Origin: Nitrospirota bacterium
Lineage (GTDB): Bacteria > Nitrospirota > UBA9217
Length of the DNA: 64,000 nt
Direction: 5' to 3'
Assembly: GCA_963740085.1 (NCBI GenBank)
Contig: CAVUCU010000004.1
Coordinates: 64,001-128,000, forward strand
Shown: positions 1 to 64,000 of the stretch, piece by piece
Position numbering within the stretch: position 1 is the stretch's first letter
Layout: each line of letters opens with the position of its first letter
Made by a program: the position numbers and the translations under genes
The notes under the pieces: model-generated
What the model saw: the letters and a program-made list of their open reading frames with translations, nothing else
The model's database searches: none
What the model was told of the DNA's origin: nothing

Positions 1-2
1 AC

Positions 3-119
3 TGGGTCGGAGCTCCGAAGAAGATCTCAGACCTGGCAACCAGCCCCGAGAACGCGCAGATGCTGGCGCCGGTCGAAAAGGCGACGGATATCTACTTGAC
101 GTTCGAGGTCCGATTCTAA
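3..119 (+). CDS. 3' end of a probable outer-membrane beta-barrel protein (DUF3373-like), partial
   Basis: Manual translation from nt 3 gives WVGAPKKISDLATSPENAQMLAPVEKATDIYLTFEVRF*, ending in an alternating hydrophobic strand and terminal Phe (beta-signal). The family assignment is from memory. Confidence 0.55.
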   Translation, partial: WVGAPKKISDLATSPENAQMLAPVEKATDIYLTFEVRF

Positions 120-252
120 ACTCTACCGGCGAGCTTGCAGAAATGGCACGTCGGAGACTGAAAGAAAAAGGCTATAGGGTAAATGTTCTGAACGCAAAGA
201 TCAGAGGAGATAAGAACGAATAGGTTATAGACTCTCTATCGCAGATCCCCTC

Positions 253-290
253 AGCCCCGGATGGCAGTACGCCGCCGGGGCTTCTTTTCT
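253..290 (+). terminator. Rho-independent terminator
   Basis: AGCCCCGG...CCGGGGCT GC-rich stem followed by TCTTTTCT. Confidence 0.7.
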
Positions 291-548
291 TCATAAAGCA
301 GCGACCTGTGGTGGCAATCAGCTCCATACGGATCATTCAAATGCCGCAGCAGGCGCACGATTGCATGAAAGTTATAACGGCATTCTGCATCTCTTGCTTA
401 TTGATTGCCGTTGCAAGAGGTAGTAATATAGAAAGCAGCTGAATGATAAGCGCAAGATTTCAAGATGCAATCTGCACTCATAGATTTTCAGTCTGGAAGA
501 GATCAAGGTTTTTCTATTAATTGCTGACAGGAGCATCAAAGTCATCAT

Positions 549-1157
549 ATGCAGAGGGTGATTAAGGCAGTCCTTTTTGATTTCGGCGGCGTGATCGCAG
601 ATGAGGGTTTTTGGAAAGGACTTCAGGTCATCGGGAGAGAGAACGGGCTCGATCCTGATGAATTTTTCCGGACGGTTGATGCGCTCATTTACGAGACGGG
701 GTATCTTGTCGGCAAGGCGGATGAAGCACTGTTCTGGAACACGGTCAGGAGCAAGACCGGTATCCGTGGCACTGACGCTGAGCTTACAAACGAGATACTG
801 AAGCGATTCACGCTCAGACCGGACATGATCGTCTCTGTGGACCTTCTCAGGTCAAAGGGGTTCATCGTTGCCATGTTGAGCGATCAGACGAACTGGCTCG
901 ACGAAATAGACAGGCAAACAGCTCTGTTCCGGCACTTCGACACGATATTCAACTCCTTCCGGCTCCACAAAAGCAAACGCGACGCGTCCGTGTTCGGGGA
1001 TGTATGCGCAACTCTCGGTGTCAAGACGGGAGAAACGCTTTTTGTCGATGACAATATCAATCACATCAAACGGGCACAGGGGCAGGGGCTCCAGACGATC
1101 CATTTTGTGGACATAGATGATTATAACAAGCAGATGGGTAAATTGATGCAGCGATGA
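549..1157 (+). CDS. HAD-superfamily phosphatase
   Basis: Motif I FDFGGV, motif II LSD, motif III K (KSKRD), motif IV FVDD. Confidence 0.9.
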   Translation: MQRVIKAVLFDFGGVIADEGFWKGLQVIGRENGLDPDEFFRTVDALIYETGYLVGKADEALFWNTVRSKTGIRGTDAELTNEILKRFTLRPDMIVSVDLLRSKGFIVAMLSDQTNWLDEIDRQTALFRHFDTIFNSFRLHKSKRDASVFGDVCATLGVKTGETLFVDDNINHIKRAQGQGLQTIHFVDIDDYNKQMGKLMQR

Positions 1158-1212
1158 GGGGATCACTTGCGGATCAAATTCTTCTCAAAATTTAAAGAAA
1201 TCTGCATACTTT

Positions 1213-1295
1213 TCACCACGGACTATCGGGATTGAAAAACACTGAGAACTAAATCTTCAATTTATTCCCGTGTTCATGAGTGTGCATTCGTGTAG
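1213..1295. repeat. Gene-less intergenic inverted repeat, CACGGA/CCGTG type
   Basis: CACCACGGACTATCGGGATT ... ATTCCCGTGTTCATGAGTGTGCATTCGTG between convergent genes. Confidence 0.4.
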
Positions 1296-1317
1296 ACTTG
1301 AACGACCTGATCAGGAT

Positions 1318-1866
1318 TTACCATCCAAGGGCTTTTCTTGCCAACTCCACTAATCCGAAAACCTTCAGATCCACAAGCGTGCCGCTCATCTGTGCGGCGC
1401 GGAGATAGTCCTGTACCTTATGGATCGGGACCTCGGTCACTTCAATGATCTCGTTGTCGTCTCCGCCGTTCTTGCCCACATGGACAAGCTCCGTGCACAG
1501 ATAGGCCCGGAGCGCTTCGGTAGAGGCGCCTGTCGAGATCGGTCCTTCTGCGAGAAATTCTATTTTCCCCGCTGACCAGCCCGTTTCTTCGATCAATTCA
1601 CGATTCGCTGCTGCTTCCATGGCTTCGCCGGGCTCAACAAGTCCCGCGGGGAGTTCGATGACGTCCCGGCCCATCGGCGGACGGAACTGCTTTTCAAGAA
1701 TTACGTTACGGGAAGGAGTGACAGCGACCATGAGCACGATACCGCTGACGCCAACGCGCTCGAGGGCCTCCCAGGTGCGCACCGCCCCCCTGACATCGCG
1801 GTAGGTGATCTCCACCGCGCTCATAAAGTTGCCTTTCCAGACGGTTTTTTTGCTGATGATTTCCAT
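1318..1866 (-). CDS. NUDIX hydrolase (ADP-ribose pyrophosphatase-like)
   Basis: Nudix box PAGLVEPGEAMEAAANRELIEETG and upstream QFRPP. Confidence 0.9.
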   Translation of the reverse strand: MEIISKKTVWKGNFMSAVEITYRDVRGAVRTWEALERVGVSGIVLMVAVTPSRNVILEKQFRPPMGRDVIELPAGLVEPGEAMEAAANRELIEETGWSAGKIEFLAEGPISTGASTEALRAYLCTELVHVGKNGGDDNEIIEVTEVPIHKVQDYLRAAQMSGTLVDLKVFGLVELARKALGW

Positions 1867-1872
1867 AGGTGA

Positions 1873-1963
1873 GGACAGTAGTCAGGCGTCAGTAGTCAGT
1901 AGCCGGCATAAAGGATTCTGAATCAACATGCTGGATTCCGGCTCCTGGCTGCTGTCTCCTGGA
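1873..1963. repeat. Heptamer-unit inverted repeat (gene-less)
   Basis: Left arm CAGTAGT CAGGCGT CAGTAGT CAGTAGC; right arm CTGGATT CCGGCTC CTGGCTG CTGTCTC CTGGAGC. Confidence 0.75.
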
Positions 1964-1966
1964 GCT

Positions 1967-2578
1967 TCATAGCCACTTCTTCAAATCCAGCGTCAGGGCC
2001 GCAGGTATGATGGTGTCTACTTCGCGGTACCGTTTTCGGCCTGCTTTTACAAACATGGCCTTCTGCAATTTCTTTTCTTCCTCATAGTGATCAAAGATAG
2101 GGAAATCGGCTTCAGGAATGTCTTTTGTAAAAAGCCCGCAGCCTTCGAGGTGTACCGCGCGGCGCGGGCCGCGGATTGTGGGGCCAAAGATTCGGCAGAT
2201 GTGCGGTCGCTGGTTATAAATCATGCATGCGCCGTTCTCGAGCGCCGGGCAGGACATCTTTGCCGATCTGCGGGAGATCGAGTCGATGGCGGGCAGCGTT
2301 TTGAGCAAGGGATCTTTGCGGGAAAAGGCTTTTTTCTTTTCCAGGATATCGATCTGTTCATTTGCTCTTGCGATGACCCTTTCCCTGACGGGAGCGGAGA
2401 GTTGTTTCAAGGCATTGCGCAGATAGATCGCGTCGAGCAGTGTGATGTCGAAGAATCCGACAGAACAGCACTCATGGCACCCTTGTTTGCAGCCGACACC
2501 GTGTTTTGATGCAGCCTTGGTGAAGACGGTATTTGATCGTTCGAGGAACTGGCCGTACTTTTTGATTATTCGGTTCAT
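1967..2578 (-). CDS. YkgJ-family cysteine cluster (CxxCxxCC zinc/iron-chelating) protein
   Basis: CKQGCHECC, then CPALENGACMIYNQRPHICR. Confidence 0.85.
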   Translation of the reverse strand: MNRIIKKYGQFLERSNTVFTKAASKHGVGCKQGCHECCSVGFFDITLLDAIYLRNALKQLSAPVRERVIARANEQIDILEKKKAFSRKDPLLKTLPAIDSISRRSAKMSCPALENGACMIYNQRPHICRIFGPTIRGPRRAVHLEGCGLFTKDIPEADFPIFDHYEEEKKLQKAMFVKAGRKRYREVDTIIPAALTLDLKKWL

Positions 2579-2763
2579 TACACAATGCCTTTCTGTAAAG
2601 AGTGTTGTGGATTATACGGGCTTGACAGGCCATTTGTCAATATGAAGCGTAATGTCGGGGAGAGGCAGAGGTGTGCGGGACTTACAAACGAACTTATCTG
2701 CCAGATTACTGAGTGATCAAATCTTCCCAAAGGGCAGGAGACGCCGTTGATTCGGTCTTTTCT

Positions 2764-2785
2764 GTTCCGGCTTGCCCGGGTTAGG
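2764..2785 (+). repeat. 22-bp dispersed repeat, copy 1
   Basis: GTTCCGGCTTGCCCGGGTTAGG matches 63730-63751 at 21/22 positions. Confidence 0.6.
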
Positions 2786-2819
2786 TAAAGACCGGAAAGG
2801 TTCTGAGGGTGTCTCGAGG

Positions 2820-3638
2820 CTACTTTTGCATTCTCTGTCTCATTGCTTCATACAGGACCACTGCGGAGGCGGTTGCCACATTCAACGAGTCGATTGTTTC
2901 CGCCATGGGAATGCGAACGCGAAAATCGACTTCGGCCATGATATCCGGTGGCAGTCCAGCGCCTTCCTGGCCTAAAATAATCGCAGTCGGTTTTTTAAGG
3001 TCGAGATCAAAGTGGGACTTTTCACCGGTCACGACGGTGGCGACGGTTTGAAAAGCCCTCTGCTTGCAGAGCTTCAAGAATGCGCTCGTGTTCGCGACGC
3101 GCACCACGGGAAGCCGGAGGAGACTGCCCATTGATGCCCTTATTGCCTTGGCGCTGTAGGGATCAACGGTATTGGGCGCCAGCACGATGCCGGCCGCGCC
3201 CACAGCCTCGACCGTTCTGATGATAGTGCCAAGGTTGCCCGGGTCCTGTAGCTGATGGCAGATGATAATGAGCTTTGAGGCATGATCGAAAAGCTCATCA
3301 TCGCGATGCTCCTTCATCTTAACAACCGCCATCACCGGTTGAGGGGTTTTACTCTCCGATATTCCGTCGATCAGATTGTCCGAGATCCAGAGAATATCGA
3401 TCGATCTGGTTTCCGCCAGCTTGATCACACCCTTGCCATGATGTTGAACAAGAGCTGGCGAGGCCACGACCGTGGTAACGCCGACCTTGTCCCGAAGCGC
3501 CTCTTCGACCATTTTAACGCCTTCGATCAAAAAGACCTGTTCCTTTTTCCGGAGTTTCGGGTCGGACAGGGAGCGCAAGTGTTTTATAATGCTGTTGTCT
3601 TTGCTCGTGATCGGCTTATGAGGGCTGGATTGCTGCAT
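2820..3638 (-). CDS. TrmH/SpoU-family RNA 2'-O-methyltransferase
   Basis: SPOUT motifs QDPGNLGTIIRT, GQEGAGL and IPMAETIDSLNVATAS. Start chosen at MQQSS, 7 nt after a TG-TATACT box. Confidence 0.9.
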   Translation of the reverse strand: MQQSSPHKPITSKDNSIIKHLRSLSDPKLRKKEQVFLIEGVKMVEEALRDKVGVTTVVASPALVQHHGKGVIKLAETRSIDILWISDNLIDGISESKTPQPVMAVVKMKEHRDDELFDHASKLIIICHQLQDPGNLGTIIRTVEAVGAAGIVLAPNTVDPYSAKAIRASMGSLLRLPVVRVANTSAFLKLCKQRAFQTVATVVTGEKSHFDLDLKKPTAIILGQEGAGLPPDIMAEVDFRVRIPMAETIDSLNVATASAVVLYEAMRQRMQK

Positions 3639-3825
3639 GAAAGGGAGTATAACATAGGTCGGCCTATGGCCACAACCAAAGATAAAATCTTTGACACGGG
3701 AAAAATCTGATAAAGACAATGATAACAGCGGATCAAGCAAGGCATTATCATGGTTCTTCATAATGCAATCCGCTTTTATCCATGTCAAAGGTTCTCTTTT
3801 TCCTGCTTCCGCAAGGGAACTGTCG

Positions 3826-4098
3826 TCATATTTTCATCGTTCGAAACGCTTCCTGATACTGCCGCTCCAGTTCCTGCCATCTCTTAAGTGAATCGTAACT
3901 GCTCTGCCAGGCATCATAGTCTTCTTTATATTCAGGGTGGTCCTTCAATTTATTGTCCAGGAGTTCCTGAATAAAAACCTCGGTGGTCTTGTTATGCTTC
4001 CGCTCCAGGATGCCGAGGGACTTTTGGATTCTCTGCATGGTATTTTTACATAGGTTCAGTTCCCGGGCAAGGGATATCTCATATTCATCGTATGGCAC
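3826..4098 (-). CDS. Small helical hypothetical protein
   Basis: GTG start at 4098 preceded by GGAGGAG; ~90 aa, charged and helical (LERKHNKTTEVF...DYDAW). Confidence 0.6.
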   Translation of the reverse strand: MPYDEYEISLARELNLCKNTMQRIQKSLGILERKHNKTTEVFIQELLDNKLKDHPEYKEDYDAWQSSYDSLKRWQELERQYQEAFRTMKI

Positions 4099-4355
4099 GA
4101 TTCTCCTCCAACTCTTGATTAAAATTGCTTTCCACAGGTTTTCACCGAGGGACGCACACGGAGATATACAACGCAAAGAAACTTCTCAGGGAGATAGATA
4201 CTTTTATCTTCCCCGCGGTGTTCTACAGCCTTTCTGCCGCGATTGCCCGGTTGTTTCGGTATTCGTCATTTTATCATCCGTGGCAAATACCCACAGCGGT
4301 CACTCGCGAACTGATTAAAATTAGTTCAATTGTCTGCAAAAAACAAGAAAATAAT

Positions 4356-4388
4356 ATACTTGACAAAATTAGTCAAGTTTGTTATGTT
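4356..4388 (+). promoter_or_regulatory. sigma70 promoter overlapped by an IscR type-1 operator
   Basis: TTGACA (4360-4365), 17-nt spacer, TATGTT (4383-4388). Palindrome ATACTTGACAAAATTAGTCAAGTTT resembles the IscR type-1 consensus ATASYYGACTRwwwYAGTCRRSTAT. Confidence 0.8.
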
Positions 4389-4462
4389 TTTAGTGAATGA
4401 TAGTGAAGACGGAATCAGTCCTCTTTGATGAGGGGATGAGCCTTCACCGGTAAATATAAAGT

Positions 4463-4936
4463 ATGAAACTGTCAACAAAAGGTAAATATGGCGTCCGGGC
4501 CGTGTTTGAGATCGCAAGGCACTACGGCAAAGGACCTATTTCGATCAAGGAGATCGCAGAGCGGCAGGGAATTTCGTTCTCCTACCTCGAACAGATCCTG
4601 CATAAGCTCGGCAAGGCCGGATTGATCGAGAGCGTTCGCGGTCCCGCAGGGGGGTATTTACTTGCGCGCAAACCATTGGAACTGACGATAGGCGACATTG
4701 TGCGCGTGTTGGAGGGGCCGATAGCCCTTTCTCATTGTCTGGAGCCGGGAGAAGAGGCTGATTGCTGCCAGACCGATGACTGCGTGGCCAGAATGGTCTG
4801 GGCCAAGGTTGGCGCAAAAATTGAGGAAGCGCTCGACAGCATCAGCTTTCATGATCTCTTGCAGCAGCATCAAAAAGAACCGCTTCTCCTCAAGCCGAGG
4901 AGAAAAACGGTTTTGGCGGGAAAGGGGGCATGTTGA
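4463..4936 (+). CDS. iscR: Rrf2-family Fe-S cluster regulator IscR
   Basis: MKLSTKGKYGVRA, SYLEQI, SVRGPAGGYLLA, Cys cluster CLEPGEEADCCQTDDC; first gene of the isc cluster. Confidence 0.9.
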   Translation: MKLSTKGKYGVRAVFEIARHYGKGPISIKEIAERQGISFSYLEQILHKLGKAGLIESVRGPAGGYLLARKPLELTIGDIVRVLEGPIALSHCLEPGEEADCCQTDDCVARMVWAKVGAKIEEALDSISFHDLLQQHQKEPLLLKPRRKTVLAGKGAC

Positions 4937-4937
4937 T

Positions 4938-6122
4938 ATGAGAAAGGTTTATCTTGACCACGCGGCCACAACGCCGGTCCACCCGAAAGTTCTGGAGGCC
5001 ATGCTCCCCTATTTTTCGGCAAAGTTCGGCAATCCTTCCAACCTGCACGACGTCGGCAGAGAGGCGAAGAATGCGGTAGAAGAGGCGAGGGCCAAAACGG
5101 GGACGCTTATCGGGGCCAGGGCCGATGAAATATTCTTTACCGCGAGCGGCGCCGAGTCGAACAATTTTGCGATCAAAGGCCTGGCACAGGCGAACAGCCA
5201 GAAAGGCAAACATATTATCGTATCGCAAATAGAGCATTTTTCCGTTCTTCATCCGGCGAAAACGCTCGAGAAATCAGGCTTCACGGTCACCTATCTGCCG
5301 ACGGACAAACAGGGGCTCGTGAGCCCCGATGATGTAGCCAATGCGATCACCAAGGAGACGATTCTTGTCTCGATCATGCACGCGAACAACGAGATCGGCA
5401 CCATAGAACCGATCGAAGAGATAGGCAGGATCACCAAGGAACGGGGCGTACTGCTCCACACCGACGCGGTTGCGACAACCGGATGGATCCCGGTGGATGT
5501 AAGGACCCTGGGCGTTGATGCCCTTTCGTTCTCTGGCCACCAGTTCTACGGACCCAAGGGAGCGGCCGGGCTCTTTGTGCGCAAGGGCGTCAGGATAAAA
5601 CCGCTGATTGAAGGCGGTATTCAGGAGGACGGGAGGCGTGCGGGCACCGAGAATGTGCCCGCCATCGTGGGTCTGGGCAAGGCATCGGAGATCGCCGCGG
5701 CAGAGATCACCAGCCGGATGAGATATCTTGCCCCGCTCAGGGACCGTCTCCAGAAGGGACTCAGTGAAAAGATCGACCACCTGGTGATCAACGGCCATCC
5801 AACGAAAAGACTGCCGACTAACCTGAACATCTCACTGTGGTATGTGGAAGGCGAGTCTATGCTCCTGTTCCTGAATATGCAGGGGATCTCGGTATCGAGC
5901 GGATCGGCATGCACCTCACGTTCGCTCAAGTCGTCGCATGTGCTCACTTGTATCGGCACGGACGCTGCCGTCGCGAACGGGACACTGCTGATGTCGCTGG
6001 GGATGGGGAACACGGCGGAAGACATCGACTACGTGATAGAAACACTTCCCCCCATTGTTCACCGTCTGCGGGAGATGTCACCGCTCTATGAGGACATGAT
6101 AAAAAAAGAGAAAGGAAAATGA
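4938..6122 (+). CDS. iscS: Cysteine desulfurase IscS/NifS
   Basis: YLDHAATT, ANNEIGT, HTDA, RAGTEN, catalytic SSGSACTS. The PLP-lysine position reads SGHQFYGPKG. Confidence 0.92.
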   Translation: MRKVYLDHAATTPVHPKVLEAMLPYFSAKFGNPSNLHDVGREAKNAVEEARAKTGTLIGARADEIFFTASGAESNNFAIKGLAQANSQKGKHIIVSQIEHFSVLHPAKTLEKSGFTVTYLPTDKQGLVSPDDVANAITKETILVSIMHANNEIGTIEPIEEIGRITKERGVLLHTDAVATTGWIPVDVRTLGVDALSFSGHQFYGPKGAAGLFVRKGVRIKPLIEGGIQEDGRRAGTENVPAIVGLGKASEIAAAEITSRMRYLAPLRDRLQKGLSEKIDHLVINGHPTKRLPTNLNISLWYVEGESMLLFLNMQGISVSSGSACTSRSLKSSHVLTCIGTDAAVANGTLLMSLGMGNTAEDIDYVIETLPPIVHRLREMSPLYEDMIKKEKGK

Positions 6123-6132
6123 GGAGGATATT

Positions 6133-6561
6133 ATGGAACAGTACAGCTCAAAAGTGATGGAACATTTCGCCCAGCCGCATAACGTGGGCGAGATCGAGAA
6201 CGCCGACGGTGTCGGCACGGTGGGAAATCCGGTGTGCGGCGACGTGATGCGTCTTTACATCAAGGTGGAGAACAACATCATCACGGACGCAAAGTTCAAG
6301 ACCTTCGGGTGCGGCGCGGCGATCGCCACAAGCAGCATGGTGACGGACCTGGTGAAGGGAAAGAGCATCGACGAGGCGCTCAAAATATCCAATGCTGCCG
6401 TGGCTGAAGCACTCGGCGGTCTGCCGAAGGTGAAAATGCACTGCTCGGTGCTGGCCGAGGAGGCGCTGAAGTCCGCCCTCGACGATTACTATAAGAAGCA
6501 GGGCAAGCCGTCACCCGTTAAGATATCCCCTGACGCGGGACATGAAAACGAGATGGAGTGA
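6133..6561 (+). CDS. iscU: Fe-S scaffold IscU/NifU N-terminal type
   Basis: GNPVCGD, FKTFGCGAAIA, LPKVKMHCS. Confidence 0.95.
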   Translation: MEQYSSKVMEHFAQPHNVGEIENADGVGTVGNPVCGDVMRLYIKVENNIITDAKFKTFGCGAAIATSSMVTDLVKGKSIDEALKISNAAVAEALGGLPKVKMHCSVLAEEALKSALDDYYKKQGKPSPVKISPDAGHENEME

Positions 6562-6567
6562 TGCAAT

Positions 6568-6625
6568 TGCGGATTGCGTGAAAAGAACCAGCATTAATCT
6601 GCGTTCATTCGTGTGAATCCGCTTC
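6568..6625. repeat. Short gene-less inverted repeat (GCGGATT/AATCCGC type)
   Basis: GCGGATTGCG ... AATCTGCGTTCATTCGTGTGAATCCGC. Confidence 0.45.
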
Positions 6626-6640
6626 CGAGAGAGTGACTCT

Positions 6641-6883
6641 ATGGACGTAAAGGACATTAAACCTGATGAAATTCTGGACTGCGTGAACTTGGCCTGTCCC
6701 ATGCCGATCTTCAAGGCATCAGGTAAGATCAAGGAAATGAAGCAGGGCCAGGTTCTTGAAGTTCAGTCCGACGACGAGGGCATTGAAAAGGACATGCCTG
6801 CGTGGTGCGAGATGACCGGCAACGAATACATCGGCCTGATCAAGGAAAACGGCGAATATCGCGTATATGTTCGGAAGAAGTAG
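6641..6883 (+). CDS. tusA: TusA-family sulfur carrier
   Basis: LDCVNLACPMP, GQVLEVQSDD, DMPAWC. Confidence 0.88.
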   Translation: MDVKDIKPDEILDCVNLACPMPIFKASGKIKEMKQGQVLEVQSDDEGIEKDMPAWCEMTGNEYIGLIKENGEYRVYVRKK

Positions 6884-7269
6884 CCTCCTTATCCTATGAC
6901 GGCCATACCGGCGCGGGCGATCCCGCTTTGCCCCTGGCGGTGTTTCGGAACACATTATCACTCTATTTGCATCACGAGTATTCTTTGCGGGTCAATGAGC
7001 TCGTCCAACTGGAGAACATTGAGGAGGGGATGACGATCAGTTGCAACTCGGGTGAAGCAATTGACCCGCGGCACGTGAAGCGTAAACGCCAGAAACGCCT
7101 TTTCAACCAATTCGCGCAAGAGCTCATCGAGACCGCTTTCCCGCCTAAAAACGAATCTGCGCCAGGAACAAGCATGAAATTCCGTTGCCTGCGCACCCTG
7201 CTTCCTGCTTTCCGTTTGACAATACCTGGACGATAGTTTATTATCAAAACGCATACGAAAGGGGCTTTG

Positions 7270-8334
7270 ATGCAGACAATAGCATCGCTAAAAGAAGGCG
7301 ACTGGGTCGAGGATATCTACCTCGTCACCTCGAAACAGATCTCGACGGCGAAGAACGGCGTGACGTATCTGTCGCTGAAACTGGCCGACAAGACCGGAGA
7401 GATCGATGGCAGGCTGTGGGATAATGCCGATGAAGTCTCCGGGAAGTTCGAGCGTGAGGATTTTGTCCGAATCAGGGGGATGGCCTCGGTGTATCAGGGC
7501 TCGATGCAGATCAAGATGAAGACGCTTGAAAAGGTGGATGACTCCAGGGTGGATGTTGCGAGCTTTCTCGAGACATCTCCACGAAACATAGATGACATGG
7601 TGAAGGAGCTGCGGACCGTTGCGGCTGCACTTCCCAATGGCTATCTCCGGCAGCTCATGAATGCCTTTCTTGACGATGCCTCCTTTATGACCTTGTTCAA
7701 AAGAACGCCTGCCGCAAAAACGCTGCATCATAATTATATCGGCGGGTTGCTTGAGCACATCGTCGAACTTGTTGCGCTTGCCCGCGATGTGGCAAAGCAC
7801 TTTCCCTCAGTGGACCTTGACCTGCTGACCGTGGGTGCCTTCCTTCACGACATCGGCAAGGTGAAAGAACTTGCGGTCAGAAAATCCATCGAGTATACGA
7901 CCGAAGGGCGGCTCATCGGGCACATCTCTTTGGGGTATGAGATGCTCGTTGAGAAGGTAAACGCAATCCCGTCCTTCCCCGCCGAACTGACCCTGCTGTT
8001 GAAGCACATCATGCTCTCTCATCACGGCGAATACGAGTTTGGCTCTCCGAAGAGGCCTAAGATCCAGGAGGCGATCATCATCAACTACCTGGATGACCTT
8101 GCGGCCAAGATCAACAACTTCCAGTCGACGATCAAAAAAGAGAAAGTGGCCGAAGGCGCATGGACAAGCTACAGTAAAATGCATGACCGGTATCTCTACC
8201 ATGCCAGGAGTGTGCTCTCTTCCGCTTCGGGAGAAGGGCCTGAAGACACTGAAGAAAATAAAAAGCACGGGGGCAGGAAGGCGGCCCCGGGCGGGGAAGT
8301 GGATGTGTGCGGCAAACTGCCGCTCGATATTTAG
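7270..8334 (+). CDS. yhaM: 3'-5' exoribonuclease YhaM family (OB-fold plus HD domain)
   Basis: N-terminal OB fold (LADKTGEIDGRLW), HHNYIGGLLEH, LHDIGK, GHI, SHHG. Confidence 0.9.
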   Translation: MQTIASLKEGDWVEDIYLVTSKQISTAKNGVTYLSLKLADKTGEIDGRLWDNADEVSGKFEREDFVRIRGMASVYQGSMQIKMKTLEKVDDSRVDVASFLETSPRNIDDMVKELRTVAAALPNGYLRQLMNAFLDDASFMTLFKRTPAAKTLHHNYIGGLLEHIVELVALARDVAKHFPSVDLDLLTVGAFLHDIGKVKELAVRKSIEYTTEGRLIGHISLGYEMLVEKVNAIPSFPAELTLLLKHIMLSHHGEYEFGSPKRPKIQEAIIINYLDDLAAKINNFQSTIKKEKVAEGAWTSYSKMHDRYLYHARSVLSSASGEGPEDTEENKKHGGRKAAPGGEVDVCGKLPLDI

Positions 8335-8338
8335 AAAC

Positions 8339-8460
8339 AAGCACGAAATACGAATATCTAAATCCGAAACAATGTCAAAATTCAGATGAACCAATACACT
8401 TGTTTAATTCATTTGAGCTTATAATTTATTTAGGAGTTAGTGCTTCACTATTAGGATTTG
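8339..8460. repeat. Heptamer-unit inverted repeat (gene-less)
   Basis: GCACGAA ATACGAA TATCTAA ATCCGAA ... TTAGGAG TTAGTGC TTCACTA TTAGGAT. Confidence 0.7.
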
Positions 8461-8475
8461 CTTTGAGGGGTTCTT

Positions 8476-9381
8476 ATGTTCGGTGTTCTCCGCAGTTTGC
8501 GTGACGGGCTTGCTAAGACCAGAAAAAACTTTACGGACAAGGTCGGTTCACTGATCCTGGGCGAGAAGATCGGCGAATCGTTCCTCGACGAACTCGAGGA
8601 GGCGCTTATCGCTTCGGATGTCGGCGTCGAGACTGCGTCATTCGTCCTCAAGGACCTGAGGGAACGGTTCAAGCGCAATGAACTGTCTTCTCCCGAACAG
8701 GTAAAGGACCGGCTCAGGCAGATACTGTTTGAGATCCTCTCTGCACGGTCTCCGATATTTTCCCTTACCGCATCTCCGTCGGCGGTGCTCGTCGTTGGCG
8801 TGAACGGCACGGGCAAGACCACTACCATCGGCAAACTGGCGAACCGGCTTCAGGCAGAGGGAAAGAAAGTGATGCTTGCGGCGGCAGATACCTTCCGTGC
8901 GGCGGCATCGGAGCAGCTGTCGATATGGGGGGAGCGCGCGGGAATACCGGTAATCAAACACAAGGAAGGCGCCGACCCCAGCGCGGTGGTATTCGACGCC
9001 GTCTCGGCGGCAAAGGCCCGGGCAGTGGATGTGCTCATCGTGGATACGGCCGGAAGGCTGCACACGAAATCGAACCTCATGGAAGAACTCAAAAAAGTGC
9101 GCCGCATTCTGTCTCGCGAACTGCCGGGCGCGCCGCATGAAACCCTGCTCGTCCTCGACGGGAACACCGGTCAGAACGCACTGGTTCAGGCAAAGATGTT
9201 TCATGAGACGGTGGGCGTCACCGGCATCGTGCTCACGAAGCTGGACGGCACGTCCAAGGGCGGTATCGTCTTCGCCATTTATAAGGAGCTGTTGATCCCG
9301 GTAAAGTTTGTGGGCATTGGCGAGACCATTGAAGACCTGAAGAGCTTTGATCCAAGGGAGTTCGTGGATGCGCTCTTGTGA
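8476..9381 (+). CDS. ftsY: SRP receptor FtsY
   Basis: GVNGTGKTTT, DTFRAAA, DTAGRL, TKLDGTSKGG. Confidence 0.97.
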   Translation: MFGVLRSLRDGLAKTRKNFTDKVGSLILGEKIGESFLDELEEALIASDVGVETASFVLKDLRERFKRNELSSPEQVKDRLRQILFEILSARSPIFSLTASPSAVLVVGVNGTGKTTTIGKLANRLQAEGKKVMLAAADTFRAAASEQLSIWGERAGIPVIKHKEGADPSAVVFDAVSAAKARAVDVLIVDTAGRLHTKSNLMEELKKVRRILSRELPGAPHETLLVLDGNTGQNALVQAKMFHETVGVTGIVLTKLDGTSKGGIVFAIYKELLIPVKFVGIGETIEDLKSFDPREFVDALL

Positions 9382-9450
9382 ACAGCGCAGAGGGCAGAGA
9401 GCATAGAGCGTTGTGCAAAGAATTTAACCCTCTGCGTTTAGCCGTATGCG
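9381..9450. repeat. Heptamer-unit inverted repeat (gene-less)
   Basis: AGCGCAG AGGGCAG AGAGCAT AGAGCG ... CTCTGCG TTTAGCC GTATGCG. Confidence 0.6.
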
Positions 9451-9471
9451 CGGCTCAAATTTCGGAGAACT

Positions 9472-9744
9472 ATGGAACGCGTGCAGGTAGAGATATTCGG
9501 TCAGATGTACAGCATCAAGGGCAAGGACGATCCCGCCTATATCCAGGAACTGGCCGCGTTCATTGATGCTAAGATGAAGGAAATACAGAAAGGGACGGGT
9601 ACGGTCGATCCTCACCGGGTGGCCATCCTGATGGCGCTTACGATTACCGATGAGCTTTACCGTTTGCGCAAGCGATATGGAATCCTTGAACAAACATCTG
9701 AGAATGTCGCCAGTCGACTGCTTGATCTTACAGAAAACCCCTGA
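9472..9744 (+). CDS. zapA: Cell division protein ZapA
   Basis: VQVEIFGQMYSI, IDAKMKEI, AILMALTITDEL; precedes 6S RNA. Confidence 0.9.
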   Translation: MERVQVEIFGQMYSIKGKDDPAYIQELAAFIDAKMKEIQKGTGTVDPHRVAILMALTITDELYRLRKRYGILEQTSENVASRLLDLTENP

Positions 9745-9870
9745 GAAACAGCGGCCAAACCGTGCTTGTTCCGAATAGCCTGTGAGGGAACGCGGCAATA
9801 TCATCATGTATCCGGTTGAAATACAATAAATTTAATGCGCCCCGGTGACAGGGCGCACCCCATTTTCCTC

Positions 9871-9901
9871 TTGCCATTTTCAGCTGGTTCTGGTATATAA
9901 T
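9871..9901 (+). promoter_or_regulatory. sigma70 promoter of 6S RNA
   Basis: TTGCCA followed by TGGTATATAAT (extended -10). Confidence 0.55.
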
Positions 9902-9918
9902 AGTATAAATAAAAAATG

Positions 9919-10092
9919 TCCCCTGCTTTGCCCGTGATGATGTAACTTGTTCCTCGTGAACAAAAAATTACGGGAGCTGTCACTGAAAAGGGTGTGCATG
10001 CCCAGATTGGACTGGGAAGCCTAAACTTTTAGACATGGCGCCCACCTGGTTAATCCAGGAATCAAGTTTATCCACACGGCAAAAGCGGGGGA
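9919..10092 (+). ncRNA. ssrS: 6S RNA
   Basis: Ends pair as a long rod (TCCCCTGCTTTGCCCGTG / CACGGCAAAAGCGGGGGA), ~175 nt, GGGAGC and CCCACC core, U-tail, canonical zapA-ssrS-rny synteny. Confidence 0.88.
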
Positions 10093-10542
10093 TTTTTTAA
10101 TATTTTGATTCAATAATAACGGTTTCATAATCACACGAACGCGTAGTCAGCGCGAATTCGAAAGGGGCGGGTAGTTCAGGCTCCGGCGCTTGTGATAGTG
10201 CTCAAGAAACAGCGGTTTACTGAGACGTTTTCAACGACACGAACCTAATAAACGAGTGTTCTCAGTTCCGCGACCAGATTGTTTTACCGGCATGGTAACA
10301 TAACGAGACTATGGGGATTTTTATGCATACATATATTCACCGAGAGGAAACACCAGGGAGAGATGTTCCGGAGACATTGCGCGCGAAGGTCGTTCACCAG
10401 ATGCGGTTTGCGCAATCTCCTGGAAAATCGGCAACATCCCGGATCTCCGCTCAAGTCCCCGGTCCCCTGTTGTCCTGATCTGGATCAATCCGGCCCCCTC
10501 ACTATTACAGGTCCCGTGTAAGCCCCCCCGCAGTTAAGAACG

Positions 10543-11889
10543 TTGGGTCTTAAAAATCTCAAGAAACAAACGCAGAAAGAATCGCTGCCCATCGAGCCTT
10601 CCCTGTCGCCTCTGGCGTGGAGAATGCGTCCCCGCGTCCTGTCCGAGTTCGCGGGACAGAAGCATATCCTGGGTACGGGCAAGCTTCTGCGCAGGGCCAT
10701 TGAGACCGATCGGTTCATGTCGCTCATCTTATATGGTCCGCCCGGCGTAGGTAAGACCGCGCTTGCGCACCTGATCGCGGAGCGAAGCAGCGCTCACTTC
10801 GTATCGCTCAATGCCGTCACCGCCGGAGTGGCCGATATCCGGAAGGTAACGCACGAGGCGACGCAGGAACGGGCGCAAAGCGGCAAAAGGACCCTCCTCT
10901 TTATCGATGAGATACACCGCTTTACACGGGTACAGCAGGATGCACTACTGCCCGATGTGGAGCGGGGGAATATCACACTGATCGGCGCCTCAACACAGAA
11001 TCCCTTCTTTGCCATTATTCCAGCGCTCTCCTCACGTTCGCAGATCTTTGAGTTCAAACCGCTCGACGATGAAGATCTTAAAACGCTCATCCTTCGCGCG
11101 CTTGCCGACAAGGACCGGGGACTCGGTAACCTGGCGGTGACCCTGACGCCGGATGCTCTCGACCTCATTATTGCTAAATCCAACGGCGATGCGCGGCGGG
11201 CGCTGAATGCCCTTGAACTCGGCGTTCTCTCGACCGTACCGGGTCCCGACGGCGCAATCCTCTACGATCTCCATACGGCAGAGGAGTCCATTCAGAAGAA
11301 GGCGCTGGTCTACGATGAAGACGAACATTACGACACGATCTCCGCGTTCATTAAAAGCATGCGCGGGAGCGACCCTGACGCGACGCTCTACTGGATGGCA
11401 AAGATGATCGCTGCCGGTGAGGACCCGTTGTTCATCGCACGCAGGATCGTTATCGCCGCGAGCGAGGACGTCGGGAACGCGGACCCGAGGGCGCTCTTTG
11501 TGGCCGTTTCCGCATACCAGGCAGTGGAGCGCATCGGCATGCCTGAGGGCAAACTGCCGCTCGCGCAGGCGGCTGTGTACGTTGCCTCGGCGCCGAAGAG
11601 CAACGCGTCGTACCTCGGCATCAAAGAGGCGATGAGGGACATTGAGGAAGGGCGGCTTATGCCGGTACCGGACCATCTGAAGGACGCCTCATACAAGAGC
11701 GCGGGCCGTCTCGGGAGAGGCAAAGGCTACAAATATCCGCATGATTTTCCGGGCCACTATACGGCCCAGGACTACCTCCCGCAGAAGCGGGAGTATTACC
11801 GGCCCTCGGAGCAAGGCGAAGAAAAAAGGATCAAGGAACGCCTTGCCGGGCTGAAGAAGAGATACCAGGAGGAACACGGACATGATTGA
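10543..11889 (+). CDS. rarA: Replication-associated recombination protein RarA/MgsA
   Basis: [52 protein letters not shown]. Confidence 0.95.
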
Positions 11890-13438
11890 GTATATTGTAG
11901 TGTTGATTGTAGGTCTTGCCATGGGCCTGGGTGCAGGCCTGCTGATCAAGGGAAAGTCAGCTGCAGGCAAGATCAAGGAAGCTGAAACGGAAGCGGCGAG
12001 GATCATTGCCAATGCCGAGCGCGAGGCGGAGACCAAACGCAAGGAGGCGGTGCTCGAGTCCAAGGACAAATTCTATCAGGCGCGGTCTGATTTCGAGAAG
12101 GAGACCCGGGAAAAGCGCCAGGAGATCCAGAACCAGGAACGTCGGCTCACACAGAAGGAAGAGAGCCTTGAAAAAAAGACCGACCTTATTGAAAAGCGGG
12201 AATCCGATGCAGTGCGGCGCGAGCGGGAGCTGACGGCGAAGGAAAAGATCGCGCAGGAAAAAGAGGAGCGCTTCGAGAAGGGGATCCACGAGCAGAGGCA
12301 GATGCTCGAAAAGATCGCGAACATGACCGCCGAGGAGGCAAAGCGCCAGCTCATGGTATCCATGGAAGACGAGGCCAAGTATGAGGCGGCCAAGACGATC
12401 AAACGGATCGAGGACGAGGCCAAGGAAGAGGCGGACAAGAAGTCGAAGAACATCATGAGCCTGGCCATCCAGCGGTACGCCAGCGACTATGTAGCCGAGG
12501 CCACGGTCTCCGTGGTCAATCTTCCCAATGATGAAATGAAAGGCAGGATCATCGGGCGCGAGGGCAGGAACATCAGGGCACTCGAGGCAGCGACGGGCAT
12601 CGACCTGATCATCGACGATACGCCGGAAGCGGTCATTCTGTCGTGTTACGATCCGCTTCGGAGAGAGATCGCGAAGCTTACCATTGAACGCTTGATCCAT
12701 GATGGACGCATCCATCCTGCCCGTATCGAGGAGATCGCCGAGAAGGTCAGGAAGGACCTCGATATCACGATGAAGGAGGAGGGAGAAAAAGCCGCCTTCG
12801 ATCTCGGCCTCCACAATATTCATCCCGAGATCATCAAACTTCTCGGGAGGCTCAGGTTCCGGACGAGCTATGGCCAGAACGTGCTGATGCACTCGCGTGA
12901 GGTCGCCTATTTCGCCGGCATCATGGCCGCGGAATGCGGCGTGGATCAGAAACTGGCGCGCCGCGCCGGTCTTCTGCACGACCTTGGCAAGGCGATAGAC
13001 CATGAGGTGGAGGGGACCCATCCTCAGATCGGCGGCGACCTGGCCAAGAAGTACGGTGAGAACCCCAAGGTGATCAACGCGATCATGACCCATCACGGAG
13101 AAGGGGAACCGAACTGCGTGGAGTCCGTTCTGGTCGCAGCCGCGGACGCGCTTTCAGCGGGAAGGCCGGGTGTGCGGCGCGAGACGCTCGAGAGCTATCT
13201 GAAGCGGCTTGAGCAACTCGAGACAGCCGCGAATTCCTTTAAAGGGGTCGAGAAATCCTACGCCATCCAGGCGGGGCGGGAGATCCGTATCATTGTCAAA
13301 CCGGAAGATCTCTCTGATGCGCACTCTGCCCAGCTTTCGCGCGATATTGCGAAGAAGATAGAGACCGAGATGTCCTATCCCGGTCAGATCAAGGTCACGG
13401 TGGTACGCGAGAGCAGGTATGTGGAGTACGCGAAATAG
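11882..13438 (+). CDS. rny: Ribonuclease Y
   Basis: N-terminal TM, coiled coil, KH ([13 protein letters not shown]), HD (LLHDLGK), [10 protein letters not shown]. Confidence 0.97.
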
Positions 13439-13439
13439 C

Positions 13440-13540
13440 AGAAACAGGAGCCAGAAGTCAGAATTCAGGAGTCAGGAGTAAAGGGAGACACATTAAAATC
13501 TTTATTCTGGCTCCTGTCTACTGCCTCCTGACTTCTGCAT
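13440..13540. repeat. Heptamer-unit inverted repeat (gene-less)
   Basis: CAGGAGC CAGAAGT CAGAATT CAGGAGT CAGGAGT ... ATTCTGG CTCCTGT CTACTGC CTCCTGA CTTCTG. Confidence 0.85.
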
Positions 13541-13553
13541 CTAAGGGGGTTCA

Positions 13554-14333
13554 TTGAAGGTCCTTTTCATCGGCGACATCATCGGCGAGCCGGGCAGGAA
13601 GATGGTTCGGCAGCAGCTGCGCGGTCTCCGGGACCTGCACCATCCCGATCTCGTTATCGCGAATGGAGAGAACTCGGCGGGCGGGTTCGGGATCACGTCC
13701 GAGATAGCCGATGAGCTGTTCTTTCTCGGCATCGACGTACTGACGTCGGGCAATCACGTGTGGGACAAGAAGGAGATCGAACCCTACCTGTCCAGGCAGG
13801 ACCGGCTCATCAGGCCGGCCAACTATCCCGAAGGCAATCCCGGACGCGGCAGTGTGGTCATCTCCACCGAGAACGCGGGCAAGGCCGCGGTCCTGAACCT
13901 CGAAGGGAGGGTCTTCATGTCGAACCTTGCAGACCCGTTCCGTGTTGCCGAACAGGAGATCGAGAGGCTGAAAAAAGAAACGCCTGTCGTGATCATTGAC
14001 TTTCACGCGGAGGCCACGTCCGAGAAGATCGCCCTTGCCTGGCACCTGGACGGCAAGGCAAGCGCGGTGATCGGGACCCATACCCATGTCCAGACAGCCG
14101 ACGAAAGGGTCCTTCCGGGCGGGACGGCCTTTATCACCGATGCGGGCATGACGGGGCCCACGGATTCGGTCATCGGCGTGAAGAAGGAACAGGCTATCGC
14201 GCGTTTTCTGTATCAAACCCCGCACCGGTTCGAAATACCAAAGGGCCCGGTGCATCTCTGCGCGGTCATCGTCGACGTCAACGAGACTACGGGGAAGGCG
14301 AACTCCATAGAACGAATATATGTGAAATCCTAA
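13554..14333 (+). CDS. ymdB: YmdB-family metallophosphoesterase (TIGR00282)
   Basis: GDIIG, NGEN, GNH, DFHAEATSEK, GTHTHVQTAD; follows rny. Confidence 0.93.
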   Translation: MKVLFIGDIIGEPGRKMVRQQLRGLRDLHHPDLVIANGENSAGGFGITSEIADELFFLGIDVLTSGNHVWDKKEIEPYLSRQDRLIRPANYPEGNPGRGSVVISTENAGKAAVLNLEGRVFMSNLADPFRVAEQEIERLKKETPVVIIDFHAEATSEKIALAWHLDGKASAVIGTHTHVQTADERVLPGGTAFITDAGMTGPTDSVIGVKKEQAIARFLYQTPHRFEIPKGPVHLCAVIVDVNETTGKANSIERIYVKS

Positions 14334-14440
14334 ATCCGAAGCTCTCAAGTTCTAAACAATATCGAATAACCAAAATATTGAAAATTCTAATGTTTGAATT
14401 TCGTGCTTGTTTAGGAATTCGCGTTTCGGATTTGGTGCTT
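14326..14440. repeat. Heptamer-unit inverted repeat (gene-less)
   Basis: ATCCTAA ATCCGAA GCTCTCA AGTTCTA ... TTAGGAA TTCGCGT TTCGGAT TTGGTGC. Confidence 0.75.
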
Positions 14441-14445
14441 GTCTC

Positions 14446-15648
14446 ATGAAAACTCACATTGTAACCGTTTCCCAGCTTACCGCTCAGATTAAAAACCTCC
14501 TCGAAGGGTCATTTCCCGAGGTCTGGGTGGAAGGTGAGCTCTCGAACCTCAGCATCCCCCAGTCCGGCCACGCCTACTTCACGCTCAAGGACGAACGCGC
14601 CCAGATCCGCGCGGTCATGTTCCGCTCCTCACTTCGGTTCCTCAAGTTCACGCTCCAGCACGGGATACAGTTACTGTGCCGGGGGAGGGTCAGCGTCTAT
14701 GACCCGCGCGGCGAGTACCAGATCATCCTCGACTACATAGAACCCAAAGGCGTGGGCGCACTCCAGCTTGCCTATGAACAGCTCAAGGCGCGGCTCGACA
14801 AGGAAGGGCTCTTCGACCTTGACCGCAAGAAGCCGCTCCCGCTCCTTCCGCTGCGCATCGGTATTATCACCTCACCGACCGGCGCCGCGATCCGCGATAT
14901 GCTCCGCGTGATCAAGCGGCGCCATCCCAAGATGCATATTCTTCTCTATCCCGTGCCGGTGCAGGGCCTCGATGCCGCCCCCGCTCTTGTTGAGGCAATA
15001 CGCTATTTCAACAGCGAGAAGATCGTCGAGGTGATGATCATGGGCCGCGGCGGCGGGTCACTCGAAGACCTCTGGGCCTTCAATGAGGAATCGGTGGCGC
15101 GAGCGATCGCTGCATCGAAAATTCCGCTCATCTCGGCGGTCGGTCACGAGACGGACTACACGATCGCTGATTTCGTCGCTGATCTCCGGGCCCCGACGCC
15201 CTCTGCCGCAGCTGAGATGGTGGTGGAGAGCGAGGAGCGTTTTCGGGACACCATTCATTCTCTTGAAGTCCGGCTTGTCGGCCGAATGGAACAGATGATA
15301 GATACGGCGCGCGCATCGCTCCGAGAGAATATCCGTCTTCTGGGAGATCCGAGACGAAGACTTGAACAGGTCGTGCAACGGGTGGATGAACTGGTCCGCC
15401 GGATGGCGCTGGGGCTTCGGCAGCATGTGCGCAGGGATCGGGCGCAGCTCACTTCTTTGATCGCGGGTCTCGACCATTTGAATCCGCTGGGTATCCTTTC
15501 GCGCGGATACAGCATAACCAGAAAAATGCCTGATGGGGTGGTCCTCAAAGATGCCGCGGCGGTCATGTCCGGTGACCTGATCAGCACCCGGCTCAACGAG
15601 GGCGAGGTGTTGTCCCGGGTGGAACGGCATGACCCCCCTGACAGGTGA
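14446..15648 (+). CDS. xseA: Exodeoxyribonuclease VII large subunit
   Basis: VWVEGELSN, SGHAYFTLKD, RGGGSLEDLWAFNEE, SAVGHETD, RAPTPSAAAE. Confidence 0.96.
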   Translation: MKTHIVTVSQLTAQIKNLLEGSFPEVWVEGELSNLSIPQSGHAYFTLKDERAQIRAVMFRSSLRFLKFTLQHGIQLLCRGRVSVYDPRGEYQIILDYIEPKGVGALQLAYEQLKARLDKEGLFDLDRKKPLPLLPLRIGIITSPTGAAIRDMLRVIKRRHPKMHILLYPVPVQGLDAAPALVEAIRYFNSEKIVEVMIMGRGGGSLEDLWAFNEESVARAIAASKIPLISAVGHETDYTIADFVADLRAPTPSAAAEMVVESEERFRDTIHSLEVRLVGRMEQMIDTARASLRENIRLLGDPRRRLEQVVQRVDELVRRMALGLRQHVRRDRAQLTSLIAGLDHLNPLGILSRGYSITRKMPDGVVLKDAAAVMSGDLISTRLNEGEVLSRVERHDPPDR

Positions 15649-15731
15649 TAGACATCGAACCTCGCAGATGCCCTTGACCGGGCTGAAGCGAGCGCCCGCG
15701 ATTGCCGGAAGGGGTGTGTGTAGTTCTCCTT

Positions 15732-15760
15732 TTGACACCCGGCCCCTCTTGTGGTACATT
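15732..15760 (+). promoter_or_regulatory. sigma70 promoter, probably giving a leaderless mRNA
   Basis: TTGACA, 17-nt spacer, TG-G-TACATT; ATG 7 nt downstream with no SD. Confidence 0.65.
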
Positions 15761-15767
15761 ACAAACC

Positions 15768-17861
15768 ATGCAGAAAGATATCGGCCAGGAAGATATACTT
15801 ACCCCTGAAGTGCACGATGTCATGCGCGCCCTCGTTTCGGCGATCAGGACAGTTAAGATCTATCCCTCCAATAATCCCATTTATTCCCAGTCAATAAAAA
15901 AATCCTTTGAACTGCTGGACCATTTCCTGGCCACGGCGCAGGAATACACTGTGGGCGTGCAAAAGACCAATTTCACCTATCGGCGCACGCCTGTCGGGAA
16001 AGAGGCGCAGCTGAACAGGGCCATTGCCCAGGACCTGTTCACGAAAGGGATCCGTGAGATCGTCCTCAGCGCCGGCGTGACCGAGGCGGAACTGCTGGAG
16101 CTTTGTCGGGCCCTCGCCCTGTCATCGGAAGAGCTGGCGATGAAGAACGGCATCTCTTCGATCCTCTGGGAACAGGGCGCTGGGCATATCAAGGTGTCCG
16201 AGGCGGGTCTTGATGAAATCATAACGACGAAGATATCAATGGGTTTGATGGATAAGACCGCAGCGGGGACCACGGCAACAACGGAAATTCCCGCGCCAAC
16301 TGCGGCCAGCAAGGGAAAGGTATTTTTTGGCCGCACACTGGTACTGAGCGACCTTATCAGCGATCCCGCGGGGTTCGCATACAGCATGCTTGATCTTGCA
16401 AAGCAGACACACGCTGAGGATGAAACCGTGGAGGACCGTCTGTATGCCCTGTATCAGGAAGCCGGCCGAAAGATAGAATCCGAGCATGCCGGACAGGGCG
16501 ATGGCATGTTCGAGAGCCTGGGCAAGTCCATTCTGTCCCTTGAACCAAACTTTCGAGAAGCACTCGTGGCCGGTAAATTGTATAAGGATCTGGACACGGA
16601 AATGGCGGCTGAACAGCAAACCGACGCCGAACAGGGCATGCCCTACGAGATTCATGAGGTCCAGACAGGACGTTTTTCTCATGCCTGGACCGTACAGCAG
16701 GTGTCAACACTCCTAAAGAAATCATCATTAAAAAAAAAGGCCCTTCCCTCAACACCGCTGTTGTCCCCCGCTGAGGTGAAAGCTGCGCCCCTGTCCGAGA
16801 ACATCCCCGAGATCGCACGGGAAATGGCCGAGTACAGTCCGGAAGAGCTGGAACAGCTCAAAGTTCTGGGAGAGGCTGGCAGAGAATCGGACACCTTCCA
16901 TGCAGCAGTACACACCTTCATCAGTTTGCTTTCCCTCGCGAAGAATCCCCTGCACGATGCGCCAGAGGAGAAGGAAGTAGCCCATTTTTCCAGCGTGGTC
17001 CACCAGCTCGAGGACATACTGACCTTTTTTTTGAAGGAAAAGGACTACGACCGCGCTCTGGGTATTATCCATGCGCTTCGGAAGCCGGTAGACCCGGCTT
17101 TCCAGTCGCGAATAAAAGAAGCTCTTAAAAGAACAGCGTCCAAGTCCATCATTGTGGCGGCGATCGGCGAGCTGAAAATACATCCAAAGGGTTCTCGAAA
17201 ATACCAGTCAGCCTATGCCTACATATCAGAACACGAACGGGAAACAACGGAAATCCTTCTGGAGCTCATGGCGGAAGAACAGGACAGGCTGAAGCGGATC
17301 TTCTATCTCGATCTCTTGAAAGATATCGGCAGGAACCAGATTGCACTGCTCGGGGAACTGCTTACAGACGGGCGCTGGTATTTTGTCCGCAATATCGTGA
17401 GCCTTCTGGGGGAAAGCAAGACGGACCAGGCGCTCACCTTTCTCCGAAAGGCGGCGGACCACAAGAATGTCCGTATCCGACAGGAAGTCATCAAAGGGCT
17501 GTTCACTGTCGGCGGGAAAAAGGCGGCAAGTATTCTGGTGAAGCTGCTGCGCGACAAAGATGCCGGCGTCCAGGTGACGGCGATCCATGCATATGGCGAC
17601 TTTCCCGGCATCGGTGCGGAGGAGTCAAGACCCCTGATCGAGTTCCTGGAGGAAAGGACCCTGAAAAAAAAGGACCAGGAACTGACGATCGAGGCGATCA
17701 AGGCACTTGGAAAGATCGGCGGACGGGAAGCGACGGAATTTTTAAAACGATATTCAATCACCCGGTGGTGGAAACCCCGAAAACTTCAGCAGGAACTCAA
17801 GGCCGCGGCGAAACATGCCGGTGACGAGATCGAGAGGAGACAGGGTGATGGCGGACGATAA
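15768..17861 (+). CDS. HEAT-repeat protein with an unnamed N-terminal domain
   Basis: C-terminal HEAT/PBS-like repeats (DGRWYFVRNIVSLLG, VRIRQEVIKGL, AIKALGKIG). Confidence 0.8.
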   Translation: MQKDIGQEDILTPEVHDVMRALVSAIRTVKIYPSNNPIYSQSIKKSFELLDHFLATAQEYTVGVQKTNFTYRRTPVGKEAQLNRAIAQDLFTKGIREIVLSAGVTEAELLELCRALALSSEELAMKNGISSILWEQGAGHIKVSEAGLDEIITTKISMGLMDKTAAGTTATTEIPAPTAASKGKVFFGRTLVLSDLISDPAGFAYSMLDLAKQTHAEDETVEDRLYALYQEAGRKIESEHAGQGDGMFESLGKSILSLEPNFREALVAGKLYKDLDTEMAAEQQTDAEQGMPYEIHEVQTGRFSHAWTVQQVSTLLKKSSLKKKALPSTPLLSPAEVKAAPLSENIPEIAREMAEYSPEELEQLKVLGEAGRESDTFHAAVHTFISLLSLAKNPLHDAPEEKEVAHFSSVVHQLEDILTFFLKEKDYDRALGIIHALRKPVDPAFQSRIKEALKRTASKSIIVAAIGELKIHPKGSRKYQSAYAYISEHERETTEILLELMAEEQDRLKRIFYLDLLKDIGRNQIALLGELLTDGRWYFVRNIVSLLGESKTDQALTFLRKAADHKNVRIRQEVIKGLFTVGGKKAASILVKLLRDKDAGVQVTAIHAYGDFPGIGAEESRPLIEFLEERTLKKKDQELTIEAIKALGKIGGREATEFLKRYSITRWWKPRKLQQELKAAAKHAGDEIERRQGDGGR

Positions 17862-19281
17862 AGTCGATAATCGCGGAGAGGCAAGGCAGTCCTTTTACGC
17901 GAGACAACTTTTAATCGACTCGGCGCGGACCGCATTCCAGCAGCTCGCCGCCATCTTGAAAAACGCGACCCTGTATCCGGAAGCCCACCCGCATCTCCTT
18001 GGCGCAGCGGATAAATTCCGGGACAAGGTCGAAGAATTGCTTGCGGGGCGAAAGGAAGTGTCTTTCTTTCTTGTAGGAGGGGAACTGTTTTTTGAGAAGA
18101 TATCCATTCCGATCGATCAGTCGCTTTCCCTGCTCCTGGAACAATTCACCACGAGGGACGTGGGCGGGATCGTCTTCACACCGGGACTTACCTCTCAGGA
18201 ATTGATCCGGCTTGCCAGTCTCATGAACAAAGAACCCGCGGTTCTCGCCGGACAGGGGGGCATCCATGCTGTCATCGAAAAAGAGGGAATCCGGCACATT
18301 GTGCTTCACAACGTGGTGCTTGTCGAAAATCAGGTAGGTGACGACATCAAGTCGGGGAAAAAGAAGGCCTCCGAGGTGTTCAAGGACGCAGTCGACACGG
18401 TGAAGGAGATGGTCGAGGCAATGCATTTTGGCCAGTTGTCCAGTGTGCGAAAAGTGAACTCGGTCGTACAAACCATGGTGGACAGCGTCCTGGATAACCG
18501 GGACGCGCTCATCGGCATGACCAATCTCAAGATGTACGATGAATACACCTTTGCCCACTCCGTGAACACGTCGATCCTTGCGTCCTCCCTCGGGACCTAT
18601 CTCTCGTTCGACAAGTCGCAGGTCGCCGCCCTGGGTATGGCGGCACTGATGCATGATATCGGCAAGGTGGCGGTTCCCCTCGAGATCATCAATAAACCCG
18701 GCAAGCTCACGCCTGAAGAGTGGAATCACGTGAAACGGCATCCCGTCGAAGGGGCGCTGCTTCTCATCGATATTCCGGGTGTGTCCAGGCTGGCCATGGT
18801 GGGGGCTTTTGAGCACCACCAACATGGAGGAGACCGGGGCTATCCGCAGGTGAACGGTCAACACAAACGGCATCCCTTTTCTCAGATCGTGGCCCTCGCC
18901 GATGCTTATGAAGCACTCACTGCGGCGCGGGTGTATTACAGCGTCCAGATGCCACCGAACCAGGCCATCCAGATTATGATCAAGAACCGGGGTATCACCA
19001 GCGACCCCGTTCTCCTCAAGGCGTTCGTCAACATGGTCGGCATTTTCCCCATAGGGACCCTTCTTAAGCTGGACACGGGTGAGGTCGGCCTTGTCCTTCA
19101 TCAAACGCGCGATTTGATGCGCCCCCGCGTTCTGATCCTGAACCGGTTCGATGGATCGGAAAAGGAGACTGGTCAGGAAATAAGTCTGCTGGAGACCGTG
19201 GGAGGAAGGCATCGGCGTTCCATTGTCGGCACCATTGATCCGAATACTGCCAAAATTGATTTAAAGAAATATCTTGAATAA
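17848..19281 (+). CDS. HD-GYP cyclic-dinucleotide phosphodiesterase
   Basis: DEYTFAHS, HDIGK, KPGKLT, HP, HHQHGGDRGYP, ADAYEALT; overlaps the HEAT gene stop. Confidence 0.88.
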   Translation: MADDKVDNRGEARQSFYARQLLIDSARTAFQQLAAILKNATLYPEAHPHLLGAADKFRDKVEELLAGRKEVSFFLVGGELFFEKISIPIDQSLSLLLEQFTTRDVGGIVFTPGLTSQELIRLASLMNKEPAVLAGQGGIHAVIEKEGIRHIVLHNVVLVENQVGDDIKSGKKKASEVFKDAVDTVKEMVEAMHFGQLSSVRKVNSVVQTMVDSVLDNRDALIGMTNLKMYDEYTFAHSVNTSILASSLGTYLSFDKSQVAALGMAALMHDIGKVAVPLEIINKPGKLTPEEWNHVKRHPVEGALLLIDIPGVSRLAMVGAFEHHQHGGDRGYPQVNGQHKRHPFSQIVALADAYEALTAARVYYSVQMPPNQAIQIMIKNRGITSDPVLLKAFVNMVGIFPIGTLLKLDTGEVGLVLHQTRDLMRPRVLILNRFDGSEKETGQEISLLETVGGRHRRSIVGTIDPNTAKIDLKKYLE

Positions 19282-19435
19282 GGGCGCCGGTGGGAACCGT
19301 TGCTGCGATCGTCTCTGGTTAGCATTCCTGAGGCACGTTTCTTGTATTTATCCTTGATTTTGTCAGTCCGTTGCGGATATAATTATTTTGTCGCGCTTTT
19401 CTTTTTTGGCCCGACATCGCGGGGTAAGCGATCAT

Positions 19436-19663
19436 ATGGCGGAAAAAAAATTTGAGACGGCACTGGCGCGGCTCGAGGAGATCGTTCAGAAGCTTGAGCA
19501 GGGAGACCTCCCGCTGGAGCAGTCGCTGAAATTGTTCGAGGAGGGGATAAGGCTTTCTCGCATCTGCAACACCCGGCTGGAAGAGGCCGAGCGCAAGGTG
19601 GAGGTCCTGCTCAAGGATAAGGCAGGAAATATGATCGCCAAACCGTTTGAAGAAGAGGAATAA
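19436..19663 (+). CDS. xseB: Exodeoxyribonuclease VII small subunit
   Basis: [32 protein letters not shown]. Confidence 0.95.
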
Positions 19664-19679
19664 CGGAAACAGGCGCTAG

Positions 19680-19750
19680 ATTACAAATGACAAATCCCAA
19701 ATAAATTGCAAAGTCATAATTCCAATTTCTCAACCATTTGGAATTTGGAG
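19680..19750. repeat. Heptamer-unit inverted repeat (gene-less, degenerate)
   Basis: TTACAAA TGACAAA TCCCAAA ... TTTGGAA TTTGGAG. Confidence 0.6.
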
Positions 19751-19764
19751 CGTGCTTCTCACTT

Positions 19765-20655
19765 ATGGATATAGCATCATATCTTTCCAAAAAAAAAGCC
19801 ATCGTTGACAAGGCGCTCGATAAACTCGTTCCTTCCGCGAAGCTGTTCCCGACCTCGGTCCATGAGGCCATGCGCTACAGTCTCTTTGCCGGCGGCAAAC
19901 GGGTGCGGCCCATTATGGCCATTGCCGCTGCAGAGGCGCTCGGCGCAAGAATAAGCGGCCTGCTTCCCCTGGCAGGGTCTCTGGAACTCATTCACACGTA
20001 CTCGCTGATCCACGACGATCTTCCCGCCATGGATGATGATGATTTCAGGCGCGGGCGGCCGACCTGCCATAAGGTATTTGGCGAGGCCATTGCCATACTT
20101 GCGGGGGACGGGCTTTTGAACATGGCATTCGAAGTACTGTCCGATCCCCGCCGGATCAAAGCGGTCCCCGCGAACAGGCTCATTGCCATCATCAAAGAGA
20201 TCAGCGCTGCATCCGGCGTCCTTGGCATGGTGGGAGGGCAGGTAGTTGACATGGAGTCCGAGGGCAGGGAAATTGATTTCCCCACGCTCGAATACATCCA
20301 TACGCACAAGACCGGAGCGCTCATCCGTGCCTCGGTGCGGGTCGGCGCTGTCTATGCGAAGGCAAACGAGAAAAGGCTCAAAGACCTGACCCGGTACGGT
20401 GAGCTGGCTGGCCTCGCTTTTCAGATCGTTGATGATATCCTCGACATTACGGGTAAGCGGGAGGAGATCGGCAAGGACATCGGCAGCGACCTGAAGAAAG
20501 GCAAGAGGACCTACCCGAGCTTTTATGGTCTCGACGACTCATGCCTGAGGGCCGCCGAGGTTGCGGACAAGGCGATTTATGCCCTGCGGGACTTTGACCA
20601 TAAGGCAGACCCGCTCAGGGAATTGGCGAACTATATTGTGAAGAGAGTGAATTAA
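19765..20655 (+). CDS. ispA: Farnesyl/geranylgeranyl diphosphate synthase
   Basis: GGKRVRP, SLIHDDLPAMDDDDFRRG, GQVVD, KTGAL, FQIVDDILD. Confidence 0.95.
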   Translation: MDIASYLSKKKAIVDKALDKLVPSAKLFPTSVHEAMRYSLFAGGKRVRPIMAIAAAEALGARISGLLPLAGSLELIHTYSLIHDDLPAMDDDDFRRGRPTCHKVFGEAIAILAGDGLLNMAFEVLSDPRRIKAVPANRLIAIIKEISAASGVLGMVGGQVVDMESEGREIDFPTLEYIHTHKTGALIRASVRVGAVYAKANEKRLKDLTRYGELAGLAFQIVDDILDITGKREEIGKDIGSDLKKGKRTYPSFYGLDDSCLRAAEVADKAIYALRDFDHKADPLRELANYIVKRVN

Positions 20656-20660
20656 ATAAT

Positions 20661-20728
20661 GGTGTCAGGGTTCGGGGTCCAGGGGTCAGGTAAAACCCTG
20701 AGAACCCTGACGACTGAACCCTGAACCC
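20661..20728. repeat. Heptamer-unit inverted repeat (gene-less)
   Basis: GTCAGGG TTCGGGG TCCAGGG GTCAGG ... CCCTGAC GACTGAA CCCTGAA CCC. Confidence 0.8.
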
Positions 20729-20740
20729 AACGAGGTACTC

Positions 20741-22669
20741 ATGATTCTCGACAAAGTGAACAATGTTCAAGAACTAAGGACGCTGCCTCAGGCGGAACTG
20801 CCGGCGCTTGCCGAGGAAATCCGGCAGGAGATAATCGCGGTGGTGTCGAAGACCGGCGGTCACCTGGCCTCGAGCCTCGGGGTCGTGGACCTGACCATCG
20901 CCTTGCATTACGCCTTCGATACGCCGGATGACCGCATTGTCTGGGACGTGGGCCACCAGGCCTATGCGCATAAGATCCTTACCGGCAGACGGGATCGGTT
21001 CCCCTCACTCCGGCAGCACGGCGGGATCAGTGGTTTTCCGAAGCGCGAGGAAAGTTCTTACGACAATTTCGATGTCGGGCATGCAAGCACGTCCATATCC
21101 GCGGCCACCGGCATGATCGCAGCCAGAGACATCAAGGGCGAGAACTTCCGGGTGATCGCGGTTATTGGCGACGGGTCCATTTCAGCCGGGTTGGCATTCG
21201 AGGGAATGAACCAGGCGGGCCACCTGAAAAAAAACCTGATCGTCATCCTGAACGACAACGAGATGTCCATATCACCGAATGTCGGGGCACTCTCCTCTTA
21301 TCTCAGCAGAATGATGACCGGACATTTTTATACAAAGCTGCGGCAGGACGCCAAACACTTTTTGCAGGGCATCCCTCGGGTCGGTGAATCCATGTTCAAC
21401 CTGGCCAAGAGGGCCGAAGATTCCATCAAGGGTCTGATGGGACCGGGCATGCTGTTTGAAGACCTCGGTTTCCAGTATCTGGGGCCTCTTGACGGGCACA
21501 ATATCGACCAGCTCCTCCAGTCCTTTGAGAACATAAAGGATTATCCCTGGCCGGTGCTGGTCCACGTGATCACCCGGAAGGGGAAGGGTTGCGAGTTCGC
21601 GGAATGCAATCCGTCACAGTATCACGGCACACCGCCCTTCGATCCGGCGACGGGCAAGGTCGTATCAAAGAAACAACCCATCAAGAGCTACACCGAGGTG
21701 TTTGGCCAGACCATGATCAAGCTCGCCGAGGAGAACGACAAGATCGTCGCCATATCGGCGGCCATGTCCGAGGGTACCGGGCTCGACCTGTTTGCCGAAA
21801 AATTCCCCGAACGTTTTTTCGACGTGGGCATCGCCGAATCCCACGGCATCACCTTTGCGTGCGGCCTTGCGGTGGAAGGGATGCATCCGGTAGCGGCCAT
21901 TTATTCCACCTTTATGCAGCGCGCCTACGACCAGGTTGTGCACGATCTCTGTCTCCAGAACCTGCCGGTGACGCTCGCGCTTGACCGGGCTGGTCTCGTC
22001 GGAGAGGATGGACCGACACACCACGGTGTATTTGACATCGCATATCTTCGTCATGTCCCCAATATCGTCGTTATGGCGCCGAAGGATGAGAACGAACTGC
22101 AGCACATGATCAAGACCGCAATCGAATACGAGGGGCCCACGGCGGTTCGGTATCCTCGCGGCACCGGTAACGGCGTTCCCATGGACCAGGAACTAAAGAC
22201 TCTTGAGATCGGGAAAGCGGAGCTGATCAGGGAAGGGCGGGACGCCGCGATCATCGCCATCGGCACGATGGTCACCCCATCGATCGAAGCGGCCGAGAGA
22301 CTCTCCGCAGAGGGGATCTCCGTGGCGGTGATAAATGCGCGGTTCGTAAAACCGCTCGATAAAGACATGATCCTTTCCGTGGCGAAGAGAACAGGCCGGA
22401 TCGTAACGGTGGAGGAGCACGCGCTCCTGGGCGGTTTCGGCAGCGCCGTGCTCGAGTCTCTGGATGCACAAGGGGTGACGGGCATCAAAACCCACCGCAT
22501 CGGACTGCCGGACACGTATATCGAACACGGCCCGCAGGCCGTTCTCAGGCACAAATACGGCCTCGATGCGAGCGGTATCTTTTCTTCCGTCAAGGAGTTC
22601 GTTGAAAAGTCCCGTCCCAAAGCTGTTTCTCCTGTTACGCCGCTTCGGACAGTGGATGTGGAACGGTAA
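20741..22669 (+). CDS. dxs: 1-deoxy-D-xylulose-5-phosphate synthase
   Basis: [20 protein letters not shown]...NDN TPP motif, [15 protein letters not shown]. Confidence 0.97.
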
Positions 22670-22756
22670 GGTGAGCGCAAAAAATTCCCGCGCCGTTTCT
22701 TTGTCGCTGCTCTTTTTTACGGCGAGCACGTTGCGGGAATCGCCGGTTAAAGACCG

Positions 22757-23095
22757 CTATGGTTTTTCATATCCATAGTTCCCTGTTCGAATTTCCGTGA
22801 CCCTGCCGTTTTTCAGGACAACAATTCGTATAAACTGGCTCGGCCCGAGATTATATGTCCATTCTTCGACCGTTACGAGTACCTTTTGTTTGGTGTCCGC
22901 ACTGAGTCTCTGGGACACTTCTTCCTGATGGGAATCCCGAAAGTCAGGGTCACCGCATTTTGCCACCACATCGGCGCTTCTGTCGTCAGTTGAAATGATT
23001 CCGCCTTGACAGCTGAAAGAATCGGCGTATGCGTCAAGCCAGAGAAGTGTAAGCGTCAGGGCAAAAAGAACGGAAAGAAAGCCTGCTTTTCTCAT
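22757..23095 (-). CDS. DUF2845-like secreted protein
   Basis: Signal peptide, then FSCQGGIISTDD...VAKCGDP...EEWTYNLGP. Confidence 0.75.
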   Translation of the reverse strand: MRKAGFLSVLFALTLTLLWLDAYADSFSCQGGIISTDDRSADVVAKCGDPDFRDSHQEEVSQRLSADTKQKVLVTVEEWTYNLGPSQFIRIVVLKNGRVTEIRTGNYGYEKP

Positions 23096-23257
23096 ATGCA
23101 CAACCTCCGTGCGCAACGTTGATGACATCTGTATCTGAAAGTAGTTTAGATCAATCCGGGAGAAACATCAATAAAAAACCGATTTCGCAACGGTTGTCCG
23201 TTGACAGCCTTATCCGCTTCTGACAGGCTCATGTCACGAAGCGTATGATGCGAACTT

Positions 23258-24030
23258 ATGTTTATCGCGATGAACAAGCAGGCAAATAAAAAAACAAGCA
23301 AGATACGCATCGATCGTCTGCTCGTTGAACGGGGACTGGTGGAAAGCCGTGAACGTGCCCAGTCGCTGATCATTGCCGGTCAGGTGCTGGTGAACGAACA
23401 GAAACAGGACAAGTCGGGAGCGATGGTTCCCGAAGGTGCAGAGATCCGCATCCTCGGTGGACAGCTTCCCTACGTGAGCCGGGGTGGACTGAAGCTTGAG
23501 TCAGCATTAAAAGAATTCAAGGTGTCCGTTTCAGGTAAGACAGCCCTCGATGTGGGAGCGTCGACCGGCGGCTTTACCGACTGCCTGCTCCAGCATGGAT
23601 GCAAAAAGGTCTATGCCGTGGACGTGGGCTACGGCCAGATGGCGTGGAAGCTCAGGCAAGATCCCCGCGTGGTCGTTATCGAGCGCACCAACATTCGCAC
23701 AATGGACCCGTCGCTCATCCCGGTGCCCGTCGATATCGTGGTGATCGATGCTTCGTTCATCTCCCTCGAAAAAATCATTCCTTCCGTTCTGCGGTTTGTC
23801 GGGCCAGAATCGGAACTGATAGCGCTCATCAAGCCTCAGTTCGAAGTCGGGAAGGGGCAGGTGGGGAAGGGGGGTATCGTGCGGGATGAGGGCATGAGGA
23901 TAGCTGTTGTCGAGAAGATCGGGCTTTTTTCCACGAAACAGGTCTCAAGGTCACCGGCGTGATCCAGTCGCCGATTACCGGACAGGATGGAAATGTGGAA
24001 TATCTTCTTCACGCGTTTAAGCGTGAATAA
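23258..24030 (+). CDS. tlyA: TlyA rRNA 2'-O-methyltransferase (apparent single-base deletion near 23925-23930)
   Basis: S4 domain, YVSRGGLKL, DVGASTGGFTD, LIKPQFE. The conserved SPITGQDGNVEYL tail lies in another frame after a T6 run and stops at 24030. Confidence 0.9.
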
Positions 24031-24034
24031 GATA

Positions 24035-24067
24035 TAGTTCGGAGCAATGAGTTCGGAGTTGGGAGTT
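24035..24067. repeat. Left heptamer arm flanking the four-helix-bundle gene
   Basis: AGTTCGG AGCAATG AGTTCGG AGTTGGG AGTT. Confidence 0.85.
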
Positions 24068-24087
24068 AATATACAGGGTAGGGTGAA

Positions 24088-24445
24088 ATGCGTGACGAGC
24101 TTTTTGATTTTGAAAACCTGAAGGTTTATCAACGAGCGTTGGAATATGTTGATTTTGTCTACAGGGTTACTAAAGCCTTTCCGAAAGAGGAACTATTTTC
24201 CCTTACCGATCAGTTCGGAAGAGCTGCGACATCTATATGCCTGAACATTGCAGAAGGCAGCGGCGGGAGCAAGCCGGAGATTCAATCAATATGTAAAAAT
24301 AGCACGAAGATCGACGAGAGAATGCGTTGCGATTAGTGAGATATCTTGCAGGCAATCCTATTTTGATGAAGAAACGAAAACACAATCGAGAATGTTCTGC
24401 ACAGAAATATCGAAAATGCTGAGCGGGCTTATGAAGTCACTTTGA
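24088..24445 (+). CDS. Four-helix-bundle protein (TIGR02436 / 23S rRNA IVS protein family), frameshifted at ~24280
   Basis: FENLKVYQRA, FPKEELFSLTDQFGRAATSICLNIAEG, continuing in the next frame as FNQYVKIARRSTREC...ISKMLSGLMKSL. Confidence 0.85.
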
Positions 24446-24454
24446 AGGCAATTC

Positions 24455-24494
24455 GCTCCGAACTAATTACTCCGAACTCCCAACTCCTGACTCC
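24455..24494. repeat. Right heptamer arm (inverted) flanking the four-helix-bundle gene
   Basis: GCTCCGAACTAATTACTCCGAACTCCCAACTCCTGACTCC, complementary to 24035-24067. Confidence 0.85.
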
Positions 24495-24501
24495 CTACGC
24501 A

Positions 24502-25290
24502 TCACGCCGTTAAGCGGCCCGCGAACTCTTCCCCCAGAACCACGATCGACTCGATGTCCAGATAACGCGGCGCGGTCTTGTCCAGGAGCAGCCGGCATTG
24601 TGCGGGGAAATTATCATCAGGAACGGCATCATAGAACAGCAACAGCGCCGGATAGTGAGGGAAGAAACGGAATTCAAATGCAGCGTCGTGATTCCCTTGT
24701 ATCGTTGCTTCGTTACCACCGAACCTCAAGCATGCTTCTTTCAGCGCATCGACCTTTCCTGAAAAATGCCCGGCGATCACATCCTCAACATGGCCGGCCC
24801 AGGCCTTGTCCTTTGCGTGGGATGCAGGCACCGAGCCGAAGGTTATCCACTCTCCTGAAGGGGCCGGTGGATCAGGCATGCAAAGGTGGTTGGAGATCAG
24901 TATGGATATCCAGGGCCTCGGTTCCCTGCCTCCAGCGTCAATGATCTTCTCTTTCGTGATGAGATAATTCTCGTTCAGGAACCTGATCGCAAGCTCATCG
25001 TGACCAATGAGGGTGGCGCCGAACAGGGACGCAACTTTCTTGAAATCCAACGCACGGACCCTGGGTTGCAATGCTGCCAGTGCCTGCTCATACACGGTGC
25101 CCGGCGAGTCGCGTTGTCCAATGTCCGCCTCCCGGAGAGACACGCGCCCGGCCTCGGTCATCGAGGGGCACGCATCCGGCGATGCCTGGCCGGTTGCCAG
25201 CTTCGCGGCGAAACCGAAACAGCTTGGGAGTCCGCACCGGCCGCAATTGGTCTTCGGCAGGAGCCTGTAGATCTCGACCGCGGTCTTCAT
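24502..25290 (-). CDS. Fe-S domain plus DUF3786 protein
   Basis: LPKTNCGRCGLPSCFGFA...CP Fe-S domain; C-terminal DDNFPAQCRLLLD...LDIES. Confidence 0.85.
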   Translation of the reverse strand: MKTAVEIYRLLPKTNCGRCGLPSCFGFAAKLATGQASPDACPSMTEAGRVSLREADIGQRDSPGTVYEQALAALQPRVRALDFKKVASLFGATLIGHDELAIRFLNENYLITKEKIIDAGGREPRPWISILISNHLCMPDPPAPSGEWITFGSVPASHAKDKAWAGHVEDVIAGHFSGKVDALKEACLRFGGNEATIQGNHDAAFEFRFFPHYPALLLFYDAVPDDNFPAQCRLLLDKTAPRYLDIESIVVLGEEFAGRLTA

Positions 25291-25296
25291 GACGGT

Positions 25297-25325
25297 ACCT
25301 TACTGCCTTTTGATCTTCCTGTCAA
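25297..25325 (-). promoter_or_regulatory. sigma70 promoter, probably giving a leaderless mRNA
   Basis: Minus strand TTGACA, 17-nt spacer, TAAGGT, 6 nt, ATG. Confidence 0.65.
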
Positions 25326-25418
25326 ATGACCTGGATCATGCATCCTTCACTCTCTTGACTTCTTTCCTTTCCGTTGTTAGTATCCGTTATCCATCGTGCG
25401 CACCCAGGAGGGCCCTTC

Positions 25419-25844
25419 ATGGAATGGACGGAGAAGCTGGCGACCGGCATCAGCACGATCGACAGCCAGCACAAAGAGCTGTTCAAACGGATCAACAACC
25501 TCGTTAACGCCATCAAACAGCAGCGCTGCAAATCCGAGATCGACGGGACGATAAAGTTCCTTGATGATTACGCGCGGTTACACTTTTCCGAGGAGGAAAA
25601 ACATATGCGCGAGTCGAACTACGGGGGGCTGGAGGAGCAGCGGGAGGATCACAAAAAATATCTTGCCGCGCTTGCAGATCTGAAGGAACAGGCGTCGCTG
25701 CCACGGATACAGGGCGGCTCCTATGATCTTTCCGCCACCACGAACCAGGTGGTGGTGGACTGGATCGTCGACCATATCATGAAGGTGGACATGAGGTTCG
25801 GCGGAGTTCCTGAAAAGCGGGAAGAGTTCGGTAAAATGAGTTAG
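25419..25844 (+). CDS. Bacteriohemerythrin
   Basis: W..KLATGISTIDSQHKEL, HFSEEE, H, WIVDHIMKVD; SD CAGGAGG. A probable extra G near 25803 shifts the tail (expected FGEFLK). Confidence 0.9.
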   Translation: MEWTEKLATGISTIDSQHKELFKRINNLVNAIKQQRCKSEIDGTIKFLDDYARLHFSEEEKHMRESNYGGLEEQREDHKKYLAALADLKEQASLPRIQGGSYDLSATTNQVVVDWIVDHIMKVDMRFGGVPEKREEFGKMS

Positions 25845-25893
25845 GAGCCGGAAATCAAATGATCTTCCGGATTTTAATCCAATACGCACTTGA

Positions 25894-28800
25894 TTAATGT
25901 CTGTCCAGTATTTCCCGGACCTTCTTTAAAAAATCCGAAGGGCTGATGGGTTTCATGACGAAATCGAGGCCGGCTTCGAGGATCCCTTTTCTGCTCACGG
26001 ATTCAGTCGTATATCCGCTCATGAACAGAACCTTGATATCCGGGCGGATCTTTTTTATCTCCAGATACGCTTCCTTCCCGTTCTTCTTCGGCATGATGAT
26101 ATCGAATACGAGGAGATCGATCCGATTCCTGTTGGCGAAGAACTTCTGCACGGCGTCCTCACCATCAGCGGTTTCAATAACCTGGTAGCCGGAGCCTTCC
26201 AACACATATCTGGCGAGGTCACGTACGGTTTTGTCGTCCTCCGCTAAAAGCACGGTCTCCGTTCCCCGAGTGATCTCGGCATGGGCAGGGGCCGGCTTGT
26301 CGACGGAAGCCGTGGCGAGCAAGGGCAGGTATATGTCAAACGTCGTCCCTTTTTCCGGTTCGCTGCAAACAGTGATATAACCATTGTGCTGCTTTATGAT
26401 GCCGTATACCATCGAGAGACCCAGTCCGGTGCCTTTCCCGACCTCCTTGGTCGTAAAAAATGGCTCGAAGACCCTGCATCTGATGTTCTCATCCATGCCG
26501 ATCCCGGTATCCGCTACCGACAGGCATGCGTACTTCCCTGGCCTCCCGAAGGAATTGATCCTGATAAAGTCCTCTCCCAGCGTAGCCTTTTTCGTTTCTA
26601 TCCGCAATAGCCCGCCGTTCGGCATGGCATCCCGCGCATTGGCGGCAAGGTTCATCAGGACCTGTTCGATGTGTATGCTGTCGGCCAAAACCGACAGATC
26701 TTCTTCTGCGAGCATGGTCTTGAATTCGATGTCCTCGCCGATGACCCTTTGCAGCAGATACCCCGCCCGCCCGATAATGCCGTTCAGGCCGGCCGGTTTC
26801 AGGTCAAGGATCTGCTTCCGGCTGAAGGCAAGGAGGCTCCGCGTCAGATGGGCTGCCCGTTCGGAAGAGGAGATGATCTGCTCCGCAAACAGATGTTCCT
26901 GGCTGCCTTCTTCCATCTTCATCAGGAGCAGATGGCTGTATCCGATGATCGCCGTCAGAATATTGTTGAAGTCATGGGCTATCCCGCCCGCAAGCTGACC
27001 CACAGCCTCCATCTTCTGCGCCTGGCGGAGCTGGTTTTCGAGGAGTTTCAACTGGGTGATGTCGGTTATCAGGCCGTCGTAGGCTATCAGGCGTCCTTCA
27101 TCGTCATATCGCGAGACCGGCGCGTTCCTGACCCAGCGGATGGAGCCGTCCTTGTGAACGATCCTGTGTTCAAAGGAGGATGCAGGCGCTCCTGAAAGGA
27201 TCTTGGCCGTCTTTGCGATAACAGCCTGTCTGTCCGCATCGAATATCATGCGATACCAAAGGCCGGGATCTGCCTGGTGTTCCGCCGAGGTGTAGCCGGT
27301 CACGTTAGCGCAGCCCGGGCCGTGATAGATTGAGATCGCATGCCCGTTTTCAACAATGACCGTATAGATGTAATCCGTTACCGACTCGACGAGATGCTTG
27401 TAGCGTTTTTCACTGTCCGACAGGGCACTGAGCGTTTCCTTCCGGGATTCTTCAACGCCGATAGCGGACGCGACGATCCCCAGGAACTTCAGCTCATCTT
27501 CGGCAAGCAGTGGATCAATTTGATAAACCACGCAGAGTGAACCGACGAAGACGCCGCCGAAGGACACGGCCTTGCCAATATAGGTCTGTAATCCGTAGCG
27601 ACCCACGTTCGGATCTGTTTGTGCGTAGGGAGTTGCCGGAAGGTCCCGGATCACGCAAACATCCTCCGCTCCCTTTTTGATAACATCGTAGCAAATATGG
27701 CCGTCGGGCTTATCTCTGGGTTCAAAGTCCGGCGGCGTGTTCCATTGTCCCAGCGCGTACAGGGTGTTCCCTTCCAGACGATTGTAAAGCGCGCAGGTTG
27801 CATCCAGCTGTTCCCCGCATAAGGCAACGAGACGATTGATGTTCACATCCGGGTCGGGTCCGAAACTTAAGAGACACTCGTTCAACATTGACAGCCGCTT
27901 TTCCGATTGTTTGCGCGCGGTGACATCCTGAACAGCTGAGATCATCATGTCCTGCTCGGATAAGGGAATATTGAAGGCAGTGACGAGCTTCTTTTTCCCC
28001 GTCATGGTCGTTATTTCTATGTTTTCCCATCGCATCCTTGACGGATCACCGCTGGAAATATCGGACAAGATCCTGTCTCTTATCTCTGTTCTGTAAGCAG
28101 GGTCCGGATATACATGATTGAAAAATTCTTCCACATTCACAAGAACATTTTTGGGCCAGCCGTATATTTCTTCGAAGGCGGTGTTCATGTAGATTGTTTT
28201 GCCGTCTGTGATGCTGTGCACTGCAAGCCCGATCGGAAGATTGATCATGACCGCTTCAATGAACGCATTGCGCTTGGTAAGGTCAATTTCCATCTTCTTT
28301 CTCAGAGATATGTCCCTGACCAGCTCGATCCCTGCCACGATCTTGCCGGTTTCGTCCCTGAGAGGAGATGCGGTTATTTGAAGATAGCGCGTTCCCTGAT
28401 CGCTCAAATGGGTCCGTTCGGCTGAATGAATCCTTCCGTCCTGAAAGGTTTCTTCCAGGATGCAAGATGGGCACACGGAGTCGCGGTGCTGATATGCCTG
28501 GTAACAATATTCTCCAATATGGTTGCCATATATGTCCTTGTGGACCTGGTTCTCGTAGATTATCTTGAAGGACGTGTCACAGATGGTGAGTCCTTCGCCG
28601 ATCGCCGCGAGAATAGCCTGTGATCTGTTCCTTTCGTTGATCAGTGCGATCTCGGTATTCTTCTTCGCCGTAATATCCTGGCCGATGCTTGTCGTTGCGA
28701 TGACGTTCCCCTCAGAACCGTGGAGAACGGTGTTGCTCCAGGCGATGGTTCGGCGTTCCCCTGATCTCGTGATGATCTCGTTCTCAAACTGCCTGGGGAA

Positions 28801-30423
28801 TTCCGCAGTCAGGACCGTATTGAGAAAGACGTCCTTGACACGATCCCGAACCCCCTCGGGAAGAAAGTATGCGAACCAGTCCTGACCCAGTACCTCATCT
28901 CTGCGCCAGCCGGTCAGCTCAAGCAGAAAGTCATTGCAGAAAATGATGGTCCCGTTCAAATCCAGGTTAACGGCCAGCAGCTGGACGCCCTGAAGCATCT
29001 CGTGATAGCGTTGCTCCGAATCACGCAAAATCCTTGCCGCCAGCTTGCGTTCGGTGATGTCCCGGATGATGCTCTGGAAGAAACTCTTCCCCTTGACCTC
29101 GATGACGCGGGAACTGACCTCAACGGGAAATGTCGAGCCGTCTTTTCGCCTGTGCTCGGTCTCAAAAATAAAACCGTCATGGTCGCGTATCTGCTGCATC
29201 TGCGCGCTAACTTCGTCGACCGATTCGACGGACCGGAGGTCCCTGATGGAAAGGCGCAGCAGTTCATTGCGCGAATAGCCGTATACCCGAAGCGCACGAT
29301 CATTGGCCTGCAAGATCTTTCCTCCGGGTTCGATGAGCATGATAATATCGTTCGCATACCTGCTCAGATAGTCATATTGGCGTGTCAGGAGATCATGCTC
29401 GATCTCAGCCTGGTATTGCAAACGATCGTTCTCTGCTTTTTTTTGCCTCCACCAGAAGCTTATGATCAGTCCCATAGCAGAGATAAGCATGATCGTCACA
29501 AAGGACATGAGCCGGCCCTGTGCGCGGACGGGTGCGTAAATTTCCTCGATATCCATCTTGGAGACCAGAAACCAGGGAGTATCGGGAATTGCCCGCGTCG
29601 ATGCAAGGACCGGTACCGAACGGTAATCGATGCCTTCGAACGTGCCCTGGAGTCCTTGCAATGCCAAGGCCGCGGGCAAGCGCTCGTTGCCCAGCGGGAT
29701 GCGCAGGGTGAGGGCGGTATTTTTTTTGTGGCGGAGCTCGTTCAGAAAGAGGACATTGTCTCCCTCCTTGCGGATGAGCAGCGTCTCAGCGCTCCTGCTT
29801 GTCCCGGGCCATGTCCTGAGCAGCGGGTAGAGGAATTCCTCCGGATTGAGCCGGATGAAAATAGCGCCGAGCGGAATGGCCTTATTTCCTTCATGCATGA
29901 TGAGCGGTGAGGCAATATCGAGGTGAGGAAGCGTATAGCCCGAGCCCTTATGAAAATCGGACATCATCACCTTTTGAGATCGCAGTGCTTCTTGTACCAA
30001 CGTTGCAGCACGAATGCCGATCGTTGTATCCTTGGGCGAGGTGGCCAGCAGTACTGCTCCCCGGGGGTCAACAAGGAGGATGTCTTTGTAGTTAGGGTTC
30101 TGCTCGAATGATTTCATCCACTGAACGATCTCGCGCCGGGCGAAGGATGATCCAGGGTGTTGCAGCAGCCGCTGGACCGCTGATACGATGATGGCATTAT
30201 GGGCAATCGAGTTTGCATCATAGATGCGTTCATTGCGCCAGTTGGCGATCTGATTGACCTTCAGATCCGCGATGGCCGAGAGCTCGTCCTGGATGTTCTT
30301 TTTGATCTGCTGTTTTTGAAAATCGTAGTAGACGTACCCGGCAATCCCAATGCAGAGCGCCAGGATGAGGAAAAGGATGAAAAGTCGAGACTGTGTATGT
30401 CCGAAGTCAGGACGCAGTGACAT
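25894..30423 (-). CDS. Hybrid sensor histidine kinase (periplasmic Cache-like, multiple PAS, GAF, HisKA, HATPase, REC)
   Basis: Two TMs, repeated PAS/PAC motifs, AHDFNN, NARDAM, DTGIG, FFTTK, GTGLGL, C-terminal REC (EDD, D, KP). Confidence 0.93.
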   Translation of the reverse strand: MSLRPDFGHTQSRLFILFLILALCIGIAGYVYYDFQKQQIKKNIQDELSAIADLKVNQIANWRNERIYDANSIAHNAIIVSAVQRLLQHPGSSFARREIVQWMKSFEQNPNYKDILLVDPRGAVLLATSPKDTTIGIRAATLVQEALRSQKVMMSDFHKGSGYTLPHLDIASPLIMHEGNKAIPLGAIFIRLNPEEFLYPLLRTWPGTSRSAETLLIRKEGDNVLFLNELRHKKNTALTLRIPLGNERLPAALALQGLQGTFEGIDYRSVPVLASTRAIPDTPWFLVSKMDIEEIYAPVRAQGRLMSFVTIMLISAMGLIISFWWRQKKAENDRLQYQAEIEHDLLTRQYDYLSRYANDIIMLIEPGGKILQANDRALRVYGYSRNELLRLSIRDLRSVESVDEVSAQMQQIRDHDGFIFETEHRRKDGSTFPVEVSSRVIEVKGKSFFQSIIRDITERKLAARILRDSEQRYHEMLQGVQLLAVNLDLNGTIIFCNDFLLELTGWRRDEVLGQDWFAYFLPEGVRDRVKDVFLNTVLTAEFPRQFENEIITRSGERRTIAWSNTVLHGSEGNVIATTSIGQDITAKKNTEIALINERNRSQAILAAIGEGLTICDTSFKIIYENQVHKDIYGNHIGEYCYQAYQHRDSVCPSCILEETFQDGRIHSAERTHLSDQGTRYLQITASPLRDETGKIVAGIELVRDISLRKKMEIDLTKRNAFIEAVMINLPIGLAVHSITDGKTIYMNTAFEEIYGWPKNVLVNVEEFFNHVYPDPAYRTEIRDRILSDISSGDPSRMRWENIEITTMTGKKKLVTAFNIPLSEQDMMISAVQDVTARKQSEKRLSMLNECLLSFGPDPDVNINRLVALCGEQLDATCALYNRLEGNTLYALGQWNTPPDFEPRDKPDGHICYDVIKKGAEDVCVIRDLPATPYAQTDPNVGRYGLQTYIGKAVSFGGVFVGSLCVVYQIDPLLAEDELKFLGIVASAIGVEESRKETLSALSDSEKRYKHLVESVTDYIYTVIVENGHAISIYHGPGCANVTGYTSAEHQADPGLWYRMIFDADRQAVIAKTAKILSGAPASSFEHRIVHKDGSIRWVRNAPVSRYDDEGRLIAYDGLITDITQLKLLENQLRQAQKMEAVGQLAGGIAHDFNNILTAIIGYSHLLLMKMEEGSQEHLFAEQIISSSERAAHLTRSLLAFSRKQILDLKPAGLNGIIGRAGYLLQRVIGEDIEFKTMLAEEDLSVLADSIHIEQVLMNLAANARDAMPNGGLLRIETKKATLGEDFIRINSFGRPGKYACLSVADTGIGMDENIRCRVFEPFFTTKEVGKGTGLGLSMVYGIIKQHNGYITVCSEPEKGTTFDIYLPLLATASVDKPAPAHAEITRGTETVLLAEDDKTVRDLARYVLEGSGYQVIETADGEDAVQKFFANRNRIDLLVFDIIMPKKNGKEAYLEIKKIRPDIKVLFMSGYTTESVSRKGILEAGLDFVMKPISPSDFLKKVREILDRH

Positions 30424-30886
30424 GAAGGGGCGCCTCTTTTCGTCGTAAGTGTTCGATATCGAAGAGTATTGGTACTACAACGATGGCCTGGAATGATCGA
30501 AATGCACGACACGAATTCGCTCACCATACCCAACGCGTCGTCATCCTGAAGGTTTTAATCAGAAATCAGGCGGTCTTCAACTGCCCTGTACCCCGGGTCG
30601 GGACGTTCGGGGACAACGGATAGTGGTTGCGGAATGGTCATGGTCATTGATGAACCGATTTTATCAGACAGTGTTCGTTTTGTCAATGAAGCCATACCCT
30701 TATAGATATCAACCCGCTCAGGGTGATCGAGCTCAGAATGCCCTTGATGCTGCAACCGCCGCAATGAGCCAAACAGGACACGATCATGCTTCTCAAAGAC
30801 ACTTTTCGTTTGATTTTATCCCGCCGTGATGTTATTATTTTCGGCACTGCTCAAAAAGAGCAGAATGTCACGAGGTTGCCGACAAA

Positions 30887-33365
30887 ATGATGAAAAGATG
30901 GTTAAAAATAATCCTTAAAACGGTCGCGAAGGCCTCCTTGTTCGCCTGGGAACAGTTCAAGAGATTCTGGTTCACCGTCGCGGCGCCGTGGCTCAAGGGC
31001 CTCACCCCCGGGAAGGTATTGAAGCTGCTGGGGCTCGCTTTCGTGGCGGGCATTCTCTTTGTTGTATTCCTGTTCTTCATTTATTCGTTCGGCCTGCCGA
31101 CCATGGAGTCGCTCAAGGACTACAAACCGAGCCCGGGCACGATGATCCTTGCCGACGACGGTCGCGTACTGGGTCAGATCAAGATCGAGAAAGGCATCTA
31201 CGTGCCTTTCAAGCGCATCCCGAAGTACATGGTGAACGCGCTTCTGGCGACCGAAGACCCGCGCTTCTACCAGCACACGGGCATCGATTACCGGGGGATA
31301 CTGAGGGCGGCGCTCAAGAACATTGTCGAGGTCCGCGTGGCGCAGGGCGGCAGCACCATCACACAGCAGCTCACCAAGGTGGTGTTCCTCTCGCCGGAGC
31401 GGAAGATCAAGCGCAAGATCAAGGAGATCATCCTGGCGCGCAGGCTCGAGAAAGAGCTGACGAAGGACGAGATCCTCGAGCTGTATTTGAACAAGGTCTA
31501 CTTTGGCCACGGCGCCTACGGCGTGCAGATGGCGTCCAGGACCTATTTCGGCAAGAATATCTGGGAGGTCAACCAGGCGGAGGCGGCGCTCCTTGCGGGG
31601 CTCCCCAAGTCGCCCTCGGCCTATTCGCCCTATAGCGACATCGACCTGACCAAACTCCGGCAATCGCATGTGCTCAAGCGAATGGTTGCGGAGGGGTATC
31701 TTACCGAGGAACAGAGCAAAAAGATCTATGACCAGCCTCTCAACCTCGAGAATCTGCGGTCACAGGAAGACATAGCTCCCTTCGTCGTCGATTATGTCCG
31801 GAAATACATCGAGAAGAAATACGGGCCTGACAAGCTTTACGAGGGAGGGCTCAAGGTCACTACCTCCATTGACATGGACCTTCAGCGCACCGCGGGCATC
31901 GCCCTCAAAGAGGGGCTCCGCGCGCTCGACAAGAGGCAGGGTTTCCGCGGGCGCATCGGGTTCAAGCAACTCAAGTCCACGCCGATCGATTGGGGTTCAC
32001 TCCACGTCATGGTGAAACCCGGTGAAGCGTTCAATGCCCATGTGCTCGCTGTCGACGACTCATCGATCACGGTCAAGGGCCGCGGCATGATGGGCTACAT
32101 CAATCATGACGACATGGCCTGGGCGCTCATCAACCACAAGAAGAAAAAGGACGCCCCCGACGAGTTCAGGAAACCGGCCGAACTCGTTCAGCCCGGCGAC
32201 ATCATCAAGGTCCGCTTGAAGGATTACGACAGGAAGAAACAGCTCGCCTCGTTCATTCTGGAGCAGACGCCGCTGGTCGAGGGCGCGGTCGTGTCGATAG
32301 AGCCTTTCACCGGATACGTGCGCGCTCTGGTCGGCGGCTATGACTTCGTAGAAGGCGGATTCAACCACGCGCTGGACGCGAAGCGCCAGCCCGGATCGTC
32401 GTTCAAGCCCTTTATATACGGCGCGGCGCTCGAGAACGGGTTCACCCCGGCCTCCATCCTCATGGACCTGCCGGTGATCCACGAGAAGGACGAGTACGAC
32501 AAGAAGGGGTGGAAACCGACGAATTATGACGGACGTTTCCTCGGCCCCATGCGGTTGCGAACGGCGCTTGCCCTCTCGCGCAATGCCGTAACGGTGGGCC
32601 TGCTGGAGAAGATCGGACTGGACAAGACCATTGACTTCGCCCGCAAGGCCGGCATCACGAGCCCGATCAGTTACGATTACACAACGGCCCTCGGCTCATC
32701 GGCGGTGACGCCCCTCGAACTCACCTCGGCGTACGCGACCTTCGCATCCCAGGGGATACGCACCGAACCCATCATCATCAAGAGCATTGTTGACGGCAAC
32801 GGCGTGGAACTCGAGAGCTATCGAGCCGGAGCCCGTCCAGGCCATTGACCCGACCACGGCCTATCTCGTCACGAGCCTGCTGAAAAGCGTGGTGGAGGAA
32901 GGCACGGGAAGGGGCGCGAAAGTCCTCGGGAAACCGCTGGCGGGCAAGACCGGAACCACGAACAATTACGTGGACGCATGGTTCATGGGGTACGCTCCGA
33001 GCATCGTCACGGGAGTGTGGGTAGGATATGATAACTCGAAGGCCTCGCTCGGCGACAAAGAGACCGGTGCGCGCGCCGCGCTCCCGATCTGGATCCGCGT
33101 CATGGCAAAGGCGCTTGAGGACAAGCCTGCTGAGGATTTCGCCGCGACCGACGACGTGGTTTTCGTGAAGATCGACCCCGAGAGCGGGCTGCTCGCCCGC
33201 GATGGCGCCACCGAGGTCTATGATGACGTGTTCCGCAGGGGAACAGAACCGACGCAGTACGCGGATACGGTAAAAAAGTCTAAGGCGAATTTCTTCGATC
33301 TGGACCGGGGCGTTGCGAGCGCGGGCACGATGACAAAAATAAACCCCGAAGAGATAACGGATTAA
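30887..33365 (+). CDS. mrcA: Penicillin-binding protein 1A (apparent single-base insertion near 32821)
   Basis: GT motifs EDPRFYQH, QGGSTITQQ, RKIKE; TP motifs SSFK and SRN, with KTGT in the downstream frame 32787-33365. Confidence 0.92.
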
Positions 33366-33368
33366 CTG

Positions 33369-33390
33369 CAGTTCGGAGTTTGGGGTCAGT
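33369..33390. repeat. Heptamer arm (single)
   Basis: AGTTCGG AGTTTGG GGTCAGT, same unit as the four-helix-bundle flanks. Confidence 0.55.
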
Positions 33391-33501
33391 AACAAAGAAT
33401 AAAAACTATCACTGACAAGAATTATCATTGGGAAGGCGCAATTGCGGATTTTCGCGACCTTGCGTTTCGCGGTTCGGATGAGGAAAATCAGAGAAACTTG
33501 A

Positions 33502-36285
33502 ATGGATTATAAGACGACGCTGAATCTCCCGACGACCGACTTTCCCATGAAGGCCAATTTGAAGGACCTTGAACCGCGGACGATACTGCGGTGGAAAGAA
33601 CAGGGGACCTATGGCCGCATCCAGGATAGGAACAAGGGGGGGGAAAAGTACATTCTGCATGACGGCCCGCCTTACGCGAACGGCCATATCCACATCGGCC
33701 ACGCACTGAACAAGATCCTGAAGGACATCATCGTGAAATACAAATCCATGCAGGGCTTCTCCTCGCCTTATGTACCCGGCTGGGATTGCCATGGCCTCCC
33801 CATCGAACATCAGGTGCTCAAGAATCTCGGCCCGAAAAAGGACACGATGAGCAAGGCCGAGATACGGAAACTTTGCCGGGAGTACGCCGTGAAGTTCATC
33901 GACATCCAGCGCGAGGAGTTCAAGCGCCTCGGCGTGTTCGGGGACTGGGATAATCCCTACCTCACGATGAACTATGCGTATGAGGCCGCGATCGTGCGGG
34001 AACTTGGAAAGTTCGTGGGAACGGGCGGCGTGTATAAAGGGAAAAAGCCGGTGTACTGGTGCGGGTCCTGCGAAACAGCCCTTGCCGAGGCGGAGGTTGA
34101 GTACGCGGACCACGAGTCGCCTTCCATCTCGGTCAAATTCGCGCTTCCCGATGCGGCAAAGGTGTTTCCGTCGCTCGCGGGAAAGAACGTCGCTGTGGCG
34201 ATCTGGACCACGACCCCCTGGACGCTCGTCTCGAACCTTGCAGTGGCGCTGCATCCTGAATTCGACTACGCTGCCGTTGATATCGGTTCCAACTCGGTCA
34301 TCATCGTCGCCGAGGCGCTCGCTGCGCCGTCCATGGAGAAATTCGGCATAACGGATTACAAGGTCATCGAGAAGTTCAAAGGCGGCAAACTCGAAGGCCT
34401 CAAGGCGCGCCACCCGTTCATAGACCGGGACTCTCAGGTCATTCTCGGAGAGCACGTCACGCTCGAGGCAGGCACCGGTGTGGTGCATACGGCTCCCGGT
34501 CACGGCCAGGAAGACTACGAGGCCGGCATCAGGTATGGTCTTGACGTGTATGCGCCTGTCGATCATAAGGCGAGATTCACCAAAGAGGCCGGCCAGTTCG
34601 CGGGCGAGAATGTGCACAAGGCAAACAAGGGAATCATCGATCTTCTGAAAGAAAAGAACGCGCTTCTTTCCGAGGAGAAATTATCGCACTCCTATCCCCA
34701 TTGCTGGCGGTGCAAGAACCCCGTTATCTTCCGCGCCACCGAACAGTGGTTCATTTCCATGAAGAACAATGACCTGCTCAAAAAGACCGTGGAGAACGTG
34801 CACAAGGTCACCTGGGTCCCGGGATGGGGCAAGGACCGGTTCCTCTCCATGGTCGAGAAGCGGCCTGACTGGTGCATCTCGCGCCAGCGGGCGTGGGGCG
34901 TGAACATCGTCGCATTCACGTGCACGGCCTGCGGCCAGCTGCTTCTGGACAAGTCGATCATCGACCACGTGGCGGCGATCGTCGAAAAAGAAGGCGCTGA
35001 TGTCTGGTTCACCAGGTCCGCTGCCGAACTGGTGCCGTCCGGCACTGCCTGCAAAAAGTGCGGGAAGCAGGACTTCGAGAAGGAGATGGACATTCTCGAT
35101 GTGTGGTTCGATTCGGGCGTGAGCCACGCCGCGGTACTCAAACAACGGCCGGAGCTTTCCTGGCCCGCGGACCTGTACCTCGAAGGCAGCGATCAGCACC
35201 GCGGGTGGTTCCAGTCCTCGCTTCTCACGTCCGTGGGGACCACCGGCATGGCGCCTTATCGGGCGGTGCTGACCCACGGATTCACGATGGACGGTCAGGG
35301 CAAGAAAATGAGCAAGTCGGCGGGCAATACAATCGCTCCACAGGATGTTATCGATAAGTTTGGGGCCGAGGTGCTTCGACTCTGGGTCTCGGCAGCGGAC
35401 TATCGCGATGATCAGCGGATATCCCAGGAGATTCTGACCCACCTTGCCGAGGCGTACCGCAGGATCCGGAATACGAGCCGTTATCTGCTCGGCAATCTCT
35501 CTGACTTCGATCCCGGCAAAGACAAGGTCCCGGACAAGGACCTGCTTGAGATCGATCGCTGGGCACTGCATCGGCTGCAGAAGCTGGTGCAGCGCGTGGA
35601 AAAAGCATATGACGAATTCGAGTTTCACGTGGTGTTCCATTCGCTTCACAACTTTTGCGCGGTCGACATGAGCTCGTTCTACCTCGACATCCTGAAAGAC
35701 CGGCTCTATACCGCTAAAACCGCATCGGTTGAACGGCGGTCAGGCCAGACTACCATGCATGCGATCCTCTCCGCGATGATCCGCCTCATGGCGCCGGTGC
35801 TGTCGTTCACTGCGGACGAGGTCTGGGGTTACATGAAAGAAAGCGCGGGAACAACGACTGTATTTCTTGCGGAATTCCCCAAGGTGGAAGAGAAGTATAT
35901 TGATGATGAACTTGAGGCACGATGGAACAAGATCATCGGGGTGCGCGGCGAGGCTGCGAAGGTGCTCGAGGCGCTCCGCAGGGACAAGAAGATCGGCCAT
36001 TCTCTCGACGCGGCTGTGACGCTCTATGTCGCACCGGAATTGTTCGAGCTTCTGGATAATTATAAAAAGGACCTGGCCTTCATCTTTATCGTCTCATCCG
36101 TGTCCCTGGAGAAAGAAACCGACGCGCCCGCTGATGCCTACACGAGCGATGCGATACCGGGGCTCAGGATAGCGGCCGGTCCGGCCTCGGGCAAAAAGTG
36201 CGGCCGCTGCTGGATGTATCTCGAGTCCGTGGGAACGGTAAAAGAACATCCGGAGATCTGCGACAGGTGCGCCTCGAACTTGTGA
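33502..36285 (+). CDS. ileS: Isoleucyl-tRNA synthetase (type 1)
   Basis: PYANGHIHIGH, WTTTPWT, WCISRQR, GSDQHRGWF, KMSKS, C-terminal CGRC...CDRC zinc finger. Confidence 0.98.
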   Translation: MDYKTTLNLPTTDFPMKANLKDLEPRTILRWKEQGTYGRIQDRNKGGEKYILHDGPPYANGHIHIGHALNKILKDIIVKYKSMQGFSSPYVPGWDCHGLPIEHQVLKNLGPKKDTMSKAEIRKLCREYAVKFIDIQREEFKRLGVFGDWDNPYLTMNYAYEAAIVRELGKFVGTGGVYKGKKPVYWCGSCETALAEAEVEYADHESPSISVKFALPDAAKVFPSLAGKNVAVAIWTTTPWTLVSNLAVALHPEFDYAAVDIGSNSVIIVAEALAAPSMEKFGITDYKVIEKFKGGKLEGLKARHPFIDRDSQVILGEHVTLEAGTGVVHTAPGHGQEDYEAGIRYGLDVYAPVDHKARFTKEAGQFAGENVHKANKGIIDLLKEKNALLSEEKLSHSYPHCWRCKNPVIFRATEQWFISMKNNDLLKKTVENVHKVTWVPGWGKDRFLSMVEKRPDWCISRQRAWGVNIVAFTCTACGQLLLDKSIIDHVAAIVEKEGADVWFTRSAAELVPSGTACKKCGKQDFEKEMDILDVWFDSGVSHAAVLKQRPELSWPADLYLEGSDQHRGWFQSSLLTSVGTTGMAPYRAVLTHGFTMDGQGKKMSKSAGNTIAPQDVIDKFGAEVLRLWVSAADYRDDQRISQEILTHLAEAYRRIRNTSRYLLGNLSDFDPGKDKVPDKDLLEIDRWALHRLQKLVQRVEKAYDEFEFHVVFHSLHNFCAVDMSSFYLDILKDRLYTAKTASVERRSGQTTMHAILSAMIRLMAPVLSFTADEVWGYMKESAGTTTVFLAEFPKVEEKYIDDELEARWNKIIGVRGEAAKVLEALRRDKKIGHSLDAAVTLYVAPELFELLDNYKKDLAFIFIVSSVSLEKETDAPADAYTSDAIPGLRIAAGPASGKKCGRCWMYLESVGTVKEHPEICDRCASNL

Positions 36286-36288
36286 TAC

Positions 36289-36331
36289 AAGTTTGGAGTT
36301 GAGAGCTCAGGGTTCGGAGTAAGGAGCAATG
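36289..36331. repeat. Heptamer arm (single), overlapping the lspA SD
   Basis: AGTTTGG AGTTGAG AGCTCAG GGTTCGG AGTAAGG AGCAATG. Confidence 0.75.
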
Positions 36332-36332
36332 C

Positions 36333-36836
36333 TTGAAAAATAAATATCTCCAGGCTGGAGCGATCGCGGGCATCGTGCTGGTCCTGGACCAGGTTACCAA
36401 GTATATCGTGGTGGCGCGCATCCGGCTGTATGACGTTATCATCGTTATCCCGGGCTTCTTCAACATCACCCATGTACGGAACAAGGGCGCTGCCTTCAGC
36501 ATTCTTTCCAATCTGCCGGAGTTCTGGAGAGGTTCGTTCTTCATTACGGTCACGATCATTGCCGTGGCCGTGATCATCGCCCTCATCGTTAAAACACAGG
36601 AACGCCTCCCGGTGTATGCCTTCTCGCTCATCGCGGGCGGAGCGCTGGGCAATGTGGTCGACCGTATCAGGTACGGTGAAGTGGTGGACTTTATCCAGTG
36701 GTATGTGAAATCGTACTATTGGCCATCGTTCAACGTTGCCGATTCGGCCGTTACGATCGGTGTTGTATTGCTGGCGATCGAGATGCTGTTTGGGACAAAC
36801 ACCAAATCACACGAATCGATCTCAAAACATAAATAG
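36333..36836 (+). CDS. lspA: Lipoprotein signal peptidase
   Basis: DQVTK, NKGAAFS, GALGNVVDR, VVDF, FNVADS. Confidence 0.96.
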   Translation: MKNKYLQAGAIAGIVLVLDQVTKYIVVARIRLYDVIIVIPGFFNITHVRNKGAAFSILSNLPEFWRGSFFITVTIIAVAVIIALIVKTQERLPVYAFSLIAGGALGNVVDRIRYGEVVDFIQWYVKSYYWPSFNVADSAVTIGVVLLAIEMLFGTNTKSHESISKHK

Positions 36837-36860
36837 TTGATGGCTGCGTAAAAGGCATTT

Positions 36861-36930
36861 TACCGCAGAAACGCAGAGAAAACCCTTTGATTTATATTGT
36901 CCTTCTCGGCGGCTCAGCGCCTCGGCGGTG
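36861..36930. repeat. Gene-less inverted repeat, ACCGCAGA/CGCAGAG type
   Basis: ACCGCAGAAACGCAGAGAA ... TTCTCGGCGGCTCAGCGCCTCGGCGGT. Confidence 0.65.
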
Positions 36931-36993
36931 GATTTTAAGTATTTTCGATGTTATCCGTATTTGGAATGATAACAAAATTGTGAAAGGTTGATC

Positions 36994-37809
36994 GTGCACC
37001 CAATACTCTTCGAAATACCGGCAATCACGATCGGAGGCTGGACCATTGGACCCATCCCGATCAGGATGTACGGCCTCATGATCGGCATCGGCTTTCTCCT
37101 TGCCATTTTTCTGGCGTCCCGCCGCGCGAGAAAGGAGGGCATAGATCCCGACCGCATCATGGACCTGGGGGTGTACCTATTGCTCGCGGCCATCGTCGGC
37201 TCGCGCATCCTCTACGTGTTGACAACGCTGCGGGAATTCACTGACCACCCGCTTGATGTCTTCGCGATCTGGAAGGGGGGGCTCGTGTTCTATGGCGGCC
37301 TGCTCGCCGCCGTCCCTGTCGGGATCTGGTACGTGCGGAAGCACAGTCTGCCGGTCTGGAAGACCGCGGACATCGTGGCCCCTTCGATCGCCCTCGGACA
37401 CGGCTTCGGCAGGCTCGGCTGCTTTTTCGCCGGCTGTTGTTATGGCTCCCCGTGCAGTGGCCCGATTTGCATAACCTTCCATGATCCGCACTCGCTCGCG
37501 CCCCTGGGGGTACCGCTCTTTCCGACCCAGCTTATGGAGTCGGGCGGAGAGTTCCTGATTTTCGGCATACTCATGGTCATCTGGCGGCACAGGAAGTTCG
37601 ACGGGCAGCTCTTCTGGCTCTACCCTCTCTTTTATTCGGTCTTGCGGTTCATCATCGAATTCTTCCGGGGCGACGAGATTCGCGGCGTGTACTTCGGTGG
37701 CCTGGTCTCGACCTCGCAGATCATCGCGGTGTTCATGTTCGGGTTCTCTCTGTTCATGCTTTGGAGATTGAGCAGGACACCTGCCCGGATAAGCCGGAAC
37801 CATAAATAA
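36994..37809 (+). CDS. lgt: Prolipoprotein diacylglyceryl transferase
   Basis: YGLM, GSRILYV, IWKGGLVFYGG, GRLGCF, PTQL, RFIIEFFR. Confidence 0.95.
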   Translation: MHPILFEIPAITIGGWTIGPIPIRMYGLMIGIGFLLAIFLASRRARKEGIDPDRIMDLGVYLLLAAIVGSRILYVLTTLREFTDHPLDVFAIWKGGLVFYGGLLAAVPVGIWYVRKHSLPVWKTADIVAPSIALGHGFGRLGCFFAGCCYGSPCSGPICITFHDPHSLAPLGVPLFPTQLMESGGEFLIFGILMVIWRHRKFDGQLFWLYPLFYSVLRFIIEFFRGDEIRGVYFGGLVSTSQIIAVFMFGFSLFMLWRLSRTPARISRNHK

Positions 37810-37825
37810 GTTCATATTTACCACC

Positions 37826-38773
37826 ATGCCTATCATCACCCACACAGTCACCGAAAAGCACGTCAGCAAGCGCCTCGATATCTATATCGCGCATTACGAG
37901 CCGCACATCTCCAGAAACCGTATCCAGACCCTGATCAAGAACGGCCTTGCCCTTGTGGACGGCAAGCCGGAAAAACCCGGATATAAGGTAAAGCTTGGCG
38001 AGAGTATCACGCTCGAGCTTCCGGAAAGAATAGTTCACGATGTCCTGCCTGAAGCCATTCCACTTTCCGTTCTGTATGAAGACCCCCATATCATCGTGCT
38101 GAACAAACCTCCCGGGCTTGTGGTTCACCCCGCGCCGGGCAATTATACCGGCACGCTCGTGAATGCGCTCCTCTATCACTTCGGCAGCCTGCCGTCTCGA
38201 AAAGCCGGCGCGGAAGGGGACGGTCGCGAGCGCGCGGGCATTGTGCACCGTCTTGACAAGGACACCTCCGGAGTGATGGTCGTGGCGCGAACGCAAGAGG
38301 CGCTCCGCTCGTTGTCGACGCAGTTCAAGAACCGTGTGGTCAGGAAGCGCTACGTCGCGCTGGTTGCGGGGGTCATCAAAAAAGGTTCCGGGACGATCGA
38401 GGTCGGCCTTGGCCGCCACGTGAAAGAGCGGAAGAAGATGAGCACCCACACGCACCACGCTCGCGAGGCGATCACAAGCTTTATCGTGAAGGAACGGTAT
38501 CCAAAGGCGACACTGGTGGAGGTGGAGATAAAGACCGGCCGCACGCACCAGATCCGCGTTCACCTGGCCCACATCGGTCATCCGGTGCTTGGCGATCATG
38601 TGTACGGCGGCGGGAAGGCGACGCAGTTCGGAGAGAGCATCATCACCCGTCAGATGCTGCACGCCGAGACGCTCTCGCTCATTCATCCCGAAACAGGTGA
38701 CCCGATGTCATTTGCCGCGCCATTGCCTGAGGATATGGCTGAGGTCATCGATCGACTCAGGAAAACGAAATAG
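37826..38773 (+). CDS. rluD: RluA-family pseudouridine synthase (RluD-like)
   Basis: S4 domain, NKPPGLVVHP, VHRLDKDTSG, TGRTHQIRVH. Confidence 0.92.
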   Translation: MPIITHTVTEKHVSKRLDIYIAHYEPHISRNRIQTLIKNGLALVDGKPEKPGYKVKLGESITLELPERIVHDVLPEAIPLSVLYEDPHIIVLNKPPGLVVHPAPGNYTGTLVNALLYHFGSLPSRKAGAEGDGRERAGIVHRLDKDTSGVMVVARTQEALRSLSTQFKNRVVRKRYVALVAGVIKKGSGTIEVGLGRHVKERKKMSTHTHHAREAITSFIVKERYPKATLVEVEIKTGRTHQIRVHLAHIGHPVLGDHVYGGGKATQFGESIITRQMLHAETLSLIHPETGDPMSFAAPLPEDMAEVIDRLRKTK

Positions 38774-38921
38774 CTCTGAGCTGGCGCCGAAGCCGGGAAG
38801 GATGGGGCTGTTCTCGTGATACTCCTGATTGACAAATGACGTCGTATCTGCTTTATTTAGAGAAAAATGGCATGAGGAAATATCGTGGCATGACACTTCC
38901 CGACAATCAGGGCTCTACACT

Positions 38922-39629
38922 ATGCATAAAAGATCAGCGGCCTCTGCGAAAACGAGCGAAAATACAACGGCAGATGATCTCTTGCTTTCTCTTTTTATCA
39001 AAGGAAACAACGACGGAGACAATGGAGGAGTCCTTAAGAACTATCCCGCTCGGACGGAGATCTTCAGACAGGAAACTTCTTCGAACACGGTCTACCTCAT
39101 TGAACAGGGCTTGGTGAAACTTGTACGGGTTGCACCGAACGGGTCCCAGGTTATCATCGGTCTTCGCCGCCGGCCGTGGTTAATAGGCGCTCCGGCGGTT
39201 CTCCTGAACAAACCATATTCCTTCACGGCTGTCACCCTGCTCCCTTCCGCCATTCGTGTCATTCCGGCCAAGGCTTTTCTAAAGCATGCGACAACGAACA
39301 AACAATTTTCTTCTCACCTGCACCGGCTGCTTAGCCAGGAGATTTCTAACCACATGCGGGATGTGGAATCAGTCAGCTGCATGTCTGCTGAAGATCGGGT
39401 AATTCGTTTTCTGGGCGATCTCGTTGCCGAGCAAACATCAAGAGGAGAAAAACGCGCGGCTTTTTTACTACCGCTCACTAATCGGGAACTGGCCCAACTC
39501 ATTGCGGTCACTCCAGAACACATCTGTCGTGTATTGAAAGCCATGGAGCGAAGGGGCCTCATCAGGCGTGAGCACAGGACGCTAATAATAGAAAAGCCGG
39601 CGGAACTGTTGCAGAGCGCTCCCTTATGA
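38922..39629 (+). CDS. Crp/Fnr-family transcription regulator
   Basis: cNMP-like beta barrel (VYLIEQGLVKL), C-terminal HTH LTNRELAQLIAVTPEHICRVL. Start is uncertain (the ORF opens at 38829). Confidence 0.88.
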   Translation: MHKRSAASAKTSENTTADDLLLSLFIKGNNDGDNGGVLKNYPARTEIFRQETSSNTVYLIEQGLVKLVRVAPNGSQVIIGLRRRPWLIGAPAVLLNKPYSFTAVTLLPSAIRVIPAKAFLKHATTNKQFSSHLHRLLSQEISNHMRDVESVSCMSAEDRVIRFLGDLVAEQTSRGEKRAAFLLPLTNRELAQLIAVTPEHICRVLKAMERRGLIRREHRTLIIEKPAELLQSAPL

Positions 39630-39712
39630 TCGTGATAGTTCTCTTTTCAGCAACTTTCTTTTCCACCTTCTCTTTTTAAGCAATCATTTCATGAAAATAT
39701 ATCAATTTGTCG

Positions 39713-39726
39713 TTGATCTATATCAA
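39713..39726. promoter_or_regulatory. FNR-type box
   Basis: Perfect TTGAT-CTAT-ATCAA directly downstream of the Crp/Fnr gene and upstream of the riboswitch. Confidence 0.8.
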
Positions 39727-39784
39727 TGACAAATATCCCTTCTTGTGATATTAGATTCAGTATAAAGCAGTATAAATATAAACA

Positions 39785-39870
39785 TTCCCGACAACGCTAA
39801 ACCCTTCGCGAGAGGGGGACAGAAAGCTGCGGGTCTTGTACCAGCCAAGACGGCCGAGCTACCGAAGGAT
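39785..39870 (+). ncRNA. GEMM-I (c-di-GMP-I family) riboswitch, GEMM-Ib / 3',3'-cGAMP-like variant
   Basis: CGACAACGCTAAACCCTTC-GCGA-GAGGGGGACAGAAAGC...GGGTCT...AGACGGCCGAGCTACCGAA: GNRA-capped P2, GAC..AAAG junction, P3 with tetraloop receptor. Confidence 0.85.
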
Positions 39871-39904
39871 GAACCTGAGGTATGCTCGGCCGTCTTACTT
39901 ATTT
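39847..39904 (+). terminator. Riboswitch expression-platform terminator
   Basis: 13-bp perfect stem AAGACGGCCGAGC / GCTCGGCCGTCTT followed by ACTTATTT; the 5' arm is the 3' strand of aptamer P3. Confidence 0.8.
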
Positions 39905-40193
39905 CCGGAAGCAGCAGTGCTTCTAAGCCCGTAGAATGCCAGGTAAAAAGGACTTAAGCTTCCACGTGAAACGATTGTGAAAAGTAGGCGTAAGTTGACC
40001 AGGAAATAACAGGGAGGGGCCTTTCTTATTCCGTTCGGCATCAAATCTTCAATTCCCAATAAGCCGAAAAACTGGATAATAAAGCTCTCAGCGGGTGGAT
40101 TGGGTAGAGAGCAATACGAAACCCGAAAAATCATTGGTTGAGTTCACGTAAATCATGCGAACAACGTAAAACCAATTAAAGGAGGGAACAGAC

Positions 40194-40664
40194 ATGGCGG
40201 GGGGGGAAGTAGCCATCATTATAATGGCGGTGTTAATGTTCACGGGAACGATGGTGAGTTGCGGCGGAGGTGGCGGAGGAAGCGACGCGGCACCACCATG
40301 TACTACCTGTACCAATGTGGCAGGAATTTGGGATTCGACGGAAGTAGCCAATGAGAGCCAGTGCGGTGGCTCTTCCGCTAACACTACCTATCACACTTAT
40401 ACGGTTACACAAAGTGGTTGTGGCCTTACCGTTAACCAAAACTTGCCCGCCTCAGCAGGTCCCTTCACGGGTTCAATATGTAACAACACACTGTCTTGGA
40501 GTGGTAGTTACCCCGAGCCACCCGGTACGACAACGATCACTTCCATGTCGCTCATTGTATCGGGAACTACGACCAGTACCTTTAGTGGTTCAGCTAACTG
40601 GTCATATAGCGAAACAGGCTATGCCTGCTCAGGATCGACTCAAATTAATGCTACGAAGAGGTAA
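40194..40664 (+). CDS. Small Cys/Thr/Ser-rich lipoprotein
   Basis: SD AAGGAGG, hydrophobic leader ending MVSC-GGGGGG, beta-strand-rich mature part with several Cys. Confidence 0.75.
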   Translation: MAGGEVAIIIMAVLMFTGTMVSCGGGGGGSDAAPPCTTCTNVAGIWDSTEVANESQCGGSSANTTYHTYTVTQSGCGLTVNQNLPASAGPFTGSICNNTLSWSGSYPEPPGTTTITSMSLIVSGTTTSTFSGSANWSYSETGYACSGSTQINATKR

Positions 40665-40807
40665 TCATGAAATTGCTTATTTTTCACTCGGGCCGTCCCT
40701 TATAAAAGTCTGCCCGACATTACTTTAGTATTATTGCCCGGATTTAGCCAGAGGCAGGCCGACATTATTATAAAAAGTTGATTCTATTCGTATGATGTGG
40801 AGGGCCT

Positions 40808-42466
40808 ATGAAACGGTTAATTATTATACTCTCGATGCTGGTTATTTCAGTTGCTATTCTGTTTGCCTCAAGCGGCGGAGGAGGCGGGGGCGGAGAAACA
40901 CCCCCAACTGGTGGAGGTACACCGCAGGGTGGAGGAGGAACAACGGGTCCCGGACTTTCAGCATCGCTCCAGCAAGGCACGTACTGGGAGTTCTTCTGGA
41001 CTACTGAATCAACGAACGCAAGCTCAGGAGGCACGACCTATAGTACAAATACAGGCCGTTTTACGGTTACCTTGGGGGCATCGGTAACCATCCAGGGCAT
41101 GCTGGTCTATCCTCTTGTCGTTAGCGGACAAACCGGCACCCCTGGCCCGGATTTCAAACCCCGGTGGACGCATGTCGGCTATTCCAGAGGTGCGCTGGTC
41201 GGGTCCACAAACGGATCTACGCTGACCACCATTCTTGATGCTTCAAAGACCTCCATGCTTGGCGGCGGATTTATCACGCAGTTCGATCCCGCAGAAACGA
41301 TCAGCATTAGTTCAGGAACCTTCTCGGGAAATTACAACCAGTTAAGCAGCATTATCGCAAGCCATGGCACGAGTAAAGGCGGTTGTCAATCGATCCTGGG
41401 CTACACGATCTGTAGCGATAGGCAAACAACATTCTCGGAGAATGAGTATTATAAGGATGGAGTCGGCCCTCTCGGCCTGAAGCGTGACATGTACTTCTCC
41501 TCCTGTGGAGGCGGTTTCTGTTCAGACCACTGGAACACGCACGTGGTCGAACTGGTCGGCACGTCGCTTACCCCTACAGATGGCAGCGTCATCAAACAAC
41601 CGCCATGGGCCGCGGTTAGGCCCTTGAACACGCCAAGAACGGAGCATTTAGCTGCGGCTTACAACGGAAAGATCTATGTCTTTGGTGGATATGATACTAA
41701 TAAAACGCATCTGACCAGCGTTGAAATCTATGATCCTGTTGCTAATACTTGGACGGCGGGTGCACCTATTCCAGACTCCAATCCTTACGCTGTGGCAAAG
41801 ATTGTCGACAGCAAGATCTATTTGATTCCGACGGTCGGTACTGCGATTCGTATATACGACCCCATTGGGAATAGCTGGTCTTCCGGAGCTGCAATGGCAT
41901 TCCATGATGCGTCCGTGGACGGAGATGTTTGGTCTGACGCGACCGGCACCTACATCGTAAATGCAACCCCTGATGGCGCTTCTTCGAACGTCCTCAAAAT
42001 CTATGCCTACCGGCCCAGTGACAATAGCTTGTGGTATGGCTCTGATCTATCACCTTACACTGACCATCGATGGGGCGCGGTCACCATCGTCGGGAATAAT
42101 CTGTACGTTATTGGAGGGTACCGTCAATATTTGTCCCCGAGTGTAGTCTATAAGAACACTCTTCTCTATGATCTCTCGACAGATACCTGGTATCAGGGTG
42201 TCGGTACTCTGAATGTTGCACGGTATTCGGCAAAAGCCGTTACTTTCAATGGAGCTGCGGTCGTGCTGGGTGGTGAGGATGTGGTCAAGGAGCTTCGTGA
42301 CGTTGAAACCTACAATGAGACGACCAAGACTTGGAGCAAGCTTCCGTCCATGCTCAAGGCGAGGTCGCATTTCGCCGCTGTGGTCATGAGCGGAAAGATC
42401 TACGTCATCGGGGGCACGGCGGGCGGCACCACGTTTGGAAATGTCGAGGCATATACGCCGAACTGA
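40808..42466 (+). CDS. Secreted Kelch-repeat beta-propeller protein
   Basis: Signal peptide plus poly-Gly; Kelch repeats (PRTEHLAAAYNGKIYVFGG, ARSHFAAVVMSGKIYVIGG). Confidence 0.85.
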   Translation: MKRLIIILSMLVISVAILFASSGGGGGGGETPPTGGGTPQGGGGTTGPGLSASLQQGTYWEFFWTTESTNASSGGTTYSTNTGRFTVTLGASVTIQGMLVYPLVVSGQTGTPGPDFKPRWTHVGYSRGALVGSTNGSTLTTILDASKTSMLGGGFITQFDPAETISISSGTFSGNYNQLSSIIASHGTSKGGCQSILGYTICSDRQTTFSENEYYKDGVGPLGLKRDMYFSSCGGGFCSDHWNTHVVELVGTSLTPTDGSVIKQPPWAAVRPLNTPRTEHLAAAYNGKIYVFGGYDTNKTHLTSVEIYDPVANTWTAGAPIPDSNPYAVAKIVDSKIYLIPTVGTAIRIYDPIGNSWSSGAAMAFHDASVDGDVWSDATGTYIVNATPDGASSNVLKIYAYRPSDNSLWYGSDLSPYTDHRWGAVTIVGNNLYVIGGYRQYLSPSVVYKNTLLYDLSTDTWYQGVGTLNVARYSAKAVTFNGAAVVLGGEDVVKELRDVETYNETTKTWSKLPSMLKARSHFAAVVMSGKIYVIGGTAGGTTFGNVEAYTPN

Positions 42467-42611
42467 TGCGTATCAGACAGGTGGCATATCAGCAGCCGCA
42501 GCGTAACGGGGGACTGTCCCGGAGTGCTCTGTCGCAGCAGCACCGCATGATTCCATCACACTGCGGCTTAGTAAGTATGGTTCTATGGATACTTCTGCTA
42601 AGGAGCGTATT

Positions 42612-44117
42612 ATGAAAACGCGAGAGCTCTCATTAATTGCCGCCTTAGTGGTCGTGTATCTGATGGGGGGAGTCGTGGCATATGGTGGCATTGGTCCGGT
42701 ATTGGACAAGATTTCTCCTTCCCTTGCCTATGATATTCAGAATAACCGATATCTCGCCGTGTATGAAAAAGACGTTTACATTAACGGGCAGCTCATTGAT
42801 GCAAATGGAACGCCATCCTCCGCTGAATTCGCTATTTCTGATCCTGCAATAAACCAACGCGGTTCCTCGGTGGCCTATGATGGGGTAAATGACAGGTTCA
42901 TCGTGGTGTGGGCGCGTTACGGCGCAGGTATCTACGGCCAACTCGTTAACGCAACAGGCGGTCTGATCGGCGGCAATTTTATCATAAGCGGTTATCAGAA
43001 CGTGGACAGGCCATCAGTTGCTTATGACAGTATCAATCGGACTTTTCTCGTTGTATGGGAAGACCCGCGCAACTCGACTGGATCCAATACGGACATTTAC
43101 GGTCAGATCGTGAACTCTGATGGAAGTCTTATTGGTGGCAACATAGCCGTCTCAACCGCCGTGAATCACCAATTCCATCCCTCAACAACCTATGACAGTG
43201 TTAATCAGAGATTCTTCGTGGTATGGATGGACAGCCGAATTACTGACTACGACCTCTACGGTCAGCTTGTGGACTATGGGGGAGCCCTGATCGGCTCTAA
43301 TTTTGTCGTCTCTGCCGCTCATGGCATTATGACGGATCCTGTTGTTGTTTATGATGTCACTCATCAGAAGTATCTCGTCGCATGGTCTGACGATCGAGAT
43401 CTTGCATCCACGGGATACAATATTTATGGTCAAATAGTCAACGCAGACGGTATCGTGAGCAGCGATAGCTTCACGATCTCGAACGCCGAGGGCGATCAAT
43501 CTTCCCCTGCGGTGGCTTTCGATGCCGCAACCAATACGTTCATGGTGGCATGGCAGGATGATCGAATGGCTGGTAGTTCGGGATCTGACATATACGGGCA
43601 ATTTGTGGATTCGGGCGGAGGATTGGTTGGAACGAATTTCTCGGTAAACAGCGCAGCCGGAAATCAACGTTATCCTATGGTTGCCTATAATTCTATTGCG
43701 AAAAATTTCATGGTCGCCTCTGAAAACCGGAGCGTTGCACCGGCTGATCTTTCTTTTGATCTTGTCGGCAGCGCAGCCTTGAATAATACCGCTCTAGACG
43801 AAGGGGGTGGAGGAGGGGGAGGCTGCTTCATCGCAACCGCAGCATACGGCAGTTCAATGGCCGAGGAGGTAAGGGTTCTTCGGGAGTTCAGGGATAATTA
43901 TCTCCTTACCAATGCGGTGGGCCGAGCATTCGTAAAGCTCTATTACCAATACTCACCTGCACCAGCGGAGTATATTGCCCGCCATGAGTTGCTCAGGACA
44001 GCCACAAGGTTAGCTCTAACGCCCGTCGTGTTCGGCGTCAGGCAACCTGTAGCTGTACTGCTTGTAATCACGGGTATCACTATCGTGTTTGTGAAAAGAT
44101 CGAGGATAGCTCGATAG
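42612..44117 (+). CDS. Secreted repeat (beta-propeller-like) protein with CFI-box-CTERM
   Basis: ~55-aa repeats PxVAYD...FxVVWxDxR...DIYGQxV; C-terminal [16 protein letters not shown]...LREFRD...YY.YSP plus TM and basic tail. Confidence 0.85.
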
Positions 44118-44132
44118 ATAAGGAGGATCGTC

Positions 44133-45944
44133 ATGAAAAGGGGAAGGCTGTTACTTATCACTGTTCTTCTGTCGTTTTTTACGGCGGTGTCGCTGGTTAA
44201 CTGCGGTGGAGGTGGCGGAGGAGGTGGTGGAGGTACTCCACCACCTCCCGTATCCAGTAATGCTAACCTTGCATCGCTCACTGCTTCTCATGGATTAGTG
44301 AACCCGTCTTTTGATCCCGCAACGACGGTATATGCCTCCATGTTCATTGGGCAGACGTCGATCACTATTACGCCTACAGCGGCGGATGCAGGTGCAACGA
44401 TCACGGTCAATGGGGCAGCCGTGGCATCGGGACATCAGTCTCAAGCCATTTCACTGAATCCCGGTCAGAACACGGTAACCGTTGCTGTGACTGCGGCAGA
44501 CGGGGTGACGACGAAGAACTATACGATCACCGCGAATTTGCTGTCGCAGGAAGCATACGCCAAGGCATCCAATACCGATGCACCTGATCTGTTTGGCTGG
44601 AGCGTAGCCCTATCGGGAGATACTCTCGCGGTAGGTGCAGTTTGGGAGGCGAGCAACGCTACAGGGATTGACGGTGATCAGTCTGACAATACTGAATGGC
44701 AGACCGGAGCGGTGTATGTTTTTATCCGTAGCGGATCGACGTGGACCCAGCAGGCATATATCAAGGCGTCTAACAGCGGTGGATTAGACTGGTTTGGATA
44801 CAGCATGTCCCTGGAGGGTGATACTCTCGCCGTAGGGTCTCCTTGGGAGGGCAGCAGCAACGGCAACCAGGGAGACAATAGTGCATCCGGGAGCGGGGCG
44901 GTGTATGTGTTCACCCGAAATGGTACGACCTGGACCCAGCAGGCGTATATCAAGGCATCGAACATCGATGCCGACGATAATTTCGGCTATAGCGTATCTC
45001 TCTCGGGAGACACGCTTGCCGTAGGCGCGCCTGAAGAAGACAGCAATGCTAAAGGTGTCAACGGCGACGAGAACGATAATAGTGCACCCGTGAGCGGCGC
45101 GGTGTATGTGTTCACCCGCACCGGTACGACATGGAACCAGCAGTCATATATCAAAGCATCGAATACTGATGCATATGACTGGTTTGGCTACAGCGTATCC
45201 CTCTCGGGTAATACGCTTGCTGTCGGGGCGCCTGAAGAAGCAAGCAATGCCCAAGGTATAAACGGCGACCAGGCGGATAATAGTGCAATTTATAGCGGGG
45301 CTGCATATGTGTTCATCCGGACCGGAGCGACTTGGACCCAGCAGGCGTACATCAAGGCATCGAACAGCATGGAAGGCGCCTGGTTTGGCCGGAGTCTATC
45401 TCTCTCGGGTGACACACTCGCCGTAGCGGCGCCTGATGAAAGCGGCGGTTCCACGGGGATCAATGGCGATCAGACGGTTAACGGCGCAACATCTATGAGC
45501 GGGGCGGTATATGTATTCACCCGGACCGGGGTGACCTGGACCCAGCAGGCCTATATCAAGGCATCGAATACTGGTCAAACCGATACGTTTGGCATAAGTG
45601 TGTGCCTTTCGGGTGACAGCCTCGCTGTCGGTGCTCCTAATGAAGCCAGTGTCGCAAAAGGGATCGGTGGTGATCAGGCAGATAACAGCGGGGTCGGGGC
45701 GGGAGCTGCTTATTTGTTCACCCGGACCGGCACGACCTGGACCCAGCAGGCGTATATCAAGGCATCGAACACCGATGCACGTGATACCTTTGGATTTAGT
45801 GTTGCCCTTTCAGGTGACACGCTTGCTGTTGGAGCACCTGACGAAGGCAGCAATGCTAAAGGAATCAACGGCGACCAGACGGACAACAGCGCTTTCATTA
45901 GCGGTACTGGCCAAGGGGCTGGAGCGGCATACATTTTGCGCTAG
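44133..45944 (+). CDS. Lipoprotein with cadherin-like beta-sandwich and FG-GAP (integrin-alpha-like) repeats
   Basis: Lipobox LVNC-G10; NANLASL...VTAADGVTTKNYTI; about seven FGxSVSLSGDTLAVGAP...GAVYVF...WTQQAYIKASN repeats. Confidence 0.88.
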   Translation: MKRGRLLLITVLLSFFTAVSLVNCGGGGGGGGGGTPPPPVSSNANLASLTASHGLVNPSFDPATTVYASMFIGQTSITITPTAADAGATITVNGAAVASGHQSQAISLNPGQNTVTVAVTAADGVTTKNYTITANLLSQEAYAKASNTDAPDLFGWSVALSGDTLAVGAVWEASNATGIDGDQSDNTEWQTGAVYVFIRSGSTWTQQAYIKASNSGGLDWFGYSMSLEGDTLAVGSPWEGSSNGNQGDNSASGSGAVYVFTRNGTTWTQQAYIKASNIDADDNFGYSVSLSGDTLAVGAPEEDSNAKGVNGDENDNSAPVSGAVYVFTRTGTTWNQQSYIKASNTDAYDWFGYSVSLSGNTLAVGAPEEASNAQGINGDQADNSAIYSGAAYVFIRTGATWTQQAYIKASNSMEGAWFGRSLSLSGDTLAVAAPDESGGSTGINGDQTVNGATSMSGAVYVFTRTGVTWTQQAYIKASNTGQTDTFGISVCLSGDSLAVGAPNEASVAKGIGGDQADNSGVGAGAAYLFTRTGTTWTQQAYIKASNTDARDTFGFSVALSGDTLAVGAPDEGSNAKGINGDQTDNSAFISGTGQGAGAAYILR

Positions 45945-46004
45945 CGATGAAGGAGTGCGATTGCATGTAAGAAGCGGATAATGAATTGCGTGCGGTTAGT
46001 GCTG

Positions 46005-46036
46005 GAGGAGAGAACGACCCGTTCTCTCCTCTTTTT
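46005..46036 (+). terminator. Rho-independent terminator of the surface-protein operon
   Basis: GAGGAGAGAACG-ACC-CGTTCTCTCCTC-TTTT. Confidence 0.8.
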
Positions 46037-47102
46037 ATGATGAGGGGATGGAGAAATTTGACAAAGCCCGGAGCTGGCCGCAGGCGGCGTGGATATCGCG
46101 GCCGCGGCTGTTCCTGACGACGGCCACGTAACCGTTGTTCACGAGGGTGTCCCTGAAAAAGAAGGCACGCTCTTCATCAGGGCGATCATAAGAGGAGCCG
46201 GTGAAGGGATTAAAGAGCAGGATGTTGATCATGCAGGGCAGGTCCCGCAGTACCTCCATAAGCCGCTTCACCTCATCGGATGAATCATTTATTCCCTTAA
46301 AAAGCACATACTCGATCGTCACGGTCCTGCCGGTCGTATCGCAGTAATACCGCACTGCCTGCATCAGCCGCGCGAGAGGATATGTCTTGTTGACCGGCAT
46401 TATTTTGTCCCGCATCTCGTTGGTCGTGGCATTCAGCGACACGGCGAGGCTCACATCCACCCCGTCATCCGCGAGTTTCTCGATCATCGGAGCGAGTCCG
46501 CAGGTCGAGAGCGTCACCTTCCGGGGCGAGAACCCCATCCCGTTCCTGTCCGTGGCGATCTCGATGAACGATCTGACTGCCTCATAATTGCTGAGCGGCT
46601 CTCCCGTGCCCATGAGAACAATGTTCGAGATCGTTTTTTTGTCAACGATGTGTCCCGCGGCAAAGACCTGGTTCACGATCTCCGAGACCGTGAGGTTCCG
46701 CACGAGTCCGCCCGAGCCGGTGAGGCAGAAGCCGCAGCCCGAAGCGCAGCCTACCTGTGAAGAGACGCAGAGCGTAAGCCGTCCTCCCGGGCCGGGGATG
46801 AGCACTCCTTCAACGGCATTCCCGTCACTCAGCCGATAGAGCAGTTCACGGGTCCCGTCCCCGGAGGCGCTGCACTGTTCAATGGTGAGTGTGGATATCG
46901 AAGCATGTCGCTTCAGGTCTTCGCGGAACGGACTGTTCAGATCGGTCATCGCATCGAAATCCTCTACCTTTCTGCGATAGAGCCACACGGCGGCGCGGAG
47001 GCCCTGGCCGGGTTTCCGGCCCAACCTGTTTGTACAAAACCGGTCGATCTCGCGGGGAGTGAGACCTTTAAGGTCGATGATTGTATCGGGTTGATTATTC
47101 AT
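46035..47102 (-). CDS. rlmN: RlmN/Cfr-family radical-SAM RNA methyltransferase
   Basis: TLCVSSQVGCASGCGFC, MGTGEPL, AVSLNA, EYVL, AACGQL. Confidence 0.85.
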   Translation of the reverse strand: MNNQPDTIIDLKGLTPREIDRFCTNRLGRKPGQGLRAAVWLYRRKVEDFDAMTDLNSPFREDLKRHASISTLTIEQCSASGDGTRELLYRLSDGNAVEGVLIPGPGGRLTLCVSSQVGCASGCGFCLTGSGGLVRNLTVSEIVNQVFAAGHIVDKKTISNIVLMGTGEPLSNYEAVRSFIEIATDRNGMGFSPRKVTLSTCGLAPMIEKLADDGVDVSLAVSLNATTNEMRDKIMPVNKTYPLARLMQAVRYYCDTTGRTVTIEYVLFKGINDSSDEVKRLMEVLRDLPCMINILLFNPFTGSSYDRPDEERAFFFRDTLVNNGYVAVVRNSRGRDIHAACGQLRALSNFSIPSS

Positions 47103-47175
47103 GGTTAAGACTTTTCGTCGGATCATGGCAACAAATGGCGGACAGTTTACTGTCGCTCATGACAACTCAAAAGAT

Positions 47176-47215
47176 TAAGGAGAAAGGGGGAAATTGGGGA
47201 GAAACGGAGATAAAG
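47176..47215. repeat. Downstream ~9-mer arm flanking the GxxExxY gene
   Basis: TAAGGAGAAAGGGGGAAATTGGGGAGAAACGGAGATAAAG; the first 13 nt are perfectly complementary to 47662-47674. Confidence 0.75.
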
Positions 47216-47275
47216 TCTGGAAAAATGAACCGGGTTTAGTATCATCAAATATCTTCCAATCGGCTCCCCTTCGAC

Positions 47276-47656
47276 CTATTTTTTCACTAATTCAACCCTT
47301 CTCACATCAAGGGTAAAATCTGAAAAATTGACCAACAGGCCGACTTCTTTTTGCAAAGCTTTCAAATATGACCTCACTTGTGCATAGTATTTCTTACTTA
47401 AACCTTCTACTGTTTTTAGCTCAACTACGATATCACCTTCAATCAATAGGTCGATTTTATGACTTCCAACTTGAATATCACAATATCTAACCCTGACTTC
47501 CTTCTCTGATTCAAAGACAATTTTTTGTTTCTCAAGTTCAATCTTCAAGGCATTATGATAAATGCTTTCTAAAAAACCTGGACCTAATTCCTTGTGTACA
47601 ATTATACAAGCGTTGATAATTTTATCCGTTAAGTCCTCTTTTCCCCATTTCTCCAT
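47276..47656 (-). CDS. GxxExxY protein (TIGR04256, PD-(D/E)xK-like)
   Basis: VHKELGPGFLESIY, IDLLIE..IVVELK, AQVRSYLK, GLLVNF; visibly AT-rich. Confidence 0.92.
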   Translation of the reverse strand: MEKWGKEDLTDKIINACIIVHKELGPGFLESIYHNALKIELEKQKIVFESEKEVRVRYCDIQVGSHKIDLLIEGDIVVELKTVEGLSKKYYAQVRSYLKALQKEVGLLVNFSDFTLDVRRVELVKK

Positions 47657-47676
47657 CTTCTCCCTTTCTCCTTATC
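47637..47676. repeat. Upstream ~9-mer arm containing the GxxExxY SD and start codon
   Basis: Minus strand GATAAGGAGAAAGGGAGAAG-ATG-GAGAAATGGGGAAAAGA. Confidence 0.75.
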
Positions 47677-47773
47677 GTTTTACAACTGATTTTAATCTGT
47701 GCCATCAAACATTGCAAGCGGATTGTTCGAAAATCAATTGACATCCCTGTCGGGAACATGCTAAGAATTGCCC

Positions 47774-48220
47774 ATGAAAGCATTGCTCCAGCGGGTATCA
47801 TCCGCGCATGTTGAGATCGAGGGAACCACGGTCGGTGGAATCGGGAAGGGGCTCCTGGTTTTTCTCTGTGCGGTCAAGGGGGATACGGGAAAAGACCTTG
47901 AGTACGTGGCCAGGAAGGTGTCATCGCTCAGGATCTTTGAAGACGAGCAGGGAAAGATGAACCGGTCCGTTACGGATATTAGCGGCGAAGTGCTTGTCGT
48001 CTCGCAGTTCACGCTTGCGGCGTCAACGCGAAAGGGAAACCGGCCTTCTTTCGACAATGCCGAGGCACCGGAACTGGCAAAGAGGATGTATGATTTTTTC
48101 GTCAACCGGCTTCGCGACATGGGCATCCCTGTCCAAACAGGCACATTCGCAGCAATGATGCGGGTATTTCTCGTAAATGATGGTCCGGTGACGATTTCCC
48201 TCGACTCCCGGGAGGATTAA
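47774..48220 (+). CDS. dtd: D-aminoacyl-tRNA deacylase
   Basis: [26 protein letters not shown]. Confidence 0.96.
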
Positions 48221-48224
48221 CATC

Positions 48225-49070
48225 ATGCGGCGTATATTAATTAGGGGAAGTTTCTGGTTCTGGATGCTGGTCCTTCTCGCGTTACAGACGGGATGCACCT
48301 ACATGTTTTTTAAACCGTCAAAAGAATTTGTCATGAGTTCCGAAGTCCTCAGGTATTCACCCCAGGATGTCTATTTCAAGTCTTCTGACGGGGTGACCCT
48401 CCACGGATGGTATTTCAGGGCCAAGGAGGAGCACGGCACCATCCTCATCTGCCACGGCAATGTGGAAAACCTCAGCACTCATGTAAAGCTCGACCTGTGG
48501 CTGATCGACGCGGGCTATAATCTCTTCATCTTCGATTACCGCGGGTACGGAAGGTCGGAGGGGTCGCCGGATGTTCAGGGGATCAATCGGGATGCCGAGG
48601 CGGCGCTCGAAACACTTCTTTTTACACTGCCGCGCACGAAAGACGGCAGGATCATCGTCTTCGGGAAAAGCCTCGGCGGCGCCGTGGCTGTGTACACGGT
48701 TGCGAATTCACCGTATAAGGACCGCGTGAAGGCGCTCATCCTGGACAGCGCATTCTCGAGTTATCGCGCCATAGCGCGGGAAAAGATCGCAGACTCCGTC
48801 ATCGGCTGGCCGTTTCAGTACCCGCTTTCCTGGCTGGTCGACGACGACTTCAGCCCGATAAGATATATCAAGAGGATCACGCCTGTGCCCCTCGTTATTA
48901 TCCAGGGGAAGGCCGATGATATCGTGCCCGAACATCATGGACGTATCCTGTACGATGCCGCCCTGTTGCCCAAGGAATTCTGGGAGCCGGCAGTCCCCGG
49001 TCATGTGAAGGCACAGGCTGATGAAGGCACGAGGAAAAAGCTGTTGGACTATCTCACCAGGCTGCCATAA
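48225..49070 (+). CDS. Alpha/beta hydrolase, probable lipoprotein
   Basis: LQTGC leader, HGN, DYRGYG, GKSLGG nucleophile elbow, DDIVP, GH. Confidence 0.88.
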   Translation: MRRILIRGSFWFWMLVLLALQTGCTYMFFKPSKEFVMSSEVLRYSPQDVYFKSSDGVTLHGWYFRAKEEHGTILICHGNVENLSTHVKLDLWLIDAGYNLFIFDYRGYGRSEGSPDVQGINRDAEAALETLLFTLPRTKDGRIIVFGKSLGGAVAVYTVANSPYKDRVKALILDSAFSSYRAIAREKIADSVIGWPFQYPLSWLVDDDFSPIRYIKRITPVPLVIIQGKADDIVPEHHGRILYDAALLPKEFWEPAVPGHVKAQADEGTRKKLLDYLTRLP

Positions 49071-49162
49071 TAATCGAAGAAATCGAATACGTGTCAACGC
49101 AATTTAACTGCATCTGGGGTCTGCCGAGACGTGACAATCCCCACGCGCGGGGAAAAACTTCC

Positions 49163-49191
49163 TTGACAATCGCGGACTTTCACCTTATTAT
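49163..49191 (+). promoter_or_regulatory. sigma70 promoter of tRNA-Leu
   Basis: TTGACA, 17-nt spacer, TATTAT. Confidence 0.75.
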
Positions 49192-49200
49192 GTCAGCCGT

Positions 49201-49287
49201 GCCGAAGTGGTGGAACTGGTAGACGCGCTGCGTTCAGGGCGCAGTGGGAGCAATCCCGTGGGGGTTCGAGTCCCCCCTCCGGCACCA
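49201..49287 (+). tRNA. tRNA-Leu(CAG)
   Basis: Anticodon arm CTGCG-TTCAGGG-CGCAG, long variable arm GGGA-GCAA-TCCC, GGTTCGAGTCC T arm, encoded CCA; one A-C mismatch in the acceptor stem. Confidence 0.96.
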
Positions 49288-49591
49288 TATTTGACAAACA
49301 CGACTTTTGGGCTCAATTCCCGGAATGAGGTACTCAACTTCATGGGAACGCGGAAAGTCGAAAGAAATAGCAGCGTGCAACACCTTCTGCCCGTATTACC
49401 TCGATTTTGTCCAAGAAGGAACCTATTGCCTTTTTTTGTTCTCCCGGGTCTCGCTTCCTCAAAACCATTCCGATTTTTTATCAGATAACCTTACCGCTCG
49501 TATCCTTCGCAGGAAAAGGGGAGAGCAAGTCTTGTATGTGAGATATCCGGCATTCACAGACGTCTTGCATGAGGAAGGAACGTTAGGGCTG

Positions 49592-50242
49592 TTATCGTCT
49601 TATAGCAAGGCGTTGCCCCAGATCAAAGGCTTTCTGACAGTCAATTGGGAATATTTCCTTACGTCTCAAAGCCTTCTTCTCAGGGTCAAAATGCTCCATG
49701 ATGACCTTTGAATAGTCAGGAAACTGATACGTGTCATAGGAGCACAAGGTTTCGGCCTCGCCGAAGATCCTCTTTAAAGATGCTTCGGTGGCGCTCATCA
49801 TTGCTTGGTAGCCGATCTGCTTGCTCATTTCCTCGGGAACGTTCATCGTGTAGATCATCGCCGTCCGCAGTTTGCGCGGGAAGAGGGACCGTGAAGGCTG
49901 AGAATACACGAGAGGGGCAAAGAGAAGACGTTCCATGCATGATTTCAGCTCTCCGGACATGGACCCGAAGTATACCGGGGTTCCCAGCACCACTGCGTCG
50001 GCCTGGTCTTCGATCCGTTTTAAAACGGGGGTGAGCTCATCTTTCATGGCGCATTGCCCCTTGTTGGGCGAGTCGATCAATTTACACGCGAAACAACTTG
50101 TGCAGCCTTTGAAGGTGAGGTCATAGAGATGGATCAGTTCCGTTACCGCTCCGGCGGCCTGTGCCCCTTCAATGGTTTTTTCCAGCAGCGTTGCGGTATT
50201 CCAGCTCTTTCTCGGACTACCGTTGATGGCGATCAGTTTCAT
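49592..50242 (-). CDS. Flavodoxin-family / iron-sulfur flavoprotein
   Basis: INGSPRKSWNT, GCTSCFAC...C, GTPVYFG. Confidence 0.88.
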   Translation of the reverse strand: MKLIAINGSPRKSWNTATLLEKTIEGAQAAGAVTELIHLYDLTFKGCTSCFACKLIDSPNKGQCAMKDELTPVLKRIEDQADAVVLGTPVYFGSMSGELKSCMERLLFAPLVYSQPSRSLFPRKLRTAMIYTMNVPEEMSKQIGYQAMMSATEASLKRIFGEAETLCSYDTYQFPDYSKVIMEHFDPEKKALRRKEIFPIDCQKAFDLGQRLAIRR

Positions 50243-50319
50243 GTTGGATCAGCTCCTTATAGTGAACGACAGCAATGCCTATTGCATGGTTCCAGTTAGT
50301 GACCGGATGGTTCTTGTTC

Positions 50320-51387
50320 TTATCGCAGGGTAATGGCTTTTTCAGGACACATCTCCTGGCAGCAAAAGCACGCAATGCAAATCTCACCATTCACCTGGGG
50401 GATATTTCCAACCATAGCTAAAGCTGATACCGGACAATGATCAACACAGGTGCCGCAGCTCGTACATTTCTCAGGGTCCGCCTGAGGGCGCAGGATCGCC
50501 CGTCCATGGATCATTGACTGCATGGCCTCATTGCGGAATAGTGCTTCTCCGCCCAACGGGGGCAGTTTGAAATCAGGCAGCGTTTTCAACTCTCCGACGA
50601 TTTCGATCGTCTTGAGATCGTAGTCGCCCAGGCCTGCCTCCTTCGCCTTCTGAAGGAATCGTAGTTTTCCCGGATCGCATCCCATCATGGTCGCAATAAC
50701 GGAGTCAACAGCAACCGCATTGTCCGACGCGAGGAGCATGCCGATGTTCCTGAGGTCAGGGGAGGCTGGGCCATTTCCTTCCATCCCGACTACGGCATCA
50801 ACGATGAATAAATCCGGTACCCGAAGCTTGAATACCTCTACAATCACTTCATTAAAATCCGCAGGGTTGCCTGCAGCCTTGTGCAGCATGGCTTTCTGTG
50901 CGCCAGGCAATAAACCGTAACTGTTCTTGATCGCTCCAGTCAGAACAGTCAGGCCATGGGTTTTAAATTTCGGCAGACTGATGACAATATCAGCGTCCAG
51001 TGCGTCTTGCGAGACGCTGACAAACGGCATATATTTGGGATTGAAAGCGACTTTCTGGGAATCATTCCCGATGTTTTTATAGTGGCCTTTGGCTGCTTCC
51101 ATCAATCCGGTTTTGGAAAAGCTCTCCTCATTCGCGCCGTAACTGAACAGGCCTGGATTATCTCCCACGATAAGAGAGGCGGGGCCCATTGTTTCCACCT
51201 TTTCAACAACAGCACGAAGAACAGCAGGATTGGTGACGATACCATCTTTTGTCTCCGAGCTTCGGAGAACGTTTGGTTTGATCAGGACTTTCTTTCCCGA
51301 TACTGTCAGGGGAAAGAGTTCAAATGCCCGGTCTACGGCTTGACGGACATTCCCATAACTGGCTGGCTGGATCATTACTTTTGACAT
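50320..51387 (-). CDS. DUF362 protein with C-terminal 2x[4Fe-4S] ferredoxin domain
   Basis: VLIKPN, PKFKTH, TGAIKN, GMEGNGP, CTSCGTCVDHCP, CIACFCCQEMCP. Confidence 0.9.
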   Translation of the reverse strand: MSKVMIQPASYGNVRQAVDRAFELFPLTVSGKKVLIKPNVLRSSETKDGIVTNPAVLRAVVEKVETMGPASLIVGDNPGLFSYGANEESFSKTGLMEAAKGHYKNIGNDSQKVAFNPKYMPFVSVSQDALDADIVISLPKFKTHGLTVLTGAIKNSYGLLPGAQKAMLHKAAGNPADFNEVIVEVFKLRVPDLFIVDAVVGMEGNGPASPDLRNIGMLLASDNAVAVDSVIATMMGCDPGKLRFLQKAKEAGLGDYDLKTIEIVGELKTLPDFKLPPLGGEALFRNEAMQSMIHGRAILRPQADPEKCTSCGTCVDHCPVSALAMVGNIPQVNGEICIACFCCQEMCPEKAITLR

Positions 51388-51391
51388 GGTT

Positions 51392-51958
51392 TTACTCCTT
51401 TTTCGCGATTGAAAATGCCCTGCCTATACGCTCACCAATGCCATGGTAGGCGCCTTGCCCCGTATCAAAAACGAGCGGCTTGACCTTCAGGATATCAGCC
51501 ATTCCCTTCTCGCCGAGCACCGACTCTTCAGCCTTGATGTCCAGGATCTCTCCGATGAATTGCGTGTGAAGACCGATTTCCAGCGTGTGGATCACCTTGC
51601 ACTCTATTATCAAGGGAAATTCTTTTACGTACGGAGCGTCAACGAGGTCGCTTCGAACAGGGGTTAGCTTTGTCATTGCAAATTTATCGACATTTCGTCC
51701 GGAAGTCATTCCCACATAGTCCACCTCTTTCACCATCGCAACCGAAGGGATGTTAAGGGTATATGCTTTGCGTTCCTTGATGCTCCCGTATGTGTAGGTT
51801 TCCTTTCGCAGGGAAATAGTGACGCAGGGAGGTTGGGAGCAGCATATCCCGCCCCATGCAATAGTCATGATGTTTGGCTTGCCGTGCGAATCATAGCTTC
51901 CAACAACCCAGACAGGGGCTGGCTGTGCAAGTGTTTTGGCGCCGAGTGATTTTTTCAT
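51392..51958 (-). CDS. Flavin reductase family protein (flavoredoxin-like)
   Basis: PNIMTIAWGG, SGRNVDKF, ECKV, HTQFIGEI. Confidence 0.9.
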   Translation of the reverse strand: MKKSLGAKTLAQPAPVWVVGSYDSHGKPNIMTIAWGGICCSQPPCVTISLRKETYTYGSIKERKAYTLNIPSVAMVKEVDYVGMTSGRNVDKFAMTKLTPVRSDLVDAPYVKEFPLIIECKVIHTLEIGLHTQFIGEILDIKAEESVLGEKGMADILKVKPLVFDTGQGAYHGIGERIGRAFSIAKKE

Positions 51959-52104
51959 AGTTGCCTCCTTAAAAAATGTCGTAAGAGACCGAAGATCGGC
52001 AATGCAGACCGGCTTATTCAGCGGAGAATACGCCGACTGTTATATATCATCATGAATATATTCCTGATCTCAGACGATGTCAATAATGTATAAAATGCAT
52101 TGAC

Positions 52105-52204
52105 CAATCATTGGCAAAGGGAAATCCACGGTGATATATTGCACGCGTTGTTGCTGCCGTTGGGAAGCGTGTGCCTCAAGTGGGTGTCCCCCCTCCGGCA
52201 CCAT
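52105..52204 (+). repeat. ~100-bp att-like element: promoter plus tRNA-Leu 3' end (copy A)
   Basis: TTGGCA, 18-nt spacer, TATATT ... GTCCCCCCTCCGGCACCAT (19/19 identical to 49270-49288); aligns along its length with 61852-61949. Confidence 0.85.
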
Positions 52205-52242
52205 TTTCTTTCATATATATTTTCGATTAATAAAATCTGTGG

Positions 52243-52260
52243 CCCTTCGCTCGGCACCAT
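52243..52260 (+). repeat. Short degenerate tRNA 3'-end copy
   Basis: CCCTTCGCTCGGCACCAT. Confidence 0.55.
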
Positions 52261-52585
52261 CCTGAGGTGCACAACCTTTCAGGCACCTAGCCCAACCGGA
52301 ATGATATTGTCAATTTTCCTCGGCAGCTTATATCAACAAAGAAACAAAACCGTGCAACATCTTCCTCACGTATAACCTCAAACCTATCAGAGAAAACCCA
52401 GGTTAAGTCTTTTTGTTTGACGGCAGTCATTTCTTTAAGGATATCACCGGACATCTTTAAAGCTCGTGAATACTCGTTTACAGGAAGCAGAACTTTGTTT
52501 GGCTGACGTTTGATATTCTCATACCTTTCAATTTCTTCCTTTAGTTTTTCACGTGGTCCTGTGAATTTGCCGACCTGATTGCTAA

Positions 52586-52935
52586 TGACAACGTTCAGGA
52601 CATCGTGGACAAAAATAATGTTCACGACAAGCAGGCACTTTATCGCAGTTGGTACTTGTATTCTTCGACCTGGATTGAATCCAGGAAGAGCTTCAGCTTT
52701 TGTTCTTTGGCGGAACCGAGAACATTTCGCCCCAGATGCTCATCCTGCAATCGCTTCGGATAAAACGAACGGGATTATAATAACCTCCACCGTCTTATCC
52801 AAGAAGTGTTTTGAAACATCATTCTTGCTCGGAAAGATCAATTTTATCTCCGACGCGGCCAGCGCCTTGAGCGGTGTGCTCCCCTTGAGCTTACTGCAGC
52901 GGTAGGCGCTGTTATGGTGGTGTTCAAAAGCCTGG
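52586..52935 (-). pseudogene. IS481-like transposase C-terminal remnant with a putative terminal repeat
   Basis: Minus-strand frameshifted fragments FEHHHNSAYRCSKLKGSTPLKAL / RFIRSDCRMSIWGEMFSVPP / KEQKLKLFLD..VEEYKYQLR*, followed by GTCCACGATGTCCTGAACGTTGTCA. Family assigned by resemblance only. Confidence 0.55.
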
Positions 52936-53144
52936 GTTGATGCTGTGGCTATTCGATTCTTAGTACAGGGTGCGCTGCATGAATAGTTCTATCTCATACA
53001 TAGTTTGATTTATCCACCTCTCGATTATTGTATCAATTCTGTATTAATTAGGCCGCCGCAAGAATAACAAAGGATTGCAGTGCCATATTTTCTTTGCCGC
53101 AAAAAAACGGACGCCGCTGCCTGAAGAATTAGTATCCATACACA

Positions 53145-53157
53145 TATCAATAAGTTA
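53145..53157 (+). promoter_or_regulatory. IHF site
   Basis: TATCAATAAGTTA fits WATCAANNNNTTR, between putative enhancer sites and the sigma54 promoter. Confidence 0.6.
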
Positions 53158-53172
53158 ACGGCTGCAATGCAA

Positions 53173-53188
53173 TGGCATGGCGATTGCT
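53173..53188 (+). promoter_or_regulatory. sigma54 (-24/-12) promoter
   Basis: TGGCAT-GGCGA-TTGCT. Confidence 0.75.
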
Positions 53189-53243
53189 ATATCATCCACG
53201 AAGTTTGGCAACAACAATCATAACTACGGATCGGGGTGCAGCA

Positions 53244-55031
53244 ATGAAGGATAAATTAGAAGCAATACGCAATAACATTCACAGACACCACGGATGGAAG
53301 TGGTTCATACTTTCCACCGTTTTGCTGGGAGCCACCATGTCGGCCCTTGATGTAAGCATCGTAAACGTGGCTGTGCCGACGCTCAAGAACACCTTCGGGG
53401 TTTCGATGGCGGTCATCGAATGGATAACAATGGCGTATATGCTTACGCTGACCATATTCCTGCCGCTGTTCGGAAGGCTGGCCGATATGTTCGGCAGGTC
53501 GAAACTCTATAATATCGGATTTGTGGTGTTCTCTGTGGGTTCGCTGTTTTGCGGCATGTCGTCCACGGCGGGATTCATGATCGCAGCCAGAATCATCCAG
53601 GCCATCGGGGCCGGGCTTCTCCAGGCCAACTCCATTGCTCTTATTACCCAGGCATTTCCAACGAACGAGAGGGGCAAAGCTATCGGCATCCAGGCAGCAG
53701 TCCAGGCGATAGCGATGTCAGTCGGCCCTTTTGTGGGAGGCATACTGATCGCCACAGTAGGCTGGCGGGCGATCTTCTATATTAATATCCCCATCGGCAT
53801 ATTGGGGACCGTTGCCGCCCTGTTTATTCTTCCGCTTGACCAGAAAGTCGAAAAGAAGGAAAAGGTTGATTACCTTGGGGCAGCGCTGTTTGCCTCAGGA
53901 TTGGCATCTATCGTGCTCGCCTTCAACGAGGGAGTGAAGCTCGGTTGGGGCTCGCAAACCATCATGATGTATTTCGTGTCCGGCGCCGTGCTCCTGTCCC
54001 TTTTCATACTAACGGAGCTAAAGGTCGAGTTCCCGCTGATAGATCTTAAGCTTTTCAGGAACGCCACCTTTTTACTGGGGAACCTGACCGGTATGCTGTC
54101 CTATTATGTCCTGTTCGCGGTCATGTTCCTGATGCCCTTTTATCTCGAAAAAGCGCTTGGCTACAGTGTCGCTCTCACCGGCGCGCTGCTGACACCCCTT
54201 CTTCTTGCGATGGCGGTAGTGGCCCCATTCTCAGGCCAAATCTCGGATAAATACGGTTCGAGGATAATGACAACTTCCGGCATGATTCTTTCCGCCCTGG
54301 CATGTTTCTCACTTGTCTTCATGGGAGTGTCCGTGCAGCTGCCCCTGCTGGTATCTGTGTTAATACTCCTCGGGGCTGGCATGGGGATGTTTATTACTCC
54401 GAACAACAGCGTCGTCATAGGGGCCGCCCCTCAGGAGAAACTGGGAGTGGCCGGAGGCGTCCTGAACATGATGCGGTCCCTTGGGCTTATCTTCGGGGTG
54501 ACCATATCAGGCGTTATATTCACTACCCTGCAGCACAAGTACCTGTCCGATAATGGGTATCCAAATGTTCAACGTGTATTCAGCAACGCCAGTATTCCGG
54601 TGTCTGTTAAAGCCAGCGCATTTATGCACGGGTTTGTGATGGTAGTTATGGTCCTTATGGCAGTTACAATTTTTTCGGCATTCCTTTCATTTATCAGAAA
54701 AGTCAAAACAATTGACATCATAGATCATGAAGCAGCGAGAACCGCTGTCGTTTCATCAGGATTTTTTAATGGCTTTGGACAGGAAAGCAGGGGGATTGCT
54801 TTATTTATAATGCTCCTGCTGTTTATCGGGGTCACCAGTGCTTTTGCTTCGTCTCGATTGAGCGGCGGTAGCGTTACAACTACGAATGCAGTGCACAGCG
54901 TACCTGCGAAGTCTGATGTCGGGAAGAACGGCGAACCTGTAAAACAAAACATCAAACAAGGCGTTGCTGCAGCCGGGCATGGCACCGGTATGCGTGACTG
55001 GGCCTTTGATCTTTTAATCAACGTCAATTAA
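53244..55031 (+). CDS. DHA2 (EmrB/QacA-type) MFS transporter with a C-terminal extension
   Basis: LDVSIVNVA, GRLADMFGR, GPFVGG, WRAIFYINIPIG, PLIDLKLF. Confidence 0.9.
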   Translation: MKDKLEAIRNNIHRHHGWKWFILSTVLLGATMSALDVSIVNVAVPTLKNTFGVSMAVIEWITMAYMLTLTIFLPLFGRLADMFGRSKLYNIGFVVFSVGSLFCGMSSTAGFMIAARIIQAIGAGLLQANSIALITQAFPTNERGKAIGIQAAVQAIAMSVGPFVGGILIATVGWRAIFYINIPIGILGTVAALFILPLDQKVEKKEKVDYLGAALFASGLASIVLAFNEGVKLGWGSQTIMMYFVSGAVLLSLFILTELKVEFPLIDLKLFRNATFLLGNLTGMLSYYVLFAVMFLMPFYLEKALGYSVALTGALLTPLLLAMAVVAPFSGQISDKYGSRIMTTSGMILSALACFSLVFMGVSVQLPLLVSVLILLGAGMGMFITPNNSVVIGAAPQEKLGVAGGVLNMMRSLGLIFGVTISGVIFTTLQHKYLSDNGYPNVQRVFSNASIPVSVKASAFMHGFVMVVMVLMAVTIFSAFLSFIRKVKTIDIIDHEAARTAVVSSGFFNGFGQESRGIALFIMLLLFIGVTSAFASSRLSGGSVTTTNAVHSVPAKSDVGKNGEPVKQNIKQGVAAAGHGTGMRDWAFDLLINVN

Positions 55032-55262
55032 GGAAATGGGATCTTGTAGGTCCCTAACATAAAATTTATATGAGGAGGTAATTTAACAATGAGCAGATGG
55101 CCTTTTCCTTGTCCGTCCTTTAGCTTCTCGCGCGAGCCATAAATGGCTTGTCCTTGTGTCCGTGTTCTTAAGTGCAACCAAGTCGGCCCTGGGTGTGAAC
55201 ATTGCAAATCGGTAATGCCGAGTGTTTGTTGAGTCACTATATTATTTTATGGAGGTTGTGTT

Positions 55263-56033
55263 ATGTTAGCAAGCTGGCTGTTTTTACTGAGCTGTAGCTT
55301 AAGCGGTTCTTTTTTATCCAGTCTGTTGGGAATAGGGGGCGCCATATTCATTATTCCTGTAATTATGTTTTTTCAAAAGAATGTACATTTGAATATGGGG
55401 ATACATCAGATAAGCGCCCTTTCCACGCTTTTCGTCTTTGTGGCGGGGAGCATCGGTTTTTGGGCGCATGGCCGGCACATGAAGATAGAAAAGCGGTTGA
55501 TCCTCATAACCGGCATTTGTGCTTCCCTCGGGGCGCTGGCAGGTGGGACGGTGCAATTCTATCTGCCGCATAATGTGATTATGACAACATTCGTTACGCT
55601 ATTGTTTCTTATCAGTTTTTTGATGCTTTGGCCCCTTAAGGTTGAGTATACTGAGATGCCCGAATATTCAATAACTAAAACGGCTATTGGTTGTTTGACA
55701 GGAGGTTTTCTGGCAGGCACGGTGGGCATAGGAGGAGGCACGATACTGGTGCCCTTTATGATCGTTTTTCTTAAGATTCCTACCAAGGCGGCCATTGCTA
55801 CCGGCTTGGCTCTGGTAATGCTGGCAGGCCTTTTTGGCTTGGTCGGCCGGATGGGCCATGCTTCCTCTGTGCCCTGGATTTTAGGCATACCTCTCTTAAT
55901 CGGCATACTGCCGGGCAGCTTGCTCGGAACCTATACCAATCGGCGGGTGCCCGCAGCCGTTCTGCGCAAGGGCTTTGCCCTGCTGATTCTGGCGCTGGCT
56001 ATTCAGCAGGTCGCAACTATTTTCATGGCATAA
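55263..56033 (+). CDS. TauE/SafE (TSUP) sulfite-exporter family permease
   Basis: Two GIGG(A/G) repeats, AIATGL; highly hydrophobic, 256 aa. Confidence 0.85.
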   Translation: MLASWLFLLSCSLSGSFLSSLLGIGGAIFIIPVIMFFQKNVHLNMGIHQISALSTLFVFVAGSIGFWAHGRHMKIEKRLILITGICASLGALAGGTVQFYLPHNVIMTTFVTLLFLISFLMLWPLKVEYTEMPEYSITKTAIGCLTGGFLAGTVGIGGGTILVPFMIVFLKIPTKAAIATGLALVMLAGLFGLVGRMGHASSVPWILGIPLLIGILPGSLLGTYTNRRVPAAVLRKGFALLILALAIQQVATIFMA

Positions 56034-56046
56034 ATTCGTAGGTATC

Positions 56047-56152
56047 GAGCCTCTTGCGGAAGTCCCGTTCATGATTCGACAGACTCTCCACGAACGGAAA
56101 GATCCTTGCGTATTCAGTGCACCGCCGCCGCATGGACTTTTGCAAGAGGCTC
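56047..56152. mobile_element. MITE with 19-bp terminal inverted repeats and an internal REP-like hairpin
   Basis: GAGCCTCTTGCGGAAGTCC ... GGACTTTTGCAAGAGGCTC (17/19); internal CCGTTCATGATTCGACAGACTCTCCACGAACGG. Confidence 0.7.
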
Positions 56153-56187
56153 AACGTTTTATAATTCCTCAGGAGCTCTTTGCATAA

Positions 56188-57801
56188 ATGTTAACGAACA
56201 GAAGGACTGCGACAAAACCTAAAAGGATAAAAAAAATACTGGAGCATTGGCATGATTTTCGCCTGAAGCTTATTTTTGAAGGTATTTTAACCGGGGCGTT
56301 TGCCGGCCTGGTCGTGGTTTGTTTTAGACTTATGCTGGGTTGGACCGGCAAGGAACTGCCCAAGGTGTTTGCCTTTCTGAGGTCGAATGCCTTTAGCTGG
56401 ACCGCATTATGGTTTGTTTCCCTTATTATCAGCGGCTTGATTTTGGCCTGGTTGATTAAGGTCGTGCCGATGTCTACCGGCAGTGGCATCCCGCAGGTGA
56501 AAGGCATTCTGTCGGGATTTTGGCGATTTGACTGGCTTAAAGTAATCGGGGCAAAGTTTATCGGGGGTCTATTGGCAATTGGGGCGGGCCTTTCCCTGGG
56601 CCGGGAAGGCCCTTCGGTGCAATTGGGCGCGGCGGCGGGTCAGGGGATCAGCCGGCTTTTGAGACGCACCAGTATGGAGGAAAAATATTTACTCACCAGC
56701 GGGTCAAGCGCCGGGCTGTCCGCAGCCTTTAATGCCCCGCTGGCCGGGGTAATGTTCGCCCTGGAGGAACTGCATAAAAACTTTTCTCCGGTGGTGCTGG
56801 CTTCTGCCGTGGCTTCCTCGGTTACAGCGGTTTTTGTCACGCGCGAAGTTTTCGGGCAAAGTTCGGTGTTTGACTTTCACAATATTCCCGTGTTGCCCTT
56901 TCATTATTACTTGTATGTCGTGGTCCTGGGCCTTTTAGTCGGGGCTTTTGGGGTATATTTCAACTCGAGCCTGGTCAGATTTCAGGTTTTTTACGAGAAA
57001 CTGCCCTTGGTGCCACAAAAATTAAAACCGGCCATTCCTTTGATAGCGGCCGGATTCCTGGGATTTGTCCTGCCCCAGGCACTGGGCGGCGGAGACGACT
57101 TGATTAATTCGTTGCCGCAGATGCACTACACGCTCTCCCTGCTCCTGGTCATTATTGCGGTCAAATTTTACTTTACCATGTTGAGCTACGGTTCGGGCGT
57201 CCCGGGCGGCATCTTTATGCCCCTCTTGGCCATCGGCGCTTTAAGCGGCAATGTGTACGGCAGTCTTGCCGCCCAATATCTCCATGTTGAGCCCATGTAT
57301 GTCAACAACTTCATCATCCTGGCCATGGCCGCATACTTCAGCGCCATTGTCAAGGCGCCCATTACCGGCAGCGTCTTGATCATGGAAATGACCGGTAACA
57401 TGGAGCAGCTTTTACCTTTAATTACCGTTTGCATGTCCGCCTATATTGCCAGTGATTTATTTAACGGCAAGCCTGTTTATGATGTTTTGTTGAACCGGAT
57501 TCTGGCTAAACACAGGACAGCTTATAAACCGAGCCCTCAGGAACATGATGAGGAAAAACATATCCTGGAAAAAGTGGTCAGTTTGGGGGCACCGGCTTGT
57601 GACAAAAAAATATGCGATATTGATTGGCCGGAGAACAGTCTTTTGGTGGGTATCAGGCGGGGGGATGCCGAATTGATCCCGGCGCATGACACGATTATTT
57701 ATCCCGGGGATTATCTGATAGTGATGTCCGGGACAGCGGTATTCTCCAATGTGCACTCCTGTATCGAGGAACTGACCGGTGGAGAGAAGGTCTGTCTATG
57801 A
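56188..57801 (+). CDS. ClC H+/Cl- exchanger with C-terminal TrkA-C (RCK_C) domain
   Basis: GSGIP, GREGP, FNAPLAG, GGIFMP; tail LVGIRRG...IPAHDTIIYPGD. Confidence 0.92.
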   Translation: MLTNRRTATKPKRIKKILEHWHDFRLKLIFEGILTGAFAGLVVVCFRLMLGWTGKELPKVFAFLRSNAFSWTALWFVSLIISGLILAWLIKVVPMSTGSGIPQVKGILSGFWRFDWLKVIGAKFIGGLLAIGAGLSLGREGPSVQLGAAAGQGISRLLRRTSMEEKYLLTSGSSAGLSAAFNAPLAGVMFALEELHKNFSPVVLASAVASSVTAVFVTREVFGQSSVFDFHNIPVLPFHYYLYVVVLGLLVGAFGVYFNSSLVRFQVFYEKLPLVPQKLKPAIPLIAAGFLGFVLPQALGGGDDLINSLPQMHYTLSLLLVIIAVKFYFTMLSYGSGVPGGIFMPLLAIGALSGNVYGSLAAQYLHVEPMYVNNFIILAMAAYFSAIVKAPITGSVLIMEMTGNMEQLLPLITVCMSAYIASDLFNGKPVYDVLLNRILAKHRTAYKPSPQEHDEEKHILEKVVSLGAPACDKKICDIDWPENSLLVGIRRGDAELIPAHDTIIYPGDYLIVMSGTAVFSNVHSCIEELTGGEKVCL

Positions 57802-57929
57802 ATTGTTGCACAACCCCTATCCTTCCACCCCCATCCCTTTAGCGGTGGGGTTGGAAGCGTGTTTTAAATAACAATTTGCGGATATACAGTAAATAATGAA
57901 TTTTGTAGAAGGTAACACGAAAGACGAAG

Positions 57930-58454
57930 ATGTCTGAAACAATCGTACGCGACATAATGATAGCTATTGACAGCTATAGCACCGTGCGTTATGACGCAAA
58001 CCTGGAGGAAGCGGTAAAAGTACTTCATAAATCTTTTTACCAGGACGACAACGGAATTACATACGGACACAGGTCCGTTTTAGTGATCGACAAGGCCGGG
58101 GAATTGACAGGCATACTCACCATCCGGAGCATGTTAAAGGCGATGGACAAGGAATTGCCGGTTCTAGGTTCGGCTCTTGGCGGTCTCCTCAGTGAGCTTA
58201 CCCCGTTGCATGGGATGCTGGCTCGCATACCGGTACGGGAGGCCATGATTCCGGTTGCAAAGGCGGCGGTGAAGGAAGATGAAACCACCGGCCACGTCAT
58301 CCATGAGCTACTTAAAAGTGAGGCCGGCATTTTGCCGGTGCTCAGCGCGGGCAAAGTCGTGGGCATATTAAGAGCCATTGATTTTTTACAAAGTGTCGGC
58401 GATATATTGAGCGAAAAACAAAGAGTAATCCTCAGCTTTTTAACAGTCTCATAG
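57930..58454 (+). CDS. CBS-domain protein
   Basis: VRDIM...VLVID..GELTGIL; VREAM...LPVLSAGKVVGIL. Confidence 0.85.
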   Translation: MSETIVRDIMIAIDSYSTVRYDANLEEAVKVLHKSFYQDDNGITYGHRSVLVIDKAGELTGILTIRSMLKAMDKELPVLGSALGGLLSELTPLHGMLARIPVREAMIPVAKAAVKEDETTGHVIHELLKSEAGILPVLSAGKVVGILRAIDFLQSVGDILSEKQRVILSFLTVS

Positions 58455-58725
58455 TAGTATTTATAGATTCTTCTCCCGCGTTCGTGCCACAGATTCCAAA
58501 GACTCCCCATCGCGCCTCGCTCTCCTCTCTGATTGCCTCATGGCATTCAGATTACAGCCGAAAAAAGGCGGCGTCAACTTCTCCCAGCATATATGTCATT
58601 GACCCTCTGTGAAAAGAAGATTGCCGTGACAGCCCTCTTAGGGTTATAATGAAAAAGTTTGTTGGATTAAGTAGTATCCATTCAGAACAGTTTTCGCGCA
58701 ATCTTCAGCAGACACAGAGGACAAC

Positions 58726-60333
58726 TTGGGCGTAATAAAGCAGGGCGGATCATCGCTTACGACAAAGTTTATGCTTGGATTAGGCATAATACTGCTGTGT
58801 GTTATTGCCATTCTTTCCTTGATTACCTATGATTATCTGAAAAAAATGTTCATCAATGAGGCCTATGAGAAGACAGACATTGTGCTGGGCCATATTGATG
58901 CTACGATGGAATATGCACGGGATGAGCTCCGTCCCCAGATATTTCATGCCCTGCCCGGGAATGTCTTCATCAAGCAGGTCATGTCCAGCACCTTTATTAA
59001 CATGGGAATCATGAAGAGGTTTAAACAGAGATTTCCCAGCTACATTTACAAAAGAGCCGCCATCGATCCCATGAATCCTGCGAACAAAGCCGATGCCTTT
59101 GAAGAAAAATTTATCAAACAATTCCAGAATGACCCGGCTTCGAAGAAACAGTGGAGGGGCCTGGTTTCCAGAAATGGCGAGGATTACTTTCTCCATGTTA
59201 AAGCTGTTGTTGCTGAAGAAGAGTGCCTGCTCTGTCACGGAGATCCCGCTTTATCACCGGAGTCCATTACCCGGCATTACGGAACGATGCATGGACGCCA
59301 CTGGAAAGTAGGTCATGTAATTGGCCTGGAGTCGATCGCAGCGCCGGTGAGCGGCACATTGCGCCAGTTGCGAAACGCTACGTTTTTCTTTTTCCTTATC
59401 CGCGTCGCCGTCATCGGGCTTTTTTTTGTAACGATGACTTATTTCCATTACCGCATGGCGGTCATGCCCCTGAGACGGGTGAGCTCTTTTTTCAAAGATG
59501 TGGTGAACCGGCACCGGGGTCTTGATATTCATTTGGACGCGCAGGACTATGGTGAAGTCAACGAACTGACCGAATCCTTTAACTGGATGATGGTGCATTT
59601 GAAAAAATCCGAAGAGGAAAGAAAAGAGATGGAGGAACGGGTGCTGCAAGCCGACAAACTAGCCTCCATAGGCCGGCTTGGCGCAGGTGTGGCCCACGAG
59701 ATCAACAATCCGCTCAGCCTGATCCTAGGCTATACAAATATGCTGCGCAAGGAATGTCCGGACGCGGGGCAGGCAAGAGCAGACCTTGATATTGTTTACA
59801 ACAACGCACGATTGTGTAAAAAGATCGTTGAAGACCTGCTCTATTTTTCAAGACAGACCAAAACAGATCTTGTCCCTACCGATATTAACGCTGCTGTCGA
59901 GTCGGCGCTGGTTCCGATGGAAGAAACATTGCGTGCCGGAGGGGTTACAGTCATCCGCGATTATGCTCCTGCGCTGCCTCCTTTGGCGGCAGACGAGGAC
60001 AAACTAAAACGGATTTTCACGAACTTTCTGCTCAACGCTTTTCAGGCAATGCAGCCCGGAGGACGTCTTACCGTCACGACCTCTTATGACAGAGAGAGAA
60101 ACGGCGTGAGGATCGTTTTTTCAGACACGGGCTGCGGTATTCCTGAGGAAATCCGGGATAAGATATTCGAGCCTTTCTTTACTACAAAACCGCCGGGAGA
60201 GGGAACAGGACTGGGGCTTGCGGTAAGCTACGGGATCGTGAAGGAGCACAAAGGGGAACTTTCGGTCATGAGCGAAAAAGGGAAGGGTTCATCTTTTACG
60301 CTTTGGTTTCCTCTTGCGGGTGACCACGTATGA
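58726..60333 (+). CDS. Sensor histidine kinase with a periplasmic heme-c (DUF3365-type) domain and HAMP
   Basis: [16 protein letters not shown] heme motif, AHEINNP, NAFQA, DTGCG, FFTTK, GTGLGL. Confidence 0.9.
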
Positions 60334-61736
60334 AACAGACGATTCTTATTGTTGACGACAATCCGGATATGACCCGCTTGCTTGAGAGGCTCATCGGAAA
60401 TACGCTGCATCTGGAAACCCTATCCGCGGGCAGCGCAGCGGCGGCTCTGCGGATTCTCCAGGAGAAAACCATCAACTGCCTGCTTGTTGACATGAAGATG
60501 CCGGGCATGGACGGCATGGAGCTCATGCGGCGCATCAAGGAAAAGGACGCTTCCCTCCCCGTGATAATAATGACGGCCTATGGCGCCATCGAAACGGCCG
60601 TGGCCGCTATGAAAGAGGGGGCCTATGACTTCGTCACCAAGCCGTTCGAGGAGGAGCGGTTATTGCATACGGTGCGGAGGGCGATGGAGCATGAGAATCT
60701 CCTCCGGAGGAACCTGGACCTTGAAAGAAGGATCAGGGAGAAAGAACGGGAGACTTTCTTTGTCGGTGAGTCACCCCGGATGAAACAACTAATCGATACA
60801 ATTAAGCTGGTGGCCGGGACCGACGTGACCGTACTTATCACGGGCGAAACGGGGACCGGCAAGGAACTGGCGGCACGCATGATCCACAATCTTAGCAACA
60901 GGACCGGTAAACCTTTTGTGGCGGTCAACTGTCCGGCAATCCCTGAAACCATCTTAGAAAGCGAACTTTTCGGTTATCGCAAAGGTGCATTTACCGGTGC
61001 CAACTCTGACCGGGAAGGGCTTTTTCAGGCGGCACAGGGTGGGACCTTGCTCCTGGACGAGATAGGCGACATATCCTCCTCTTTGCAGGCAAAGCTCCTG
61101 AGGGTGCTGCAGGAAAGAGAACTGAAGCCATTAGGCGATACCATAACCCGGAGGGTGGATGTAAGGGTCATCGCCGCCACAAACAGGGACCTGCAGGGTA
61201 ATGTTGCCGCGGGGCTTTTCAGGTCCGACCTTTACTACCGGCTTAATGTCGTTTCGGTCAAGACGCCGCCACTCAGGGACATACCGGAAGATATACCACT
61301 CATCGCCTACCACTTTCTATCCCTGTTTTGCAGCGAGCTTGGATTGGGCCAAAAGAGGTTGACGGAAGAAGCAATACAGTTTCTTGTTTCCAGCCAGTGG
61401 AAAGGCAATGCCCGGGAACTTCAGAACGAGATAAAACGGGCGGTAATCTTTTCAAAAAGCGACCTGCTTGCGCCCGGGGATTTCGGTTCCCGCGTGGAAC
61501 TGATCACTTCGCGAAATGACGCCAATGAGACCGACAACCTCGATTACCGGGAGGCAAAGAAAAAGGTACTCGCTGCATTTAATAGTAACTATATTTCAAA
61601 CCTGCTGCGCCGCACAGGGGGAAATGTTTCCTCAGCCGCTCAGTCTGCGGGGATAGAACGCCAATCGCTCCAGCACCTTATGAGGAAGTATGGCATAGCC
61701 TCCGCCCAGTTTAGAAAAGATGAAGAAAATAAATAA
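60330..61736 (+). CDS. sigma54-dependent (NtrC-family) response regulator
   Basis: REC domain, GETGTGKE, ESELFG, GAFTGA, DLYYRL, WKGNAREL, Fis-type HTH. Confidence 0.95.
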   Translation: MKQTILIVDDNPDMTRLLERLIGNTLHLETLSAGSAAAALRILQEKTINCLLVDMKMPGMDGMELMRRIKEKDASLPVIIMTAYGAIETAVAAMKEGAYDFVTKPFEEERLLHTVRRAMEHENLLRRNLDLERRIREKERETFFVGESPRMKQLIDTIKLVAGTDVTVLITGETGTGKELAARMIHNLSNRTGKPFVAVNCPAIPETILESELFGYRKGAFTGANSDREGLFQAAQGGTLLLDEIGDISSSLQAKLLRVLQERELKPLGDTITRRVDVRVIAATNRDLQGNVAAGLFRSDLYYRLNVVSVKTPPLRDIPEDIPLIAYHFLSLFCSELGLGQKRLTEEAIQFLVSSQWKGNARELQNEIKRAVIFSKSDLLAPGDFGSRVELITSRNDANETDNLDYREAKKKVLAAFNSNYISNLLRRTGGNVSSAAQSAGIERQSLQHLMRKYGIASAQFRKDEENK

Positions 61737-61851
61737 TGGCTTATTATTTTCCGCCTCCTTAAATGCTAAAAGGAGTTTGTTTTTTATTTAGACGCCATAT
61801 AATAGAAGATAATATATAAACATGACCACTTTTATGCGAAAGATCATTAAG

Positions 61852-61949
61852 CAGTCGTTGACAATCGAAAGTCCACTATGATATAGTGCACCCGTTGTTG
61901 TCGCTGAGAAGCGTGTACCTCAAGTGGGGTGTCCTTCCTCCGGCACCAT
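61852..61949 (+). repeat. ~100-bp att-like element: promoter plus tRNA-Leu 3' end (copy B)
   Basis: TTGACA, 18-nt spacer, TATAGT ... GTCCTTCCTCCGGCACCAT; homologous to 52105-52204. Confidence 0.85.
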
Positions 61950-61959
61950 GTGGTAAACA

Positions 61960-62085
61960 GCAAATTCCAAATTACGAATCCCGAATAAATTCCAATTATC
62001 AAATTTCAATGACCCGGAGTCAGAAATTTGGTCTTTGATTCTTCTCTGAGCTTATTGGCGATTTGGTGCTCGTTATCTGGAATTT
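61960..62085. repeat. Heptamer-unit inverted repeat (gene-less)
   Basis: CAAATTC CAAATTA CGAATCC CGAATAA ... GATTTGG TGCTCGT TATCTGG AATTT. Confidence 0.7.
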
Positions 62086-62094
62086 CCCCATCGT

Positions 62095-62823
62095 ATGAAA
62101 AAAATACTCATCATAGTGCTCCTTGCCCTTCTCGCCGGGTGCGCGACAAAAGAACCACCCTTCAACGCGGTGGCCGTATTCAAGGCAGCCGAAGAGAACA
62201 TGCGCACGCAATCGTTCGAAAAGGCGCGCAAGGGGTACCAGCAGATCCAGGAACGGTCTCCGGACAAGAGCTATGACGCTGACCTGATGCTTCGTGTCGC
62301 GGACACCTACTACGGCGAGGAGAAATACAGCGAGGCGCTGGTCGAGTACCAGGCCTTCCTGAACTACCATCCCGTGCACAAGGACGCGCCGTACGCCCAG
62401 TACCAGATCGCGATGTGCAACTACCAGGACCTCTCCACCATTGACCGTGACCCCGCGCCCGCCCATGCCGTGATCAGAGAGATGCGAAAGCTCATGGAAA
62501 AATATCCGCACAGCGGCTACGAAGAGCAGGCGAGAAAATATATTGCCATCTGCACGGACTGGATCGCGGAGTACGAACTTTACGTTGCGCATTTCTACTA
62601 CAAAAAGGGGTCCTACAAGGCGGCTGTGGGAAGGTGCGAGAACCTTTTGAAGGAATACCCGGGCTCGAGCTCGGAGAAGGACGCGCTCTATTATGCGGGT
62701 CTTTCGTATCAGGAACTTGGCGAGAAGGACCTGGCGCGCGCCAGGTTCGAGACACTCGCGCAGAAATATCCGGCCATGAAGACAACGGCGCTGTCCCACA
62801 TCCAACACCTGCACCTGCAATGA
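62095..62823 (+). CDS. bamD: Outer membrane protein assembly lipoprotein BamD
   Basis: Lipobox LAGC, TPR repeats, FLNYHP, DRDP, YELYVAHFY.KKGSYKAA..R. Confidence 0.9.
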   Translation: MKKILIIVLLALLAGCATKEPPFNAVAVFKAAEENMRTQSFEKARKGYQQIQERSPDKSYDADLMLRVADTYYGEEKYSEALVEYQAFLNYHPVHKDAPYAQYQIAMCNYQDLSTIDRDPAPAHAVIREMRKLMEKYPHSGYEEQARKYIAICTDWIAEYELYVAHFYYKKGSYKAAVGRCENLLKEYPGSSSEKDALYYAGLSYQELGEKDLARARFETLAQKYPAMKTTALSHIQHLHLQ

Positions 62824-63461
62824 AATTTTACCCCGTATATCTGGACCTTCGCGATCGGCCCTGCGCGGTCATCGGCGGCGGAGCGGTGGCCGAACGCAAG
62901 ACGCTCGCGCTCCTTGAAGCCGGGGCCGATGTGACGATCATAAGTCCGGCGCTCACTCCAAAACTGAAAGGTTTTTCCGACGCCGGAAAGATCACCCATT
63001 CTAAAAAACAGTATGAAGAAAGCGACCTCTCCGGCGTGTTCCTCGTGATCGCTGCTACGCCTTCGGTCGAGGTGAACACCCTCGTGGCGCGTGCATGCAG
63101 GAAGAGGCATGTGCTGGTCAATGTAGCGGTGCCTCCGGAGGAGAGCAGCTTTATCGTACCCTCGGTGGTGGAGCGAGGAGATCTTTTGATCGCGGTCTCC
63201 ACGAGCGGCGCAAGTCCGGCGCTGGCGAAGAAGATCAGACAGGACATCGAACAAAGGTATGGCGCGGAGTACGGGCTTTTCCTTGATAAAATGTCGGCGA
63301 TCCGTCATCGGGTACTTGAAAAGGTCCCTGATGGACGGAAAAGACATGAGGTGTTTCAGGAGCTCGTGGACTCCGATGTCATCGATCTCATCCGTCTCGG
63401 AAAGACGCACGAGGCGGAGCTGCGAATGGCTGAGATCGCGGGATTGAAGCACCGGGTGTAA
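62820..63461 (+). CDS. sirC: Precorrin-2 dehydrogenase / sirohydrochlorin ferrochelatase (CysG N-terminal type)
   Basis: YPVYLDL, VIGGGAVAERK, IAVSTSGASPALA; ATGA overlap with bamD. Confidence 0.9.
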   Translation: MKFYPVYLDLRDRPCAVIGGGAVAERKTLALLEAGADVTIISPALTPKLKGFSDAGKITHSKKQYEESDLSGVFLVIAATPSVEVNTLVARACRKRHVLVNVAVPPEESSFIVPSVVERGDLLIAVSTSGASPALAKKIRQDIEQRYGAEYGLFLDKMSAIRHRVLEKVPDGRKRHEVFQELVDSDVIDLIRLGKTHEAELRMAEIAGLKHRV

Positions 63462-63501
63462 GGGCAGTACTCGGTCATTTATTAGTTAAATTTTATCGTA
63501 A

Positions 63502-63620
63502 CTACTCAGATGTGGCCGCAAAAGAACGCAAGGAACTCAAAGAAAAAACCTGAATCCATGTATTTCAGTTTTAATTCTCTCTGCGATCCTTCGCGGCAAA
63601 CGGATTTTGACCTGAGTAGA
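63502..63620. repeat. Gene-less nested inverted repeat (~9-mer type)
   Basis: CTACTCAG..GCCGCAAAAGAACGCAAGGAACTCAAAG ... CTCTCTGCGATCCTTCGCGGC..CTGAGTAG. Confidence 0.65.
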
Positions 63621-63729
63621 GACAATCTTTCTAACGGCTATGCTCCTTTCTTCGGTTGGCTCTGTCGTCTGGTCCAACCGGTCCATAATCAAGAAAGTGA
63701 GGATGGCCTTTTTCGATTTTGACCTTTCG

Positions 63730-63751
63730 GTTCCGGCTTGTCCGGGTTAGG
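63730..63751 (+). repeat. 22-bp dispersed repeat, copy 2
   Basis: GTTCCGGCTTGTCCGGGTTAGG. Confidence 0.6.
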
Positions 63752-63758
63752 GGAAAGT

Positions 63759-64000
63759 ATGAAGTCTGCAGATCAAAAAAAAGGATCATCGACCTGGCAG
63801 AATGAAGTGAAGCGTGTTGCCGCAGGCGTCCGGAAACGCGTGCTGGAACATACGATCATGAACAACGGGGGTTATCTCTCACAGGCCTGTTCATCGGCGG
63901 AGATCCTGGCGACGCTCTACGTGAAGATCATGGACCTCGGCACGATCAAGGCCCCACTCGTGCCCCTGCCGTTCCCGGGAGTGCCTGGCCCGAACAACCC
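63759..64000 (+). CDS. Transketolase N-terminal (TPP-binding) subunit, partial
   Basis: Manual translation MKSADQKKGSSTWQNEVKRVAAGVRKRVLEHTIMNNGGYLSQACSSAEILATLY, open to the window end. Confidence 0.7.
   Translation, partial: MKSADQKKGSSTWQNEVKRVAAGVRKRVLEHTIMNNGGYLSQACSSAEILATLYVKIMDLGTIKAPLVPLPFPGVPGPNN

Follow-up and report, generated by a model that had tools for sequence, protein, structure and literature searches.

A four-helix-bundle gene between complementary heptamer arms: a candidate IVS-type cassette outside rRNA

In the 64,000-nucleotide stretch of Nitrospirota DNA analysed here (the window), the intergenic space downstream of tlyA is filled by a gene of the S23p/Avd-like family (PF05635/TIGR02436) that stands between two arms of repeated 7-nt units. 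These complementary arms are real and beyond chance, and the heptamer-arm layout is general to the family, across many bacterial phyla. We favour, with moderate confidence, the view that the element is a non-ribosomal passenger cassette of the intervening sequence (IVS) type, riding in a host transcript, with arms that pair into a stem which RNase III would probably cut. PF05635/TIGR02436 is a very large family without known function, known mainly from rRNA IVSs and as a relative of Avd. The observations presented below make the IVS architecture, that is, inverted heptamer arms round the gene, a property of the family wherever its members are located. They would recast a gene without known function as a defined passenger of transcripts, and link the family to the long-standing puzzle of why heptanucleotide repeats are in excess in bacterial genomes.

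The tlyA locus and its cassette

The cassette and its borders comprise the following features.

23258..24030, + strand: tlyA (TlyA-family rRNA 2'-O-methyltransferase), the host gene, co-oriented with and upstream of the cassette
24000..24035, + strand: hairpin at the tlyA 3' end, abutting the 5' arm (pair I4, 24000-24014 / 24021-24035)
24035..24067, + strand: 5' arm, AGTTCGG (24036-42), AGCAATG (24043-49), AGTTCGG (24050-56), AGTTGGG (24057-63), AGTT (24064-67)
24068..24087, + strand: spacer in the loop, with the purine-rich stretch GGGTAGGGTGA, Shine-Dalgarno-like and putatively functioning as such, before the ATG
24088..24445, + strand: four-helix-bundle gene (PF05635/TIGR02436, S23p/Avd-like), split into pieces 24088-24336 and 24248-24445
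24455..24495, + strand: 3' arm, CCGAACT (24458-64), AATTACT (24465-71), CCGAACT (24472-78), CCCAACT (24479-85), CCTGACT (24486-92)
24502..25290, - strand: DUF3786 gene with an Fe-S motif, convergent and downstream, bounding on the right the intergenic space occupied by the cassette

Two exact arm pairs had been reported from the letters alone in the earlier note, and both are real: 24035-24045 and 24455-24465 are exact reverse complements (pair I9), as are 24055-24067 and 24475-24487, which lie within pair I3 (24049-24067 / 24475-24493, 19 nt, 89%). However, the two pairs cross one another and are alternative registers of the repeat, not nested helices of one stem. The longest register, pair I1, joins 24036-24058 to 24456-24478 over 23 nt with 21 Watson-Crick pairs, so that the window cassette has terminal inverted repeats able to close a stem round the gene. 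Tandem Repeats Finder gave a period of 7 at 24049-24067 and 24469-24495. The ungapped inverted-repeat score of 17 was equalled in none of 500 flank shuffles and in none of 287 random placements in the window (top score 14), and no random placement in the window reached a lag-7 identity of at least 0.62 on both flanks. The GC content is 0.39-0.45 within the cassette and 0.55-0.58 in its flanks. Outside the cassette, AGTTCGGAG had only two isolated exact matches in the 64-kb window and, at one mismatch or fewer, 21 matches as compared with 15.6 expected.

The enclosed gene had been described as a TIGR02436-type ORF of about 360 nt; the family is right, but the gene occupies two frames and not a single open one. 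The N piece (24088-24336, 82 aa) covers PF05635 profile positions 1-54 and scores 66.2 bits against PF05635 (cut-off 33.8) and 56.3 bits against TIGR02436 (cut-off 24). The C piece (24248-24445, 65 aa, +1 frame) covers positions 54-106 and scores 33.7 bits against TIGR02436 and 31.6 bits against PF05635, slightly below the cut-off by itself. As compared with relatives, including the orthologues L001 and L023, the window copy has an extra base near 24280, between GAG (24277-24279) and TTC (24281-24283), and it lacks the intact frame of about 118 codons, while intact 118-aa homologues with 94% identity exist. With its one-base insertion, the window copy is either a pseudogene of very recent origin or the product of an error in assembly. 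The latter is possible because tlyA, too, is frameshifted in the assembly, in a T6 run near 23925, where relatives have one intact frame; its last 40 residues come from a different frame, which is closed by the TAA at 24028-24030. A programmed frameshift is ruled out, since relatives read straight through the site. The other split copies (L017, L019, L020, L023, L038 and L051) break at places other than that of the window copy. In the place of GGGTAGGGTGA, relatives have GGAGG-type sequences.

For the family gene, dN/dS is 0.04-0.12 where dS could be estimated, and dN to the relative L002 is about 0.10 for each half of the window copy; at the level of codon comparison, purifying selection on the protein is shown. 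R45, S49, N53 and E56, which make up the RxxxSxxxNxxE motif, are invariant in alignment A1; passages of PMC3936711 give this motif as conserved in PF05635/TIGR02436 proteins. An AlphaFold model of the read-through protein (pLDDT 86.6) has four helices, with TM scores of 0.88 to 2GSC (XCC0516), 0.81 to 2RLD and 0.75-0.83 to Avd chains (4DWL, 8UB7), and the sequence matches 2GSC with an E value of 8.8e-16. Solved relatives have five chains per entry. By analogy with XCC0516 and Avd, the protein is probably a nucleic-acid-binding pentamer. Phage carriers were sought by tblastn of an intact homologue (P0002) in 50,697 phage records, with no match at E 1e-6 or better.

The predicted four-helix-bundle fold resembles that of Avd, the accessory protein of diversity-generating retroelements, and homology of the S23p family with Avd is stated in a passage of PMC10053308. 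This fold, together with a weak match to NF033474 (E 0.008), may suggest that the gene is the Avd of a retroelement remnant. We regard this as scarcely credible: the NF033474 score is 16.4 bits, far below the cut-off of 80, and, unlike Avd, the window gene has no reverse transcriptase or template/variable repeats nearby. Its adjoining genes are tlyA and DUF3786, and include neither a reverse transcriptase nor a template/variable repeat pair; moreover, these neighbours are kept in five relatives.

Indeed, the gene order dxs-DUF2845-tlyA-cassette-DUF3786-hemerythrin is common to five Nitrospirota relatives, and DUF3786 adjoins the cassette in L001, L002, L015, L023 and L038. The product of tlyA matches TIGR00478 (240.8 bits), with FtsJ and S4 domains. 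Across the five syntenic relatives the identity of the four-helix-bundle protein tracks that of TlyA, and, as far as sequence comparison goes, vertical inheritance of the cassette at the tlyA-DUF3786 locus is shown; every fetched locus was selected for carrying the four-helix-bundle gene. The hairpin at the tlyA 3' end (15-nt arms, 93% complementary) is kept, with a different sequence, in L001, L015 and L023. The orthologue L001 has a single 3' unit left (about 9 nt), which means that a long stem is not conserved at the tlyA locus. A profile search in six frames found no further copy of the gene in the window.

Heptamer arms round other family members

The earlier note had called for 7-nt-periodic inverted flanks to be sought round other genes of the family. 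We surveyed 80 loci, of which 72 were evaluable, against 360 control placements; the flank test covered 77 evaluable cassettes and 302 controls. Median lag-7 identity was 0.71 on both arms in the 72 loci as compared with 0.43 in the 360 control placements, and the medians at lags 5, 6, 8 and 9 were 0.39-0.47. The inverted-repeat score exceeded the 95th percentile of controls in 52 of the 72 loci and the 99th in 39. A lag-7 identity of at least 0.62 on both flanks was found in 38/77 cassettes and in 0/302 controls. The arms were inverted in 32 of these 38 loci, and their consensus units lay within one mismatch of each other, in inverted orientation, in 26/38 as compared with 33/380 permuted pairs; about 30 distinct unit sequences occur across the surveyed arms. 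In the other six loci the orientation of the downstream array was more nearly direct than inverted. The two arms of a Daviesbacteria clade have their units in one common order instead of a mirrored one, and the inverted-repeat scores are 8-13. In an independent set of 18 matching plasmid records, 7-nt arrays were present in all ten copies examined, and the downstream array was inverted in nine. Harmless carriers that can be cultured include Nostoc punctiforme PCC 73102 (copy L081, on pNPUN02), Nostoc sp. C052 (copy L088) and Azospirillum lipoferum 4B.

Could such repeats be neutral products of polymerase slippage in non-coding DNA beside an ordinary small gene, with no cassette at all? In many bacteria, according to passages of PMC4679880 and PMC4692102, heptanucleotides are commoner than any other long simple repeats, and slippage is proposed there as their cause; the number of units does differ between close relatives. 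However, arrays occur at 1.65 per kb within 200 nt of the family genes and at 0.23 per kb in the remainder of these loci, unit sequences co-vary between the two arms, most arm pairs are inverted, and no control had arrays on both flanks. We therefore consider slippage as the whole explanation very unlikely.

The arm units follow the clade of the gene and not the host. AGTTCGG-type arms accompany close relatives (at least 67% identity) in differing contexts in Nitrospirota, Thermodesulfobacteriota, Syntrophorhabdus and Scalindua MAGs, and arms of this type occur in four phyla; AGTCGTC/AGCTATC arms are found in seven different Daviesbacteria contexts. This supports the earlier proposal of a unit defined without a transposase. 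Within the cassette there is no transposase, no target-site duplication was found, and the arms have no bordering direct repeat. Cassettes were seen at mRNA 3' ends, in operon spacers, in tRNA and SRP RNA operons, in cas operons and inside a histidine-kinase gene; at sites of the last kind (L009, L010) the histidine kinase is split, its stop and start codons overlap, and the arms form part of its translated sequence. Passages of PMC3936711 likewise place family cassettes in cas operons, and part of a preprint (bioRxiv 10.1101/2024.02.27.582315) describes family copies at 16S and 23S sites in CPR bacteria.

Host transcription and proposed pairing of the arms

Along with the anatomy of the cassette and its generality, co-orientation with host transcription is a direct observation. 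The upstream neighbour within 400 nt lies on the same strand in 64/69 cases and on the opposite strand in 5/69; when the loci are collapsed to 52 contexts, 38 are same-strand and 4 opposite (p = 6e-8). The nearest neighbour is a tRNA gene for 11 of 81 cassettes, three of which lie between tRNA-Ala and SRP RNA. No promoter-like or terminator-like site was detected in the window cassette, and a scan of 23200-25400 gave a single promoter-like site on the + strand ahead of it, at 23220-23249.

These features are consistent with the following scheme. The cassette consists of a 5' heptamer arm, a putative ribosome-binding site, the S23p/Avd-like gene and a complementary 3' arm. Lacking a promoter of its own, it would depend on read-through transcription from tlyA, and in the resulting RNA its arms can pair in several registers, the best being that of 24036-24058 with 24456-24478 (21/23 Watson-Crick). 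Pairing would loop out the gene and provide a double-stranded stem of the length cut by RNase III, and either cleavage or the closed stem alone would part the passenger from the host RNA, leaving a passenger mRNA whose ends are paired. With arms made of repeated 7-nt units, units could be gained or lost without harm to complementarity, and this freedom would explain why arm length varies greatly among orthologues while the gene is conserved. We infer pairing in vivo, RNase III cleavage (probably within the ~23-bp stem of the window cassette) and the role of the protein. Counting against this reading are the single 3' unit of L001, the direct or unmirrored arrays at some loci, the translated arms of L009 and L010, the broken frame of the window gene and, as set out below, the lack of a sense-strand G-U bias and an unremarkable whole-cassette fold.

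The scheme owes much to the rRNA IVSs. In the Coxiella IVS, according to passages of PMC4990558, the S23p ORF is preceded by tandem GACAGAT heptamers, the first of which is the site of RNase III cleavage. Among our loci, L084, on a plasmid of Azospirillum lipoferum 4B, is a true IVS within a 23S rRNA gene (2540 bits) and has AGAGGAC/GGATGAC arms round the same kind of ORF. The window cassette resembles L084, the Coxiella element and the Leptospira element cited in the same passages in gene family, size (about 430-460 nt) and terminal inverted repeats; with L084 and Coxiella it shares heptamer-unit arms and sense orientation within the host transcript. In the literature searched, heptamers were noted for the Coxiella IVS only. 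The window cassette differs from rRNA IVSs in occupying the 3' untranslated space of a protein-coding gene instead of 23S helix 25 or 45, and in the sequence of its units; its excision is putative. An Rfam scan of the window gave 6S RNA, a c-di-GMP riboswitch and a single tRNA, but no rRNA. The description of the element as IVS-like but outside rRNA thus holds.

Alternatively, the arms may act at the DNA level, either as ends of a mobile unit (substrates of recombination or integration) or as arrays of binding sites for the pentamer, their complementarity then reflecting two-fold DNA symmetry. We regard this as possible, though clearly less probable than a stem in RNA. Arm mismatches show no sense-strand G-U bias: the best pairings in 53 loci comprise 34 G-U, 43 A-C, 110 other (transversion-type) and 1169 Watson-Crick positions. 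The arms move with the gene across phyla and 52 contexts, into sites as unrelated as cas operons, CPR 16S and 23S sites (as described in the preprint) and the interior of a histidine-kinase gene, and direct-orientation arrays occur, as in L083, with 14 and at least 9 units. Furthermore, the typical array of 3-5 units may be set beside the five chains of the solved relatives. On the other hand, the window cassette neither contains nor adjoins a recombinase, reverse transcriptase or nuclease, and no target-site duplication was seen. Nor would action purely on DNA predict the strong co-orientation with host transcription, unless expression alone selects for it, and the Coxiella rRNA copies, as described in the passages cited above, are cut in the arm by RNase III.

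The whole-cassette fold in the window is unremarkable (z = -1.44, equalled by 7 of 100 shuffles). With 100-nt flanks, median duplex energies were -47.4 for cassettes and -37.7 for controls, and 14/77 cassettes fell below the 5th percentile of controls, in both cases against GC-rich controls. A hairpin just upstream of the 5' arm was considered as a general insertion target, with a weak outcome: the medians were -7.65 and -7.0 kcal/mol for cassettes and controls, and 11 of 68 loci fell below the 10th percentile of controls (p = 0.02). Such a hairpin is found at the tlyA and histidine-kinase loci, not generally.

Gene-less hairpins and known heptanucleotide arrays

Four further heptamer hairpins, without a gene, fill intergenic gaps of the window (z -2.6 to -5.1).

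1868-1966: gene-less heptamer hairpin
9378-9452: gene-less heptamer hairpin
13440-13545: gene-less heptamer hairpin
20655-20738: gene-less heptamer hairpin

They share the 7-nt hairpin architecture with the cassette, and each has its own unit. The earlier note regarded the cassette as the gene-carrying form of such empty elements, which would imply that the arms belong to the target and that the gene was inserted into the loop of a pre-existing hairpin. Besides the abundance of these hairpins, two observations point in this direction. The outermost 3' unit of the cassette, CCTGACT, is the complement of AGTCAGG, of which the hairpins at 13445 and 1880 are built, and, across loci, 28/127 gene-less arrays lie within one mismatch of the arm unit of their own locus as compared with 40/635 for the arms of other loci. 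However, the 64-kb window contains no AGTTCGG array without a gene, and none of its gene-less arrays has a unit within one mismatch of the arm unit. On 50 kb of a Nostoc plasmid, the arm unit GGGAACA was present in 0/11 arrays away from the cassette; over 50 kb of a plasmid from Calothrix, the arm unit of the cassette recurs in one distant array. The adherence of arm units to the clade of the gene also speaks against a filled hairpin, as does rRNA helix 45, which is not heptameric, yet harbours an IVS with heptamers. Finally, the hairpin upstream of dxs keeps its position in five relatives although its sequence differs, the behaviour expected of an intercistronic structure resident there. The claim is thus weak or contradicted, and we consider a filled hairpin unlikely; a passenger that brings its own arms remains our preferred reading.

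Arrays of heptanucleotide repeats are familiar from bacteria, the STRR of Calothrix being an example. Others, as described in passages of the respective papers, are the Xanthomonas GGGAATC and Nostoc GGGGAYT arrays (PMC4692102), the TAACTGA arrays of Beggiatoaceae and cyanobacteria (PMC4679880) and the Geobacter MTYCTGA and GGACCGG elements (PMC2700814). The gene-less hairpins of the window resemble them in being intergenic tandem 7-nt units, often in inverted pairs, and the hairpin at 13445-13540 has a unit of the Geobacter MTYCTGA type. Unlike the window cassette, most such arrays have no gene.

In REPIN/RAYT systems, a dispersed hairpin repeat stands in inverted copies on either side of a gene. 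The window cassette is similar in that hairpin-forming repeats in inverted orientation enclose one gene, and hairpins without a gene are scattered between genes; unlike in REPIN/RAYT systems, the protein is no transposase and the arms have no copies among the gene-less hairpins. It is tempting to speculate that PF05635 proteins and heptamer hairpins form one system, in which a pentameric ring binds, protects or propagates the arrays in trans and the gene moves with an array of its own on either side, much as the RAYT gene sits between REP sequences. We hold this to be improbable, if somewhat less so than a filled hairpin. If true, a very large orphan family would gain a function, and the system would explain why 7-nt repeats (STRR, GGGAATC, TAACTGA, the Geobacter elements) outnumber all other long simple repeats in many bacterial genomes. 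The passages of the repeat-array papers (PMC4692102, PMC4679880, PMC2700814) make no link between heptanucleotide arrays and the S23p family. One row of the PMC4692102 supplement places Xanthomonas repeat no. 15 so that it overlaps the start of XCC0516, the S23p-family protein that has been crystallised.

Arms and reading frame of the window cassette

The best-supported reading of the cassette downstream of tlyA is that it is a passenger of host transcripts. It would be transcribed from a host promoter and closed by an arm–arm stem of RNase III length, which would insulate it from the host RNA or release it, and its 7-nt units would let the stem tolerate slippage. A serious rival is that the arms act at the DNA level; the absence of a wobble bias in the arm pairings and an exception to the mirrored unit order both speak against the transcript-passenger reading. 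The four-helix-bundle family, its fold, its link to the DGR accessory protein Avd and its presence in rRNA intervening sequences (IVSs) are known, and heptamers in one IVS arm have been published. Non-ribosomal copies keeping inverted heptamer arms across phyla, or riding host transcripts, were not found in a search of largely open-access literature.

Features of the window cassette
24035–24067: left arm, read as units AGTTCGG, AGCAATG, AGTTCGG, AGTTGGG, AGTT
24088–24336 and 24248–24445, + strand: two pieces of the four-helix-bundle gene, in different frames
24455–24495: right arm, read as units CCGAACT, AATTACT, CCGAACT, CCCAACT, CCTGACT
Adjoining the left arm: 15-bp hairpin at the tlyA end

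Tandem Repeats Finder detected period 7 on either side of the gene, and no random placement in the window had it on both flanks. The earlier note had described 24035–24045 and 24455–24465, and likewise 24055–24067 and 24475–24487, as exact reverse complements. This holds for both pairs, but they cross each other and are alternative registers rather than two nested helices; the longest register (24036–24058 with 24456–24478) has 21 Watson–Crick pairs in 23 positions. The ungapped inverted-repeat score of 17 was equalled in 0 of 500 flank shuffles and by 0 of 287 random same-sized-gap placements in the window (maximum 14). The cassette is also AT-rich, as described, with a GC content of 0.39–0.45 within versus 0.55–0.58 around it.

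The note's TIGR02436-type ORF stands as regards its family, since both pieces pass the TIGR02436 cut-off, but not as a single frame: one piece covers positions 1–54 of the PF05635 profile and the other 54–106. One four-letter step yields a read-through product of 118 residues. It shares 94% identity with intact proteins of the same length, in which KPEFNQY spans the position of the break; DNA alignment with two orthologues reveals one additional A between GAG and TTC in the window. This product matched 694 of 697 candidates from a large protein collection at E 1e-3 or better. Its predicted model is a four-helix bundle (pLDDT 86.6), with TM scores of 0.88 to XCC0516 (2GSC, also matched in sequence), 0.81 to BT_0352 (2RLD) and 0.75–0.83 to Avd chains.

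Upstream, tlyA has a frameshift of its own in a T6 run (within 23915–23935), its last 40 residues running on in another frame up to the TAA at 24028–24030, and five relatives are intact; the window assembly may therefore carry indel errors. Each half of the four-helix-bundle gene has a dN of ~0.10 to the relative's locus L002, where dS is either 1.9 or saturated, which makes the break recent or artefactual. Six further family copies lie in two or three frames (L017, L019, L020, L023, L038, L051), and split copies occur in long-read as well as short-read assemblies, so that decay of the gene may be common. Gene decay is reported for the Coxiella IVS in PMC4990558.

Heptamer arms in relatives, plasmids and 23S rRNA

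An alignment of four-helix-bundle proteins, scanned once against 185,579 species genomes, gave 80 loci. By eye, nearly all copies have 7-nt units ahead of them and the complements of these units behind, and the unit varies with the clade.

Arm units among the 80 loci
AGTTCGG-type: Nitrospirota, Thermodesulfobacteriota, Syntrophorhabdus, Scalindua
AGTCGTC/AGCTATC: Daviesbacteria
AGTTCTT: Bacteroidota, Omnitrophota
Further units: AGACGAT/GGACGAT, AGCATAT/GGCTTAT, ATGAACG and others

In the 72 evaluable loci (six at contig ends and two with N runs were left out), median identity at lag 7 was 0.71 on either arm, against 0.43 in 360 control placements and 0.39–0.47 at lags 5, 6, 8 and 9. Inverted-repeat scores lay above the 95th percentile of the controls in 52 of these loci and above the 99th in 39. 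Enrichment of 7-nt-periodic inverted flanks in relatives, a check put forward in the earlier note, was borne out: lag-7 identity reached at least 0.62 on both flanks in 38 of 77 evaluable cassettes, four added plasmid copies included, versus 0/302 controls. Of these 38 loci, 26 had arm consensus units that, taken in inverted orientation, differed at no more than one position, versus 33/380 permuted arm pairs; the inverted fit was better than the direct one in 32 and worse in 6. Array density was 1.65 per kb up to 200 nt from family genes versus 0.23 per kb farther out in the same loci. In the Daviesbacteria-type loci L025–L028, L030, L032 and L034, complementary units follow the same 5′-to-3′ order on both arms, unmirrored, with pairing possible only at CAG/CTG cores and inverted-repeat scores of 8–13.

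A tblastn search of 72,556 plasmids matched 18 records, mostly from Nostoc and Calothrix. All 10 inspected copies carry 7-nt arrays, the downstream array being inverted in nine and comprising two units only in L081. In a Pseudanabaena plasmid (L083), where the gene has cas6 and cas4 as its neighbours, both arrays are direct rather than inverted, with 14 AGCTAAA units at ~1385–1490 and at least nine AGCCAAA units at ~1858–1960; the existence of such direct arrays argues against the transcript-passenger reading. The plasmid copy L084 sits within a 23S rRNA gene (Rfam LSU, 2540 bits) and has arms of AGAGGAC, GGATGAC, AGAGGAC and GGAGGAC plus their complement. A textbook IVS is therefore built like the window cassette, which upholds the proposed IVS-likeness, although the window cassette adjoins tlyA instead. 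According to PMC4990558, tandem GACAGAT heptamers precede the S23p (four-helix-bundle) ORF in the Coxiella IVS, their number differs among strains and the RNase III cut site is the start of the first heptamer repeat.

Host genes, RNA operons and inheritance

Neighbour strands were taken from a crude gene call and ARAGORN. Within 400 nt upstream, the nearest feature was on the same strand in 64 cassettes and on the opposite strand in five; the other 12 of the 81 had no upstream feature or ended at a contig border. Collapsed to 52 distinct upstream contexts, the ratio was 38 versus 4, with 10 undetermined (p = 6e-8), and downstream neighbours were on the same strand in 44 cases versus 22 opposite. 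Among the few opposite-strand cases is a Nostoc edaphicum plasmid cassette (L085, 586–954), antisense between two ribonucleotide-reductase subunit genes, with arms of 8 and 5 GGGAGTA-type units.

A tRNA gene is the nearest neighbour of 11/81 cassettes. Six lie between two co-oriented tRNA genes (L024, L029, L039, L055, L063, L076) and three between tRNA-Ala and SRP RNA (L031, L041, L078, these by Rfam; L035 was grouped with them); another, L051, lies directly ahead of a tRNA-Ser gene. Such placements are in stable-RNA operons other than rRNA. Published sources place family members between cmr3 and cmr2 (PMC3936711) and, in CPR bacteria, at several sites of 16S and 23S rRNA (bioRxiv 10.1101/2024.02.27.582315).

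In two loci the cassette splits a histidine kinase gene (L009, 4826–5555; L010, 1943–2609) between positions 33 and 35 of the HATPase_c profile. The kinase N fragment continues into the left arm, the four-helix-bundle gene of L009 starts at a ATGAATGA overlap of stop and start codons, and in both loci the C fragment starts at a ATGACTGA stop/start overlap and reads through the right arm. Both arms are thus translated, a point against the transcript-passenger reading. L013 looks alike around 5001, judging by its flanks. Directly after the C fragment, L009 holds a second, more distant four-helix-bundle gene (5586–5945; PF05635, 130.7 bits).

In the window, dxs and DUF2845 are followed by tlyA (+), the cassette (+), DUF3786 (−), hemerythrin and a histidine kinase of 1509 residues. 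The cassette contains neither a promoter-like nor a terminator-like site, and the closest promoter-like site on the + strand stands ahead of tlyA. Five relatives share this synteny.

Protein identity to the window (four-helix bundle; TlyA; Dxs)
L001: 88%; 85%; 92%
L002: 80%; 73%; 83%
L015: 69%; 68%; 78%
L023: 64% (frameshifted copy); 85%; 92%
L038: 85–90%; 72%; 84%

By synteny and identities, the cassette has been inherited vertically at the tlyA–DUF3786 locus; every locus was retrieved via the four-helix-bundle gene, and all therefore carry it at the site. Where estimable, dN/dS of the gene is 0.04–0.12. The arms are much less stable across orthologous loci: the right side is ~40 bases in both L023 and the window, whereas L001 has ~35 more bases in the left arm and one single unit in the right arm, a loss that counts against the transcript-passenger reading.

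Gene-less arrays and other window features

The window contains nine period-7 arrays, against 0–2 in five shuffles. Four hairpins with arms of 7-nt units but no gene take up exactly the space between co-directional genes, inside operons.

Gene-less hairpins
1868–1966: z −3.3
9378–9452: z −2.6
13440–13545: z −5.1
20655–20738: z −4.3

These hairpins, taken as the empty elements of the earlier note, have units of their own (AGTCAGG, AGTAGTC, GTCAGGG, GCAGAGA), which differ from the arm units save the outermost right one. In the gap upstream of dxs, 5/5 relatives have a hairpin of different sequence, so that the gene-less hairpins look like resident intercistronic structures. Across loci, 28/127 gene-less arrays resemble the arm unit of their own locus versus 40/635 for other loci; most do not.

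The accessible texts on heptamer arrays in Geobacter (PMC2700814), Beggiatoaceae (PMC4679880) and Xanthomonas and Nostoc (PMC4692102) do not mention S23, four helix or intervening sequence. The supplement of PMC4692102 places a four-unit GGGAATC array, one of 186 such arrays in Xanthomonas campestris ATCC 33913, at 622956–622983. It overlaps the beginning of XCC0516, the family member that has been crystallised, 6 nt past bccP and on the same strand.

Elsewhere, the window carries a 6S RNA (9917–10095), a c-di-GMP-I-GGC riboswitch (39787–39867) preceded by 15-nt repeats (39639–39676), and a 201-nt unit repeated in tandem, with five copies (44890–45892).

Follow-up and report, generated by a model that had tools for sequence, protein, structure and literature searches.

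Phage-type large serine integrases, such as those of phiC31, Bxb1 and A118/LI, act on an attP of approximately 50 bp, in which imperfect inverted half-sites surround a central crossover. The known large serine integrases mostly target protein-coding genes, and their attP and attB share only 2-16 nt. Islands brought to tRNA 3' ends by tyrosine integrases are represented by P4-like elements, ICEs and, at tRNA-Leu, NBU1. End promoters that read outward, such as Pcirc of ICEclc and Pout of IS elements, are strong and constitutive and act across the junction; that of ICEclc drives the integrase after circularisation. In staphylococci, the SCC/SCCmec and psiSCC elements reside at rlmH (orfX), where the Ccr large serine recombinases (LSRs) insert into a conserved gene, at its 3' end, the gene being kept, and their features include flanking direct repeats with the integration site, tandem stacking and some members without a recombinase (in part after 10.1101/336396 and PMC13739063). 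Integration often takes place at tRNA genes, and attP sites often complete the gene, as stated in a part of PMC12884075.

The locus described here lies in a window of 64,000 nucleotides (the whole stretch of DNA analysed, to which all positions refer) from the genome of a Nitrospirota bacterium, G000. Its segment 49292-61930 is probably made up of two or perhaps three decayed islands, all of one LSR family, arranged in tandem in the 3' end of tRNA-Leu(CAG). The features of the locus are as follows:

49163-49191, plus strand: promoter of tRNA-Leu, sigma-70-type (TTGACA-17-TATTAT; 11/12 matches), conserved 5' of the tRNA in relatives
49201-49287, plus strand: tRNA-Leu(CAG) (ARAGORN, Rfam), the integration target, its 3' end being the attL of the array
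49270-49301, plus strand: attL of block 1, consisting of the tRNA 3'-end copy (49270-49291) and a decayed P' half-site, TTTGACAAACAC (49290-49301)
49288-49484, minus strand: LSR remnant 1, the last ~80 codons with the stop (tblastn with the G020 recombinase: 49237-49371, 70%; 49355-49480, 62%)
49592-51958, minus strand: cargo of block 1, an operon of FMN_red, DUF362+Fer4 and Flavin_Reduct (Pfam)
52098-52204, plus strand: right-end element 1, the attR of block 1, with promoter (52111-52140), P half-site GTGTGCCTCAAG (52169-52180) and core (52186-52204)
52205-52260, plus strand: AT-rich spacer of 38 nt followed by a degenerate element-type core, CCCTTCGCTCGGCACCA (read from the sequence)
52248-52625, minus strand: LSR remnant 2, with P' half-site CCTGAGGTGCAC at 52261-52272 (protein match and tblastn to the G020 recombinase)
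53074-61736, plus strand: cargo of block 2, namely MFS, TauE, CLC, CBS, a Tll0287-type histidine kinase and a sigma-54 response regulator (Pfam)
61845-61949, plus strand: right-end element 2, the attR of the array, with promoter (61858-61887), P half-site GTGTACCTCAAG (61913-61924) and core (61931-61949)
62095-62823, plus strand: bamD (YfiO), its ATG 208 nt downstream of the element promoter (hexamer end 61887)

The Pfam assignments agree with the gene content that a first-pass annotation had given for both blocks. The recurrence of the tRNA 3' end, also claimed there, is borne out as well: the stretch 49270-49291 is repeated at 52186-52207 (95% of 22 nt) and at 61931-61952 (82%), and a degenerate third copy can be read at 52243-52260. 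Two congeners, G003 (BamD 91% identical) and G004, are collinear with the window to 49291 and resume at 61931. Since tRNA-Leu directly adjoins bamD in both of them, the segment 49292-61930 represents an insertion of 12,661 bp, bounded exactly by the att sites when set against the empty attB of these relatives. A position directly upstream of bamD appears, from the loci compared, to be the normal one for tRNA-Leu(CAG) in this Nitrospirota family, the distance being 20-289 nt in 19 of the 30 loci examined.

Concerning the recombinase, the earlier statement that no such gene lies between the tRNA and bamD holds for an intact gene, but not for the two pseudogene remnants at 49288-49484 and 52248-52625, both on the minus strand. 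Remnant 2 (52287-52625, minus strand) matches the C-terminus of the G020 recombinase with 62% identity over 74 aa (E 3e-26; tblastn E 9.9e-27), and the stretch of remnant 1 matches the G082 island, at the island's left end, with 85% nucleotide identity. A repeat pair missed earlier, 49320-49417 and 52296-52394 (72-76%), corresponds to these two remnants. Both are C-terminal only, without the catalytic domain, the same position being occupied in G084 and G085 by intact three-domain genes. Full-length homologues have 617-626 aa with Resolvase, Recombinase and Zn_ribbon_recom domains (Pfam); the domain scan took in G084 and G085, G019 and L077 being placed by long homologous frames in the same position. 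At eight further loci (G084, G085, G019, G020, L076, L077, L078 and L081), LSR homologues abut the 3' end of a tRNA-Leu gene, either CAG, GAG or CAA.

The enzyme type appears to be a large serine recombinase instead of the tyrosine integrase supposed earlier. That a tyrosine integrase inserted the islands, with the LSR remnants as unrelated passengers, is highly improbable, even though such enzymes classically leave direct repeats of this length (19-22 nt) at tRNA 3' ends: at all loci where a recombinase is intact or partial, the LSR gene abuts the tRNA, and the site is laid out like an LSR attP, as an inverted repeat of ~50 bp. Moreover, no Phage_integrase domain (PF00589) is present in the 15 ORFs that were scanned between 46035 and 63461, a range that includes the interval, the tRNA-proximal remnants being those of LSRs, and in the G084 island the three tyrosine recombinase genes lie in the interior, at 8-17 kb from the island end.

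The right ends of the two blocks, 52098-52204 and 61845-61949, share 79% identity over ~105 nt and are the only two copies found by a genome-wide search of the 3.46-Mb G000 genome, which confirms the shared ~100-bp upstream piece noticed in the first-pass annotation. This piece appears to be the right end of the islands, uniting a recombinase docking site with an outward promoter. The half-site and core of element 2 match, in 35 of 36 nt, the attR of the G084 island, which has an intact LSR, spans 61 kb and is closed by the same element with promoter, half-site and core; the G020 island, both G082 islands and L081 are closed by it, too. The half-site-plus-core pattern occurs at five sites in 4 of 64 genomes, the reversed-pattern control giving none. 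It should be pointed out here that a search for the G084 right end with the 8-nt core within 20 kb returned just a chance match inside an ORF, the true end being located 61 kb away by the half-site-plus-core pattern.

The half-site GTGTACCTCAAG is inverted with respect to TTGAGGTACAC beside the LSR gene, with ~25-30 nt between them that include the tRNA 3'-end copy. Of the five reconstructed P|P' sites, four have this same motif pair as their best inverted repeat, with 10-11 of 12 matches, a score reached by 0-8 of 500 shuffles; in the reconstructed attP of block 1, the expected repeat is not the best match, having 9/12, which 45 of 500 shuffles reach. A short attP (~50 bp) with imperfect inverted half-sites is thus present, of which the element would hold the left half, and strand exchange would take place near the CC that immediately precedes T(T/C)CGGCACCA. 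The core of element 1 has the tRNA-type CCCCCC, not the element-type CCTTCC. The 56 nt between this core and the P' site of block 2 (52205-52260) are at odds with a simple model of two elements, and this stretch may be the vestige of a third element.

The elements could also be regarded as decayed duplicates of tRNA-Leu genes with their promoters, or as a tRNA-derived small RNA gene, the blocks then being ordinary chromosome between paralogous tRNAs. Both the occurrence of TTGACAATCG in the element and in the tRNA promoter, and the loose resemblance of the 3' part of the element to a T-arm with acceptor end, would suit such an origin, which is nonetheless scarcely credible, because the likeness to the tRNA body ends after ~20-30 nt and the element marks the distal end of LSR islands inserted at tRNA-Leu genes of three different isoacceptors. 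ARAGORN finds one tRNA only, neither element reaches E 1 for any Rfam family—at E<=1, the sole Rfam matches are the tRNA and one chance match elsewhere—and the single-sequence folds are no better than those of shuffles (z -0.19 to +0.17), so that the small-RNA or tRNA-like reading was dropped.

Returning to the islands of one LSR family, the ancestral member would have carried the LSR gene at its left end, with the 3' end of the gene abutting the tRNA, and at its right end a ~100-bp module combining the left half of attP with an outward-facing sigma-70 promoter. Integration would rebuild the tRNA and shift its old 3' end to the far side, leaving direct repeats; as the rebuilt junction still resembles attB, further elements could stack there. 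Deletion would afterwards have left only the last ~80-110 codons of both LSR genes in G000. What is observed is an insertion with recombinase remnants, ends common to the blocks, an attP built as an inverted repeat and a connection to intact LSRs. The first of the two options in the first-pass annotation, in which decayed islands of one family have piled up at the tRNA, draws support from the empty site in G003 and G004, from the homologous left ends, from the homologous right ends and from the same ends on the G084 island with its intact LSR.

The predicted promoter of element 2 is of the sigma-70 type, TTGACA-18-TATAGT with a TG (extended -10), and both 61858-61887 and 52111-52140 belong to the top four of 25 promoter-like sites across 13.3 kb. 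The -35 and extended -10 hexamers are invariant in 15 right ends, whereas the 15-nt spacer between them varies freely. The promoter motif is present at all 11 bamD loci without an adjacent tRNA and at none of the 19 with one, the motif having been defined on the same loci in which it was then counted, and these coming from four genera only (g1, g12, g13 and g19), so that the loci are not independent. G025 of g18 stands outside this count by locus, the element being seen there in separate comparisons. In G008, G063, G077, G032 and G026, the motif persists 17-76 nt from bamD where the half-site, the core and all LSR traces have been lost. At four loci the spacer between the tRNA and bamD is only 20-24 nt, leaving no room for a separate bamD promoter there. 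These observations suggest that the right-end promoter replaces, for bamD, the tRNA promoter severed by the insertion.

The conserved stretch 5' of the half-site might, on the other hand, serve to bind an accessory or directionality factor, or encode the end of the LSR in the excised circle, rather than act as a promoter. In the circle, the LSR frame would cross attP and stop just past the -35 box, and a similar tail (…VQYIIVDF[K/R]LST…) is found in G084, G020, G082 and block 2 of G000; in L081, moreover, the predicted promoter faces a convergent gene, so that driving a downstream gene cannot be its sole role. The invariance of the hexamers around a freely varying spacer, as well as the retention of the motif near bamD at loci devoid of half-site, core and LSR trace, make this explanation unlikely. 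As for the coding end, the LSR frame across the att core is in register 2 in G084, G085, G019 and L077 and in register 0 in G020; with frames that differ between elements, a conserved coding feature across attP was rejected.

If the stretch is a promoter, a broader idea may be put forward tentatively, being plausible though still short of convincing: the LSR islands would carry at their right end a "host repair kit", made up of the tRNA 3' end and an outward promoter, similar to that of the tRNA, which would restore transcription of the gene beyond the target (at the CAG locus, the essential bamD). After decay of the islands, bamD would have retained this promoter as its only one in at least ten of the sampled genomes, which belong to four to five genera. 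As a further possibility within the same idea, recombinase-less blocks might still be substrates for incoming LSRs, making tRNA-Leu|bamD an SCC-like cassette dock in Nitrospirota.

Concerning the cargo, that of block 1 is 88.4% identical in nucleotides to the G082 island over 2386 bp, the flanking genes reaching only 69-74%; taken with its pseudogene remnant, the block shows 85-88% identity to that island against 69-74% in the flanks, which supports a probable transfer. The tRNA-Leu-to-bamD interval, the comparison of which had been advised in the first-pass annotation, is empty in G003 and G004 and differs in the order of the redox island, which adjoins the tRNA in G000 but bamD in G082. The cargo of block 2 is collinear (79-86% in nucleotides) with G004:C12:1227742-1236262, an unrelated chromosomal site of a congener; this site being att-free, the cargo may have entered the island secondarily.

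The second option considered earlier, minimal cassettes mobilised in trans in an integron-like way, has found no positive evidence. In a related form, recombinase-less cassettes would still be moved by a related incoming LSR, stacking and shuffling as in psiSCC or integrons, which would accord with the differing order of the redox island, with its 85-88% identity between two genera having just an LSR remnant in both, and with the match of element 2 to the G084 attR, by which at least one site still looks recognisable. Such mobilisation is, however, improbable at this locus: G000 (98.5% complete) yields no match to Resolvase (PF00239) or Recombinase (PF07508), and no copy of the G020-type recombinase beyond the two remnants, so that the search for a trans-acting integrase in this genome has led to LSR remnants only. 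Furthermore, the P' half-sites have decayed, LSR excision normally also needs a directionality factor, none of which has been identified, and the LSR truncations do not stop at the same residue (~302 in G000, ~282 in G082), so that each could be a separate deletion after transfer. As to integron-type features, no integrase adjoins the array, the blocks are multi-gene with promoters of their own, and the element folds no better than shuffles (attC being judged by folding, not by attC models). The occurrence of the element at the ends of ordinary integrase-bearing islands had been set in advance against the earlier proposal, and it is seen in G084 and G020.

In the contigs of four soil metagenome runs (X1-X4), examined over 48000-63000 at low depth and as contigs only, no block-skipping or excision joints were seen (a search for circular junctions of the att copies had been recommended as a check), whereas the joints tRNA|block 1, block 1|element 1 and element 2|bamD are all bridged. 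Neither of two other joints in these contigs (12 nt at 52629 and 331 nt at 60523) has any relation to the att sites, and the loose contig ends at 49285-49290 are from other organisms sharing the tRNA. With no serine recombinase left in G000 and no excision joints seen, the array looks like fixed cargo.

An apparently integrase-free cargo array is thus explained by the ordinary decay of site-specific islands, with no need for a new mobilisation mechanism. The analysis also defines, from sequence alone, an LSR family with a predicted attP/attB pair in the tRNA-Leu genes of an uncultured phylum, such predicted pairs being raw material for integrase-based genome engineering. The promoter offers a testable example of a mobile element that would offset the polarity which its insertion imposes on an essential gene of outer-membrane assembly, the host keeping the promoter later. 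In the literature, judged largely from abstracts, no description of an LSR family at tRNA-Leu in Nitrospirota was found.

Compared with the systems mentioned at the outset, the islands share with phage-type large serine integrases the order of Resolvase, Recombinase and Zn-ribbon and the attP layout of ~50 bp, but their element includes a copy of the tRNA 3' end of ~20 nt, and the 61-kb G084 island showed no phage structural genes. Like tyrosine-integrase islands, they target a tRNA 3' end, rebuild the gene from the copy in the element and leave direct repeats, tandem arrays and decayed remnants; their recombinase, however, belongs to an unrelated family, and their att is short and symmetric, arm-type sites and Xis not being expected. 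As with Pcirc and Pout, a predicted strong promoter is located at one end and directed outward over the junction; unlike that of ICEclc, it would be oriented antisense to the LSR gene in the circular form and, once integrated, faces bamD, which has lost the tRNA promoter. The array as a whole resembles the SCC/psiSCC composites, by a likeness confined to functional analogy: LSR insertion at the 3' end of a gene without destroying it, direct repeats, a tandem stack and recombinase-less members. It differs from SCC in having a tRNA and not a protein-coding gene as target, a host from Nitrospirota and a right end with an outward promoter, and from psiSCC in that G000 has no resident LSR and the recombinase-less blocks give no sign of still moving. 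The type of island is therefore already known in kind, and the replacement of the bamD promoter is its unusual detail.

The sole tRNA of the window is a tRNA-Leu(CAG) at 49201-49287 (ARAGORN, with Rfam concordant), and the following features belong to the interval that extends from it to bamD:

49270-49291, source copy of the tRNA 3'-end repeat (the last 22 nt)
52186-52207, copy of this repeat, 95% identity
52243-52260, degenerate copy of this repeat, read from the sequence
61931-61952, copy of this repeat, 82% identity
block 1 cargo, minus strand, FMN_red, DUF362+Fer4 and Flavin_Reduct (Pfam)
block 2 cargo, plus strand, MFS, TauE, CLC, CBS, Tll0287-type histidine kinase and sigma-54 response regulator (Pfam)
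62095-62823, bamD (YfiO; Pfam)

The recurrence of the tRNA 3' end, as described in the first-pass annotation, was recovered by the repeat search (52186-52207 and 61931-61952), and so was the ~100-bp element said to be shared upstream of the two good copies: the stretches 52098-52204 (rep1) and 61845-61949 (rep2) are 79% identical over ~105 nt and are the only 2 copies in the 3.46-Mb assembly of G000, the genome holding the window, as searched genome-wide. The cargo, reported there as three redox genes and a sigma54-regulated transporter module, agrees with Pfam for both blocks. The 56 nt between the blocks (52205-52260) consist of a 38-nt AT-rich stretch and an element-type core (CCCTTCGCTCGG…), and may be the remains of a third element.

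The BamD protein was searched in 60 other genomes of the same Nitrospirota family and the best 30 loci were examined; in 19 of them bamD is preceded by a tRNA-Leu(CAG) at a distance of 20-289 nt, the spacer being just 20-24 nt in four of these 19 (G005, G069, G014 and G009). In G003, the closest relative (BamD 91% identical), collinearity with the window extends to 49291 (90.6%) and resumes at 61931 (92.6%), a single tRNA 3' end matching both window copies, and the congener G004 exhibits the same empty-site pattern. Since both relatives are collinear across 49291/61931, the segment 49292-61930, whose length from start to start is 12,661 bp, represents, on comparative grounds, an insertion with the 22-nt repeat at either side. 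In the relative G001, the tRNA is followed by 26 nt, the last ~50 nt of the 100-bp element and bamD, an arrangement suggestive of a scar left by island deletion. It should be added that the tRNA-Leu(CAG) of G000, G003 and G001 reads CTCCGGC (CTTCGGC in most relatives), which creates an A5·C mismatch in the acceptor stem; this variant is a feature of the lineage, carried by empty sites, too. Upstream of the tRNA, a ~600-bp low-GC (0.43) segment with a PD-(D/E)XK nuclease gene (47103-47709; PDDEXK_3 at 47276-47656) is missing from G003 and G001, both collinear at either side, and looks like a small separate insertion, while several G003 matches to 45000-45900 at offsets ~200 nt apart indicate a ~200-bp tandem repeat within a coding region.

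With regard to the origin of the insertion, the 6.7-kb tRNA-bamD interval of the relative G020 is closed by the same 100-bp element, and the gene adjoining its tRNA, on the opposite strand, possesses Recombinase (PF07508) and Zn_ribbon_recom domains and is disrupted by IS elements. An unannotated 112-aa ORF of the window (52287-52625, minus strand) aligns to the C-terminus of this large serine recombinase (LSR; 62% over 74 aa, E 3e-26), and tblastn against the whole G000 genome detects three pieces, all in the window (52248-52556, 49237-49371 and 49355-49480), so that blocks 1 and 2 each start with the last ~80-110 codons of an LSR gene. A second repeat pair, absent from the first-pass annotation (49320-49417 and 52296-52394; 72-76% identity, spacing 2976-2977), corresponds exactly to these two remnants. 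The earlier statement that no recombinase lies between the tRNA and bamD thus holds as far as a complete gene is concerned, but not for the remnants heading both blocks. Full-length homologues of 617-626 aa with Resolvase, Recombinase and Zn-ribbon domains are encoded by G084 and G085; G019 and the locus L077 contain long homologous reading frames, and the loci L076, L078 and L081 contain LSR fragments. In all eight loci (these seven and G020), the LSR gene and a tRNA-Leu gene with the anticodon CAG, GAG or CAA adjoin by their 3' ends. At L068:17545-19425, which encodes the 626-aa LSR of G084, and at L070:7243-9096, the LSR frame continues through the antisense of the entire tRNA gene; after excision, the circular form would have the stop of this frame within the right-end element instead, so that the integrated and excised versions would diverge in their last 17-59 residues.

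A pattern of half-site and core, searched in 64 genomes, was found at five sites in four of them, the reversed pattern used as control giving none. The module of promoter, half-site and core closes the G084 island carrying the intact LSR, at a site 61 kb from the LSR-abutted tRNA-Leu(GAG) and on the same strand, as well as the G020 and L081 islands and the two islands of G082, a genome from another genus; moreover, rep2 and the G084 site share 35 of 36 nt. This comparison identifies the 100-bp element as the right-hand end of the islands in this family rather than a novel type of cassette-closing signal. That 61-kb island (G084:C22:33377-94340; loci L101, L102, L103 and L068) carries RHS-repeat genes with several RHS-tip fragments, an MksE/DUF3584/DUF7281 (Wadjet-like) set, fragments of an MmeI-like restriction-modification gene, PIN/HTH and MNT/HepT pairs, three adjacent tyrosine recombinase genes, a Mu-type transposase and a 3126-aa beta-helix protein, with no conjugation or phage structural genes seen in it.

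When all junctions are aligned on CGGCACCA as anchor, every tRNA-side junction with a recombinase exhibits TTGAGGTACAC or a close variant 1-3 nt past the tRNA end, and every far-side junction its reverse complement, GTGTACCTCAAG, ~12-15 nt ahead of the repeat. Joined together, the two sides give a ~52-bp site with inverted half-sites about the tRNA 3' end, and inverted half-sites around a centre are the layout of serine-integrase attP sites. The TTGAGGTACAC/GTGTACCTCAAG pair is the best inverted repeat in four of the five reconstructed sites (10-11 of 12 matches, equalled by 0-8 of 500 shuffles); the exception is the decayed block 1 site (9 of 12, a score reached by 45 of 500 shuffles). Where the two G082 islands meet, at L072:~1540-1610, there is a natural P|P' site, as would result from integration of a second element into the rebuilt tRNA. 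The symmetry centre of the site is the CC immediately 5' of T(T/C)CGGCACCA. Left of it, most far-side copies show element-specific TT (CCTTCC vs CCCCCC of the tRNA); right of it, rep2 shows the C variant peculiar to the tRNA of G000, G003 and G001. These variants would fit strand exchange at this CC.

Block 1 shares 88.4% of nucleotides over 2386 bp with an island in G082, the LSR remnants being 85% identical, whereas identity falls to 69-74% in the rlmN and hydrolase genes at its flanks; by sequence divergence, the block 1 island therefore postdates the separation of the hosts, i.e. it has been transferred. The G082 version is larger, with additional adh_short, DLH, nitroreductase, isochorismatase and MFS_3 genes, and it adjoins bamD, another island separating it from the tRNA, so that the order of islands differs between the two genomes. 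As the LSR remnants end at different residues—about 302 in G000 and 282 in G082—the truncations may represent separate deletions. The block 2 cargo (53074-61736) is collinear, at 79-86% identity, with the segment G004:C12:1227742-1236262 of the congener, located 216 kb from the tRNA-bamD pair of that genome and having no tRNA, core or 100-bp element at it; its flanks are contiguous in G000 (C3:127606/127637), i.e. that site is empty there, and the block 2 module is accessory and has moved. The annotated start of its MFS gene coincides with a motif, TGGCATGGCGATTGCT (53174-53189), which resembles a sigma-54 -24/-12 promoter; the true start is therefore probably further downstream, and the site fits control by the sigma-54 response regulator encoded at 60330-61736.

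Promoters were predicted by consensus motif, the scan returning 25 sites in 13.3 kb. A TTGACA-N18-TATAGT with an extended -10 TG is situated 5' of the half-site, and both of its copies, at 61858-61887 (11/12, with TG) and 52111-52140 (10/12, with TG), rank among the best four sites, the other two being the promoters of the tRNA itself and of the block 1 operon. A strong promoter-like TTGACA-17-TATATT (52055-52083, minus strand), arranged divergently to the rep1 promoter, points towards the block 1 operon. Among 15 aligned right ends, both hexamers and the TG are nearly invariant, the spacer being variable. Eleven of the 30 bamD loci have no tRNA within 1.5 kb upstream; the motif, derived from the same loci as counted, is present in all 11, which represent four genera (g1, g12, g13 and g19), at 17-216 nt from the ATG, and it is absent from the spacer in all 19 tRNA-adjacent loci. 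It is retained in G008, G026, G063, G077 and G032, where the half-site and core are gone. In the tRNA-adjacent loci, a spacer of 20-24 nt is too short to hold a promoter, so that bamD is presumably co-transcribed with the tRNA; an island integrating at the tRNA 3' end would separate bamD from the tRNA promoter, and the predicted promoter borne by the element would restore its transcription. In L081, however, the predicted promoter faces a convergent gene; the module is therefore part of the element, and its use for bamD would be opportunistic.

Concerning present mobility, contigs from four soil metagenome runs of one study, containing 21-49% of the sampled words, span the tRNA|block 1, block 1|rep1 and rep2|bamD junctions; no block-skipping joint is present in these contigs. 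Nor does G000 offer a serine recombinase that could act in trans, Resolvase and Recombinase domains having 0 matches each anywhere in its assembly (98.5% complete). Taken together, this suggests that the array is now fixed, though an incoming element might mobilise it. A narrow literature search (including PMC12884075) yielded no description of such a tRNA-Leu LSR island family. It is unlike the classic tRNA islands in its different recombinase family and its short symmetric att site. In function, it resembles the staphylococcal SCC composite islands, as described in two sources (10.1101/336396, PMC13739063): in both, an LSR inserts at the 3' end of a conserved gene that is kept intact, the elements are bounded by direct repeats, and they are stacked in tandem, some members being devoid of a recombinase.
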